Positions 1 to 64,000 of a stretch of 64,000 nt of DNA are shown here, piece by piece (position 1 is the stretch's first letter; every line of letters begins with the position of its first letter). The notes below the pieces were generated by a model. It ran no database searches and was not told where the DNA came from. It was given only the letters and a program-made list of their open reading frames with translations. Source of the DNA: Octopus bimaculoides (taxonomy: Eukaryota); contig NC_068983.1 of the NCBI RefSeq assembly GCF_001194135.2, positions 104,279,758-104,343,757 on the forward strand. The letters are read 5' to 3'. A program made the position numbers and the translations under genes.

Positions 1-1245
1 ACACACACAATATATATAGTTGAGGGTCTGCGAGTGCCAAAGGAACAGTCCTTTCATCCGGAACAAAGCATTAAAAGCAAAGATCTCTCTCTCTCTCTCC
101 GCATAACATACATATGTGAATGCATGCATGTACACACACGCACGCGCACGCACACACATTCCTCTCGCTATATATATATTGTAGTTCAGTCCTGTTTGAG
201 CAGGCCTACGGTTAAAGTCATTCTAGCTGTGACCGTCTTGTCCAGTTGTGGTTGTTTTTTTTTTTTTTGAGAATTTTCCTTTTTAAGACCGTATACATCG
301 GGGACCACATTCATTATCTAACGTGTCCCTTCCTCCCCCAATAAGACGGTATGATGCGGTAAAAAAAGAAAACGAAAGAGAGGAATTGGATGCTATTTCA
401 AGTAGGTCAAACAACCACGTAGCGGTTCCCCCGTTGTATATAATAAATACGATATATATATAGCAAGAGGGAGAGAGTTAACTGCCGTGGTGTCATAAAC
501 ATATTCGGATAAACAGCGACATCAAATACAGTTTGAAATGTGCTGATCGCGTCCTAATGATTGGCGCTGCAAACAGAAAGTTGTGTCCCTTGATTTTTTT
601 CACCGCTGGTTGTTAATGACAACTAATATATATTATCAAAAGGAGTTGAGTTGGGTTTTAGGAAAAAAAAAACATTTTGAATGGAAACTAAAAGATATAT
701 TAGAAACAAATTTGTATTTAAAGTTTTCCGAATATAAATAATTTTTTCAGCACTTGAGGAAGAGACGCTTTTATGTTTTTATATTTAACATTAGAGGTCC
801 TTGGTGTATAAAACTTATTTGTGGACTTTTTAAACAGATTTTTGTTGACGTAGACACCAGTTAAAGTTCTCAAATTGTATTTTTAATTATTATATTTAGA
901 TTGCGGTGGTTTAATCCACACTACTTGTGTCGATTAAATAATTTACTAGATTAAGCAATGACGTGAGAGAAGAAGATTCGCATACACGCACGCGGGCATA
1001 TCGACGAGCCCACGAAGCAACATCTATTTCTATGCGTCTCTACGTAACCAAATCGCCTTCAAATTACATCCTGTAATCTTATGGGATGGGAAGGAAAGGG
1101 AAGAAAAAAGAATAACAACTTTGGTTATTATAATTCTGTACAAAACTAAATGGTCACGAAATGACTGGCTTTTGGTCATTTGTTTTTATATCAAAGCTGA
1201 ACGGAAATATAATTTACAGGAAAAAAAGTCACAGAAAAAAAATAT

Positions 1246-2177
1246 GGCATAACTACAGGGTTTTACCCACCAGACTTTGGGAGGTCATAACTTTCAGAAA
1301 AATGAATATTTTTTAATGAAATTTTCTATGCATATAGTATTTACTATGTAGAATCCGAATATACAAATATAGAAACTATCACAGTGTCGCTTCCCGAAGA
1401 ATTTTAAAATGTTAGCTTTCCGAAACTTTTTTTTTCAATCTTGCAAAAACACGAAGATTAAGAATAAACAGAAAAAGTACACAAATATATTTTACATAGT
1501 TGTCGTATACGTCGGTTTTGTTTTCACATAAGATCAATGAAGAACACAAACACGTACTGAAACAGTGACTAAACTTATNNNNNNNNNNNNNNNNNNNNNN
1601 NNNNNNNNNNNNNNNNNNNNNNNNNNNNNNNNNNNNNNNNNNNNNNNNNNNNNNNNNNNNNNNNNNNNNNNNNNNNNNNNNNNTACTTTGGAATTTACTT
1701 CTATTGAGAAAAATAAATCGTGTGCATGTTATTTTTAACGAAAGTTTTCTTATGACGGCTTCTCTTCACTGTCTAGAAATCTACGGATGCACATACGCAC
1801 ATAATAGAGAAAAATGAAACAAATATGGACGACTTGCTCCGAAACACCACCTAGTGGGGAACGCTTCTCAAAAATAACCTGCAGTTGTTTCCTTCAAAAT
1901 TCCTACATGCTCGAAATGTACATACATCAAGGTATATTTTTAGAAAATTTCACGAAAAAATATTAATTTTCCTGGAAGTTAAGAAGAATTTAAGTGGACT
2001 CTGTTGGAATTTCCGAAAATTGTCCCCCACCCCATTCCAAAATATATACAAAATTTTTGTATATTCGGATTCTACATAGTAAATACTATATGCATAGAAA
2101 ATTTCATTAAAAAATATTCATTTTTCTGAAAGTTATGACCTCCCAAAGTCTGGGGGGTAAAACCCTGTAGTTATGCC
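1246..2177. mobile_element. Non-autonomous DNA transposon (MITE), 122-bp TIRs, 8-bp TSD AAAAATAT (Merlin/MULE/hAT-like)
   Basis: 1246-1367 and 2056-2177 are reverse complements with 1 mismatch; both start GGCATAACTACAGGG; AAAAATAT at 1238-1245 and 2178-2185; internal N gap. Confidence 0.88.
1579..1683. other. Assembly gap
   Basis: N run. Confidence 1.
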
Positions 2178-3052
2178 AAAAATATCACATTTCATTCATA
2201 AACTATAAATAATGATTAACGTAATTTTAAACAAATGATATTTCTAATGACTCGTTGACGGACAAATAGAGCAGGGCTATACTTAGTACAACTCATTCAT
2301 TCAATGAACATTCTCGCTACACTTTAAATAAAATTATGATTTGTTTTGTTTCTTCTAATAAGCTTTATGTGCTTGTGCAGTGACTTTTTCTTGCGAATTT
2401 TTAGTCCGGAATTAAAAACAACTTTAAGGTTTAGAAGCTGACACTGAGAAAAGTAGATATTTTCCAGACAACAGCAAAATACATTTAACTGTTTTACTGC
2501 ATATTGATTTATTCCATTTGGTAAGGAAGGGTATGTTTTTTCCTATAGCAATTAGTAGATTTTTCTCCCCACTATTTCCTAAAAAGTGAGAAAGAGATGC
2601 CACCAATAACTAGAAATACTTCCCCAATACCATATAGCCTTGGGAACAAGGAGAGCAAGTACACTCCCTAAAATTTTGGAGAGGCAATGAAAACGCTTCG
2701 AACATCCTCCTGAAAAACTTTATCGCCAAAACAGACGAACGCAGAAACATTTTTGGACAAATTTGAAAAAATTACCCTTCCATTATTGCATTTATCTAAT
2801 TTGATTGATGTACAAATATTATTATTATTATTATCATCATTATTATTAATATTTTGGTTTGGCTCAGGTTCAGTCTTATTCCTGGTAGGAATTATGTGGA
2901 TAGTGGGTCACTACCTGTTATTATTATACCTGTCTTTGTTTTGATATTAAGATTGAAAAAAATCAAGCTTGTTTGTAAAAAAATATTGAACCTGAGTTTG
3001 CATCCCCTCAGCAAATTTCGTTCCTTATGCCCAATATTTCAGAAATAGCAGT

Positions 3053-3338
3053 CTGCCAGTGCCCCTGGACTGGCTCTTATGCGGGTGGCACATAAAATAC
3101 ACAATTTTGAGCGTGGCCGTTGCCAGTACCGCCTGACTGGCCTTCATGCCGGTGACACGTAAAAGCACCCACTACACTCTCGGAGTGGTTGGCATTAGGA
3201 AGGGCATCCAGCTGTAGAAACTCTGCCAAATCAGATTGGAGCCTAGTATAGCCATCGGGTTTCACCAGTCCTCAGTCAAATCGTCCAACCCATGCTAGCA
3301 TGGAAAGCGGACGTTAAACAATGATGATGATGATGATG
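3053..3338 (+). mobile_element. RTE 3'-end copy
   Basis: Same 3' UTR as 25770-26224, (GAT)n tail. Confidence 0.85.
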
Positions 3339-6300
3339 AAAACCACATTAAAAATACAAATCCAAAACCAGGGGAAAAAAATGGAAAAAAAGGAACAAAG
3401 AAAGAAAAAAAAAACAAATGGAAAAAAATCTCCTCAACACCAAGTGCCTCAATTGGCTGCATACCACAAGGTTCAATGGAATATACACTAAAGCAAGCCA
3501 ACACACAGGCAATAGCAAGGCTAAGGGATTGGAACAGACAAGCACCCTCATTAGCATCACCTCGGTCTCAGTAAGGCAAGCCACCAATGATGACAAGAAC
3601 TTCACCCCACCCTCTCCAAATATCTCAAAAACCATAGGCTGAAGGAAATGGTTCACTGAAAGGTCCTGATACTTAATGATTTTGTTTCGTTCAACTATGG
3701 AAGCAGTAACCCATTTACCACACCATCCAGGCTGTGGGAGGAAGCAAAGGAGTCATAGACTGTGGTGTCCCAGATGAGGCACCATCTGGTCTCTTTCCAT
3801 CACTTCTGGACAATCCCACCAGCTCCAGAACTGAGGAGATATTAGCCCAAGCCAGAGCCTGCTTAATGATTAAGTTAAGCTTGATGTGACAAATGAATTA
3901 ATTAGAATTTAGGTGCCAAGACAAACCATGAAGGTTTATGGAGTTGACCAGCATTTAGATGCCAAGACAAACCATGGAGGCCTGTGTCAGTCCCCCACAT
4001 ATATACATACATATTATATTCCAATAAAAGTAGAATACTAGTCTGTACTGAAATCAATCAACTTGCTGGTGATAGCACTCTAATCTCCATCTTATCACAC
4101 ACCCATTTGTCCTAAGTAGAAGGATACATTGGATAATGTAGTACTTAATATACAAAATGACTCAATTTTACATTTCACTGAGGTCAACTATGTCTTTCTT
4201 CTTTCTGTGTTAAAGTGATGTAACCAGTCAAGTAATTTTTTTTTTTTTTCATACATGAAGGTTAGCAAGTTTCCAGAAATAATGGAGTATCAAGCCAAGG
4301 GAAGGCATTACCTTTCATCACCCACTAAGATACGATGGCCAATCTTGTGGTGGAGGTTTTTCCTGTTGATTATATCTTTCATGTAAACTACAAGGCCAAC
4401 TTCTACAAAGGAAGAGGGGTTGGCTTTGTGATTTACACAAAATAGATTATTTATTACAAGCTTTCATTCATATTCTATGAGATAAGATGTTGGATGGTTA
4501 GCAAAGGGTTATGATTCAAATACCTTGTAGATGTTTCATCACTTAATTTTACATCACATCAGTTAGCCTAATTCTGTAGAATATCTACAATTTTTTCCAA
4601 AAGAAAGTTACTTGCAATAGACAAATATCCAAGCCAGGTGAGATTAATTGAACTTGAACATTGATCCAATTTATTCTTTATTCGTTAAAAAGGAACAAAA
4701 ATTATTACACTGATACTTAAGATTATCATATTGGATGGACAGCAGTATGTCCAAAAGATGCAGTTAATTCCTTCCCTGATATGATGTCAAAATCAATCCA
4801 ATAAATGGGATTAGCAAGACCATTCATTCCATGAAAGTAATTTCATTCATGCTTTGCAAAAGCACTACAACTAAGTTGGATCTATGATTAAGAATCTTCA
4901 ATTCACTTTAATTTCAGCAACTACTAATAGAATAACAAAGTTCAGTTTCATAGGAAAAAGCAATCTAAAATTTTAATGTCCATGATGCGTTAGATTAAAA
5001 TATTCTTCTGAATCTAGAGAAAGGAAAGAGAAACAACTCTTGTGTATTTCTTCTCATTTGATGAAGGCTAGATCTTCAGTGGTGTTCCAGCAAGCAAAAA
5101 GAATTTTGAGACCTACCACTTACATCCATAAACTACTGCCTATATTTACTCATGTATAAATCATTATCGTATATAAGACACACTCCAAATTTAGCATTAA
5201 ATCTTGGTACAAAATGTTTGCCTTCATAGTTTTAGCTCTGCCCTGTTTATAAGTTGCCCTATAGTTTTTTCAGTTAAAATCAAGTTTCAAATAGTGTTAC
5301 TTATACACAAGTAAATATGGTAATTACAACAGTTTTCTGATTTGCACAAAATGAAAATGCCCGTATTGTTTAATGTTTTTCCAGATACCATTGAAAGTTT
5401 AGTTCTCACATGTACAAAGAGTAAATGAAAATTATTCAACCAAGAACCAAATATGCATCTCCTAACTCAGCTCTGCAGTGAACTTGCAACAAATACATTG
5501 CAGTTTTGCCATCTGGTTATGTAATAGCTCTTAATCTATTGAATTAAATTTTCTAACACTCTATTAATAGTTATTGATAGGCCTGCACTAAAATTATAAA
5601 ATCCAAACAGTGTTATATTTCAACTAATTAACCTAAAGTATTCTCACCACAAAAGATAAACTGAATTGTAAGGATGTTGGCTTGCATGTAGAAAGGCCAG
5701 TGGCTTGTATTCTATTAACAATGCTTAGTTCTCAAAAGTTCAGACCTCCTAGTTGTCTTACAGTGAACTGACAAATATGTTTCCTTACAGTGCTGTATCC
5801 TCCTTTAAGCACAAAATATGATAACACCTAAAGTCTCTGCATAGAGAAAAAGATATCTCTGTGGCTTTGCATATGTGATATCTGACATAAGCAACCAGTA
5901 TATAGTTTATAATTTTTTCAAAATATTTTTAAGAATCAAAACTGTAAAACTAAAGTTAAGATAATTGTTCTACATAATGATGAAATGTGAAATGTGTAAA
6001 CACTTTTGATGAAAAACTAATTAAGTTACATGTGGGCGCTTTCTTGTATTTTCATAACAGCAGGTATGATCATGTGATGTAAAAAAAAGTTTCACTTTTC
6101 TAAGTTTGTTGTCATACATAAATTTCAGTTCCATCATTTAATCACTCTTATAATTGACACAAATTCTTTCAAATGATTTTTTGAAAATAACCTATCAGTT
6201 CTTTATTTGTCATCATTTCATTCATTCATTGGTGGAAACTGGAAACATTACAACTATTCAACCAATTCATGAAACAAAATGCTCAATCACTTCTGTTTAT

Positions 6301-8392
6301 TCAAAACTTTTTTTTTTATCATTGTAACAAAGTGCATAACTGAAGTACAGAGTTTGCCATCAAGCACGTGTTAATAACTTATTTAAACAAATGTATTGAG
6401 TAATCACTGCCATAAGTTTAACTGATCCATATAGCTTCACCTACTATATCACTTTTTGTCATGCAGGAAATCAATAAGTGAATCAGAGGTTAAGTGATAC
6501 ACTCAAAAGTCTGTTGTGAAACTCAGTCTGCAGTCCAGCAAATACTATATATATCAGGCAGTCAATACTACAGGGTCAATGACCTTAAGTAAGAAATGAA
6601 TTAAACCAATAATCCAAAAATAATTACCAAAGTAAATACTGTAGTGAACTATCCTTCAGTTTTGGGCATCACTTTCATTTTCATTAGTTGGCTGTTATGA
6701 TGAAATTAAAATTAATATCCTAAACTCAAAGCTTACTATTCATCATCATCATCATCATCATCATCATCGTTTAACGTCCGCTTTCCATGCTAGCATGGGT
6801 TGGACGATGTGAAATTTATTCTCAATCAGTATCTTTTGCTATTAAACTTTTGTTAACTTCACTCCTTTTCCCTAAGTGATTCCAAGGAGATTTGGCTATG
6901 ATTTGTAACAGAATAAACAACAGTGTGAAGTTTCATTGAATAATGTAGTTCTAGAAGTACAAAAAGGTAGCATTGTCATGGCTGGAATGTTGTTTACCAT
7001 AGCTCTGTTGAAACAGAGCTAAAGAACAGCAACAACAGCTTTCCCCTAAATTACTAGCAGAAACTTCATTTCTATTATGAAACTAGAACATTGATTAGAA
7101 ATTAGATAGATGCCAAGTGTAGTTAGCAACAGAAAAAGCAGAAAGAAAGAAGTCTGTACATGTTCTACAGTGGGAGGATCAGAGGGATTCAGAATAGTAA
7201 GACAGTGTACAAGAGAGATAGTAAGAAGGCATGTAATAGAGTGATAATAGCACACTTGCTCTTATTAACAGTTAATTACTACAAGCATCAGCTAGCTTGT
7301 AGCAATTAATGGTGGTGACATTAAAGAAAGCTGTGTACACTTCCTGCTAAATTATGTTTCAAAAGGTTCTAGAAGTTTTGCCTGGGGTTATAAAAAGCTG
7401 GAGTATTGAACTTCCAGGCTGAACCATTTTAGATATTACACAGAACACTCTCTTTGTTCCACAAAATATGTTCTCATTTTATTCTACTTCTTTTTAAGTA
7501 ACATACTTTGAATACCTTATTCAGTGAAGGGTAATCAACCTTGTGCTGTAATACAAATATACATACATATCTATATACATGCAAATATCTTTCCATATAA
7601 TTGCCTATCAAATTCTGTTTATAATAACTATGTAGCTGTATCACATAACAGTATTAACTGAAATATTATTCCTATCTCATGCATTGTAAAGCTTTAAATA
7701 TCACAAACATGCTAGAAAATATATTTTTCAATATAATTAATTCACTAGTACATATGTTAAATATAAATGTTTGAGAAAATAGATATATGGAAACACATAT
7801 ATTTCATTGTTAGATTATTCTTGTCTAAAAACATAACCTCTTAGCTCTATCTCTTACTTATTACCTTTTCCCTAACTTCAATGACCAACTCAGCATATGA
7901 TAATATCTACATTTTCACAGACACATTTATATAAACCTTCAACTGATCTTGTAAATTAAGACTTATTATATTCCATGTTAAATTCCATCATATTTCAAAT
8001 TTGTGTTCATAAACCACACCTGTATAATAACTATTATTGTATCTTACTACCAACAAGATCAGAAGAGGTTTGATTGTTTTTTGGTGGGGATGTTTTTTTT
8101 TTTTGTTTTTTTGTTGCTGGTGTATAAGATATAAAAAGGAAAAATTATATATAATTCACTTTTGTTATTGTTCTTTTGAACATTGTTTTATTTCCAGCCA
8201 GCTGTTCTGTGAAATCCTGTGATTCTGCAAGAGCTTGGTGGAGTATTAGGAAAGAGTGAGCAAAGGAGATAAATGGAACGATAGATTTACTTGTATAAAT
8301 AAACTTAAGATATTTTTTGTAAAATTCATACTTTTTTTACTTTTCCATATCCTGGATTCATATATATATAATTAACTACCCAACCATGCAGA

Positions 8393-8745
8393 AATAGCTG
8401 TTGTGGTTAAGAAGTGGGCTTTCAACTACATAGTTCTGGGTTCTGTCCCACTACATGACACCTGAAGCAAGTACTTTTTACTATAGACCCCTGGATTACC
8501 AAAGACTTGTGAGCGGATTTAGTAGGTAGAAACTGAAAGAAGCTCATTTGGGGTGTGTGTGTTTGTATCGCTTTGTCTTGTCATCATGTGAGTTGTAAAT
8601 GATTATCACTGTCATATAAACAGTGTCATTCATTTTCAATAGTCTGCAGGAACATGTCTGGCCATGTGGAAATATTATTTTGTTTGGAAACAGGTATTGG
8701 TTGGCAAAAGGAAGACCATCTGGCTGTAGAGAATCTGGCTAAATA
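8393..8745 (+). mobile_element. tRNA-derived SINE (family B head, variant 3' half)
   Basis: GTGGTTAAGAAG...GGTTCTGTCCCACT head shared with other copies. Confidence 0.7.
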
Positions 8746-8961
8746 GAAAAGTGGACAGTGAAACAATGATGAGATGATGATATATATATCAACAGAGAAT
8801 GACAGAATCAGTGCAGCATTATGTTTTATGGTTATAGGAGGTTCCTATAAGGTTGTTATCCACTCCTGATTGGAACTCTCCCATATGACATGTACGCATG
8901 CTCAGTGACTTGCTTTAACTTCCGCAGATTAACGACTCACATACTGTACTGACCGGTTAAT

Positions 8962-9240
8962 ATGTCTCCGAAGAAATCACACAAATACTGCTGTATATGC
9001 AGTCACTATAGAGGGAAGAATGTAGACGGCAAAGTTATTTCACTACATAGATATCCTGCAAACGTAGCTATTCGTCGTATTTGGCTTCTGAGATCGAGAC
9101 TTGTGAGGAAAGACTTTGTTTACACTGCAAATAGCCAAATGTGTTCCCAGCATTTTGTCAATTTTAATGGACTATTGAAAGATCACCCCTTGCCATCCGT
9201 TTTTCCAAACAAAGTATTTGAAATATCAGTAAGTGCATGA
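8962..9240 (+). CDS. THAP zinc-finger domain ORF (transposase N-terminus), 92 aa
   Basis: C-x2-C (YCCIC), SLHRYP, W, MCSQHF and PLPSVF give the full THAP C2CH signature; possible donor TCA|gtaagt at 9229. Confidence 0.85.
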   Translation: MSPKKSHKYCCICSHYRGKNVDGKVISLHRYPANVAIRRIWLLRSRLVRKDFVYTANSQMCSQHFVNFNGLLKDHPLPSVFPNKVFEISVSA

Positions 9241-9611
9241 TCATATATGCAGTTAGTAGATGAGTGAAATGTCTCTTTGATTTATCTCCTCATTAACAGG
9301 TTAGAACATGTTAAAATTCAAGAGGGAAACAAATCTGAGTGGTATACGTTGGGCTAAACATGAATGTTTAATCTAATAATTGTTGTGTTGACGTACAGGT
9401 ATTTTTAATAAAGAATTTTGCATTCAAATAATAAATACATTGAAATTGTTGTTAATGTTCTGAATGAATATGGGAATTTCGAGTAAGCCTAGCTATGATA
9501 TTTTTCTTTATATATATATATTTATTAATAAGGGTAGAAATTGATATTAATCAATTAGAACCAGTGGTCTAGCATATTAAAAAAATCCGAAGATTAAAAT
9601 TATATTACATG

Positions 9612-9730
9612 CAAAAATAAGAGGAATGACCAGCAAAAGTGGACTCCTATATGCTAGAAATAGATGCTGATTCGTCATCTATTTCTAGCATATAGGAGTC
9701 CAGTTTTGCTGGTCATTCCTCTTATTTTTG
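9612..9730. repeat. Near-perfect inverted repeat, 55-bp arms, 9-nt loop
   Basis: 9612-9666 is the reverse complement of 9676-9730 with 1 mismatch; abuts (TA)n and an N gap. Confidence 0.9.
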
Positions 9731-9736
9731 TATATA

Positions 9737-9872
9737 NNNNNNNNNNNNNNNNNNNNNNNNNNNNNNNNNNNNNNNNNNNNNNNNNNNNNNNNNNNNNNNN
9801 NNNNNNNNNNNNNNNNNNNNNNNNNNNNNNNNNNNNNNNNNNNNNNNNNNNNNNNNNNNNNNNNNNNNNNNN
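9737..9872. other. Assembly gap within (TA)n
   Basis: N run. Confidence 1.
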
Positions 9873-9909
9873 ATATATATATATGTATGTATATATATGT
9901 ATATATATG

Positions 9910-9940
<31 letters not shown>

Positions 9941-10053
9941 TTGTTTGATTAAATAATAAATTTACAGCATTGAATCTAATATTCCTCTAATTATTAGTCT
10001 TTATAGTGTGACTGTCCCTACCCCTTCTACACCTCATCATGCTCATGGCCAAA

Positions 10054-10339
10054 TCAGTGAATGGTTGCTGAAAGCAGTTTGGGATCAGGCAATACTTCAC
10101 CGAGAGGAGATATAAGCTTCTGCTTATTCCTGTCTGAAGTATTGTCCGATACTTCAGACTTATCGTCCAATGAATTTACTTTGTTGACATTCTTCATCGA
10201 CAGAATTTTTATACCTTTCAAACTTTCAATCAAGTTCGCCTTTCTTCCAGTAACATACTGCCCATATAATCTTAAATATTTCTTTAACTCAGGCACAGTA
10301 AGTACTTCGATAGCTGAATCATCGAGCTGCTATATCCAT
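10054..10339 (-). pseudogene. SAP-domain N-terminal fragment of the transposon second ORF (frameshifted after MDIAA)
   Basis: LTVPELKKYLRLYGQYVTGRKANLIESL fits the SAP consensus, then LPDPKLL; the ATG near 10339 is out of frame by one base. Confidence 0.7.
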
Positions 10340-11901
10340 GATAAGACGTAAAACAATAACAATAGCGTGGATAGTCTGCGGAAGTTTAATTGTCTACATG
10401 GAGCGCCGCCTAGCCAAGGGAGATAACCTACTTATAGGAAAGCCCTATTATAAATTCATTTCAATGAGTTTAATTTTCATTTCATTTTGTTGTAAAAATT
10501 TGTTTATCTTTGAACCTAGATTTATCAATGAAAGTTCTATGAATTTGATTTAACAAATTAATATGATTCCACTTGAAAAATTGTTTGACCTCTGCTTTAT
10601 ACATTATTATGCAATCTGGCTTCTTTATATTCTGTGGTACATTGTGTACGTTATTGACAGTAAAGTCTGTGGTTTCCTCTCTTGATAATTCAGAAGTATA
10701 GTTTTCATTTCTTTATACTACAATATGTGATTTATAACTATGATCCTGTAGTATATAGCCTCCTCATATATGAACTTAGAACATTCAGGTTTAAAGTAAA
10801 ACCCACTTGCAATTAGCACTACCATATTTGGTAATGCTGACCAGCACTTGCTTCACTATCTCCTTGAACTTTATCAAAACATCAACTGACATTTTTCCAA
10901 TTCAATCTGCTTTTGATGGGATTTTGGCAGGCACTGACAAACAAAAAAAAAAAGAAGCAAATTTTAATTTCTGTGCCTTGACTCTTTTATCAAGCTTTTA
11001 TAAACCATGGAATTTGGCTCTCTTGAGACCTATGCGATTAACATATCTCTTGACTCTCTCTGGCAATTACACTATCTTAGATTTCATACACTTATTTACT
11101 TACAAAGATACACAATAAATTTGAATTATGCATTTATTATTAAAAGCATTGTCAACAATGTTTCATGTTCTCAGTTTGTCTTTATGTCTTTTTCATCAAC
11201 ATTTAAACCTATAAAAAAAATCCTTAGCAATATACTATATGATCAATTTTCACAATAACCATTTCTCTTAAGTCAATAGTATAATATATGATGAGAAACA
11301 ATACTAATGCTGATGTTGATTCAGTGACTCATGAATGCTAAGCTGAGCATACACAATACAAAACACACCAACTCTTTGGTAATGCACCCAATCATGAAAG
11401 GGAAAATACAGCAAACGATTTCACACAAAGCATTTTATGGTTGACATGAACAGACTGGTAAATCTCCATTATATGCATAATAAATTTAGGTGTGGAATGT
11501 CAATATTATCTCCTTCTAATACAATATATCACCTACTTACATCTTATATGATGTTGATTACATCAAAACTGATGAAGATTTTAGCAACAGACAGAATTGT
11601 CAGCATACATTTTCCAACAAGACAGAATGAGACTAAATATATTCAAAATGCTTTGAATGAATATTCAAGATAAAATGGACAAAGTTTAATACTTTTAAGC
11701 AAAATATTCTTGAAGTATAATTCACAAGTCAATAGCAATATAAATATTACAATTAGACAAGAAAAAACTCAGTCCATAGCAACACAAATATCTAATTTAT
11801 AATTCTTTACAAAAAATTCAGCCTCACCTACATCTTGTACTTACACTTACATCCAACCGTACAGATACTCACATAGTCCTCTAAATATATATATATGTAT
11901 A

Positions 11902-11971
<70 letters not shown>

Positions 11972-11989
11972 TTATGAGAGGTAATGGCG

Positions 11990-12350
11990 TCAATAAGACC
12001 CAAAGGTGTCAGGTAATGCTGAGTAAGTGCTATGGATAGGCCATAGTTAAGCTTCAGGTTCGGTGATTACGTGAATAAGGAGTCCAACGTAAGTCATATA
12101 TCAGCATGTGTATATATAAGAAAAAATTTTCAAAATGAGATAAAAATTCAAGGGTGTGAAGATTTTAGAACATTTATAAATAGAAGGTCATACAGCTGTT
12201 TCCAGGATATTTTTTATATCCTTTCATCGGAGACAGTGTGAGAAAATGGTTAAGCAATAGCTAATTTAGATAGGATATTAAATAGAGAGTGAAGTGGAGG
12301 AATGAAAATAGATGTGAGATATGCAGGCATATTTCATTTGTAGATCCATT
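11990..12350 (-). mobile_element. Probable Penelope-like retroelement terminal fragment between (TA)n tracts
   Basis: Contains a hammerhead-like motif; flanked by TA microsatellites; no ORF. Confidence 0.5.
12187..12234 (-). ncRNA. Degenerate minimal type I hammerhead ribozyme motif
   Basis: Minus strand GTCT-CCGATGA-A-AGGATAT-aaaaa-ATATCCT-G-GAAAC-AGCT-GTA-TGAC; palindromic stem III loop; U4 changed to C. Confidence 0.6.
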
Positions 12351-12362
12351 ATTTATATATAT

Positions 12363-12618
12363 ATCATCATCATCATCGTTTAACATCCGCTTTCCATGCT
12401 AGCATGGGCTGGACGATTTGACTGAGGACTGGTGAACCAGATGGCTACACCAGGCTCCAATCTGATTTGGCAGAGATTCTACAGCTGGATGCCCTTCCTA
12501 ACGCCAACCACTCCGAGAGTGTAGTGGGTGCTTTTACATGCCACCGGTACGAAGGCCAGTCAGGCGGTACTGGCAACGGCCATGCTCAAAATGGTGTATT
12601 TTATGTGCCACCTGCATG
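12363..12618 (-). mobile_element. RTE 3'-end copy
   Basis: (CAT)n-CGTTTAACATCCGC... reverse copy. Confidence 0.85.
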
Positions 12619-12695
12619 TACATATAGAAATGTGTACAAATACATATGCATATGCATGTACATACATGTAAGTTGTATTTATATATATATATATA

Positions 12696-12802
12696 NNNNN
12701 NNNNNNNNNNNNNNNNNNNNNNNNNNNNNNNNNNNNNNNNNNNNNNNNNNNNNNNNNNNNNNNNNNNNNNNNNNNNNNNNNNNNNNNNNNNNNNNNNNNN
12801 NN
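12696..12802. other. Assembly gap within (TA)n
   Basis: N run. Confidence 1.
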
Positions 12803-13420
12803 AAAATTATTATATATATATATATATATATACATACATACATATACATACATATAAATTCACAAGTGCAAGAAAAAAAGGAAAAGAAGAGGGAAGAAAT
12901 GTGTGATATTCTATTTTATTTTTATGTTTATTCAAAGATATGCAAAAAAACCTTCAACTTTTTTGTAAGCTGTCACACTTCTGTCAAACTTCACAAAATT
13001 TTATCCATGACTTTGCCAACTGACTTTTAATTTATAATTTTAAATACATGTCCAGAAAAAATTTATTGTTATTGTTTGTGTATTTCTGAAGATATTGCAA
13101 GCTCTACTTATTCAATTTTTTTCATATAATTTTCTTCCTATAATATTGGATGCTTTGTGTGGCTTACTTTATAATATTTGCTGTTTTGTACTTTATAGAA
13201 TATGTATAATTGATCCTAAAAAAGCTACACCTCACTGAATGATATCACCTAAAAAAGATGTACTTTAACTTAATTTATTTACAATTTAATATTCTATTTT
13301 AATTTATTTTATTCAATTATTATTTTCATTAATGGACGCGTGATTTCATTTTTCAATACTATCATTCACTTACTTGTATATATTCAACACATTGTTTTTT
13401 TCCTATGAGTTTATCTATAT

Positions 13421-13505
13421 ACGAGGGGAAGTAAAAAGTTATCCACACTTTCGCTATAACATATCCCTGTCACTGTCACACCGCCCTCTGCGCATGTGCG
13501 CCTAT
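13421..13505 (+). mobile_element. Mariner-like terminal fragment
   Basis: TACGAGGGGAAGTAAAAAGTTATCC resembles a mariner TIR start. Confidence 0.45.
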
Positions 13506-13545
13506 AGTATATATGTATATAAATATATATACATGTGTGTGTGTA

Positions 13546-13580
<35 letters not shown>

Positions 13581-13790
13581 TTATAGAGTTTGCTTCCCAA
13601 CCACATGGTTCAGGATTCAGTCCCACTACATGATACCTTCAACAAGTGTCTTCTACTATAGTCCCTGGATGGCTGAAGCTTTACAGCACACACACACAAA
13701 TGCATATAAAAAGGAAAACTATAATTGTCACTAAATATGACTAGGGTGTTAGAACACAAGTCTTGTATATATATATATATATATATATTA

Positions 13791-14304
13791 CATGGAAAAA
13801 TGCGAGCATGAAAAGTAATATTCTTAAGATTATAAACCTGGGAAAGTACAGGACAAGTTATTACACCTGTAAAAGTATAGGACAAGCTATTACTTCTAGT
13901 AAAGTAAAGAATAAGAAACTTTTTACTTAAAATATTGCAGCAAAGAATGCCAGTTTTTCAAATTTATCACTCTTTAGAGTTCTCATATTTTAAATTTATT
14001 GTACAAAACTGTTCAGCTAATTTGTAAGTTTGTCTAATTAGTCATTTTTTTCTGTATTTAAGGTAGTAAATTAGCTAAATTCTAATTAAATAAGTATAAT
14101 GTTATTTGTAAACTATAATAAATTAATTTTTAATATTCAAATTTTTAATTTTAGCTGCAATATTTTAAGTAAAAAGTTTCTTATTCTTTACTTTACTAGA
14201 AGCAATAGCTTGTCCTATACTTTTACAAATGTAATAACTTGTCCTGTACTTTACCAGGTTTATAATCTTAAGAATATTACTTTTTAAGCTCGCACTTTTC
14301 CATG
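13791..14304. mobile_element. MITE, about 151-bp TIRs, TA TSD (Tc1/mariner-like)
   Basis: TA|CATGGAAAA...TTTTCCATG|TA; arms 13791-13941 and 14154-14304. Confidence 0.85.
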
Positions 14305-15148
14305 TAATCCATAATTTTTCCAGGCATTGCTGTTATAAGATAATTAATAATGTGTCAATTAATCATTTAAGATTTTACCTTATAAAATACTGAAAGATAA
14401 TATTAAAATTTTTCCATGTAAGTGATGATAATATTTCAATTTTTTTCATGTTTAATTTAAATGTATGTTGTGATTTAATTATTTGATATTACCCATCCAC
14501 ACCAAATTAATGGCAGAGATTTTTACCTGTTGTTGGTTGCACCATGGCTCACCAAAAGTTACAAACAACAAGACCCCAAAACCATCAGTTACCAGGCTCA
14601 CCTTAAGTAACCTAATTTGCAATAAAAATGACTATAATATATAAATGTTTCTGTCAGCTTGTTGCCTTAGAAAGTGAACATTGATTTTAGAAATATATTC
14701 TTTATTCTTATAGCTGAAGCATTACTCCCTTACTCACTGACAGGAAATTTTATAACATTTTACCTCATGACTCTTTTTCAACTAAATTTTGTTCAATGTG
14801 ACTAGGGATTCTGAATTCCTCATACATTTTTCTATCATTTAAGCCTAAGAAAGGTATACTTTTAATCTAAAATTAAAAAGTTTATGTTAATTGAAGGTGA
14901 ATAGGTGCCTTACTGCCCCACTTCTGATCACAAATATTTTGATGTAACTTTTTTTCTACTGAACCAAATCTCAAACTATTTATGCCAAAGTGTCACTTTA
15001 AAACTGTTAACAGTTTGCAATTTAGTTGAGAACTGAATTAGTGGTGAAGCTTGGAAGCTACTGCAATTGACGAAATGGTGGACTTAAGAATATATTCAAC
15101 CACTACTGTGGTTGAATGATACATATGATAAGCTTCTCTCAGTTTCTG

Positions 15149-15228
<80 letters not shown>

Positions 15229-17379
15229 ACACATATACTCATACATACATATATAACAATATGAATATTTATATTTTTTGTGGTGGATGTTAATATTCCT
15301 ACAAGATGTTGTGGGTGAGGTTGGATTTTACCTAGAAATTTATATATACTAGATATTTATTTTCCTAATTATTTGAATTATTTTCATACCCTACTGTCAT
15401 ATTTGTGTGTGTCTGTGTATAACTATTAAAATTTCATTCTTATTTTCCAGACCTACATTAAGTTCAATATTTCATTACATTACAAATTAAACATTTACAA
15501 AGAAAATATTGGCCAATCACGTATCTGTGAGTTCAAATTGTAAGGACAAAACAATATTTTTGTTCTTTTTTTTTTTTTCTAGTGGACTTTTTTGAAGATA
15601 TAAATTACTCAAGGTTCAAGCAGGCGACATGGTATAGACAGTATTTGAAAACAGGATGCAGAATGGTGGAACTAGAGGATGTGGAATGGTGTCAGCTGTT
15701 TTCTATTTAAAAAGTAGAAAGGAAATAGGGATATAATGTAACATTTGAGAACCACTTCCCCAGTTGGACATTTGGATAGCAAATAATCTTTGTTTCAAAT
15801 TTGACGTTGCTATTATCTTCATTTTTGCCGTCATCATCATTACATTTTTTTTTTTCTCATGCTTGTGTTATTTAGACAGAACTAACTGCCAACTCATATT
15901 TGTTTCATAACTAGACTGATACTTTGATATTCTATGCACCAGAGTGTCTATAAGTGAGGTGAATCTTTTACAGCTGATATTATTTCAGTTATTTTTTTAT
16001 TTACTTATTGTTAATGTTGAGTACAATGAGCGTTTTTAAGCATAGTCGTTTTTGTTTGTTTTGTTTTCTATCATGTTCCAAGTTTCAGTCATTAGACTGT
16101 AGCCAAGTCAAAGCATTGTTTTCAAGGATTTAGAGAATCATATCACCCCTAGTACTTATTTAATTCTCATTCTTATTTTATAGATTATTAACTTATCACT
16201 AAGTTATGTGCTGATATAAAGAGACCTAAATCATCTCTCTCTCTCTCTCTTTCACACACACACACACACACCAGCAGACATACACACTAACATGTACCTA
16301 ATCTTTATCTATGATGGACGTCTGCACAGATTCCATTTTCCAAATTCCATGCAAAAAGTATTCACCAAATTGAGACTGCAATAGCAGTCATCTGTAGAAG
16401 GTACCACACAGCACAGCAGAACCAACCTGGTATCTCTTAGCTACAAAATAAACTTCTTAACCACACAGCTATGCCTTCATCTATATCCAACTTTCTGGCA
16501 TGGATTGGATCTTTCATCAAATTTTATAATTACTGGAATTGTTGGAGGAATACTTTACAGTGGGACAGCCTTCCTAACATCAGCCAGTCTGCATGTAAGA
16601 GAGCAAATAATATTTATTGATTGATAGATTGACTGAGTCAGATACAGTAATTTACTTTGAATATATATTTGTAACCAGTAGCCTGAAATCTTGACTATTC
16701 TGTATAGTTTTATATCATACATCATATTCTATGTCTAATAAATATTTGCATTAGACACAAGTATGTGCCTTACATATGTACTACATACAAAAGTCCTACT
16801 AAAACTCTCTGTACAGTCTACAATATATTTGGAAACATTCATTTATCAGTAAACTAAGAATGATGGGAAAAGGAGATAAATGTTCTGTAGCTTGAGTGCA
16901 TAATTAAAACACAATTTCCTATAAAATACTTCTGAGTGTCTCTACTTTATGCCTGCAGTGGGGGGAAAGAGGAAGTATGAAGAAAGTATAAGACTGAGAG
17001 CCAGCTTTTCTCCTTTCCAACAAAACAGTAGCTTTGATGAAAATTTATAAAATTGTAAAACAATATTCCAGAATTTTGCTCTCACTGAGACTAAGTAAGA
17101 GATATGGAAACGCTACTATGAGAAGCTACTGAATGTGGAGAATGCATGGGGTGGGGGCAGTGTTTACTTATGCAGACTCAACAGAAGAACTGGCCATCCA
17201 AGTTGACAACAATACTGTAAATGGAAGAATAAGGCCAAATGAAAGTACGGAAAGCAGCTGGACCATCAGAGATAATTGCCAACAAGCTTAAAATATCCTG
17301 TGAATATGGTATAGGATAACTACTTAAGGAGTTAATACACGAAGGTGTCAGCTTCAATGAAAAGCATTGCACTGTCATC

Positions 17380-18950
17380 AAAAACTGCAACAAGAGCAAA
17401 AGAGATGCACTAGAGAGAAGAGAGAAGAAACAACAGAGGCATCGAATTATTAGACCAGCTTATGAAAGCTATTCTGAGGATAATTGCAAAACTTAGGCAC
17501 AGTATTAGCCTAAATGAGATTTGGTCCAGCTTTGTCTCAAGAAGAGGCACCATAGAGGCCATTTTCTTTGTGATTCAACCACAAGAGAAATACATGACTA
17601 GGAATAAGCACCTATTCCAAGTGTTTGTTGATCTGGAGAAGACCTTTGACAGGGTCCCTTGCACTGTGATTTAGTGGTCCTTAAGGAAACTAGAAATATA
17701 TGAAGGGTTTGAGAAGGTCATACAATCTATGTATGAAAGGGCATACAGCAATGTGAGAAACAGCAAGAAGTAATAAATTTAGTGAGCAGGACATATTAAT
17801 TCTGTCTCCATTTTATTTATTATATTCCTTAAATTCATAGTAGGGGAACTTAAGACTGGCTCTTCAGTGTTTTGATGGCATAGCTCTTATAACAGAATCA
17901 GTACAAGAATTGAAATTCCAGATATATAAACAAAAATCTGGAACTGAAGACTCTTAAAATAAACTTTGTAAAATCAAAAATTTTAGCAAGAAGTTTTAGC
18001 AGTAAGTGCTAAGAGTGCTCAGGAAATCAATTCCCTTAATTGCCCAGATAGCTTCCAAGAAGTAGTTGACAGTTTTTGCTTTTAGGTGACCCAGTTAACA
18101 GTGGGGATGGATGTTCCAAACGTTTGGTAGTTAGAATGTGTTGGAGAAAGTTCAGGGGGCTTTTGTCTCTACTGGCAATAAAGGGCTTATCCCTCATGAT
18201 CAAGAGCAGATTGTATGATGCTCGTGTGTAAAGTATGTTGTTGCATGACAGCAGTATGTAGGCCTTGATTGCAGAAGATATGCAAAGGCTAGCAAGAAAT
18301 GAAGCAAGCATGCTTTACTGGATAAACCTTGTTAGAATCCATGAATGACAAAGTATAAATGTATGAAGAGATAGCTGAGTTGAAGAGAAATCAGATGTAG
18401 CATGCAAAACAGGAGACTGTGCTGGCATGGGCATGTGATGCAAATGAAAAATGATGCTATAGGAAAGTGGTTATACACCATTAGGTGTACACCCGCTTTC
18501 CTATATTAAATTCTAAATAATAACGGAACGCAGAACTCTGAACTATCAACACAACAATATTTATTTACCGAGGAAATAGGCTTGGTTGCTGAGACGTTGG
18601 AATGTTGTTGTGAGCTGTCCCCAGAGTTGGAATGCTGGAGAGACAGCTTGACCCGTCCATGCTCATGGCCGGCCGACCGAGAAAGAGAATGAAAAGAGCG
18701 GGAACGTTTAGATGTTGAATTCCACGCATGCGCATGGGACTCTTCCTGTGTTCATTCCGGAACACAGTAATGGCGACTGTATTTTGACGCCAAATGACGT
18801 CACTACAATGCAAATGAAGAATTGCTTTAGCAAATGTTGAACACTCAAAGTGAACGGTATGTTTGGAAGAGGGAGACTGAGGAAGTCTTGGGATGAGATA
18901 GTAAGAGTGATCTCAAAATGTTAAATCTAATGAAGATGACAGAAGACCAT
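17380..18950 (+). mobile_element. Degraded RTE-clade LINE (RT and C-terminal region)
   Basis: RRGTIEAIF...QEKY...VFVDLEKTFDRVP; later W..F...PLL and GHVM motifs; many stops and frameshifts. Confidence 0.85.
18453..18807 (-). mobile_element. About 355-bp LTR-like insertion inside the RTE fragment
   Basis: Minus strand begins TGTAGTGACGTC, has AATAAA, ends in a 22-bp hairpin; flanked by a 15-bp duplication ATGCAAATGAARAAT. Confidence 0.55.
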
Positions 18951-21089
18951 GTCGACTGGTGATATGCAGTGCTGTGGAAGGCCCAACTGCCCAAGCAAGC
19001 TTCATGCACATTCTTTACTAAATTGCTTTGTGCACATATCCCCACTATCTATTGCCCTTTCTATATCTTCCTACTATCTATTCTCTTAAGTGCTGTGCCT
19101 ATTATGTACCCTCTTGTCTCTTCTATTTACCATGTCATGCCATCAATAACTGAGAGAAAAGTATTCAATTTGTACATATTGAATATTTCCCTTCCTCTTA
19201 CTTCCTGCTACCCTCCTACCTCTTTCTTCCTGAAACATAACACTTGAGTGGGAAGGGATTGCACTCTGGCAACATTTACCCACCCTCCCTGACTCTCTTG
19301 AGACCACGTTCTCTTGAATACATTACCATGAAGATATGCCCTGGCTTCTTATCATCTTATCTCTCTCCATGCACCTCTCTACCCATCTATGTATAATGTG
19401 GGAGGTAGCACTGAATCTCCTCCTACTCAACCCTCTTCCTCTTCGCCACCCTTACCACTGATCTCTCTCACTAATTTCTTAACACTACTTTTACTTTTCC
19501 ATAATCCTGTTACCCACTTCCATCTTATATTTCCTTCATTCACCACTCATGTGTGATGTAAAGTAGCACATTATACACTGGCGGATAAATTGATACCTAC
19601 TCTGCCTACCCAACTATCACTAAAACTCATTCACACTACATTTCTATTTACCTCCCTTTACTTCTTTCCCTAACACTGTTTATATTAGTCTCTCTGCTAC
19701 CACCATCTCCCAACAACAAGCCTGTATAATTCCTGTAAGAACAGTCCAATGAACATTCCCACCCATACTGACATAGCTAAAGGACCAATCCACTCCATCA
19801 CTAGGTCCATCTATACAACCCACCCCATTACCATTATGTCCCTACTTCTCCTTCACACTAATCACTAACATTATTCTTCCCCTTTCCTTGTCTCAGTTAC
19901 TTTCACCCCAACACTATTCCCTCTGTATTCACCAATACTTTTATCATCATCCACAATAAATCTATTCTATCCTTTACAAGGGGAGCCCTATTTCACTTTG
20001 TAAGCTGCAAGGCAACACCCAGCAGTGCTGGTGTTACAAAAAACACCCAATATTTTCTGTGATTGGTAATTGATTCAAACTGATAACACAGGGCTTGAGA
20101 GGGTTTCTTAGTCTTGCTAACAGCAAGGTGACCACTATAGTTCAGGTGCCATGAAAAAACTGCATCCTGTACACTCTGTAAAGGGGTTAGTTCTAGTAAG
20201 GACATGAAGCTGTAATAACCACAACCAAAACGTGAGACACTGTATCCTGTTGAGCCATCTACTCATACCCACATGAAAAACAGCAAAGATGGGCACTGTT
20301 AATTGAAAAGTTAACTTCAATAACCATGAATCAGTTAATTCTTTAAAAATGTAACATAAGTTATTGGTAAACCGTTAACATTAATTTTTATTCTAGAAAA
20401 AACAAAAAATCAGTTTTTGCTTTCAAACCACCTAAAAACACATTTAAAAAGTGCCAACTGAAGTTGACTCGGAGTTAATGGAAGTTAATTAATCCAATAG
20501 ATTTCCAAAGTTAACTTAAAAGTTAAATCGTTGACAAAAATGTTAACCTCATTAATTAATGATTAAGTTTGGAAAACACACAAAATCATTATCATTTAAT
20601 GTCCGTTCTCAAGGCCAGGGTCTGTACCAAATTCCATAGTCTGTTTTGGCTTGGTTCTTACAGCTGGATACCCTTCCTAACACTCTAGAGTGTACTGGGT
20701 GCTTTTTACATGGCTCCAGCACCCACAAGGTCAGCATGAATTTTATCAGATATGTATCAATTAATCATGGTTTTACTCTTTATTTATTCACATTGGCAAA
20801 TGGTATAGCAATGGTCTTGTTAAAGTAGCGCACCTTGTATAAAAACAGTTTATATCCAAAATAGAAAAAAATGCTGCTAAAATATTGAGAACGAATAGAT
20901 GTTATTACTTGAATTTTTGCTATTCTGCATGCACCTCATAAAAAATATTCCTAACATTAAGAGGTATTAATTCAAAGACAAGGGAAAAGATTTATAATTT
21001 GATTATTCATTAGGGTCAGAGATGTGTTACAAATTTATTAACTAGGTGTTGGACAAGTGACTGAGTTCCTTTCATGTGCTGGGCCTAAC

Positions 21090-21380
21090 GGAAGCAATGA
21101 CCAAGACCTTTGGCATTATGTCATGCTTGAGAAAAAAACCCACCAAGCCAAACAAAATCGCAGTCATGGTAGATACTGATGTCACGCAAACTGGCACCCG
21201 TGCTGGTGGCACGTAAAAGCACCCTGGTGTCACGCAAACGTCCATAACCCAGTTAATAAATTTGTATTAATCTCGGATGCCAAATCATACTGAAGTCTAG
21301 TGCAGCCTTCCAGCGAGCCAGCCCAGTCAAACCATCCAACCCATGCCAGCATGCACAATGGACATTAAATGATGATAATG
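21090..21380 (+). mobile_element. RTE 3'-end copy (diverged)
   Basis: GACCAAGACCTTTGG...CCCATGCCAGCATG...TGATGATAATGA. Confidence 0.7.
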
Positions 21381-22528
21381 ACACACACACACAAGCCTAA
21401 CTAAAAAATATAAACAATTCGTATATTTTTTAAAATCTAATAATTTCTTTAAAAATTGAAAGATTTGTTAGCTCTTGTTTTTTGGTGTACGTTTTATCAG
21501 AGATACAGGGTAATATTCAAGGGGAGCAACTAGTATGACATTTCATAGTTACCTTCCTTGACTTACACTGCATTAATTCGCCGATGAATTAGTATTTTCC
21601 TTTCAAAGATACATCACATATCTGCTCACATAACAAGTTTTGCTTATTTTACCATCGTATTATATATTTATTAAATATCAATGTCTTTCATCGTATATCT
21701 TCGCCCTTGTCACTTCTGTTTCAAACAAACAAAACTCGAAAATTAAAAAAATTCTTTCAGCAATTTTTTTTAATGCAATATAATTTTTTAAGTTATAACC
21801 ACTTCTCAGGAAATTTTAAAGTAAAAAGATAGAATTTCAATATTAATTAGTTTTAAAAGCTTTATTTTTACAAGAAATTGTAAAGGGAAGATTGATATCT
21901 GCCTTTATTTAAAAATTGTTAAAGCAAGTATTTTTACAACCTTTTCTGTCTGTGCTCAGTAATGTACCTTACTTATAGGTACAAAATGACTGAAGTTTAA
22001 AACAGTAACTCAAGACTTCAATTACACTGTAACTGTTAATGTTTTGATAAAATGTTTGCATCTTTAAGTGTGAAATGGAAATTCAGTAATGTCAGTCACA
22101 GCATTACAAAAGAAAAATAGGTGATAAAAATTACTGCTTAAATAATTCAACAAAGGGAGATCTGAAGTGATGTAAAATATTTTAACATAGCTTGTATTTA
22201 TCAATCAATGTCATCAATGTTGATAAAAAATATTAATGATATACATTGAGTATATTGTATAAAGCAAGCTTTAACAAATAACCTGAATATTTTGAAGGAA
22301 ATTAATTTCTTAAATATAGTTTAACCATTTTTTCATAGGAAGAATTATATTAAATTAGCTTCAATAAAAAAGATTCAGAGCTTTATTATCTCTCATGATT
22401 TAAAGATTTAAAATATGAACTACATTGTCTTTATCAAGCAGAATGTATTTTTCAATGGGGAAAACGGTGTTGTGACTATTTTAATCCAAATATATTACTG
22501 GTTCTTGCATTATTATTATCAGTAGAAG

Positions 22529-22745
22529 TAAGGCAGTGAGCTGGTAGAATTGTTAGCACATGGAGCAAAATGCTTAGCAGCATTTTGTCCACCTTTACAT
22601 TCAGAGTTCAAATCCTGCCAAAGTCGACTTCACCTTTCATCCTTTCTGAGTCAATAAAACAAATACCAGTTGAGGACTTAGGTTGATATAATCAACTATC
22701 CCCTCCTCTGAAATTGATGGCTTTGAGCCAAAACTTGAAACTATT
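22529..22745 (+). mobile_element. tRNA-derived SINE, family C
   Basis: GGCAGTGAGCTGGTAGAA head; perfect B box GTTCAAATCC at 22606-22615. Confidence 0.85.
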
Positions 22746-23220
22746 ATTATCAGTAGAGGTGATTAAAGAAAACCAAACATCATCATTTTAACATCCACTT
22801 TTCCATGCTTGCATGGGTCAGAGTAAGTTGAGTGACAATTTCAACAACCAGATACCATTCAGCATTAACAGCTAAAGATCCAACTGTGCCTTTTGTGATT
22901 TTATCATTTGGTCTGATTTAATATTTTGATGATACTGCATATCAATTAAAAATCACCAAACCATCCAAATGGTAGAAACAGACTTTAGTTAACACCATTA
23001 CTAATTACTACTTCAATTTTTGCTGCATTCACATCATTTCACTCAAGCCCAGTTTTCCAAGTCCTTATTACCTTGAATTTTTTAAGTAGTGCAGCCCACC
23101 TGATATCTCATTCAAATTGCTTCTCAAAAATGGTCACCCATACCTAGTGTAAATTAAAGCCATCATGTATAATAAGGTTTTGATGATATAGATGTGAATT
23201 TTAAAATTCATCAATATGTA

Positions 23221-23582
23221 GGTGCAGGTGTGGTTATGTGGTAAGAAGCTTGCTTCCCATCAATATGGTCCTAAGTTCAGTCCCACTGCGTGGTATCTTG
23301 AGTAGATGTCTTCTATAGTGTTGAACTGATCAAAGCCTTGAGTGGATTTGGTAGATGGAAACTGAAAGAAGTCCATTGTATGTGTGTGTGTCTTTGTGTC
23401 TGTGTTTGTCCCCTACCACTGCTTGACAACCAGTAACTTAGTGGTTCAGCAAAATAGATTGATAGAATAAATACCAGGCTTTAAAAAAATGTAAGTACTG
23501 GGGTCGAAATTCATTCAACTAAGAAAATTCTTCAAGGCAGTGTCCCAGCATGACCACAGTCTTATGACTGATGAAGAGTAAA
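23221..23582 (+). mobile_element. tRNA-derived SINE, family B
   Basis: GTGGTAAGAAGCTTGCTTCCC...GAAACTGAAAGAAG...GTAAAAGA tail. Confidence 0.85.
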
Positions 23583-23655
23583 AGATTTCAATTACTCATC
23601 ATTCCTTCTTTTAAAACATAACAAACAACTTTTTAGAATTATAGCTTTAATACAA

Positions 23656-23699
23656 TTAAGTTTTCTTTCGCTGAGCACAGATGATTTCACGGGAGAGCC
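23656..23699 (-). CDS. METTL18: METTL18 terminal coding exon 9
   Basis: ttttcag|GG CTC TCC CGT GAA ATC ATC...TAA; GLSREIICAQRKKT*, similar to human GLKRFIIEI as recalled. Confidence 0.85.
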
Positions 23700-26600
23700 C
23701 TGAAAACAAAAGAATTCAATATGAAACATTTAAAGAGATTTAGCTGATCAGATTGAACCTTTAATAATAATAATGAAATTATTGTATACAGTGCTCAGGT
23801 GCACTACAACTTATCAAAAGTGCGCATAAAGCATATGCAGTATTGTACAAATGTCTGGAAAATGAACAGTGTGTAAGTCAGATACATGCTTGCGTGTGTA
23901 TGGAGGGGAGAAAATCAGGTGTAGTGTTGGCGAATCTCAGGAAGCATGGAAGTTTTGAAGGATGCAGTGCTCCGACAACTAACAACTGATGCCGGCAGTT
24001 TGTTCCAAACTTCAGCAACTCTTAGCATGAAAAAGTGTTTCCAAAAGTCATGGGAGCTGTGCTGTTTTCTGACTTTGTAAACATGTCCACGAGTGTTAGA
24101 CAGGTGGAATTTGAAAAGGTGCTCAGAGTTATTGTTACTAAGATGGTTAATAATTTTATGGGCGTCTGCCAAGTCAGCTGCCAGACGTCGGAGTTTCAAT
24201 GTACCCATACCCAGGGAAGTAAGGCGTTCAGAATATGGCAAATGCCTGATGGAGGGTATTCTCTTGGTTGCACGTTGCTCAACGGTTTCCAGACGATTAA
24301 TATCCTGGGCAAGATAGGGGTTCCAGACCGGAGACGCAAATTCCAGGTGAGGCCACACCACAGCTATATAAAGACTCAGATAGATAGCCAGAGAGCGGCT
24401 CACAAAGGACTTGGTAAGTGATGCCAAGACACCCTCAGCCTTCTTGGCAATTTTAGCAATGTGTTTTGTCCAATGCAAATTGCTGTCAACAATAATGCCC
24501 AGGTCACGTTCGCAAGAAGACTTTTTGAGATTAGTGTTGTGGAGGGAGTAAGTAGACACTGGGTTTTTCCTCCCAATTGAACCACAAAACCTTCACGAAA
24601 GAAAGGGATAACTTTTAAAATGGCAACTAAGGTCCAATAATAACAATGCAATCCTGAAGTAAAAGAGTTGGTATTTAAAAAAAAATTGCATATTTATATG
24701 ACCAAATAAATAAGATAGTAAAGGCCAGAGGAAGAGAAGGTTTTGGGCAAAAATTTCCATTTGGTATTTTGTTTCCCTAACATTTATCTTTGAGCTACTG
24801 CTCAAGCAATGCAAATAGCAGGGTGAATAAAGGTTCATTAAAAGTTCTGCCCAATACTGATTTTGCTAAATATTTTAAGTAAATATTGACTAGTTAGTGC
24901 AATATATCAAATGATTTGAATCAAGAACAATAGGATTTAGCTATGAATAAAACAACATTTAAACATAAGATACTGATTTCAAATTTTAACACAAGGCCAG
25001 CAATTTGGGGGGGGATAGGGTAAGTCAATTACATCAACCCTAAAGTTCAACTGGTACTTATTTTACCAACCCCAAAACGATGAAAAACAGTCTACCTTGA
25101 AAGAATTTGAATGTAGAATGTGAAGATAAATGAAATGCTGCTAAGCATTTTGTCCAGCATGCTAATGATTTTGCCAGCTTGCCACCCTAATTAAACATAA
25201 GATACTATTTTCAAAGTTCAGAAAGCTCCTACCTCTACTGGTGACAAAGGGCCTCTTGCTCAGAGTGAAAGGTAGATTGTATGATGCATGTGTGTGAACT
25301 GCCATGCTACATGGCAGTGAAACATGGGCCATGACTGTTGAAGACATGTGTAGGCTTGAAAGAAATGAAGCTAGTATGATCTGCTGGATGTGTAATGTCA
25401 GTGTGCACACACTACAGAGTGTAAGCACCCTGAGAGAAATGTTGGACATAAGAAGCATCAGATGTGGTGTGCAAGAGAGACGACTGCACTGGTATGGTCA
25501 TGTGCTGCATATGGATGAGGAGAGCTGTGTGAAGAAATGTCACTCTCTAACAGTGGAAGACATGGGAAGAGGTGGTGAAGCATGACCTTCGAACATTGGG
25601 CTGCACAGAGGCAATAACGAAAGATCGAGACCTCTGGAGATATATGCTGTAATTGAGAAGACACAGAAAGTAAAGGGAGATCATAGCTGTAGCCTACACC
25701 AGTGTCGCATAACCAGCCCATTTAAAAAGTATCTTTGAATCGTCAGGTGACATTCTGTGCTTCAAATCAAATCACAATCAAATGGAATTGTAGTTGTGGC
25801 CGATGCCAATGCTGTCTGACTGGCTCACGTGCTGGTGGCACATAATAAGCACCATGCATGCATGGGTCATTGCCAGTGCCATCTGACTGGTTCCCCGTGC
25901 CAGTGGCACGTAAAAAGCACCTTCTCAACATGGTCGATGCCAGCCTCCCCGCCCTGACTGGCTCCTGTGCCGGTAGCACGTAAAAAGCACCATCCAAACG
26001 TGGCCGATGCCAGTGCTGCCTGACTGGCTCCCATACTGGTGACACATAAAAAGCACCCACTACACTCTCAGAGTGGTTGGCGTTAGGAAGGGCATCCAGC
26101 TGTAGAAACACTGCCAGATCAGATTGGAGCCTGGTGCAGCCTCCTGGCTTGCCAGTCCCCAGTTAAACTGTCCAACCCATGCCAGCATGGAAAACAGACG
26201 TTAAACGATGATGATGATGATGATAGTTTCTGAGTTCTTATATTATTTATTGAGAAATGTCAGAAACTCTTCCTGCAACAGTCATTGATTTGTACATCTG
26301 GTATCCAATGTTTGTTATGTAACCTCAGTCATTTCTGTCTGAGCAAACCTACATGTTTTAAGAACTAAATATTAGGTCAGTATTTCTACACAAATATTAG
26401 GTCAGTATTTCTACACAAAGCCAAACAATGAAGTTTGTTTTAAATGAAATTTTTAATGAAAATTACATAGTCATACATTTATGTATTTGTTTTGCAAAAT
26501 TCTTGATAATTGTGTTGAAACAGATATTGTTGCACTTGGAGATGGTCTTTTTTTTTTTGCTGATTAAGCACATGCACTATTTAAAAATAATATGAATAAA

Positions 26601-29600
26601 AACTAAAGTGAAGATCAAATAAATAGTACATGTGTTTAATTAGCAAACAAAAAAAAAATTAATATTTCCTAAGTATAACACTACATAGTAATAATTACAA
26701 ATGAATGATCAGAAATGAATATCAATTAAGTGACTAACAGTTTTTGATTTAAAATCTTAATAAACCTAAATATATGGCAATGTCTTTTAACTTATCAATG
26801 AAACATTTAACAAAAGGCATCCCAATAACTAGAAAAGATCATGAAGGTTAACTAAGATACTTGCTTGAATGTAAACATTCCGATTGTGAAAACTGTTATT
26901 ACATTGGAAATACACAAATACTTTACAAACACTTTGTATTATACTTTACTCACCATCAGCTTTTGTCCAGCAAACAGAGGATGTAAAACGGCCATCCTCT
27001 TTCAGTGATTCTTCAAACTGTCTAGTTCCACCTCCAACACCAAAATAGTAGTTTTTGGCAGCGATTAGACTTGAGAGTTAGTTAAGAATTAATATCATTC
27101 ATTTGTTTAATGTCCATTTTCCCATGCTAGCATGAGTTGGATGAATGCTTATTACTGAAGCATTATTTTATTGTCCTTCCTGTCACTAACCCATAAATAT
27201 TTTTCAAGTAGTACAGCACTACATGATGTTTTGTTAACAAGAAATGTCAACATGTCATCATTTCATATAAATGATTTCATGCAAAGATATGGAATATAAC
27301 TGTTCACACAGACACACACATACATTTATGCTCAGAATGATGAGATGGGTGGTGGAAAATTTCATTTTCCACTAACCATTATGATTTTATATAAATCTTT
27401 TATATTTGTGCAACCAAATGTATTGATTGATGTAACATCTCCACTAATTATCAACATGATTGGAACTGATTAATAAATGTAAATTCATCACCTGCATTTA
27501 TTTGTTTACATTTATTACCTGTGATGGATGCACCATTCTGTTAATCAATACATATCCTTGGATGTACAGTTTGTATGGAGCGTCTCTTTTGAAATAACTA
27601 ACTACTAATTTTAATTTTCCTTCATTTACATTCAGTTTGCTTGAATTTTCCATGAGGTACTTGCTACTCACAAGTATTGGCTGACTTGAGGCTTCTGTAA
27701 AAGACATTTACATATAAGGTGCCAAGGAATGAGACAGAACTATATGGTTACAGAGTAAATTCTGTGTCCACACAACCATACATGCACTTCTTTATATCAT
27801 ATCACATAATACTATATTGCACTGATGATGATGATGATGGTGGTAGCCATGATGGCGTTGATTAGAAGAAAACAAAGGATACATGTAACCATTTTCTTTT
27901 AGTAAGAAATCAAATATGTTGATCAGTTTCTGGTAATTTTTGGTGTTGTAAATTGTTTCTGCAGTCAATATTATGTCAAACCTACAACAAAAGAAATATT
28001 CTTTTCTACTCTAGGCACAAGGCCCGAAATTTGGGGGGGGGGGGTCCAGTCGATTAGATCGGTCCCCAGTGCGTAACTGGTACTTAATTTATCGACCCCA
28101 AAAGGATGAAAGGCAAAGTCGACCTTGGCGGAATCTGAACTCAGAACATAATGACAGACAAAAGACCACTAAGTATTTTGCCCAGTGTGCTAACATCTCT
28201 GCCAGCTTGCAGCCTACAACAAAAGAAATATTAAAGAAAAAAATGTTTAACCCTTTTCTTACTATTTTCTGTTGAACTACACTGCGTTTGTGTCAATTAA
28301 TTTTGAAAATAAGAAAGAATTTAGTAAAATGTCTTGAACATTATTAATATGATAATTGGAACATGAATTAACATGGAATTTTAATGGGAAGCGTTTTAAT
28401 TTAGATTACTTTATATAGGAAGTTTGTATTTTAGAAGCAGGGGAAGTCTTGGGCAGATTGGTATCAAAAGGGTTAAGTAAAAGATTGGGTTTACTTTCAG
28501 TACCCTCCTTAAGCATTTTATTAACAGTAGGGTATATGACAGTTTTTGTTCTTTTTTGTAAACAGTCTCTTTCTATGTTTCTGTATCTTCAAATGTTATT
28601 GCCAATCCAAAACTTTCCAAGACCAAGGTCTGATAACTTGTTATTGTTTAGCCCCTGGGTCACTCATGGTCAAACAGCCCTAGGAGCAAAAAGCATTGCA
28701 CTCATAGCCCTTACATGTTTTTGTATACCCAAGAATACATTTTCCAACATATCCTTCCTGCTTTTTTTTTAACATGATATAGCATGATACTGGGCTTCTA
28801 TCTCTAGCAGATGGAGTAATCACTGACTACAGTGGTAAGGGCTGTGCCTGTTACTTCAAACCAACAAGACCACAGGTGCTGGCAATATCCCTTCTGCTAT
28901 TCACCAAACTTTCTCTTTCTCTCTCTGTATATATTTATCTATCTGTGAAGGCACATGGCTCTCTGGTTAGCATGTCAGGCTCACAATCATGAGGTAGTGA
29001 GTTCAGTTCCTGCATGAGGCTGTGTGTTCTGTTCTTGAGCAAGACACTTTATTTCATGTTGCTCCAGTTCACTCAGCTGTAGAAATGAGTTGCAATATCA
29101 TTGGTGCTAAGCTGTATCAGCCTTTCCTTTGGATAACATCAGTGACATGGGGAGGGGAGGCTGGTATGCGTGGGCGACTTCTGGTCTTCCGTAAACAACC
29201 TTGCCCAGACTTGTGCCTCTGAGGAGAACTTTCTAGATGCAATTCCATGGTTATTCATGACCAAAGGGAATCTTTACCCTTTTTTTTTTAATCTATCTAT
29301 CTGGATCTTTCTTACTTTTTGGGAACACTACTACAGGGAGTCATATTTCCAGTAAATGCAATCCCTCATGTTCTGCTAACTATCAACCTATTTCTCTCAC
29401 TTCCATGTCCCTGGTTTGAAGATAACTTCCTCCCTTTCTCCCACTAGTCACAAAACCTTCCTCTGACTAAACCACTAAAAAAGTTATTGCAGTAAAAAAT
29501 AGTGGGCTAACACTTTGAAATTCAAGAGTTCTAAACAGTACCAATGGTAAGATGTGAACTGTAAATCCATACATGAGACAATTATTCTAACAACTTAGTT

Positions 29601-32600
29601 AGCTACAAAACATGAAATGTTTAATAAAAGTTCCAAAATGGTAACAGGTACTGTATTGGGAAAGGGACATCTGTACCTTTACTTACTTCTGCAGAGAAAT
29701 GGTAGAATGAGTAACAGCTTGTGGAAGGCTACCCCAGCCTCCACTAAAAAGATAACATCTTTCTCTTTCTTCATAGCAATTGAGCAAAATGTTTGGAAGC
29801 GTTAATTTGGTGAGCACTTCACTGTTCTGTAAAATAAATTGATATTTTTATACTTTTGATATATTTTAAATAAAATTTTTATTTTTTTTTATTTTGTTTT
29901 AACCCTTTAACATTTAATCCAACCATATCTAGCCCAAATATTCTACTTGTTTTATGTTAAAAGTGACCAGATCCAATCTCTCACTTCTACTCTAAAATGT
30001 CATTCTAAAAATATACAAACACACCACTGAAATCTTGAAGTTACAAGATAATGCATGATTAATTCAAGACAATGTGAATAAATAAACAATTCATTTGAAA
30101 AAGAAATCAGAATGCTAAAGGATTAAACTGCAAATGTAAAAATCTTCACACTGAAATATATGTATGCCAGTTTAAATGTATGTTAATGTGTGTGTGTTTG
30201 TTTAATGTACTCATTATATACTGTTTCATCTTAGCTTCACATGGTGTATATAGTGTAATGTATAGTATGCATTGTACCTAATAACAGTAATATTCAGTAA
30301 TCCAGTATATCTCATACTGACCTATCACAATAGTATGTCATGCAGTGCTAAAAGTCACATTGACCTGCCCTGGGAGTAGACGTCATACAATGTTATAAGT
30401 CATGTTGAGCTATCCAAACAAGATGTTTCTTATGATATGATGTCATATATCTTAAATATGCCACATCTCTTTTGTTTAGGTTCAATTTATAAACACCTAG
30501 TATGCTACTGGTATTTTTATCAGAAATGTGAAAACTGAACTAACTACTGTAAATCACCAAATCTGATCCTTTCTCATCAGCAATACTACCAGTGTCTTGC
30601 ATTCACTGATAATAACCAGATAAATAAACTGTATGTTTTATATATAGGCCTACAGTGATAGGTATAACATGATTCTACTATTTCATTCAATAAAAGTTAA
30701 TTTGATAAATTTTATAGTTTATTTCAGGCAGACACTGGAAAAAGATTTTAAACTATATTAAAAATTGTTTAACAGATTCTGTTTATTAAACAAACATATT
30801 CAAAGAGAAAATCAACAAAAATTTTGTCATGGACACATTTTGAATTTTTTTTTTCTAATTTAAATTATGTATGTGATGAAATTAAAAGCAAAAGATTACA
30901 TTTCTTAAATACACACACACACATTTGGTTTTTCTTGATATATTTAGAACTTCACTTTGAAGCATGATCTCAAAATGTAATGACAAGGAACCAGGATGTC
31001 TGGTGACATGAGATTCTTGGAAGACCCATACAAACTAAATTCTGGAAGCGCTATGTGTATGTATACATACATAAATTAGGGCCCTTTGCCCAATGTCTCC
31101 CTCAAGACACCCCCACCACACATCATCTCTCTAACTGCAGTATTTTCTTGATACCACTAATCTTCTTCAATCCCCAGAATCATTTCATTTGATATACATC
31201 CCTCATCTTTAATACTGTCCTCTTTCCCACACTATTTTTACACTTCCTTCCCCCTGCCTGAGTCACCAAATCATCTCACCTTCTCCACCACCATACATTT
31301 CTCACTCCCCCCACGCACTATACCAGCCTCTCTCCCATACCCACTTTCACAACTACCCCACCCCAAACCATGTCATATCTCTCTCTCTCTCTCTCATACT
31401 TCCTTTGTCTATTGTACCATCATTACTATTATTCTACTACACTTCACACCCATGCATCATTAGTCACCCTCCACTCTTTATCAACCATTCACTGCATCCA
31501 TCTCTCATCCCTTCCAAGTTTCTACAGTTGTCACCTACTTTTCCCTACCTACCCCACTTAACATCCACTCAACACTTGTTCTTCATTCATTATATTCAAC
31601 CCTTCAACCATTCTCCTCCCTCATTCCCCCATACACCCTTGCAACCTTTATCCACCCACACTCCCATTTCTCCTGCCTTTATTCACACCTACTTAGCTTG
31701 TACCTTGAGGGTCCACACAGACACCCCATTACTGTTATTTTTATCACTTCCTCACTGCATTCTGATTAATCCCCCACACCCTCTATATTGAATGGGAGCA
31801 GCCATGTAGTCCCTCCACAACAAGAAACTTATTCACCTCTGACCCCTTCCCTCATACTTTAATCCCTCATCTCCTAGCATAAAACTGCTTCTCTCAGGAT
31901 TCATAGCTATGCAAGCTGTATGGCACCCTCTCTAGTCCTGGCATTATTCAAAAAACATTAAGCATACAAACTGTAAAATAGCTGACATTAGCTAAGTGCA
32001 TCCAGCCACAAAAACCAAGCCAAAGTAGGTAAGTAAAGTAAAGTTACCTTCTCAGGTCATACCAACTGATAAGGGCCAATTTCCCAGTTTCATAATGTAT
32101 ATATTCTACACCTGGATGGAACGCCAGTCCATCATAGGAATAGTCATTTTTGCCAGCTGAGTGGACCGGAGCAATGGGATATGAAGTATTTTGCTCAAGA
32201 ATACAATGCATTGCCTGGTCCAGGAATCAAAACCATAATTTTATGATCATGAGTCCAGCATCCTAACTACTAAGCTATGCACCTCCACAAGCCAAAGTAG
32301 ACAGTAAATACAAGGTTTTTACCAGTTCAAATAAACTTGGGGTATATTTGAACCCATAAGAAAGTCATTCACTGTGCTTTGTCATGGAGAAAATTTCTCG
32401 CTGTAGACAAATGGTGTAAGTACACCTAAAATTAGCTCTCAGCACCACCTACCTGCAAGAAAGCTATAAAGTGAACAGCTTTCTTATGGGTTCGAATATA
32501 CCCCATGTATATTAGAACTGGTAATAGCCTTGTATTTATATATAACACTGCTTAGTGTTGCCATCCTGTAAAGCATAGTGGAGCACAATGCAATCCTTCA

Positions 32601-35600
32601 GTCCAGCCATCTAGCCCATGGAACATGAACGTATGATGATGATGATGATGACGACGACTTAAAACATCTCATCTTGTGCTGCATCGTCACGACCACTGCA
32701 ATGTCCACAGTGATTATGAATCTGAAACAATCAACCAAAGAAAGATAAACACCCTGTCTACTATGAAAGAATAAATACATGCTATGCTTGAGAAGACCCA
32801 TCAAGACAAGTGATACCGGTGTCGGTGTCACATAACTGGCATGTAAATAGCATCTTTTGAGCAGTGGGCCTCATAGAGGCAAAGGCAAATGACTGGGATC
32901 TTTGGCAATAAGCCATGCTTGAGCAGAAGACCCATCAAACCAAGTAAAATCATAGTTGTGACAGATATTAGTGTCACATAACTGGCACCTGTGCTGGTGG
33001 CACATAAAAGCACCCAATACTCTCACGGACTGGTTGGCATTAGGAAGGGCAGCCAGCCATAGAAACCACTCCAACTCAGACTGGAGTCTAGTGCATCCCC
33101 TCAGCTCACCAGTCCTGGTCAAACTGTCCAATCAATGCCAGCATGGACAATGGACGTTAAACGATGATGATGATGAAGCTACAATTACATTATGCCATTG
33201 ATTGACCAGTTAACAGAATGTGACCCAGTATGTTATGTCACATTTTCCTTTTGTAACAACATGTAACTTACTACAAGTCTGAGTTAAAGGCAGTTAGAAC
33301 CTACCATTCTTTTATCTTTTACTTGTTTCATTCATTAGAAGGTGACCATGCTGGGGCACCACCTTCAAGAATTTTAGTCTGACCTAACGACCCCAGTACT
33401 TATTATTTTTTGGTAAAGCCCGGTACTTATTCTAACAATCTTTTTTCTTGAACTGCTAAGTTACAGGGACATAAACACACCAACATCAGTAGTCAAGCAA
33501 CGGGAGGGGGGAAAATACATGCACTAAGACACACACACACACATACATATACGATGAGCTTTTTTCAGTTTACGTCTACCAAATCTGCTCACAAGGCTTT
33601 GATCAGAACACACTTGCCTTAGGTGTCAGTCCCGCTTTTGGTTATATTATTATATGTAGTGCTAATATTGTTACAAATAACACAAATAAAAAGAAATCAT
33701 ACATATAATACAAATACTTACAAAATCTTGGAAGAGTACAGTGCTAGCACCTTTTTTCAGTGCACACAGTCCTGGTAATCCTGCACCACAACCAATCTGT
33801 GAAGAAATGTTTACAGTTAGATTTTAGTTACATTCATAGATTCCACTTTTTAATCTGTGTCCTATGATGAAATGTTGTAAATGTATTATTGTGGAATGCA
33901 CTGAGTAGACAGTTTATTGAATGAACTACTCAAACGTACACACAGCAAAATCAACACAAGAATTCATTACCGATATATATATATATATTTGTGATAAGTG
34001 GGGATTAACTTTAATGCATAAAATAATACCTACCTCAGCTACTGATGATCCAGAAAGCGTTTCATTACTTATATATTTTGTAAGATCTATGCTGCATTCC
34101 CAAATCTGAAGTCCACCTAAATTGAAAAAAAAGTTCTATGTATTTGTGAGCAAGCAATCACACACAAACACACACATACATACACAGAGGCACAAGAGTA
34201 GCTGTGTGGTAAGAAGTTTGCTTCCCAATCTCTGGGTTCAGTCCCACTGTGTGGTACCTTTGACAAGTATCTTCTACTATAGCCTTGGGCCAACCAAAAC
34301 TTTGTGAGTGGATTTGGTAAATGGAACCTGAAAGAAGCCCATTATGTACATGTGTGTGTGTGTGCAAGCATGTATGGTGGGGTCATTGGGTCTGTGTTTG
34401 TCCACCACCACCACTTGACAACCAGTGTTGATGTGTTTATGTCCCCATAATTTAGTGGTTCAGCAAAAAAGACCAATAGAATATGTGCCAGGCTTAAAAA
34501 AGAAATATTGGGATTGATTCATTTGACTAAAAATTCTCCAAGGTGGTACCCCAGTATGACTACAGTTTAATGACTGGAACAAGATAAAAGATATATACAT
34601 ATACATATATATATAGGAAGGACATACATTTACTAGCATGGAAAAACAGATATAAAAATGAATGAATGACAGGCATGGCTTATAAGCGTGCACATGAATG
34701 CATGATTAAGATTTCTTCACTGCATGGTATCTTGTGTGTCTTCTATTGCCCTAGGCCAAATGAAGCCTTGTAAGTGGATTTAGTAATGGATTCATAAAAG
34801 TTAAAATGTCTGCCAATTTGCAAATTGCTACCACTGTGTGTATGGCTTTTTATTACATTGAATTTTGCTCCAATGTAATAGTGTCATCTCTTTTGCAGCA
34901 GAAGCATTTGAGGTACAAACATTTTACCTTTATCCCCTACATTTGTTAAGGGCAAAATATATAACAACAAGGAAAATAGTTGTATTTGAAAATACCCAAA
35001 GAACTGCAGTTGATTATGCCCATAATGACAGCCAAAAAAAAAAAAAAAACTAACTGATGATGAGTTATCAGAGCACAAGACATTTTTAGGTTTTGTTTCA
35101 AGCATCAAATCATATCAAACCATTTGAATTTAGTCTCAAAATAAATTTTTTAAATGGTTTAATCCTATAATTCATATATTCAAATATGCACATCTCTCTC
35201 ACTGCTGGTCTCTCTTGATACCACTTTATTTTTCTTGCTGCCTGAAACCATTTCACTTGATAGACATTCTACATCCATTAATATCATTCTCTCTGCTCAT
35301 GTTACACTGATCATTGCCACTGAACCATCAAATTCTCTCTCCTTATGCACTATGCAAAGTACATTAGTGACAATGAAATAGAAATTATATCTTTCAGTTC
35401 TTAATCTTATGATACCACGTCCCAAAACATTGATGAATGGCTGTGGCTAGAAAATGTAACTGAATATTTCATTAGCTATCTATACACCATGTTTACACAA
35501 GCAGAGCTATCTGTGGCAACTCAACAATATTTTAAACAATTTCATATAATCTTAGTCAAGTTGTCAATTTTTTTAATGACTTGAAAATGCACTTCCTCGA

Positions 35601-37537
35601 TGCTAAAAAAATATGAACAAAAAAAAATACTTACCTTCATATTTATTTGGAATCAGATCACTCTGGTTATGTAAAGCTTCTTTTAAGGGTGTGATTTCAG
35701 AATTTTCACTATTCTCTTTTAAAATAATTTCTATATGTTTTGGACTGATGCTCATAAGTGTTGAAGTTTCATTGAAATCGTACGCAATTGTATTTGGATT
35801 TTTACATGGTGTCTAAAAAAAGAAAAATTAATTATAACAGTGAGAGAGAAAATGGAGATCTTAGTAACAGATTAAAAGTGATTCGGAATTTATATACAGC
35901 AAGGATACAATTCATTTGGCTACTATAATAATACCAGTCTGTACCCTCTCCCACATATCTGAACGACAGTGATAGCTTTATTTCATCTCCGATTTCTCTA
36001 CGCGTCCTGATAAAGGGATCCTAACACCAAAATATCAAAATACAAAGTAAAACGGATCTATTTTAAATAAAATAGATCCAGTAAAACTCCAACTGTTGTC
36101 TTGTCTTCACTTTTGCATTTCATTTCGCATTCTTTGAGCCTTAATAAGTTTTTGTCATTAATGAAGTCTCACATAATTTCTATTTCTTGCATTTAAACAG
36201 AACATATAAACAACAGCGAGACATAGACACTGAGTGTAAAAGATCTGTCAAGTTTGATATTTTTGCTGTGTAAAGTAACTCGCATCAAAGTTGAGTACAA
36301 ATCAACCAATGGTTGCAAGGGAGACAACTGCATTGGTATAGATGTGATTTAAAATGGATATTGAATTGCTAGTCGAAAGTGTCATTTACAGACCGCATAA
36401 GATACTAATGAAAAGTAACGAGATCACCCAATCTTAAGCTGCCAGGCCTCACAAATGATATGATGCAGGTCAGATATAAAAAATCATGCTAATACGGAAA
36501 AATGCATGTTAGAACATTGATGAACATATTCTCGTACTTGTTTCAGTCATTAGACTGCGCTCATGCTGGAGCACCGCCTTGAAGAATTTTAGTATAATGA
36601 ATTGACCCCAATACTTTTTTTTTTAATTTTTTAAGCCTGGTACTTATTCTATCGGCCTTTTTTTTGCCGAACAGCGATGTTAAGAGGACGTAAACATACC
36701 GACACAAGTTGTCAAGCGGTGGTGGGAGACAAACACATACACATATCGGTGGCGTATGGTAGTTGCTGTACTGGGTGTGCTGCCACACCCAATGCTACTA
36801 AATTTCGAGGAGGGGTATAACAAAAATTTTTCATTAAGATTTATGATTGAATTAATGAGAATTTGCCATTTTTGATGGGTGCGCAGTGCACACTTAGCAC
36901 ACCTGGAATATACGCCGCTTATATATATGTATATAAGATGGGTTTCTTTCAGTTTCCATCTACTGAATCCACTCCCAAGGCTTTGGTTGGCCCGAGGCTA
37001 TAGTAGAAGACACTTGCCCAAGGTGTCACGCACTGGGGCTGAACCCGGTACCATGTCGTTGGGATGCAAGCTTCTTACCAAACTTCGCTGCAAGTTTGGT
37101 GGGATGCAAGCTTCTTACCAAACTTCGCTGCAAGTTTATTTCTGGAATGAAATGTACTGAAGCATCTTTAAAAATAACAACATTGTAGATTAAAGATTGC
37201 GTATGAATTAGTTTTGGTAGAGCAACAAAAATATGGAAGATCAAGAGGTTCTACGTGATAGGGTGAGATAGATCTGAAGTTAACAGTATAAGCATATAAA
37301 ATCAAATGAAACAAGAAAATGTGTAGTCTATAGATATTTAGAAATTGTGGCAAATACTGAAAAGTAGACTAAAACAAAAATAAAATTACGGAGGTGTGGC
37401 TGCGTAGTAAAAAGCTTGGTTCCCAACCACATGGTTCCAGGTTCAATCCCACTTGGGCAAGTGTCTTCTATTATAGCCTCAAGCCGACCAAAGCTTTGTG
37501 AGTGGATTTGCTAGACGGAAACTGAAAGAAGCTCATC

Positions 37538-37588
<51 letters not shown>

Positions 37589-38262
37589 GTGTGAGTGTTT
37601 GTCCCCACACCCCACCATGACCTCTTGACAACCGGTGTTGGTGTGTTTACTTTCACGTAACTTAACGGTTCGGCGGCAAAAGAGACCGATAGAATAAGTA
37701 CTAGGTTTTAAAAATAAGTCCTATGGTCGATTTGTTTGACTAAAAATCAAAAACCTTCAAGGCGGTGCTCCAACATGGCCGCCATCAAATGACTAAAACA
37801 AGTAAAAGAATCAATATCTTTTTTTTTTTTTTTTACCAGATGTTTCCAATCCAATTTCATTTCAATAGCAGGTATTTCTTCTTCATCTTGATCAGGTGAT
37901 TCTGAAATAAATTTTAAAATATTTGAATTTATTGAGATATAAAGTGAGAACATATTTGTATAAAATTATCTCTGAGATCAACAACAGTACAGAGGTGTGA
38001 TAACATTATGTAGACAGTACATTGTGGAGATCAACTTTCATCAAAGAACTAAAACACTTTCTAGCAGGTAGCGCGACTTCGTAAAAGTTTCCTAGTTGAT
38101 TTGAGTAGGATCTGAAGCAAAACTTGTGTGTATGGGGAATTATTTACATAAAAGTCTCTAATAAACAACCGAATTACCTTTTTCCGTTGAAACACTACCA
38201 GTTTTTCCATGCTGATTTTCATTATCAGCTTCAGGATTCGGGAAATTGAAACAAAACGACAT
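23656..38262 (-). CDS. METTL18: Histidine protein methyltransferase 1 homolog (METTL18/Hpm1), 9 coding exons, 885 nt, 294 aa
   Basis: Exons 38262-38178, 37901-37837, 35812-35635, 34116-34034, 33796-33722, 29826-29687, 27981-27883, 27069-26954, 23699-23656. All introns are GT-AG and phases join to one ORF. Motifs MSFCFNF, SDLIPNKYEGGLQIWECS, EIGCGAGLPG, FQDFN, FDIILTAETIYN and AAKNYYFGVGGG match the METTL18 family as recalled (human MTFQFNF, SDLITGVYEGGLKIWEC, YDLILTSETIYN, YFGVGGG). Confidence 0.95.
23763..24559 (-). mobile_element. 5'-truncated CR1/L2-clade LINE, RT C-terminal ORF of 214 aa plus 3' UTR with (ATT)n tail
   Basis: ERDLGIIVDSNL, PHLEFASPVWNP, QRATKRI, TRGH and FF..RV...WNKLP motifs. 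Confidence 0.9.
24985..25180 (-). mobile_element. tRNA-derived SINE, family C
   Basis: Reverse copy. Confidence 0.75.
25190..26224 (+). mobile_element. RTE LINE 3' end (ORF tail, repeat-containing 3' UTR, (GAT)n tail)
   Basis: MLHGSETWAMT...RRLHWYGHV; ends GTTAAACGATGATGATG. Confidence 0.9.
26954..27069 (-). CDS. METTL18: METTL18 coding exon 8
   Basis: ctcaag|T...G|gtgagt; LIAAKNYYFGVGGGTRQFEESLKEDGRF. Confidence 0.95.
27883..27981 (-). CDS. METTL18: METTL18 coding exon 7
   Basis: ttgtag|G...AT|gtatcc; FDIILTAETIYNTKNYQKLINIFDFLLKENGY. Confidence 0.95.
28001..28212 (-). mobile_element. tRNA-derived SINE, family C, with 20-bp TSD
   Basis: CCTACAACAAAAGAAATATT at 27981-28000 and 28213-28232. 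Confidence 0.92.
28247..28476. mobile_element. piggyBac-type MITE
   Basis: TTAA|CCCTTT...AAAGGG|TTAA. Confidence 0.75.
28946..29280 (+). mobile_element. tRNA-derived SINE, family D
   Basis: TGGTTAG A box, GAGTTCAGTTCC, CTTGAGCAAGACACTTT core. Confidence 0.75.
29687..29826 (-). CDS. METTL18: METTL18 coding exon 6
   Basis: ttacag|AAC...AA|gtaagt; NSEVLTKLTLPNILLNC...FSGGWGSL. Confidence 0.93.
29899..30126. mobile_element. piggyBac-type MITE
   Basis: TTAA|CCCTTTA...CTAAAGGA|TTAA; internal similarity to 62170 copy. Confidence 0.7.
31090..31870 (-). mobile_element. Highly degraded RTE-like fragment
   Basis: Pyrimidine-rich plus strand; minus-strand LMMHGCEV similar to MLYGSETW. Confidence 0.5.
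32020..32287 (-). mobile_element. tRNA-derived SINE, family D-like
   Basis: Reverse head TGGAGGTGCATAGCTTAGTAGTTAG, CTTGAGCAAAATAC core. Confidence 0.7.
32309..32534. mobile_element. TA-flanked MITE, about 65-bp imperfect TIRs
   Basis: TA|CAAGG...ACCAGTTC...GAACCCATAAGAAAG mirrored at the right end ...CCTTG|TA. Confidence 0.7.
32700..33176 (+). mobile_element. RTE 3'-end copy
   Basis: 3' UTR motifs and (GAT)n tail. Confidence 0.75.
33308..33630 (-). mobile_element. tRNA-derived SINE, family B
   Basis: Reverse copy, about 90 bp from METTL18 exon 5 donor. Confidence 0.85.
33722..33796 (-). CDS. METTL18: METTL18 coding exon 5 (SAM-binding motif I)
   Basis: tcacag|ATT...TTT|gtaagt; IGCGAGLPGLCALKKGASTVLFQDF. 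Confidence 0.95.
34034..34116 (-). CDS. METTL18: METTL18 coding exon 4
   Basis: atttag|GT...GAG|gtaggt; GGLQIWECSIDLTKYISNETLSGSSVAE. Confidence 0.95.
34196..34590 (+). mobile_element. tRNA-derived SINE, family B
   Basis: Forward copy, about 80 bp from METTL18 exon 4 acceptor. Confidence 0.85.
35635..35812 (-). CDS. METTL18: METTL18 coding exon 3
   Basis: tttttag|ACA...GAA G|gtaagt; ends SDLIPNKYEG. Confidence 0.93.
36530..37080 (-). mobile_element. tRNA-derived SINE, family B, split by a nested MITE
   Basis: 3' part 36530-36745, 5' part 36921-37080. Confidence 0.8.
36747..36920. mobile_element. hAT-like MITE nested in SINE
   Basis: CGGTGGCGTAT...ATACGCCGCTT termini; imperfect 8-bp flanks ACACATAT/ATATATAT. 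Confidence 0.5.
37390..37810 (+). mobile_element. tRNA-derived SINE, family B, with canonical B box
   Basis: GTTCAATCCC at 37441-37450; internal (TA)n. Confidence 0.88.
37837..37901 (-). CDS. METTL18: METTL18 coding exon 2
   Basis: tttcag|AA...CTG|gtaaaa; ESPDQDEEEIPAIEMKLDWKHL. Confidence 0.85.
38178..38262 (-). CDS. METTL18: METTL18 coding exon 1
   Basis: ATG at 38262; MSFCFNFPNPEADNENQHGKTGSVSTEK; donor G|gtaatt, phase 1. Confidence 0.88.
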
Positions 38263-38416
38263 AGAATGTATTAGATATATTCCACTGGCACAAACAAAAC
38301 ATTAAGCACGTGTAAAGGCACCGGTAACTACTCATTAAAACGCCTCTTTCTATTGGTTAACTTGCGTAAGTCGACCAATCAGAGATATTGTTCTAATCAT
38401 CTTTAGTTGGTTAAAA
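38263..38416. promoter_or_regulatory. Bidirectional promoter / 5' UTRs shared by METTL18 and GTF3C4
   Basis: 154 bp between divergent ATGs; oppositely oriented CCAAT boxes, ATTGG at 38352-38356 and CCAAT at 38375-38379. Confidence 0.75.
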
Positions 38417-38545
38417 ATGGCGAAGCAAAGTGATGGATCTTCTATTGTGTGGGCTTTTAAAACTAATGTAACTTGTAAAAATGGACTAACTTGGTCCGAT
38501 GACAATCGGATTGCTATGTGTGCTGATGATGGTGTATTCATAATT
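38417..38545 (+). CDS. GTF3C4: GTF3C4 exon 1
   Basis: MAKQSDGSSIVWAFKTNVTCKNGLTWSDDNRIAMCADDGVFII|gtaaga. Confidence 0.92.
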
Positions 38546-41500
38546 GTAAGAATCTTACAATTTTATTCTATTCTTCACAGCCAATCAGATGAAATGCCTG
38601 TCTTAGTATACTAATTCGTCTGTGTATATATATTATTTTTATATGCTAGTTTAAAATACCTGGGGTTTTTTTTCCAAGCTTATAATTTATATTCTAGAAA
38701 ATATTTAATTACTCAGTGTACTTCTATGCTCCTCTTCACGCAGAGAATTTTTATTTAATTTCAATAATACCTAAATATTGCTTTCTAAGCATGTCAACTC
38801 CCTGTTTATAATGAACGTTATTATGTAGAAAATGCTTGCTATATCCATGATATTATTTTGTTAGTAATTATAATTATAAAAATTCTAATTTTTATTCATT
38901 CCTGAGCATAGAATATCTTGTACTTTTTTTGTTTTGTTTTATTTCCAATTGCAAACGTAAAGCATAAAGGACTACTTGGGCTTCATTTCATAATCAGTAT
39001 TTCTTATGTTATAGTTTTTAATGTTTCATTTCCTATCTCTGATCTATTATGGTATATAACAAGCAATAATGATATTCTTATAATTTTTATAAAAGTAATA
39101 AAGAGTTTAAAAAAATAACCTGCTATGAAATATTAATGCAGAAAATGGCTCCTCCCACTTTAAGACTGATTAACAAGTGATTCTTTTTATGGCGTTTGAG
39201 ATTTAGGTTCCGCTTTGTTAAATGACACTGAAAATGGTTTTTCATTATTAAATATTCCAGTTTATTACAGAACATGTTTAAATCCAGTTATTTTTCCCCA
39301 TTCAGATGATTTCTCTTGTCTTTCTTACCACTTCTTAATTGATGCCACACTTGCTTGTTGGCCACACAGCTTTATTTACTGTCTAGATTTTCAATGTATA
39401 TATTGTAAATAACAATTTTTTTTATTGGTTTCTTAAAAGGAAAATTTAATGTGTCTTCCTCTAGAATGTTAGCATTCAACGTAAATTGTTTTGTTTTTTT
39501 TTCCAAACATGACACAAGAATGGCTTTAATTTTGTTGAGTGAACTCCAACTTTGAAGAGAATGAGTTGGATCGACTGCGACCATGCTGGAGCACCGCCTT
39601 TTAGTCGAACAAATCGCCCCCAGGACTTATTCTTTGTAAGCCTAGTACTTATTTTAACGAATTCTTTTGCCGAAACACTAAGCTACGGGGACGTAAACAC
39701 ACCAACATTGGTGTCAAGCGATGGTGGAGGGTGAGAGACAAACACAGACACACACATAAATTTCTTTCAGTTTCCGTCTACCAAATCCACTCACAAGGCT
39801 TTGGTTGGCCCGAGGCTATAGTGGCCAAAGTGTCACACGCTGTGGGACTGAACCCGGAACCATATGGTTGGGAAGCAAGCTTCTTACCACACAGCCATTA
39901 TTTATCGATTGTTACATTTTTAAAATACATACGACTGCTTTTGAAGGGAAACAACTCGTAAGTCTATTATTGTAAATAAGTTTAAATTTGTGTAGATGTT
40001 GATACGTTCGGAGAATGCATGAAACATTAACAAGTGAATGGAACCGTTTTTTCTAGTTAGTGTTTTGGTACATCAACCTACCATACTAACTGTGTTTGGT
40101 AGTGCAAGTGTTTCACAGCCAAGTGGCTGACTGAAACCATCCTCTTTGTTACATCCCTCCGCATTACAGTTCGGGCAAAAAACACAAATGCATAGAGAAA
40201 ATCCTACCTCTCCTAACTGGATAGCTTTTACTAAACCCTGTTAACTCCCGCAAGACCACCATCTGAAACTCAGAAAAAGTATCTGTGCGTCACATAACCC
40301 ACAAGAACTCACACTTTCTAAACTGCAGCCAAGCCCTTTGGCCATTTGCCAAATGAATTCTTTCAATTTTGAAGAATCCTCACTCTCTTCATTTCTCAAC
40401 TATAATGACTCTACAAAAGTACTTGACAGAAAAATCTACACATTTGTCGTCTTCTTTGCATCCAACTCTACATTACTCTAGGTAAATCTCCAAAACTAGC
40501 CTCTCCAGTCCACCAGAATCACTACCACATACATTTGCACAAATGTCAAAACACTTATAATTACTTCAAACCAACAAGACCACAGGTCCTGACAGTATCT
40601 CCTCTGTTAACTTTGAACCATGAATACCAGAGTTAGCCCTTACTTTCACCAAACTCTCTCTCACTCTCTCTCTCTCTCTCNNNNNNNNNNCTACACTCTC
40701 TGAGTGGTTGGCGTTAGGAAGGGCATCCAGCTGTAGAAACTCTGCCAAATCAGACTGGAGCTTGGTGTTGCCATCCGGTTTCACCAGTCCTCAGTCAAAT
40801 CGTCCAACCCATGCTAGCATGGAAAGCGGACGTTAAACGATGATGATGATGATGATATTGATTGATCACTCTTTGGAAACACTACTATAGTGTGTCATAT
40901 TTTTCTCATTTCCATGTCCCAGATTTCAGGATAACTTCCTTCATCTGACTAAACCATTAAAAAGGTTATTGCAGTAAAAAACTGTGCAAAGTCAAGATGG
41001 ATTTGTCATCAGGCTAGAGATATGGTTCAAATGCTTGCAACAGAATGGACTCTGCTAAAGGCACTCAAAGACCAGGTGGTCATGTTAAAACAAGTGATGA
41101 ATTAAAAAGTATATGCTGACAGGCTTCTGCAATTGTAATCCACACAATTTCACTCATAAGACTATGTAACAAGATAGTTACCCAAAGTACTGCACAGTGG
41201 GAGTGAGCATAGAACCCCACAATAGCAAAACAATTTAACCACAGCCATACTTATATTCATATGTAATTATATTTTCGATATCTCTAACTTTTGCAGTATT
41301 CTATTCTCCTGGTCTCACTAACTACATTCTTCTGTCATATGAACTTATTCAGTTTATTTATCTCTTCTCTTGTTAAGAATATCATCTCACTTTATAGATC
41401 ATGTACTATTTTCCCAACCCTTGCAGAAATTTCACGTCTTTACAACTGTGTATATTTTTTCCCCAACTGTTCACTTGCAAAGAACCAAATTACACATTAA

Positions 41501-44500
41501 CTACACTTATCTCACCATTTTTTTTCCTTTTAGTTGATTGACAAAAAAATGTTTCAGGGATTGTATCTCATGATTTATAAATAAAATATTCTGTATGCTT
41601 TGTTTTCTATGAAAGGAACTAACAACCAACTTCCATCTTTTGCGAGGAACACTTCTCGCAAGGAGAACTATTATTTCACCTCATTCAGACATCTTTTACA
41701 GTACAGAAATTTTTAATCTTGAAGAACTTGAAAACAGACTACCTCGAGGTGAATACATTAGTTTTGATCTTCTATTCCAAAATTAACCAATTTTCTATGC
41801 GTTTGATTGCATCTTTATTTTAGTTGGTTAATTGGACTTAAATATTGCAACTTTTCTATTGACTTCATTTAAATATGATAAATGAATGAATAAATAGATT
41901 ATAGTTTATTCAACTGTTATGTATTTAGTCGTGCCTCTTAAATGTGTTTATTCAGGTTGTAAACATGTTATTTCAGGATAACTTGGGAAATAGTCACCAT
42001 AAGTATCCTGGTTTTCAGAATATGTACACGTACCTCTGTGTGTCATAAGAAGTAACTAAAATAGTTAGCATCAGGAGAGGCATCTGGCCATCCAGCCAAT
42101 GCCAGCTTGGAAATAATGATAATGGCTGAGAATTGATAAGAAAGTTTCCATAACAAAATGGAAGTTTTCCTCCATCTTGCTATGGAACAGCTTACATATA
42201 TGAAAGTCGTCTGCAGTTTTTGATATTGTATAGTGTCATGAGCAAGTTAGCTTTGTGGAGCTTCTGACTTGACAAAAAAAAACCAATACATTCCATTTGT
42301 AGCACATTCAAGAAATCCTCAATGAACAAAATATTGGTTTAAGATTTTGGCACAAGGCCAGCAATTTCAGAGCAAGGAGTAAGTTGATTACATCACACCC
42401 AGTACTCAACTGATACTTATTTTATCAACCCTAAAAGGATGAAAGGCAAAGCTGACCTTGGTGGACTTGAACTCAGAAGGTAAAGGCAGATGAAATGCCA
42501 CTGAGCATTTTGTCTGATCTAATGATTTTGCCTTAATGAACAAAATAGTACCTTCAGTATTGTTTTGCATAGTTCGTAATTTGGTAAACGATGGCTCATG
42601 GATGTTATCAAAAGCAATGAAGTAAGACTTAATTGACTGTTTTAATATTACCAGATTATCACTTGCAATATAAATATCTATATATAGTTTGTCTTGTATT
42701 AAAAATAAATCTCTTCATGATGATGATGATAATATTTTTCGTTTCAGAGGAATTCAACTCCATCCTTATTGACAGAACAATTAGCCCCACAGTCCAATAT
42801 TCCATTCCTCCTCAAGGTTATAAGTCTGCAAACTGGTCTCCAAAAGGGGCAGATGATGTTGGCAGGTAAAAGCTTGTCCTAATACTTTAGATCTTCACAT
42901 TATATATAAGCATTTGGATAATTGTTTACATATATAGCTTATTTCACCACCCTACATTTTTGAAGTCTGTGGATTTATCAATGGATATTACTGAAGTTTT
43001 GGGTATTTGTCTCTGACATCAATTACTGAACAATATAATTGTGCAACTTACTGCATTCCTATTTTTTTACATTGTTTTCTGACAATGCATTTTAACTTAT
43101 CGTGAATATTATTTTCTCTACTTCTGTAGATGTGTCCTTGCATGCCTGGCCATTGATCACCGACTCACCATCTGTCGGGAAGATAGATACAGAAGTGTGT
43201 GGATTAAAGTAAGTACATGTTTTGTTCATTACAATTAATATCTATTAATTAAATGTGGTGGGCAAGCTACTTAGTTACTCACAAAAAGTGTTGAGATATT
43301 TCTTGTAATTTGCTTATGTTAAATATGTCTGTTGTCAGCAAACTAAATTCACAAAAGTGTTCTAACTAAAGTACAAAAGCATGCATAATTAAAGTGAAGA
43401 TTTAATAACTGGATATTCTTGCTGATTATAACCAGTCAGTCAGTGAATTAACATATAAAGCAAGATAGTATGAACTTTGTTATTGTTGTTGTTGGCACTC
43501 CGTCGCTTACAACGTCGAGGGTTCCAGTTGATCCGATCAACGGAACAGCCTGCTCGTGAAATTAATGTGCAAGTGGCTGAGCACTCCACAGACACGTGTA
43601 TCCTTAACGTAGTTCTCGGGGATATTCAGCGTGACACAGTATGACGAGGCTGACCCTTTGAAATTACAGGCACAACAGAAACAGGAAGTAAGAGTGAGAG
43701 AAAGTTGTGGTGAAAGAGTACAGCAGGGTTCGCCACCATCCCCTGCCGGAGCCTCGTGAAGCTTTTAGGTGTTTTCGCTCAATAAACACTCACAACGCCC
43801 GGTCTGGGAATCGAAACCGCGATCCTATGACCGCGAGTCCACTGCCCTAACCATTGCGCCTCCAGTATGAACTTTATTTGAAGTCTATTGTCTTGATTTT
43901 TCTTTTAAATTTCCAGATAAATTCTAATTTTAACTTTCAGGTCATTGACTGCTCCAAAGTGTATGAAGACATTTGGAAAAAGAATAACAGCAGTTATTTA
44001 AAAGGACAGGAGATTAACTTTGAGTACCTGAAGACAATCTCCTATGCACTAGCAGCAGTTGGTAAGCTTTTAGTCACTCTCATTTTAGTTTCATCTTTGT
44101 TTTGATTTTTTTTACTCATTTTAATTTTTTGATGCAAACCTGTATGAGACTACTTTTCCATGATACAAAACACTTTGTTGTAAAGGGTTCATATTTCATG
44201 TAAAAACTTTCATGCTTGAACAGAGATGTGTAGATTTGTGCTGCATCCAAGAAGTAAGGTGGAGAGGTGGTTCTGCTAGGTTCCTCACAGGCAAAGAACA
44301 TAGGTGTAAGATTTTCTGGGCAGGGAACACTAACGGGGTCGGGGGTGTGGGTATACTTCTTGCAGAGAAATGGGTTAAGGTAATCAAGATAGAGTCTGAT
44401 AGAATACTTAAAATTAGATTAGTGCTGCATCATGGGTTAGCAACCATTATCTCAGCCTATGCCCCTCAGCCGGGGCTACCTGATGGACAGAAAGACCGAT

Positions 44501-47500
44501 TTTATGACACCCTCTTGCATACTACCTCATCGACAAATGACAAGGACCTTTTCTTTGTGTCTGGTGAGTTCAATGGGCATGTTGGACAAGATGCAGGGGG
44601 CTTCCATGGCGTACATGGAGGCTACGGTTTTGGTTCCTACAATGAGGAGGAAACCAGGCGGCTGGAGTTCTGCAATGCAAATGATCTTATGGTTTGTAAC
44701 ACTAACTTCAAGAATCCTGCCAGTCACCTATTCACCTATGGGAAAGACAGCTACTTATAAATGCCAAAACCTTCCCAGGTGAAGAATGCACCCCACAACA
44801 TAGATTAGTAGTTAGCGACTTCAGGATCAGGGCTAAATGGATGCTCAGAAGACGACTAGCATGGAGGAGAAGGGTCTGGAAGCTTAAGGATCCTGCAAAT
44901 GGATAGAGATTTAGACATATTACTCAAAGCTTTTGACGAAATAGAGGGGGATATAGCATCACATGATGTGGAAGACAACTGGAGGTTTCTACGGGACAAC
45001 AAGTTGAGGGCCACTGACCAGATCTGTGGATGGTGCAAAGTCCCCTCTGAAAGTGTAGCTGCTAGAGTAAGGATAGCCTGGGCAAAGTTCAGAAAGCTCC
45101 TACCTCTGCTGGTGACAAAGGGCCTCTTGCTCAGAGTAAAAGGTAGACTGTATGATGCATGTGTGCAAACAGCTATGCTACATGGCAGTGAAACATGGGC
45201 CGTGACTATTGAGGACATGCATAAGCTTGCAAGGAATGAAGCCAGTATACTCCGCTGGATGTGTAATATCCGTGTGCATACATGACAGAGTGTAAAAGTT
45301 GGACTTAAGAAGCATTAGATGTGGTGTACAAGAGAGACGACTGTGCTGGTGTGGTCATGTGTCACGAATGGATGAGGACAGCTGTGTGAAAAAGTGTAAC
45401 ACCCTAGCAGTTGAGGGAACCTGCGGAAGACCTGGGATGAGGTGGTGAAGCACGACCTTCAAACATTGGGCCTCACCGAGGCAATGACAAGTGACCAAGA
45501 CCTTTGGAGATATGCTGTGCTTGAGAAGACCCGGCAAGCCAAGTGAGACCATAACCGTGGTCTCACTTGGCTTGTGGTGTATAACCAGCCCATTTAAGAG
45601 TACCCTTGAATCATTGGACACTAAACTCTGTTTACAAAGACCTGTTGGGGCAAGTGAAATCGCTGTCGTGGCCAATGACAGTACTACCTGATTGACAGCA
45701 TGATCATTGCCAGGGCCAGTGACCGGCTCCTGCGCCAGTGGCACGTAAAAAAGCACCATTTGAGCGTGGCCGATGCCAGTACTGCCTTACTGGCCCTCGT
45801 GCCAGTGGCACGTAAAAGCACCCACTACACTGTCGGAGTGGTTGGTGTTAGGAAGGGCATCCAGCTGTAGAAACTTTGCCAGATCTGACTGGAGACTGAT
45901 GCAGCCTTCTGGCTCACCAGCCCTCAGTCAAACCCATTTCAGCATGGAAAGCGGACGTTAAATGATGATGATGACAAAATAATGAAGTTACATATTTGTC
46001 TAAATCCCTAACTATTTTTACTTATTTTCAAAATTATTAGAAACACTTAAACAATATTTTTCATTAGAAATATAGTCACAAAGGAATTAATCATCTATTT
46101 GAAGACATTTTAGAAATAAATTATTTTTAAGAATAAAACAAGAAAATAAGATCCACCAGCTCTCCCTTATCAAATTAAATATTTTGTGAATGTCTAAATA
46201 ATATTCAGGCCTTTCAAGTAGATTTTTAGTCTTAATGTTGTTGCATTTATTTCCTAACATTAATTTGAAGCATTTCAAAATGACAAAAATTTTTCCTATA
46301 TTTGTTTAATAGATCTATTTATAACTAGAAAAGATTTCACTTTTACCTCTTGCTTAGCTGTCAGAAGGGCAGTTCTTGAAAGTTTATTGCTCTCATGCTC
46401 ATATGGGGAAATTGATTTATTTACTATATTAAATTCCTGGCTGAAATTAGTAGAAAAATAAAATAATTTCACTGTTATATATTTTATCATGTTGTAATTT
46501 ACTATGTTATGCATCATACCTAATATACTTGATTGTTTTCTACTTAGCTATGGCCTGGTCTAACACATATGAGACATTCCCTGCTATAATACACCCAGAT
46601 GATCGGAATCTGCTGATGCAAAGTTCCACTGAAAAATCCAAATATTCCATATTTGCCTCAGCAATGAAAAACGGGGATGTTGTCTTTTGGAAGGTCCACT
46701 TTCCTATAATATGCAGGTAAATGAAACTGACTCTACTTTCTCCATTTATTATTATTACCTAAACTGTGTATATGTTTAACCCTTTAGCATTCAAATTATT
46801 CTGTGAAATGTAATGCTTATTTATTTACAATGCTTTGAATTAATCATGTTTTATCTTGTAACCTTGAGATTTCATTGATGTTATTGTTTATGTTCAAAAC
46901 GACATTCTAAGGTAGGTGTGAGATGCCAGATCTGGTCACTTTGAACATAGAACATGTAGAATATTTTGGCTGAATGTGGCCGGTTTAAATGCTAAAGGGT
47001 TAATGTTGCTTTTAACTTTTAAAACTTTTTTTTTTCATACTAATGTGATGAAATGATTATTACAAAACTGGCTGTGTGGTTAAGAAGTTAAGCTTTGCAA
47101 ACCACATAGTGCCAGTTTCAATCCCTCTGCATGGTGCTGTAGCTAAGTGTTTTTCTACCTGAGCCTTAAGTTGACCAAAGCCTGGTGAGTGAAATTTAGG
47201 AAACAAACTATGCAAAGGATGGCCAATAAGTCACTGCAACAAAAAAAATTACCTTACAGTATTTATCTTCAAGTTACATGCTTTTACATAAGATGGACTT
47301 AGCCATTCAATACATAAAATAAGAAGCAGGCAGAGTACTGGGGTTAACATGATTGACTAAAATACTTGATGATTACCATCAAATAGACTAAAACCAGTAA
47401 AGGAATATATTGTTGGAACAATTGCTTTATAGCTGGATGCTTCTCTTTTAGAGCATACCATATGCATCACTGCCTCTCTCAAGTTGAGCTCCATTTTAGA

Positions 47501-50500
47501 ATGAAGCTAGAGGAGAAATGATGAGTATATTTTGTATTAAATTGAAGCTGGTATTACTATCAGCAAGGGAAAATGTCTGTCTTGGATCTTTAATCCATCA
47601 AGCAAGATGCAACTGATTATATATGTTTTCAAAGAATGGGAAATACCTGTGAAATGTATAATTACTGAAAAATCAAACCTGCTTACATACCTATATTCAT
47701 CATCATCATTATCATCATAATCATGGTAAGGGTTGGATGGCTTGACAGGAACTAGCAAGGCCAGAGGTTGCACCAGGTGTCACAGTCTGTTTTGGCTTGG
47801 TTTCTACAGCTGGATGTCCTTCCAAATGCCAACCACTTTACAGTGTACTGGGTGCTTTTTAGATGGCACTATCACCAGTGCTCCTTACGCGGCACCATCA
47901 CCTGTGCTTTTTTATGTGGTACCATCACCAGTGCTTTTTACATGGTACCAGCACTGGTGCATTTTATATGGCACCATCATCAATGCATTTTACATTGCAC
48001 TATCACCAGTGCTTTTTATGTGGTACCAGCACTGGTACTTTTCACATGGTACCAGCACCAGTGCTTTTTACGTGGTACCAGCACCAGTGCTTTTTACGTG
48101 GTACCAGCACCAGTGCTTTTCACGTGGTACCAGCACCAGTGCTTTTTAATTGGCACCTTGGTTATTTGATATATAATCTCAGCTGCAGCAAGCTAGTATA
48201 GAAGATGCTATGCACACACAGACACACACACCAATTTGCTAATGTAATAATTGATTTTTTTAATATTTGGTTAAATTTGTTTAATTATTTATACTTTAAT
48301 TATTTTACCATTTTCTTATTTCAGTGGGGACTGTGTATATTTGACCACAGCTTCTATACATGACAGCATTCCTACTTCCATGTCATGGTGCCCTTCTCAA
48401 GAAGGTAATCTAGAACTATTGTTGTTGATGTTGTATAGCCCTAGGTCAGCCCTAATTAAGCCAACCTATGATCAAAGTTTTCCCACCTCCTTATTATATA
48501 TTTGGGACTATACTGTCTTGTGAATTTTTTTTTTTTTTTGTAAGACAGTAGGGCATGATATGAAGAAGATTTTGACTGCTATTTCTAGTAGGTCGAGCAC
48601 TAATGCAAAGGCTCCCTCAATTGGAGTCTAAAACTCCTTCATCCCTCTATGGTGTAGAAACCATTTTAAAATTGTTTATACTCATGCAATTTGTTTTTCA
48701 GCTGTTTATTCATTGGTGGTTTACTTTGTCTTATTAACCAGCTTTGTTAACTTATTCAACCCTTTTTCACTTGGATGTCCTTGAAATTGTACAATCTAGC
48801 TGCCCCTCAACCTTTCCTTATCATGCAATCTGACATAGTTGTATGTAGGTCTCTTTCTCCTTTTTTTCCACTAAATAGCCACATGAAGGATATCTTATCC
48901 CTTTATAATGTGGCTTGACATAACCATTATCACCTTCTGGTAATGTCAGTCTTAACTGCTTCTACTTTTCTGTGCACCTCATTATGACACACGTGAATCC
49001 ATAGCATCTTACATAATCAGGGTTGTTTAAACACTAATGCATTCCTTTTAGTTGTTCATTGTAAAGCAATACAGAACACAGCACAGCAGCATGCATACTC
49101 TTACTCTTTTACTTGTTTCAGTCATTTGACTGTGGCCATGCTGGAGCACTGCCTTTAGTCGAGCAAATCAACCCCGGGACTTATTCTTTGGAAGCCTAGT
49201 ACTTATTCTATCGGTCGCTTTTGCCAAACCGCTAAGTTACGGGGACATAAACACACCAGCATCGTTTGTCAAGCAATGCTAGGGGGACAAACACACACAT
49301 ATACATATATATACATATATACGATGGGCTTCTTTCAGTTTCCGTCTACCAAATCCACTCACACGGCTTTGGTTGGCCCGAGGCTATAGTAGAAGACATT
49401 TGCCCAAGGTGCCACGTAGTGGGACTGAACCCAGAACCATGTGGTTGGTAAGCAAGCTACTTACCACACAGCCACTCCTGCGTATGTGCGTTTTTGTGGT
49501 GAATGTAGTTATTGCTCTTGTTATTGTTGTTGTTTACTCTCAAGTCAGCCTTTATTGAACAAATCTATACTCAGAGGCATTCCAGCCGACTTTCTTGTCT
49601 CTTTCTTGAGCACAATGAACTTAGAACCACATTATCCAATATGTGTTCTTTTCACTAAGACAGCATTGTGTGCTTTGAGGGAGATTTGGCAACTAATTCT
49701 AGCAGTCAAGTGACCGTTTGGAAGTTGGCTTGTGACATCATTGATTTATTTGAAAGTTAGAGTGTATATAACATATATAGAGGAAATAATTACTAAAGAG
49801 TACATAGGTAAGATGTCAGTGTTGCTGTTGTTGTTGCTTATGTGTTTGATTTTTGTATTTGAAGGTTGTTGTTTGCTGATTGTATTGACCATTATTTTAA
49901 TAATTTCAGATATGATATTAGCTGTGGGCTATTCTGATGGAATGATAAAAGTGATTCGTTTCAACTTGACATGTGGCATTGTGTCTGACAGCGAAGATGT
50001 TTGGGCTGATCCTGATTTAATATCTGTAAATGCTCTCAGTTGGCAATGCCTCGACATCCATCAGGTTAGAATGTGATCTTACAATAAATTTTAGTCTTGC
50101 ATCAATTTACATTTATTTCTTGAATAAACTGCGCTATGACTGCAGGTTTGTGAGCTGGATTTTTGACCACAGAATTTGGAGGTCATCACTATAGCTATTG
50201 GTGGCATATCTTGAGCAAGGCATATAACTCTATTTCACTTTGCCTTACTTGACAAAAGTTGATTTTTACCTTACTTGACAGTTGACTGGTTAGTAGTAGC
50301 AATAGCATTCAACTGTGAAAAAAAATTTTCTTTTGAATTGCTCAGATAAAAGCCATCCAATCCATGCAAGTATGGTTAAAAAAAAAGAATATATGCAAAA
50401 TAACTACAATAAAAAAAAACATAGAAAAATGATATTGTATTTGGAATAGAGAACTAACTCTGCTCACCAACACTTGTAGATAGAATCTAGGAAATGTTTA

Positions 50501-53500
50501 AAGAAAAACATTTATTCATTATTTCTTATGTAACATTTTTCTTTCTTCTGTTCCTTCTAAATTTTTTGGCCTTATCTCTTCTGCTTTTATGTTTCATCCT
50601 ACTTTCAGAATCTGTTTTTCTCAGCTCAGCATAATAGCCCCACTATCTTAAAACAGCATGAACTTAGTACTTCATGTTTGTTCATTTAACCTTTAACCTT
50701 TATCAAGCTTATTTCATATTTCACCCTAGCTTCTCATCTTTCAGGACACTTTTCTCACAAATGGAAATATCTCTACCTTAACTAATTAAAAAAACAAAAA
50801 TGCATTAAAGTACATTAAATTAATTTTTGACAAGTGTAAAGAATTATGCATTAAAACATTGACGCATAACTGCATAAAGGTTAAGGTTATTGTTGTAGTC
50901 TGTCATTTCATAGAATCAGCATCTAACCATGGATGTATTTCCTACTTCAGAAGTCATTTACTAGTGGAGTGGTTTATTCAACCTTTATAATGAATGTCAA
51001 GCTATATTGCACTATGGACCAGTACACATAAGCATGAGATTTTTCAGTCTCACATAATTCTGATATTATTAAGTAGCATATGACAATTATAAAATACCCA
51101 GTACCACAACTATCATAAATAGTTAAGCATTTGTTCCACTTTAGATAGATTTAACCTAACATTGTCTCTCTATCGCAGCTGATTCCTAACTAATTTCCAT
51201 TTTAGCTCAAAACATCTTAATGCTATTTTCCTTACTGACCTTGTTTTTCCTGTATTCTACATTATGCTTTTAACATTGCTCATACAACCACCCTTTTGTA
51301 GTAAAAGAGAATGACTTTGTTATCAATAAGGTCTATAATTCTCAATATTTCTTGAGATCATTTAACTGTTTTAAGTGTCATTAAACATATACCTGAACTG
51401 TACAGAATTTGTTACTATAGTTAGTTTTACCATACAATATTCAAAATAGCACAACAGGTATAGTACCATAATATTGGTAGTGTATATCTAATTTCCTTTT
51501 ATGTGCTTCTAACCATATATGTTTTTATTTTCTTTACAGGATCAATGGCTTTTGTTTGCCTCAAAAGATCTTTTTATAATGGCTTTTGTGTTAGACAGAG
51601 CTAAATTAACTTGTATTCAAATGGTACACATCAGAGGACAGTACAATCTTTCCTGTACAGGTAAAATATATTCGTAAATATATACATATTAAACTACTTG
51701 ATGAAAATCATCATCATCTTTATGGGTTTTTTTATGAAGTGAAATTTTGTATATACTAATTATTAGGCTTTTGCTTTAAATTTCAGTGAAAGATAAATTA
51801 GGGTCAGAACTGTGAGGTTAAGATCACCTCAAAATTAATCAAGTGTTTTATACCTGAGCCAAGGGCTTTGTGCAATTTGTAAACAGAAATTATGCAAAAT
51901 GCTGTGTGTGTGTATGTTTGTGTGCATGTATCATGGTGAATGATATATATATCCATTGGTTAGAAAATTAATATATCTGTTTGTTGAACCAAAATACCTT
52001 GTGAAATTTATCCCCCTAAATTGGAACTTAAGTTCTTGTTACTCTTAACATTGAAAATGCAATGAACCAATGATTGGCCCATTAAAAACCAATGACACAG
52101 TTTATTACAAAATGTGATATAAATTTCTTTCTGAACTTAAAAAAAATTTAAATATATCATCTTCCATCTACAAATTATCTTTATTTTCCAAATGACTTTG
52201 TCATTTTACGAGTTTACTAATTTTTAGTAAATTTTTACAAGTTTACTAATTTTCTCCCATATACTTCGGTTAATTTCATTGTTAATAAGGTTTTAATTGT
52301 TATTTTTTACTAATTTTCTTTCAGGTATGTCCTCGCGTAGTGGTACATTGGCTCTCTCGGCTTCTGATGAAAAGGTTCAACTTATAAAAGCTACAATGAA
52401 GGATGAAGGTAAATGATGACACTCCTTATTCTCAAATAGTGGTTAGTGTCTTCTACATTTCCCAGTTATTATAGAATACCTTGTTGGCATTAAAGAATAT
52501 TACTTATTATCAGGATAGTTATGTTACTAAAACTAAGTAGTTGCATTGATTTGTACCACATTCCTGGCAGTGAGGTCTCTTAATTTTCTCTAAGCCTTCT
52601 TTTTACTATAATATAGCTTATAAGAGTAAAAGCACTTTATTTTCTATTGCCAAAATATGAATAAGATTTTATAAGTAGACGATATCAACCAACTGAGGGA
52701 GTAGGATCAAATAACCTACAATTTAAATCAAAGACCCCTTTTTTAATCCTCAATTTTAGCCATTTCATTTCTTCTGCTACGCAGTCTTATTTCTCTTTTC
52801 CTATAAAGCATACATCAAATAATACATGCAGTCCTTCTTAAGAATTTGTTTTGCTCTTATGTATTCTCACCAAACGAGACATTTCTAACTCAGTAATATC
52901 TATGTTAACCATATATGTGTCACACCAACCTGTCTGATTAAAAAAAAGCCCTTACAAGCTAATGGGAAGAATCAACCCTCATTTTTCTGAGACAGAGCAA
53001 CTAAAACAACAGAACAACAGAAGCTACTACTGTCATCTGATATATAATTATATAATATATAATCTGTTGTTAGGTAAATTGGAAACTGCATGAAGATAGT
53101 TTTGATGGCATGTAAATTACCTTTGATGATTAGTATGATACTTCATATTCTGGAATTGATAAAATGCATTCCAATAATATGAAGGGGTGCTGAAAAGTTC
53201 CTGGCTTTGGGTAAAAGAAAATACAGGAGGATCAGTTAATTATGATTTAATTAAACATATTCTCCTCTCGGATTCACACACTTATTTCAGCAGTCCTTCA
53301 GTTTTTGTAAACCCTTTAAAAGAAGCCAGAAAGCTGGTCTTCCAACTAGGCCTTTTGTGATACCCTTAAACCCAGGAACTTTTCAGCATTCCCATGTATA
53401 CTGATTTGATTCAATCTTTAATTTTTTTACAGTCATTCATCCATGCTTGCATAGCTGTCAACTTTGTCTTTCATTCCTTCAGGGCTGATAAAATAAAGTA

Positions 53501-56500
53501 CCACTCACATACTGTGACTAATGTAATTGACTTGCCACCCACCTCCTCCAAATTTCTGTTCTTAAACTATGCAACTGGGCCAGTGTCCCATTCAGAGAGA
53601 GTGTTGTAGTCTTGGTCATTTGTATGCCATGGAAAATGGGTAACTAGCCTTATGAATCCTAGGGATCAAAAAAATAAAATAGAGGCAATAAGTTGTTTTT
53701 TTAAGCAGTTATTTACTTTATCACAATTAGAAATTCTGTACAAATTCTCATATGAAAAGATAATTTTATAAATATTCAAGACACATGTTTCACAATAAAC
53801 ATTTCCTCCAAAGAATCTAGCTCAAGTTGCAAAACAATACATCATCATCATCATTGTTTAACGTCCGCTTTCCATGCTAGCATGGGTTGGATGATTTGAC
53901 TGAGGACTGGTGAAACCAGATAGCTACACCAGGCTCTAATCTGATTTGGCAGTCTCTCTACAGCTGGATGCCCTTCCTAACGCCAACCACTCTGAGAGTG
54001 TAGTAGGTGCTTTTACATGCCACCGGCACGAAGGCCAGTCAGGCGGTACTGGCAACGGCCACGCTCAAAATGGTGTATTTTACATGCCATTTGCACAGGA
54101 GCCAGTTTGGCAGCACTGGCAACTATTTCGCTCGAATGTCTTTACATGTGCCATCTGGCACAAATGCCAGGAAGGCAATGCTGGGCACAGGTGCCATTGA
54201 CAGTTTCGCTTTCGCTTGCCCCAATAGGTCTTCGCAAGCCGAGTTTCGTTTCCAATGAAAGAGACGACGTTGGCATGGGTGCCAGTCATCGAATTTAATT
54301 CGATTTCGATTTCACTTGCCTCAACAGGTTTTCGCAAGCGAAGTTTAGTGTCTAATGAAGGAAGGTACATATAAGTGGGCTGCCTGAGGCCTTCAATTTA
54401 GGTCTCACTTGGCTTGCCGGGTCTTCTCACACACAGCATATTTCCAAGGCTTGCCGGGTCTTCTCATGCACAGCATATTTCCAATACAAGTGATATCAAA
54501 TTTTAAAATTAATTGAAAATGTCTAAGTAACATTGTAATATAAGCTTTCAGTGTAATTCAGACTGCCTCATGGTCCCAGCAGACAAAATGGAAAAGGTGT
54601 TGCCCTGGAGGGTAGTGAGGGAGATGTGCTGGAACATCCACTCTGACTCACAGGGCTCACACTTGCAGACAGCCATCTCTGCTCTAATAGCAGTGAGCAG
54701 GGATGTGATAAAGCAACTAAATTAATGAGTTAAACCAAGCTTATGTTCCAAACTGCAATTCTCTCCAGCAGTTATTTTGACACCTGGATATCATTTAGGA
54801 GTTGAACCACTTTTTTTTCTTCTCATACAAGTTAGGTAGATTGTTTTAGGGTGCAACTCTAGTAAGATCTTAACTCATGACCATATACTCAATAGTCCAG
54901 TATTTTGACCCCTCAACTAATGTACCTCTTATTTACTTATATAAAATTAGTGTTTATAAAAAGATTGTACAATCAATCACTATTTATATTATCAACTACC
55001 TATAAAACAGAAGAATATGTGATGAGTTATGACCCTAAGAATGAAATCATTAATATTTCAATAGATCAAGGCAGCCAGAATCATTAGCACGCCAGGCAGA
55101 ATGCTTACTCTTTTACTTGTTTCAGTCATTTGGCTGCGGCCATGCTGGAGCACCACCTTTAGTCGAGCAAATCGACCCCCAGGACTTATTCTTTGTAAGC
55201 CTAGTACTTATTCTATCGGTCTCTTTTGCTAAACTGCTAAGTTATGGGGACGTAAACACACTAGCATTGGTTGTCAAGCAATGGTGGCGGGGGGACAAAC
55301 ACAGACACGCAAACACACATACATATATATATATATACATGTATACGACGGGCTTCTTTCAGTTTCCGTCTACCAAATTCACTCACAAGGCTTTGGTCGG
55401 CCCAAGGCTATAGTAGAAGACACTTGCCCAAGGTGCCACGCAGTGGGACTGAACCCGGAACCATGTGGTTGGTAAGCAAGCTACTTACCACACAGCCACT
55501 CCATCCATCTTTACCTTCAGAGTTCAAATTCCCCAAGGGTCAACTTTGCTTTTCATCCTTCCAAGGTCAATAAAATAAGTACCAGTTGAGCATTGGGGTC
55601 AATGTAATTGAGTGGACCCTCTCTTGTAATAGCTGCTCTTGTGCCAAAATTTGAAATCAATATTTCAATAGATCATGTCAAAATTTTAATGTTTGTTATA
55701 ATTAATTTTAGAAATAATCTTCAGTTTCTGATTTTGTACTCATTCATTTTCTTTTACCCTATTTCCAGAGTTAAAGTTGGATAGTAAATTATTTCCTATA
55801 ACTATCGACTGCCCTGTTTTTGCTTTACAATACATCGGTGTAGCTCTCTCACCAAATGCTTCATTGTTAGCTGTTGTCGCTTGCCCTGCTTGCCCTTTTG
55901 ATCAGAAGCAATTGAAGGAACCTTTGATGGTAAGCTAAGATGTTGTCATCTTTTTATTATATGTCATTTTCCAGACTTTCAGCATCCCCCCCTTAGCCTA
56001 ATTGTCATTTATTCATATCTAATAGTAAACAGTAAGATCTACCTTATACATGGAGAAATACAAAAAAATTGAGTGGATCACATCTTCATACACATGTAAA
56101 GAAACAAAAAACATACTCTTACAATTACAACATGATACACATATTTGTATATAAATTCAAAAAAGGATAAAAATCTTTTACAAGAATTTTATCAGGAAGC
56201 CAGTGTGTAAAAAAATTCATAAGGGAAATTTCTATTCCCAAGAATATAATTATTCGTTTATATTTATATAAGGGCATTACTACAGAATAATGCTACACAA
56301 CAGTTGTGTGACATTATTCTGTAGTAATGCCCTTATATAAATATATATATATATACGCACACACACACACATTCTCTATTACTATTTTGTACATTTACAT
56401 GAAAAAGATACTCTTAAAATTAGATCAGTTATTAGAGGTAAGTACACATGCACGCACATCTTACATTGTAATGTTACTATGCAAAAGTAGTTCAATTTTT

Positions 56501-59500
56501 GCTTCTATGATATAATATTACTTTTTATACAACCTTCCCCTGCACTCTTTCTTTTCTCTCTCTCTCCTTATTTTTTCTCTGTCTATAAGTCTAGGAGCTT
56601 TTGCTTATGTAAGAAATTACTATTTTTTGTCTCTGTTTATTTTTATAGCTGTGTGTCAGCCGTCTGAGCTTGTGGCCAGAATACCCTGATATTCTGCAGC
56701 TCTCTGAACATAGTAAGTAGTTTTTTGATTTGTATCGATCATGACTAAATGTGAGAGTAAATATACATCATTTTTTGAGCGAGATCATTGCCAGTGCCCC
56801 TGGACTGGCTCTTGTGCGGGTGACACATAAAATACACCATTTTGAGCATGGCCGTTGCCAGTACCGCCTGACTGGCCTTAGTGCCGGTAGCACGTAAAAG
56901 CACCCACTACACTCTCGGAGTGGTTGGCGTTAGGAAGGGCATTCAGCTGTAGAAATTCTGCCAAATCAGATTGAAGAGGGGTGTAGCAATCTGGTTTCAC
57001 CAGTCCTCAGCCAAATCGTCCAACCCATGCTAGCATGGAAAGCGGACATTAAACGATGATGATGATGGTGTGAAATAATACATGCTTGAATATATAATGA
57101 GTAGAAATCTTAATACAGTTATTGTTTTATGTTCCTTTTCTATCCACGTTTATCTGCTTTCATTAGTTGAATGGTTAACAACCTACAGTAAAATATATTT
57201 TTTACACCAGTTCAAATAAATCAATTTATACTTTTGCAAGTATCCAACTTTAATGTCACGAAAAGTATGTAACATGAAGAATAAAGTAAATGATGAAATT
57301 TAAGGTGTGCAAGGGAGTGCTGAAAAGTTCCTGGCTTTATGGGTATTGCAAAAGGCCTAGCTGGAGGCCCAGTCTTCTGAATTCTTTTACAGGGCTTAGA
57401 AAAACTGAAAGACCCCTGCAATAAGCGTATGAATCTGAGAGGGGAATATGTTCAATAAAATCATAATTAACTGATCCTCCTGTATTTTCTTTTACCCAAA
57501 GCTAGGAATTTTTCATCACCCCTCTTATATGTATATAACACATCACTGGTATCACAAGCCAGCTTCTAAATGGTCACTTGACTGCTAGAAATAGTAGCCA
57601 AATTTCCATCAAATCACACACTGCTGTCTTAGAAAAACGAATACATTGGATAATGTGGTTCTAGGTTCATTGTGCCTGGGAAAGAGACAAGAAAGTCAAT
57701 GTTGGAATGCCTCTGAGCATAGATTTTCTCAACCAAAGCTGACTTAGGAGTAAATAACTACAATAACAAGAATAATAGCTATATTGGTCACAAAGATGCA
57801 CATGCATACTGCTCTGCTGTGCTCTGTATTGCTTTACAACGAATGACTAAAATCATAATTAACTGATCCCCTGCATTTTCTCTTACCCAAAGCCAGGAAC
57901 TTTTCAACACCCCTTGTATGTTGTTTAAGGTACTAGATTATAGTTTAGTCAAAAACTAAGATAACCTTATGTACCAACTTTATTATGTTACAAATAAAAG
58001 ATTTATTGTTCCACTTTGTATCAGCATTAGAAAATGGCAGATGCATTCTGACATATGTTTATGTCTCAGTTGGCACCACTGTAAAATAGGGGATGTAAAT
58101 TACACTCTGTAACACAATTTTAGTCCTTGGGTAGCAATTGTTATTTCCTATTTGCTTACCCCTAAAAAGTATGAAACTTGGCTAATATTTCCTTCAAACT
58201 TTGCTTTTGTTACATTTATTCAAACCCCAAAGATGATACTCCCCCACTACTCCTGCTCATGATCAGAGATGCACATATTGTCAGCCACTAAGGGACATGC
58301 TCAAGTAGTTACGGTCAAGCAAATGACAAGCAAATCTGTGGTATTGAGCAGAATATTTGCTATAAGGATATTTCTGCTTCAGCAACTCAGTGCTGAATCT
58401 GTCTGAAATGTAATGGAAAATAGGTCAGTTTCAAAACATTGATGTCCAGGTCACAAAAACAAAGTTTAAAGGGAATAGTATTAATTTCCTTTGATTTTTT
58501 GACAGAAACAAATAAGAAATAACACTTATTGACTAAAGACAATAAAAAAAGATTAGATTTTGTGAGACTGTGTTATCAAACTGTTTTTATGGAAAGAGGG
58601 AGAATGGGCAGAAATGGTCAAAGAGAGTGGCTGAATGAAAGCCTGAACTGTCTAAAATATTTCTCTTCATTAAATTGTTAACTATATTGCAGCTCACATT
58701 TACTGTTTTACAATGCTTGTTTGTTAGCCAAATTACAGACTTTTATTTCTATTCAAAGATTAAAGAAAGTGAATATTTATATGTTCCTTCTATTACCATG
58801 ATGATGAGACTGCCTTTTAAAAGGTATTGAGATATGAACCTGTGAGTAATTATCTAAGTGGTCAATCAATCCACTAGAAATAGAAGCCAAACCTCACTCA
58901 AATCACATGCTGCCTTCTTAAAAAAAGGTTGGATAATGTAATCCAGGGTACATTTTCCCTGAAAAAAAGGGGATTGTCATAATTTTAATGTCTTTGATTG
59001 TAGGTTTGCTTAATCAGAGTTGACCTGGGGCTAAACAACTACTAGATAATGTGGTGTTATGGATGACTTATAGTCATACACAGTGAAGAGTAAGTGAAGC
59101 ATAAGTTGGTTTCTAGTTTATTCTAATATTCATTATAGTTGTTTGGCTCCTCACTTGTATATTACTTAGCAATTCATTCTTTGTTTTCCATGAAAATAAC
59201 TTAATTATCAAAAGTTGTTTCTCTGTATTATTATTTACTAATTGTTCTTGTCTGTTTCAGGGGGAATTCGAGATATCCATGATGTACTGCTTCTTTATCT
59301 ATGGGGTTTGATGAATGACAAACCTCTGATAGCTCCATCTGTGTTGCACCTTCTCACAGATATGGACTCCTGGCCTGGTCTCTCTCTCACTCAACTACGA
59401 ATGATCAGGTATTTATGTTATTCTAAATGTTTTACATTATTTCCGATTTCATCATCCATCGTTTTAAATTCGGGGTTTGTCCCCATTAACGGGGATGTCC

Positions 59501-62500
59501 GGAACTACCTCAATACCATAGCAACTGCCCTCACACCATCTCGCCATCTTGCCCAGTTTTGGGTGTCCTCCCTTCTCAAGCCAACCCTCCCAATCTCCTC
59601 CTCCACTTGTCCCCTCCACATTTTCCTCGGTATACCTCACTTTCACTGTCCTTTTACCTCAAACTCTAGCACCCTCTTCAGTACATGCTCCTCATCACAT
59701 GCCCATACCACCACACTCCATTCACCCTTGCCAGCCATTCTACTGATTCCTCCAACCCCAGCATCCCCATCAAGTCCTCAGTCCTCCTCTTATCAAACAG
59801 CCTCAGGCCATGCATTTCTCTCACCATTGCTCTCTCAGTCCTCAAAATTGCCATCTCTCTCTCTCTCTCAAACACCATGTCTCACTCCCATACAGCATTG
59901 CAGCTCTCACACAACTCCTATAGACCTTTCCTTTCGTTTTCAATGAGAACCTTTTCCCGTATAACAACACTCCACATTCCCTGAACTTCACCCAGCCAAG
60001 TCTCACTCGTGCTGTCACAGCTGCTTCACATCCATCGCTTACATTCACCCTATCTCCCAAATAACAAACCCTGTCACTGTCTCCATCTCATCACCTCATC
60101 CAGCCTTCCAGCTCCTTTCTCATATCTCCTACAAACAACCTCTCTCACCAGTCTTGGGGTCACCTTCTTCATTTTCATACATCTATCATGAATCCATTTC
60201 TCACATCATTAGAAATTTATTAAAACAAAGAATAATTTTTTCTTTTTTAAATTCAATGATTGATTAATTCATTTTTAGATGCCTTTTATCACTGGATAAA
60301 AATACACGCAAACTTATAATCATGGGGGAACATAGCTTTGATCTTGTAAGTATTTCTTTTTCCTCCTTTTTTGACTTTGTTAATTTAATAAAAATGGCAT
60401 TTTTTTAATGTAGGTAAAATGGCCTAGTAGTTAAAGTATTGAATTGCAATATCTTGTATAGTTACTTCAAATTTGTTTCAATTTTAATGTTGTGTTGTTG
60501 CTGCTTCAATTGAAGTTCATTGTTGCAATTTGAGTTGAAGATATTCTGCTACTTTCCTGGATTGTTTTACTGTATTTAGATTAGCAGGACAGTTAGGAAG
60601 TATGGGACAATTGCAATCTGGACAAACGTTGGTGATTTCTAGTTCTATTTGACTGCAGTAGTTCTTCAACATGAACCAGAAACTGTTGTGCAATTGTGCT
60701 AGTATTTTTTATGTTTTCAGTGGTAGGCATCCTTCTTTCTTATTGATCATAAGTTGGTCAGGTGATTAATATTCAAAGCAAGTAACCCTAAAGTGCATTT
60801 TCAACTGCTAAGCAGTAAAATTTCTTTGTTGTAGTCTCTTTGCTTTTCATTGCTAATAAATTTCTAGACTATATGAATTTTATTGAATTTTGTGAATATA
60901 CTTACCTTTCTTTTTTTGTCTGGATCTGAAAATAATTGGAGATATGTGGGATATCTGTTGTGGTATTGAGCTAGGTATTTGCACACTCAGAAAGTATGAG
61001 TATGATTGTACTTTCAGAATTTTTGCTTTGTGATGTAGCGGTCTTCAGCTGCTATTTTGACGCAACTTGTGGCCACTCAAAGAAATCTCTTACTATGATC
61101 TCTAAGGCCTTGAATTGTGGTACTTTAAGAACAACAGTTTCTGCTGTTTTTGCTTTTGTTTTCTGTCTTTCAGATTTTGCTCGGTAGAAACCTTTTTGTT
61201 GTAAAGCGGTCTTTTACCACTGTTGTATCTGTCTTTTGACGATGGTTGTCACTCTGAAAGATATTGTTATATTCTGACGTCGTCGATAGAGTGTTTCTAT
61301 CTGGCACTGTATGACCCCCAGTTGTACAATGTTAATATCCTCAAAAGGTTGGATCGATATAACGTCCACACAGTATCACAGTATAATTACTATATCAGCT
61401 CAGACATGACTATCAACACAGTCTATATGTACTCTCATCCTTCCTGACCTTCTGGCGTCGACCGGCTATTGGTTTCTTTATAGTGGCTGACTACTACCAC
61501 TTTTTACGAGGAGAGGTGTATGGTTTCACTTTACAACACTTTCAAATGGCCTTTACTTTCACACTTGTAGCAGTTGAGTTTTTTTGTTGTGATTCATCAG
61601 TCTCATTGCTTTTATTTCTGCACCCATGCTGGGACACAGATTTAGAGTAGCTCTGTGGCTATTAGGACTTACATATCCAAGTAGGCTGCACCCATTCATA
61701 TTGTTTCTAGTTTCCCTGGTACTCACTATGTGCTTATGCTGTGCCACAAAGATGACAATGAGCCAAAGTTCAACATCATTGCCAATGGCCTTCACCATCA
61801 CCTCATGTTTGTATTGTCTCCTGTTTTCTAACACTAACCTATGGGCAGGTTTATGACACACTAGCTCAGCCTGTTTTCTTACTTCAGTGTCAGCTTTGAA
61901 AGCCAAGAATGACATTTCTCTATGCTCAATCCCAGCTGAAGTAGGAGGTATCACTCAACACATCAACCAGGACTACCTCTAGTTGCTGCTTTGAGGGCAT
62001 AAGGAAAACCCCTGTGTTTTTAAACTGACAAAAATATGTAATCTTCTTTTTCACCTTTGGTTAAAGACTATGAGAGGGGAAGCATTTTCTTGATCACATA
62101 TCTCTTGTTAAGTCACTCGTGTTTAGTGTCTTTCTATTACTACCAATGTTAGTGAAGGAGTTATGTTGCTTAACCCTTTAGTGTTTAAACCGGCTATATC
62201 CGGCCCAAATATTCTACTCATTTTAGGCTCAAACTGGCCAGAACCAGTATCTCACACCTACCCTGCAATGTCATTCTAAAAATAAACAATTACATCTTTC
62301 CACTCTTGAAGCTACAAGATAATACCAGATTAATTTTTTTTTAATGTAAATGAATAAGGATTACTTTTGACATATTAATTTGAACGTTAAAGGGTTAAAA
62401 CAACGCTTTCATTAAAATTGGCCTGTTTTCTTCACTCTGTGAAATGTGTATTGTTGTTAATTGACATTTTTAACTGTTAAGATATTATTTTTTCATGTTC

Positions 62501-63731
62501 AATGTGCAGGTTGCTTTGAAATTAAAATTTGCTTTCTATGTAATGTTCATTTTTCACTTTTTTTTTTCTTTCTTTTTTTTAATTTTTGAGTGAGTATTTT
62601 CTCTGATAAGTTATCTTGAGTTGATTGTAAACAAAAGCAGAAAAATAAGATTGTATCAAAAACATCAGCTCTTGTGTCTCCCCTGTACTAAATGAGACAT
62701 TCAATGTATTCCAGGACAATCCCTATTGAAAACTATCCCTAAGGAAATATTTTTCTTTCAGTTGCGCTTAGTGAAAAATCTAAAATTCTTAGAGTAAGAT
62801 GGAAATACATCTGCTCATAATAATATTTAATCATCTTTTCTACTATAAGCACAAGGTTTGCAGTTCTAGGGGAGGGTGCTAGTTGATTACAGCAGCCCAT
62901 TACTTAACTGGTACTTATTTCATTGACGCTCTCCAAGGATGAAAGCCAAAATCAACTTCAATGGAATTTAAACTCAGAACATAAATCTAAAGTGCCAGGA
63001 GAAATGCTGCTAAGCATTTTGTCTGGCATGCTAATGATTCTGCCAGCTAGCTGCCTTATAATAACATTTAATAATAAAAAGACTAATGATTTATAATAAT
63101 AATAATAATAATTTCAAATTTTGGCACAAGGCCAGCAATTTCAAGGGAGGAGGTAAGTTGATTCCATCGACTCCGGTGCTCAACTGATACTTATTTCATT
63201 GACCCCAGAAGGATGAAAGTGAGCAAAATGCCAATAAGCATTTTGCCTAGCATGCTAATGATTTCCAATAATAATAATAATCCTTTCTACTATAAGCACA
63301 AGGCCTGAAATTTTGTGGGAGTGGGCTAGTTGATTACAATGACACTGGTGCATAACAGGTGCTTATTTCATTGACTCCAAAAGGGTGAAAGGCAAAGTCG
63401 ACCTTGGCAGAATTTAAACTCAGAAGAAAGACAGACGAAATGCCACTAAGCATTTTGCCCGGTGTGCTAACAATTCTGCCAGCTCGCTGCCTAAGAAGAA
63501 GTGGTGGTGGTGGTGGCAGCAGTGGTTATAATAATTATAATAATAATAGCTGTTGTTGTTGTTTCTAGCATGGTCAATCTTCTCAACCATCACTTTCATC
63601 ATCAAGTTCATCATTTGCATCTAACAATAAAGAATCACTGAAGTATCTTCATACTCTGCTCATGTTCAAGTTTATCCAGCCTTATATTGTCAATACTTTG
63701 ATCCCACGTATCACAGAACTGGATAATTTAG
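38417..63731 (+). CDS. GTF3C4: General transcription factor 3C polypeptide 4 (TFIIIC90/delta), 15 exons, 3'-incomplete
   Basis: Exons 38417-38545, 41616-41748, 42748-42865, 43130-43208, 43941-44061, 46548-46716, 48325-48404, 49910-50064, 51540-51660, 52325-52408, 55769-55929, 56649-56712, 59261-59408, 60279-60345, 63569-63731, all GT-AG with consistent phase (1792 nt). Motifs LTWSDDNRIA, YKSANWSPKGADDVGRCVLACLAIDHRLTI, MKNGDVVFW and IGVALSPNASLLAV match recalled human GTF3C4 (WSEDHRV, FKYTSWSPMGCDANGRCLLAALTMDNRLTI, GIAVSPCGAYLA). The C-terminal Zn finger is not in the window. Confidence 0.92.
39563..39898 (-). mobile_element. tRNA-derived SINE, family B
   Basis: Reverse copy in GTF3C4 intron 1. 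Confidence 0.85.
40681..40690. other. Assembly gap (10 N)
   Basis: N run joining (CT)n to an RTE tail. Confidence 1.
40691..40856 (+). mobile_element. RTE 3'-end copy next to a 10-N gap
   Basis: 3' UTR and (GAT)n tail. Confidence 0.85.
41616..41748 (+). CDS. GTF3C4: GTF3C4 exon 2
   Basis: gaaag|GAA...CGA G|gtgaat; ELTTNFHLLRGTLLARRTIISPHSDIFYSTEIFNLEELENRLPR; bridges phase 0 to 1. Confidence 0.82.
42345..42535 (-). mobile_element. tRNA-derived SINE, family C
   Basis: Reverse copy. Confidence 0.8.
42748..42865 (+). CDS. GTF3C4: GTF3C4 exon 3
   Basis: tttcag|AG...AG|gtaaaa; EFNSILIDRTISP...YKSANWSPKGADDVG. Confidence 0.93.
43130..43208 (+). CDS. GTF3C4: GTF3C4 exon 4
   Basis: ctgtag|A...AAA|gtaagt; RCVLACLAIDHRLTICREDRYRSVWIK. 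Confidence 0.93.
43479..43863 (-). mobile_element. Young CpG-rich tRNA-derived SINE with 12-bp TSD
   Basis: AGTATGAACTTT at 43467-43478 and 43864-43875; (AAC)n tail; head TGGAGGCGCAATGGTTAGGGCAG...GGTTTCGATTCCC. Confidence 0.88.
43941..44061 (+). CDS. GTF3C4: GTF3C4 exon 5
   Basis: tttcag|GTC...G|gtaagc; VIDCSKVYEDIWKK...ISYALAAV. Confidence 0.9.
44196..45974 (+). mobile_element. Internally deleted RTE LINE (AP endonuclease joined to C-terminus, RT missing)
   Basis: CIQEVRW, GVGIL, SAYAPQ, GEFNGHVG and NTNF endonuclease motifs, then ARVRIAWAKF and MLHGSETWA, 3' UTR and (GAT)n. Confidence 0.88.
46548..46716 (+). CDS. GTF3C4: GTF3C4 exon 6
   Basis: acttag|CT...AG|gtaaat; AMAWSN...FASAMKNGDVVFWKVHFP. 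Confidence 0.92.
46776..47003. mobile_element. piggyBac-type MITE
   Basis: TTAA|CCCTTTAGC...GCTAAAGGG|TTAA. Confidence 0.8.
47700..48157 (-). mobile_element. RTE 3'-end copy with expanded ~26-bp tandem array
   Basis: About 11 units of TGGTACCAGCACCAGTGCTTTTTACG at 47866-48157. Confidence 0.8.
48325..48404 (+). CDS. GTF3C4: GTF3C4 exon 7
   Basis: tttcag|T...G|gtaatc; SGDCVYLTTASIHDSIPTSMSWCPSQE. Confidence 0.9.
49097..49478 (-). mobile_element. tRNA-derived SINE, family B
   Basis: Full-length reverse copy. Confidence 0.88.
49910..50064 (+). CDS. GTF3C4: GTF3C4 exon 8
   Basis: tttcag|AT...CAG|gttaga; DMILAVGYSDGMIKVIRF...SVNALSW. Confidence 0.92.
51540..51660 (+). CDS. GTF3C4: GTF3C4 exon 9
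   Basis: ttacag|GAT...G|gtaaaa; DQWLLFASKDLFIMAFVL...NLSCT. Confidence 0.9.
52325..52408 (+). CDS. GTF3C4: GTF3C4 exon 10
   Basis: tttcag|GT...G|gtaaat; GMSSRSGTLALSASDEKVQLIKATMKDE. Confidence 0.88.
53178..53398. mobile_element. Mariner-derived MITE
   Basis: TA(T)GAAGGGGTGCTGAAAAGTTCCTGG...CCAGGAACTTTTCAGCATTCCCATGTA. Confidence 0.8.
53841..54483 (-). mobile_element. RTE 3'-end copy
   Basis: (CAT)n tail at left, 3' UTR, ORF-end remnants. Confidence 0.85.
55105..55503 (-). mobile_element. tRNA-derived SINE, family B, nested in a family C SINE (55069-55665)
   Basis: Family C head before, family C body (GAGTTCAAATTCC...) after. Confidence 0.8.
55769..55929 (+). CDS. GTF3C4: GTF3C4 exon 11
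   Basis: ttccag|AG...ATG|gtaagc; ...YIGVALSPNASLLAVVACP... Confidence 0.92.
56649..56712 (+). CDS. GTF3C4: GTF3C4 exon 12
   Basis: ttatag|CTG...A|gtaagt; LCVSRLSLWPEYPDILQLSEH. Confidence 0.85.
56785..57067 (+). mobile_element. RTE 3'-end copy
   Basis: Nearly identical to 3053-3338. Confidence 0.85.
57307..57529. mobile_element. Mariner-derived MITE, reverse of 53178 copy (partial third copy 57848-57919)
   Basis: Same TIR and interior in opposite orientation. Confidence 0.78.
59261..59408 (+). CDS. GTF3C4: GTF3C4 exon 13
   Basis: tttcag|GG...AG|gtattt; GIRDIHDVLLLYLW...LSLTQLRMI. Confidence 0.87.
59420..60150 (-). mobile_element. RTE LINE C-terminal fragment, second subfamily
   Basis: GCEAAVTARVRLGWVKF...VYRSCVRAAMLYGSETW; WYGHV. 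Confidence 0.85.
60279..60345 (+). CDS. GTF3C4: GTF3C4 exon 14
   Basis: tttttag|A...CTT|gtaagt; RCLLSLDKNTRKLIIMGEHSFDL. Confidence 0.8.
60900..61990 (-). mobile_element. Degraded retroelement gag/ORF1-like relic with zinc-knuckle remnants
   Basis: NCYKCESKGH at 61572-61546 and CHLCGTA*AH at 61757-61728; frameshifts and stops. Confidence 0.45.
62170..62398. mobile_element. piggyBac-type MITE
   Basis: TTAA|CCCTTTA...TAAAGGG|TTAA. Confidence 0.8.
62840..63493 (-). mobile_element. Three tandem family C SINEs (about 62840-63060, 63115-63265, 63282-63493)
   Basis: Three same-orientation copies separated by (AAT)n. Confidence 0.85.
63569..63731 (+). CDS. GTF3C4: GTF3C4 exon 15 (last in window)
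   Basis: ttctag|CAT...TTA G|gtaagt; 54 open codons HGQSSQPSLSSSSSSF...YIVNTLIPRITELDNL; phase matches exon 14. Confidence 0.75.
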
Positions 63732-63907
63732 GTAAGTGCTCATAATGAAAGATTCCTTGCAGTATTTTAGATTTTTGCTTCTCACAGATGATTTGTATTA
63801 TTCATATTTGCCTTTTTACATTGAAATGGTTTATGTCAGCACATAACACTATATTAGTTTAGGTTTATGTTCTGCAAAATTAATTCTTAGGCAATTTTCT
63901 TTTCTTT

Positions 63908-64000
63908 CATCATCATCATCATCATTTAATGTCCACTTTACATGCTAGCATGGGTTGGACGATTTGGCTGAGGACTGGTGAACCAGATGGCTACACCAGG
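63908..64000 (-). mobile_element. RTE 3'-end copy (runs off window)
   Basis: (CAT)n-TTTAATGTCCAC... Confidence 0.8.

What the first reader, a model, noticed from the sequence alone, without database searches (positions are those of the whole stretch)
27883..28246. SINE insertion duplicated the 3' splice site of METTL18 exon 7, creating a potential poison acceptor
Seen: the 20-bp TSD of the family C SINE is, on the gene strand, AATATTTCTTTTGTTGTAG|G, the complete acceptor plus first exonic base. It now occurs twice, at 27981 (in-frame) and 28213 (232 nt upstream). The upstream copy has the longer pyrimidine tract (CATTTTTTTCTTTAATATTTCTTTTGTTGTAG); the in-frame copy has a competing AG about 20 nt upstream. 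Using the upstream site would read LQAGRDVSTLGKILSGLLSVIMF-TGA, a premature stop before the TAETIY and YFGVGGG motifs. Inference: a SINE-made alternative-acceptor / NMD switch controlling enzyme dosage, or a recently tolerated deleterious allele.
Basis: partly seen in the sequence, partly recalled or inferred. Interest (0 to 1): 0.72.

Follow-up and report, generated by a model that had tools for sequence, protein, structure and literature searches.

The report
Old SINE duplicated a splice acceptor
An ancient, fixed SINE sits exactly at the intron 6/exon 7 boundary of an octopus METTL18 gene and left two identical splice acceptors, but every RNA data set checked uses only the in-frame copy, so it looks like a tolerated insertion rather than a regulatory switch.

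Summary
An exact 20-nt direct repeat (27981-28000 and 28213-28232) flanks a 212-nt copy of a very abundant SINE. On the gene (minus) strand the repeat is AATATTTCTTTTGTTGTAG|G, the acceptor of METTL18 coding exon 7. Using the upstream copy would give K-LQAGRDVSTLGKILSGLLSVIMF-stop.

The functional reading is not supported.
- Seven RNA contig sets and two raw RNA-seq runs show only the junction 29687->27981.
- No read or contig joins exon 6 to 28213.
- Raw-read power is low: 9 clear junction reads, so the upstream site could still account for up to about 28% of steady-state mRNA.

The insertion is neither recent nor an artefact.
- Six DNA runs of the species carry the filled site at single-copy depth.
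- A second coded organism in the DNA runs has the 3' junction.
- The Octopus vulgaris orthologous locus has the same SINE with both repeat copies (19/20 and 20/20).
- Argonauta hians has a single acceptor and no such SINE.
- The old branch-point/pyrimidine region is no more conserved than the rest of the intron.

Best reading: a neutral, long-fixed SINE that is now simply intronic, with a silent pseudo-acceptor upstream. The closest known case is the canine merle PMEL SINE. Interest is low.

The parts
28213..28232 (-). Upstream copy of the 20-nt direct repeat (gene strand AATATTTCTTTTGTTGTAG|G). AG is at 28215-28214. This is a pseudo-acceptor with no detected use.
   Evidence: The repeat is exact. 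No read ends or joins at 28213. No contig joint appears there. It is 19/20 conserved in O. vulgaris.
28001..28212 (-). 212-nt SINE body, in sense orientation to the gene. Box A-like TAGCACACTGG and box B-like GAGTTCAGATTCC lie near the 5' end, then a C12 tract and a GTAGAAAAG 3' end.
   Evidence: There are seven relatives in the window and a family alignment. Copy depth is huge in DNA and RNA. ARAGORN and Rfam find no tRNA or RNA family.
27981..28000 (-). Downstream copy of the 20-nt repeat. This is the acceptor actually used (AG at 27983-27982; first exon base 27981).
   Evidence: The joint 27981<->29687 is seen in raw reads (X21 5 reads, X22 4) and in contigs of X2, X3, X6, X4, X5, X8 and X10. 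It is 20/20 conserved in O. vulgaris.
27883..27981 (-). METTL18 coding exon 7 (99 nt), encoding (K)FDIILTAETIYNTKNYQKLINIFDFLLKENGY.
   Evidence: RNA contig pieces cover 27883-27979. It aligns to human METTL18, PDB 4RFQ. It is 99/99 identical in O. vulgaris.
29687..29826 (-). METTL18 coding exon 6 (140 nt). Its donor GT is at 29686-29685.
   Evidence: Joints 29826<->33722 and 27981<->29687 define it.
27982..29686 (-). Intron 6 (1705 nt) as actually spliced. It contains the SINE, the upstream repeat copy and at least two other high-copy repeats.
   Evidence: The joint skips 1705 nt with GT..AG on the gene strand. Repeat pile-ups occur at 28270-28480 and 28977-29138.
28233..28254 (-). Ancestral polypyrimidine tract (catttttttcttt) and best branch-point-like motif (GTTAAAC, A at about 28247). 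It now lies about 266 nt from the used AG.
   Evidence: Motif scan. Conservation against O. vulgaris is not above intron background.
28141..28143 (-). TGA that would end the reading frame if the upstream acceptor were used.
   Evidence: Translation of exon 6 joined to 28213.
26954..27069 (-). METTL18 coding exon 8 (contains YFGVGGG). The last coding exon lies at 23659-23700. Both are downstream of the hypothetical premature stop.

Best explanation
A tRNA-related, CORE-like SINE retrotransposed in sense orientation into the T-rich end of METTL18 intron 6 in an ancestor of the Octopus species compared here. That was after the split from Argonauta and before the split from O. vulgaris.

Target-primed insertion duplicated about 17-20 nt spanning the last 19 intron bases and the first exon base. 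The gene now has two identical 3' splice-site cores 232 nt apart.

The spliceosome uses only the exon-proximal copy. The SINE and the upstream copy are removed as part of a 1705-nt intron, and a normal METTL18 is made.

The inferred reason is exon definition. The proximal copy is followed by the real 99-nt exon with its own sequences and donor. The distal copy is followed by SINE sequence and would define a 331-nt exon. A further inference is that the branch point now used lies in the SINE 3' end or in the repeat itself.

Shown: the anatomy, exclusive detection of the in-frame junction, fixation, and sharing across species. Inferred: why the proximal copy wins, and where the branch point is.
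For: - Anatomy.
- In-frame junction 29687->27981: raw reads of X21 (5) and X22 (4); RNA contigs of X2, X3, X6 (depth 17.7-85.1) and X4, X5, X8, X10 (depth 15.7-31).
- No junction to 28213 in any of these. In one search the depth over 28212-28236 is flat (X20 6, X22 3, X21 0), so no read ends at 28213.
- Unspliced reads cross the SINE 5' junction in X20 and X22, so those animals carry the SINE.
- Filled site at single-copy depth in X25, X26, X32 and X28, X30, X34.
- O. vulgaris locus L001 is collinear and has the same SINE and both repeat copies. Its annotated protein P0001 uses the same in-frame junction.
- Argonauta L002 has one acceptor and no such SINE.
- No excess conservation of the upstream acceptor region: 7 mismatches in 100 nt, against about 5% in the rest of intron 6.
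Against: - By sequence criteria the unused upstream copy looks the better acceptor. It keeps the ancestral pyrimidine tract, a 39-nt AG-free zone and branch-like motifs at -34 and -18. The used copy has AGs at -21, -26, -29 and -31, and only one consensus-like branch motif, at -73. Exclusive use of the proximal copy is therefore not predicted from the core signals alone.
- Raw-read power is small (9 clear junction reads).
- Logan contigs drop rare variants.
- A PTC isoform would be depleted by NMD.
- No branch point was mapped.
Confidence: 0.75

Rival explanations
1. Poison acceptor. The upstream copy is used in a fraction of transcripts, or in particular tissues or conditions. The 331-nt SINE-containing exon brings in a stop codon, the isoform is degraded by NMD, and METTL18 dosage is lowered or regulated.
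For: - The two 3' splice-site cores are identical from -19 to +1, and the upstream one keeps the ancestral pyrimidine tract and branch-like motifs.
- The stop lies 24 codons in, upstream of two more exon junctions.
- Both AGs are intact in two species.
- The raw-read bound is loose: 0 of 9 reads gives an upper 95% limit of about 28%.
Against: - No such junction in three raw RNA-seq runs or seven RNA contig sets from three studies.
- The upstream acceptor region is not conserved above intron background.
- Coverage across 28212-28236 equals that of the neighbouring intron, as expected for unspliced pre-mRNA only.
Confidence: 0.15
2. The ancestral branch point and pyrimidine tract upstream of 28232 still nucleate spliceosome assembly, and the distal AG at 27982 is chosen in the second step. 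On this reading the old signals are still functional rather than a relic.
For: The only well-formed branch/pyrimidine arrangement in the area is the ancestral one. The SINE 3' end has a poor one.
Against: - The ancestral branch-like A would be about 266 nt from the used AG. The identical AG at 28215-28214 and several more inside the SINE lie in between. Established AG-scanning behaviour would pick the first of these.
- There is no excess conservation of that region.
- The predicted fold of the region is no more stable than shuffles (z = -0.42), so looping-out is not supported.
Confidence: 0.05
3. Assembly artefact, or a recent, polymorphic, mildly deleterious allele.
For: A perfect 20/20 repeat is what a young insertion or a mis-join would show.
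Against: - Independent contigs from six DNA runs span both SINE/flank junctions with 0-1 mismatches, at the same depth as the unique flanks.
- A second coded organism has the 3' junction.
- An independent long-read O. vulgaris assembly has the same insertion.
- The copy is only about 80% identical to the majority base of five other window copies, and 83.5% identical to its O. vulgaris orthologue.
Confidence: 0.01

Closest known systems
Canine merle allele: SINE insertion at the intron 10/exon 11 boundary of PMEL (SILV)
   Same: A tRNA-derived SINE landed exactly on an intron/exon boundary. It is flanked by a target-site duplication (15 bp there) that contains the original splice acceptor, and the original acceptor next to the exon can still be used (PMC7349775).
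   Different: - The merle SINE is in reverse orientation. Its poly(T) acts as a pyrimidine tract and pushes splicing to a cryptic acceptor inside the SINE in a length-dependent way, giving a phenotype.
- It is a young, segregating allele.
- Here the SINE is in sense orientation, has no long homopolymer tail, is fixed and shared between species, and no aberrant junction is seen.
Alu/SINE exonization and SINE-borne cryptic splice sites
   Same: An intronic SINE offers splice-site-like sequence that could bring SINE sequence and a premature stop into the mRNA (general description in PMC7349775, and established knowledge).
   Different: In classical exonization the sites are inside the element, mostly in antisense copies, and need activating mutations. 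Here the candidate site is a copy of the gene's own acceptor made by the target-site duplication, and it is not detectably used.
Experimental cis-competition between duplicated 3' splice sites, and the exon-definition model (established knowledge: Reed and Maniatis 1986; Berget 1995; not re-read here)
   Same: Two identical acceptors compete in cis. Classical work showed that the exon sequence next to each copy, and the size of the exon defined, decide which one wins. That matches the exon-proximal copy winning here.
   Different: This is a natural, evolutionarily old duplication in a cephalopod, with only 1 nt of exon duplicated. The explanation is applied by analogy and was not tested here.
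Octopus tRNA-derived SINEs (OR1/OR2/OK; OR1 is a CORE-SINE)
   Same: Abundant, about 200-nt, box A/B-bearing element in an octopus genome. The central segment ...GCCTTTCATCCTTTTGGGGTCGATAAATTAAGTACC resembles the CORE domain as I recall it from MIR. OR1 is listed as an octopus CORE-SINE in PMC4824008.
   Different: No reference sequence of OR1 or the CORE domain was available to align, so family assignment is a lead only.

Membership tests
SINE (non-autonomous retroposon) | Short (about 100-500 nt) dispersed element in many diverged copies | tested here: met
   212 nt. Seven other copies at 68-80% identity in 64 kb. Summed contig depth is 10^5-10^6 times single copy.
SINE (non-autonomous retroposon) | Flanked by a target-site duplication | tested here: met
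   Exact 20-nt direct repeat at the element's ends. Another copy (22539) shows a 9/10 repeat at the same boundaries.
SINE (non-autonomous retroposon) | Pol III-type head (tRNA-like, box A and box B) | tested here: inconclusive
   Box A-like TAGCACACTGG and box B-like GAGTTCAGATTCC can be read in the sequence and recur in family copies. ARAGORN finds no tRNA and Rfam finds nothing.
SINE (non-autonomous retroposon) | 3' tail shared with a partner LINE, or a simple-repeat tail | tested here: inconclusive
   Family copies end in GTAGAAA(A/G)GATTATTATT-like tails. The partner LINE was not sought.
CORE-SINE superfamily / octopus OR1 | Conserved CORE central domain of about 60 nt | not tested
   Resemblance recalled from memory only.
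Poison (NMD-coupled) alternative splice site | Alternative site introduces a premature stop upstream of a later exon junction | tested here: met
   TGA at 28143-28141, 24 codons after the junction. Exons 8 and 9 follow.
Poison (NMD-coupled) alternative splice site | The alternative junction is actually produced in vivo | tested here: not met
   No 29687->28213 junction in three raw runs or seven contig sets. Power is limited.
Poison (NMD-coupled) alternative splice site | Isoform rises when NMD is blocked | not testable with these tools
   No NMD-inhibited data set available.
Poison (NMD-coupled) alternative splice site | The element is conserved above the neutral level | tested here: not met
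   Upstream repeat copy 19/20. The 100 nt before it have 7 mismatches, against about 5% in the rest of intron 6. The SINE body has 16% mismatches.
METTL18 / HPM1 protein-histidine methyltransferase | Seven-beta-strand methyltransferase domain (Pfam Methyltransf_16), best match to METTL18 | tested here: met
   PF10294 E 4.1e-13. Human METTL18 structure 4RFQ E 6.7e-37, against METTL21A 2.9e-05. Named orthologues across animals.

The most novel reading that the evidence does not exclude
The duplicated upstream acceptor is a real, conditionally used poison site. In some tissue, stage or stress the spliceosome switches to 28213, the SINE-containing exon triggers NMD, and dosage of the ribosomal-protein histidine methyltransferase METTL18 is tuned. 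This switch would have been created by a SINE target-site duplication and kept in Octopus for tens of millions of years.
Probability: 0.05. Interest if true: 0.55.

Novelty: new member of a known kind. Interest (0 to 1): 0.2.

Why it matters
As it stands this is a tidy natural example, not a discovery. A retroposon's target-site duplication copied a complete 3' splice site of a conserved housekeeping gene. The gene has carried both copies since before two Octopus lineages split, with no detectable mis-splicing.

Its modest value is as a natural cis-competition experiment in a cephalopod. The copy that kept the ancestral branch-point and pyrimidine context loses completely to the copy that kept the exon. 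This fits exon definition, and implies that the SINE 3' end now supplies the working branch site.

If the upstream site were shown to be used under some condition, it would be a clear case of a regulatory NMD switch born from a target-site duplication.

Tried and rejected
- Protein search with the 79-aa exon 6+7 peptide found nothing. The 212-aa query worked.
- Loose-end listing on small references, meant to count individual junction reads, returned almost nothing usable. I used the flat depth profile across 28212-28236 instead.
- The 5' SINE junction in organism B could not be recovered at 88% likeness. Only its 3' junction is supported, and I could not see where its 8 mismatches lie.
- Rfam and ARAGORN on the SINE gave no tRNA or RNA family. 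The one Rfam hit (OrzO-P, E 0.78, 19.9 bits against a cut-off of 60) is chance.
- RNA folding of 27883-28290 was no more stable than shuffles (z = -0.42). I dropped the idea that structure hides the upstream acceptor or loops out the SINE.
- An apparent match between the octopus branch-point region (GGGTTAAAC) and Argonauta (AGGTTAAAC) proved to lie inside a repeated Argonauta element. It is not orthologous.
- Two long ORFs in the downstream introns (23915-24559 minus, 25304-25585 plus) gave no Pfam hit.
- Splice-site scoring with a trained model was not possible offline. It would be nearly uninformative anyway, because the two 23-mers differ only at -20, +2 and +3.
- A recursive-splicing reading was rejected: AG|GCTGCA has no donor-like sequence after the AG.

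Full report
**What is in the sequence**

On the + strand, CCTACAACAAAAGAAATATT occurs at 27981-28000 and again at 28213-28232. The two copies are identical and 232 nt apart. On the minus (gene) strand this reads AATATTTCTTTTGTTGTAG|G.

The 212 nt between the copies (28001-28212) have seven diverged relatives (68-80% identity) elsewhere in the 64-kb window. In DNA contig sets of the species this stretch attracts summed depths of 10^5-10^6 times the single-copy level.

An alignment of six window copies shows the family features:
- it starts (A)GGCAGC.AGCTGGCAGA;
- it carries box A-like and box B-like motifs (TAGCACACTGG, GAGTTCAAATTCC; the latter recurs in other copies);
- it ends GTAGAAA(A/G)GATTATTATT.

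So this is a SINE in the same orientation as the gene, flanked by a target-site duplication. The outermost GG and the AATATT of the 20-mer may partly be microhomology with the element's own ends. ARAGORN and Rfam recognise no tRNA or RNA family in it, so "tRNA-derived" rests on the box motifs only.

**The gene**

RNA contigs and reads define minus-strand exons at 35635-(>=35790), 34034-34116, 33722-33796, 29687-29826 and 27883-27981, all with GT..AG introns.
- The translation matches Pfam Methyltransf_16 (E 4.1e-13).
- Its best solved-structure match is human METTL18, PDB 4RFQ (E 6.7e-37). The alignment runs smoothly across the exon 6/7 junction.
- The closest database protein is a 294-aa Octopus vulgaris protein (96% identity). 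Next is "histidine protein methyltransferase 1 homolog" of Argonauta hians (74%).
- Mapping the O. vulgaris protein back onto the window gives nine coding exons: start codon at 38262, last exon at 23700-23659. Exon 27883-27981 is the seventh.

From the 2015 genome and transcriptome runs, about 2.3 Gb of DNA contigs, and 96% protein / about 95% intron base identity to O. vulgaris, I infer the window is from an Octopus species such as O. bimaculoides. The run labels are coded, so this was not verified.

**What the upstream copy would do**

Joining 29687 to 28213 reads ...SLQK LQAGRDVSTLGKILSGLLSVIMF, then TGA at 28143-28141. This lies ahead of TAETIY (27965-27948) and YFGVGGG (27047-27027), and of two further exon junctions.

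The two 3' splice-site cores are identical from -19 to +1; the 23-mers differ only at -20, +2 and +3.

By sequence the upstream copy looks the better site:
- it keeps the ancestral tract catttttttcttt;
- it has a 39-nt AG-free zone;
- it has branch-like motifs at -34 (GTTAAAC) and -18.

The in-frame copy is preceded by SINE sequence with AGs at -21, -26, -29 and -31. Its only consensus-like branch motif (TCTAATC) is at -73.

**What the RNA shows**

- In raw RNA-seq, the joint 27981<->29687 is seen in X21 (5 reads) and X22 (4 reads). No joint to 28213 reaches the listing threshold in X20-X22.
- Laying the same runs on 28167-28300 gives flat, whole-number depth from 28212 to 28236 (X20 6, X22 3, X21 0). 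It continues at similar depth into the intron. So no read stops at 28213, and the reads there are unspliced pre-mRNA.
- Those unspliced reads also prove that the RNA-seq animals X20 and X22 carry the SINE. This matters because the in-frame junction would look the same in an animal lacking the insertion.
- Assembled RNA contigs from seven older runs in three studies all contain the 27981<->29687 joint at depth 15.7-85.1. None contains a joint to 28213.

Limits:
- only about 6% of each raw run was read;
- nine clear junction reads with none alternative bound the upstream site at roughly below 28% of steady-state mRNA (rule-of-three type estimate, my arithmetic);
- contigs drop rare variants;
- NMD would deplete the isoform;
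- there is no data set with NMD blocked.

**Is it real, recent or polymorphic?**

- DNA contigs of X25, X26 and X32 span both SINE/flank junctions with 0-1 mismatches, at depths equal to the unique flanks. For example X25 has 38 and 55 at the junctions against 51 and 54 in the flanks.
- X28, X30 and X34 each have one zero-mismatch contig across 28180-28272 at single-copy depth, with no empty-site contig.
- A second, coded organism (X38) has a contig running from exon 7 through the repeat and 24 nt into the SINE, with 8 mismatches in 197 nt. Its 5' junction was not recovered.
- The strongest evidence is the O. vulgaris chromosome-level assembly. It is collinear with window 30000-26800 and contains the same SINE at the same place with both repeat copies.

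| Region, compared with O. vulgaris | Result |
|---|---|
| Upstream repeat copy | 19/20 (one T>C inside the pyrimidine tract) |
| Used (downstream) repeat copy | 20/20 |
| Exon 7 | 99/99 |
| SINE body | 83.5% identical |

The annotated O. vulgaris protein uses the in-frame junction.

In Argonauta hians the orthologous exon has a single acceptor, tttgtgttgtag|GTTTGA. It has no duplication and no member of this SINE family in 21 kb.

The insertion therefore postdates the Octopus/Argonauta split and predates the split from O. vulgaris. If the window is O. bimaculoides, that split is put at about 34 million years ago in PMC10700109. The "recent allele" and "assembly artefact" readings are excluded.

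**Is the upstream acceptor under selection?**

Against O. vulgaris:

| Region | Mismatches |
|---|---|
| Intron 6 outside the SINE | 71 in 1417 aligned bases (about 5%) |
| 100 nt just upstream of the upstream repeat copy (old branch point and pyrimidine tract) | 7 |
| Upstream repeat copy | 1 of 20 |

Neither region is better conserved than background. So there is no sign that the old signals or the pseudo-acceptor are maintained. Equally, 20-100 nt is too short to show that they are decaying. The perfect 20/20 identity of the two copies within the window is not significant at these divergences.

**Most likely mechanism**

The element inserted by target-primed reverse transcription into the A/T-rich end of the intron. 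The repeat starts with AATATT, which resembles the family's (ATT)n tail. This step is inferred.

Since then the exon-proximal acceptor has been the one used. The best available explanation comes from established work on duplicated 3' splice sites and exon definition, and was not tested here:
- the proximal copy is followed by the genuine 99-nt exon and its donor;
- the distal copy is followed by SINE sequence and would define a 331-nt exon.

A corollary concerns the branch point. The ancestral branch-like A lies about 266 nt from the used AG, with the identical AG and several others in between. So the working branch point is almost certainly inside the SINE 3' end or the repeat itself. Its position is not resolved. 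The last 45 nt of the SINE are only 82% conserved between species. The predicted fold of the region is unremarkable (z = -0.42).

**Comparison with known cases**

The closest described case is the canine merle allele. There a SINE sits at the intron 10/exon 11 boundary of PMEL, flanked by a 15-bp target-site duplication that contains the original acceptor (PMC7349775). That element is antisense, young and segregating. It diverts splicing to a cryptic site inside the SINE depending on poly(T) length.

Here the element is sense, old and fixed, and has no visible effect. The case belongs with SINE insertions at splice sites and SINE exonization in general. The family itself is probably one of the octopus tRNA-derived SINEs; OR1 is a CORE-SINE according to PMC4824008. 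This was not tested against a reference.

**Verdict**

Novelty: a new member of a known kind. Interest: low (0.2).

The residual novel possibility is conditional use of the upstream site as an NMD switch, which I put at about 5%.

Noticed in passing
window 28001-28212 versus L001 12902-13112: Between the window and O. vulgaris the SINE body has about 16% mismatches (34 in 212), three times the roughly 5% of the surrounding intron. Of the 35 differing columns (34 mismatches plus one gap), 26 are transitions and 10 touch a CpG. The mismatches split evenly between the two lineages (13 vs 14, 7 ambiguous). Faster decay of SINE sequence (methylated CpGs?), ectopic conversion, or polishing errors in repeats could explain it.
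   Followed up: partly
L002 15475-15761 (Argonauta hians): In Argonauta, a different interspersed repeat of about 290 nt lies about 45 nt upstream of the same exon 7 acceptor. Other copies are at 13839-14045 and 19169-19243, with inverted copies at 11757-11934 and 18464-18564. It is followed by a long CT-rich tract. The 3' end of this intron therefore took an independent repeat insertion in a second lineage.
   Followed up: partly
window 29758 (exon 6): In RNA run X21, 7 of 9 reads show T>A on the + strand. X20 and X22 show none. On the gene strand this changes AGA to AGT (Arg to Ser, by my reading of the codon). It is probably a coding polymorphism of METTL18.
   Followed up: no
window 28270-28480 and 28977-29138 (intron 6); 27805-27866 (intron 7): Further high-copy repeats lie in the same introns, with large pile-ups in DNA and RNA runs. 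A (CAT)n-type microsatellite follows just after exon 7. Argonauta also has a CAT/CAC-rich run just after its exon 7.
   Followed up: no
L001 1-4655 and L002 1-2845 (minus strand); expected in the window above 38262: In both O. vulgaris and Argonauta the head-to-head neighbour of METTL18 is a TFIIIC subunit gene (Pfam TFIIIC_delta, zf-TFIIIC). The arrangement is conserved. It was not checked in the window.
   Followed up: no
run X44: A run labelled 'insect metagenome' (metatranscriptomic) holds 67% of the sampled words of METTL18 exon 6 of this octopus-like genome. Possible explanations are contamination, diet or a labelling problem.
   Followed up: no
window 1579-1683, 9737-9872, 12696-12802, 40681-40690: Four runs of N (assembly gaps, 358 bases in all). 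None is near the finding.
   Followed up: no
window 23915-24559 (minus) and 25304-25585 (plus), intron 8 of METTL18: Two long ORFs (214 and 93 aa) have the look of retroelement remnants, but neither has a Pfam match at E <= 0.01.
   Followed up: partly
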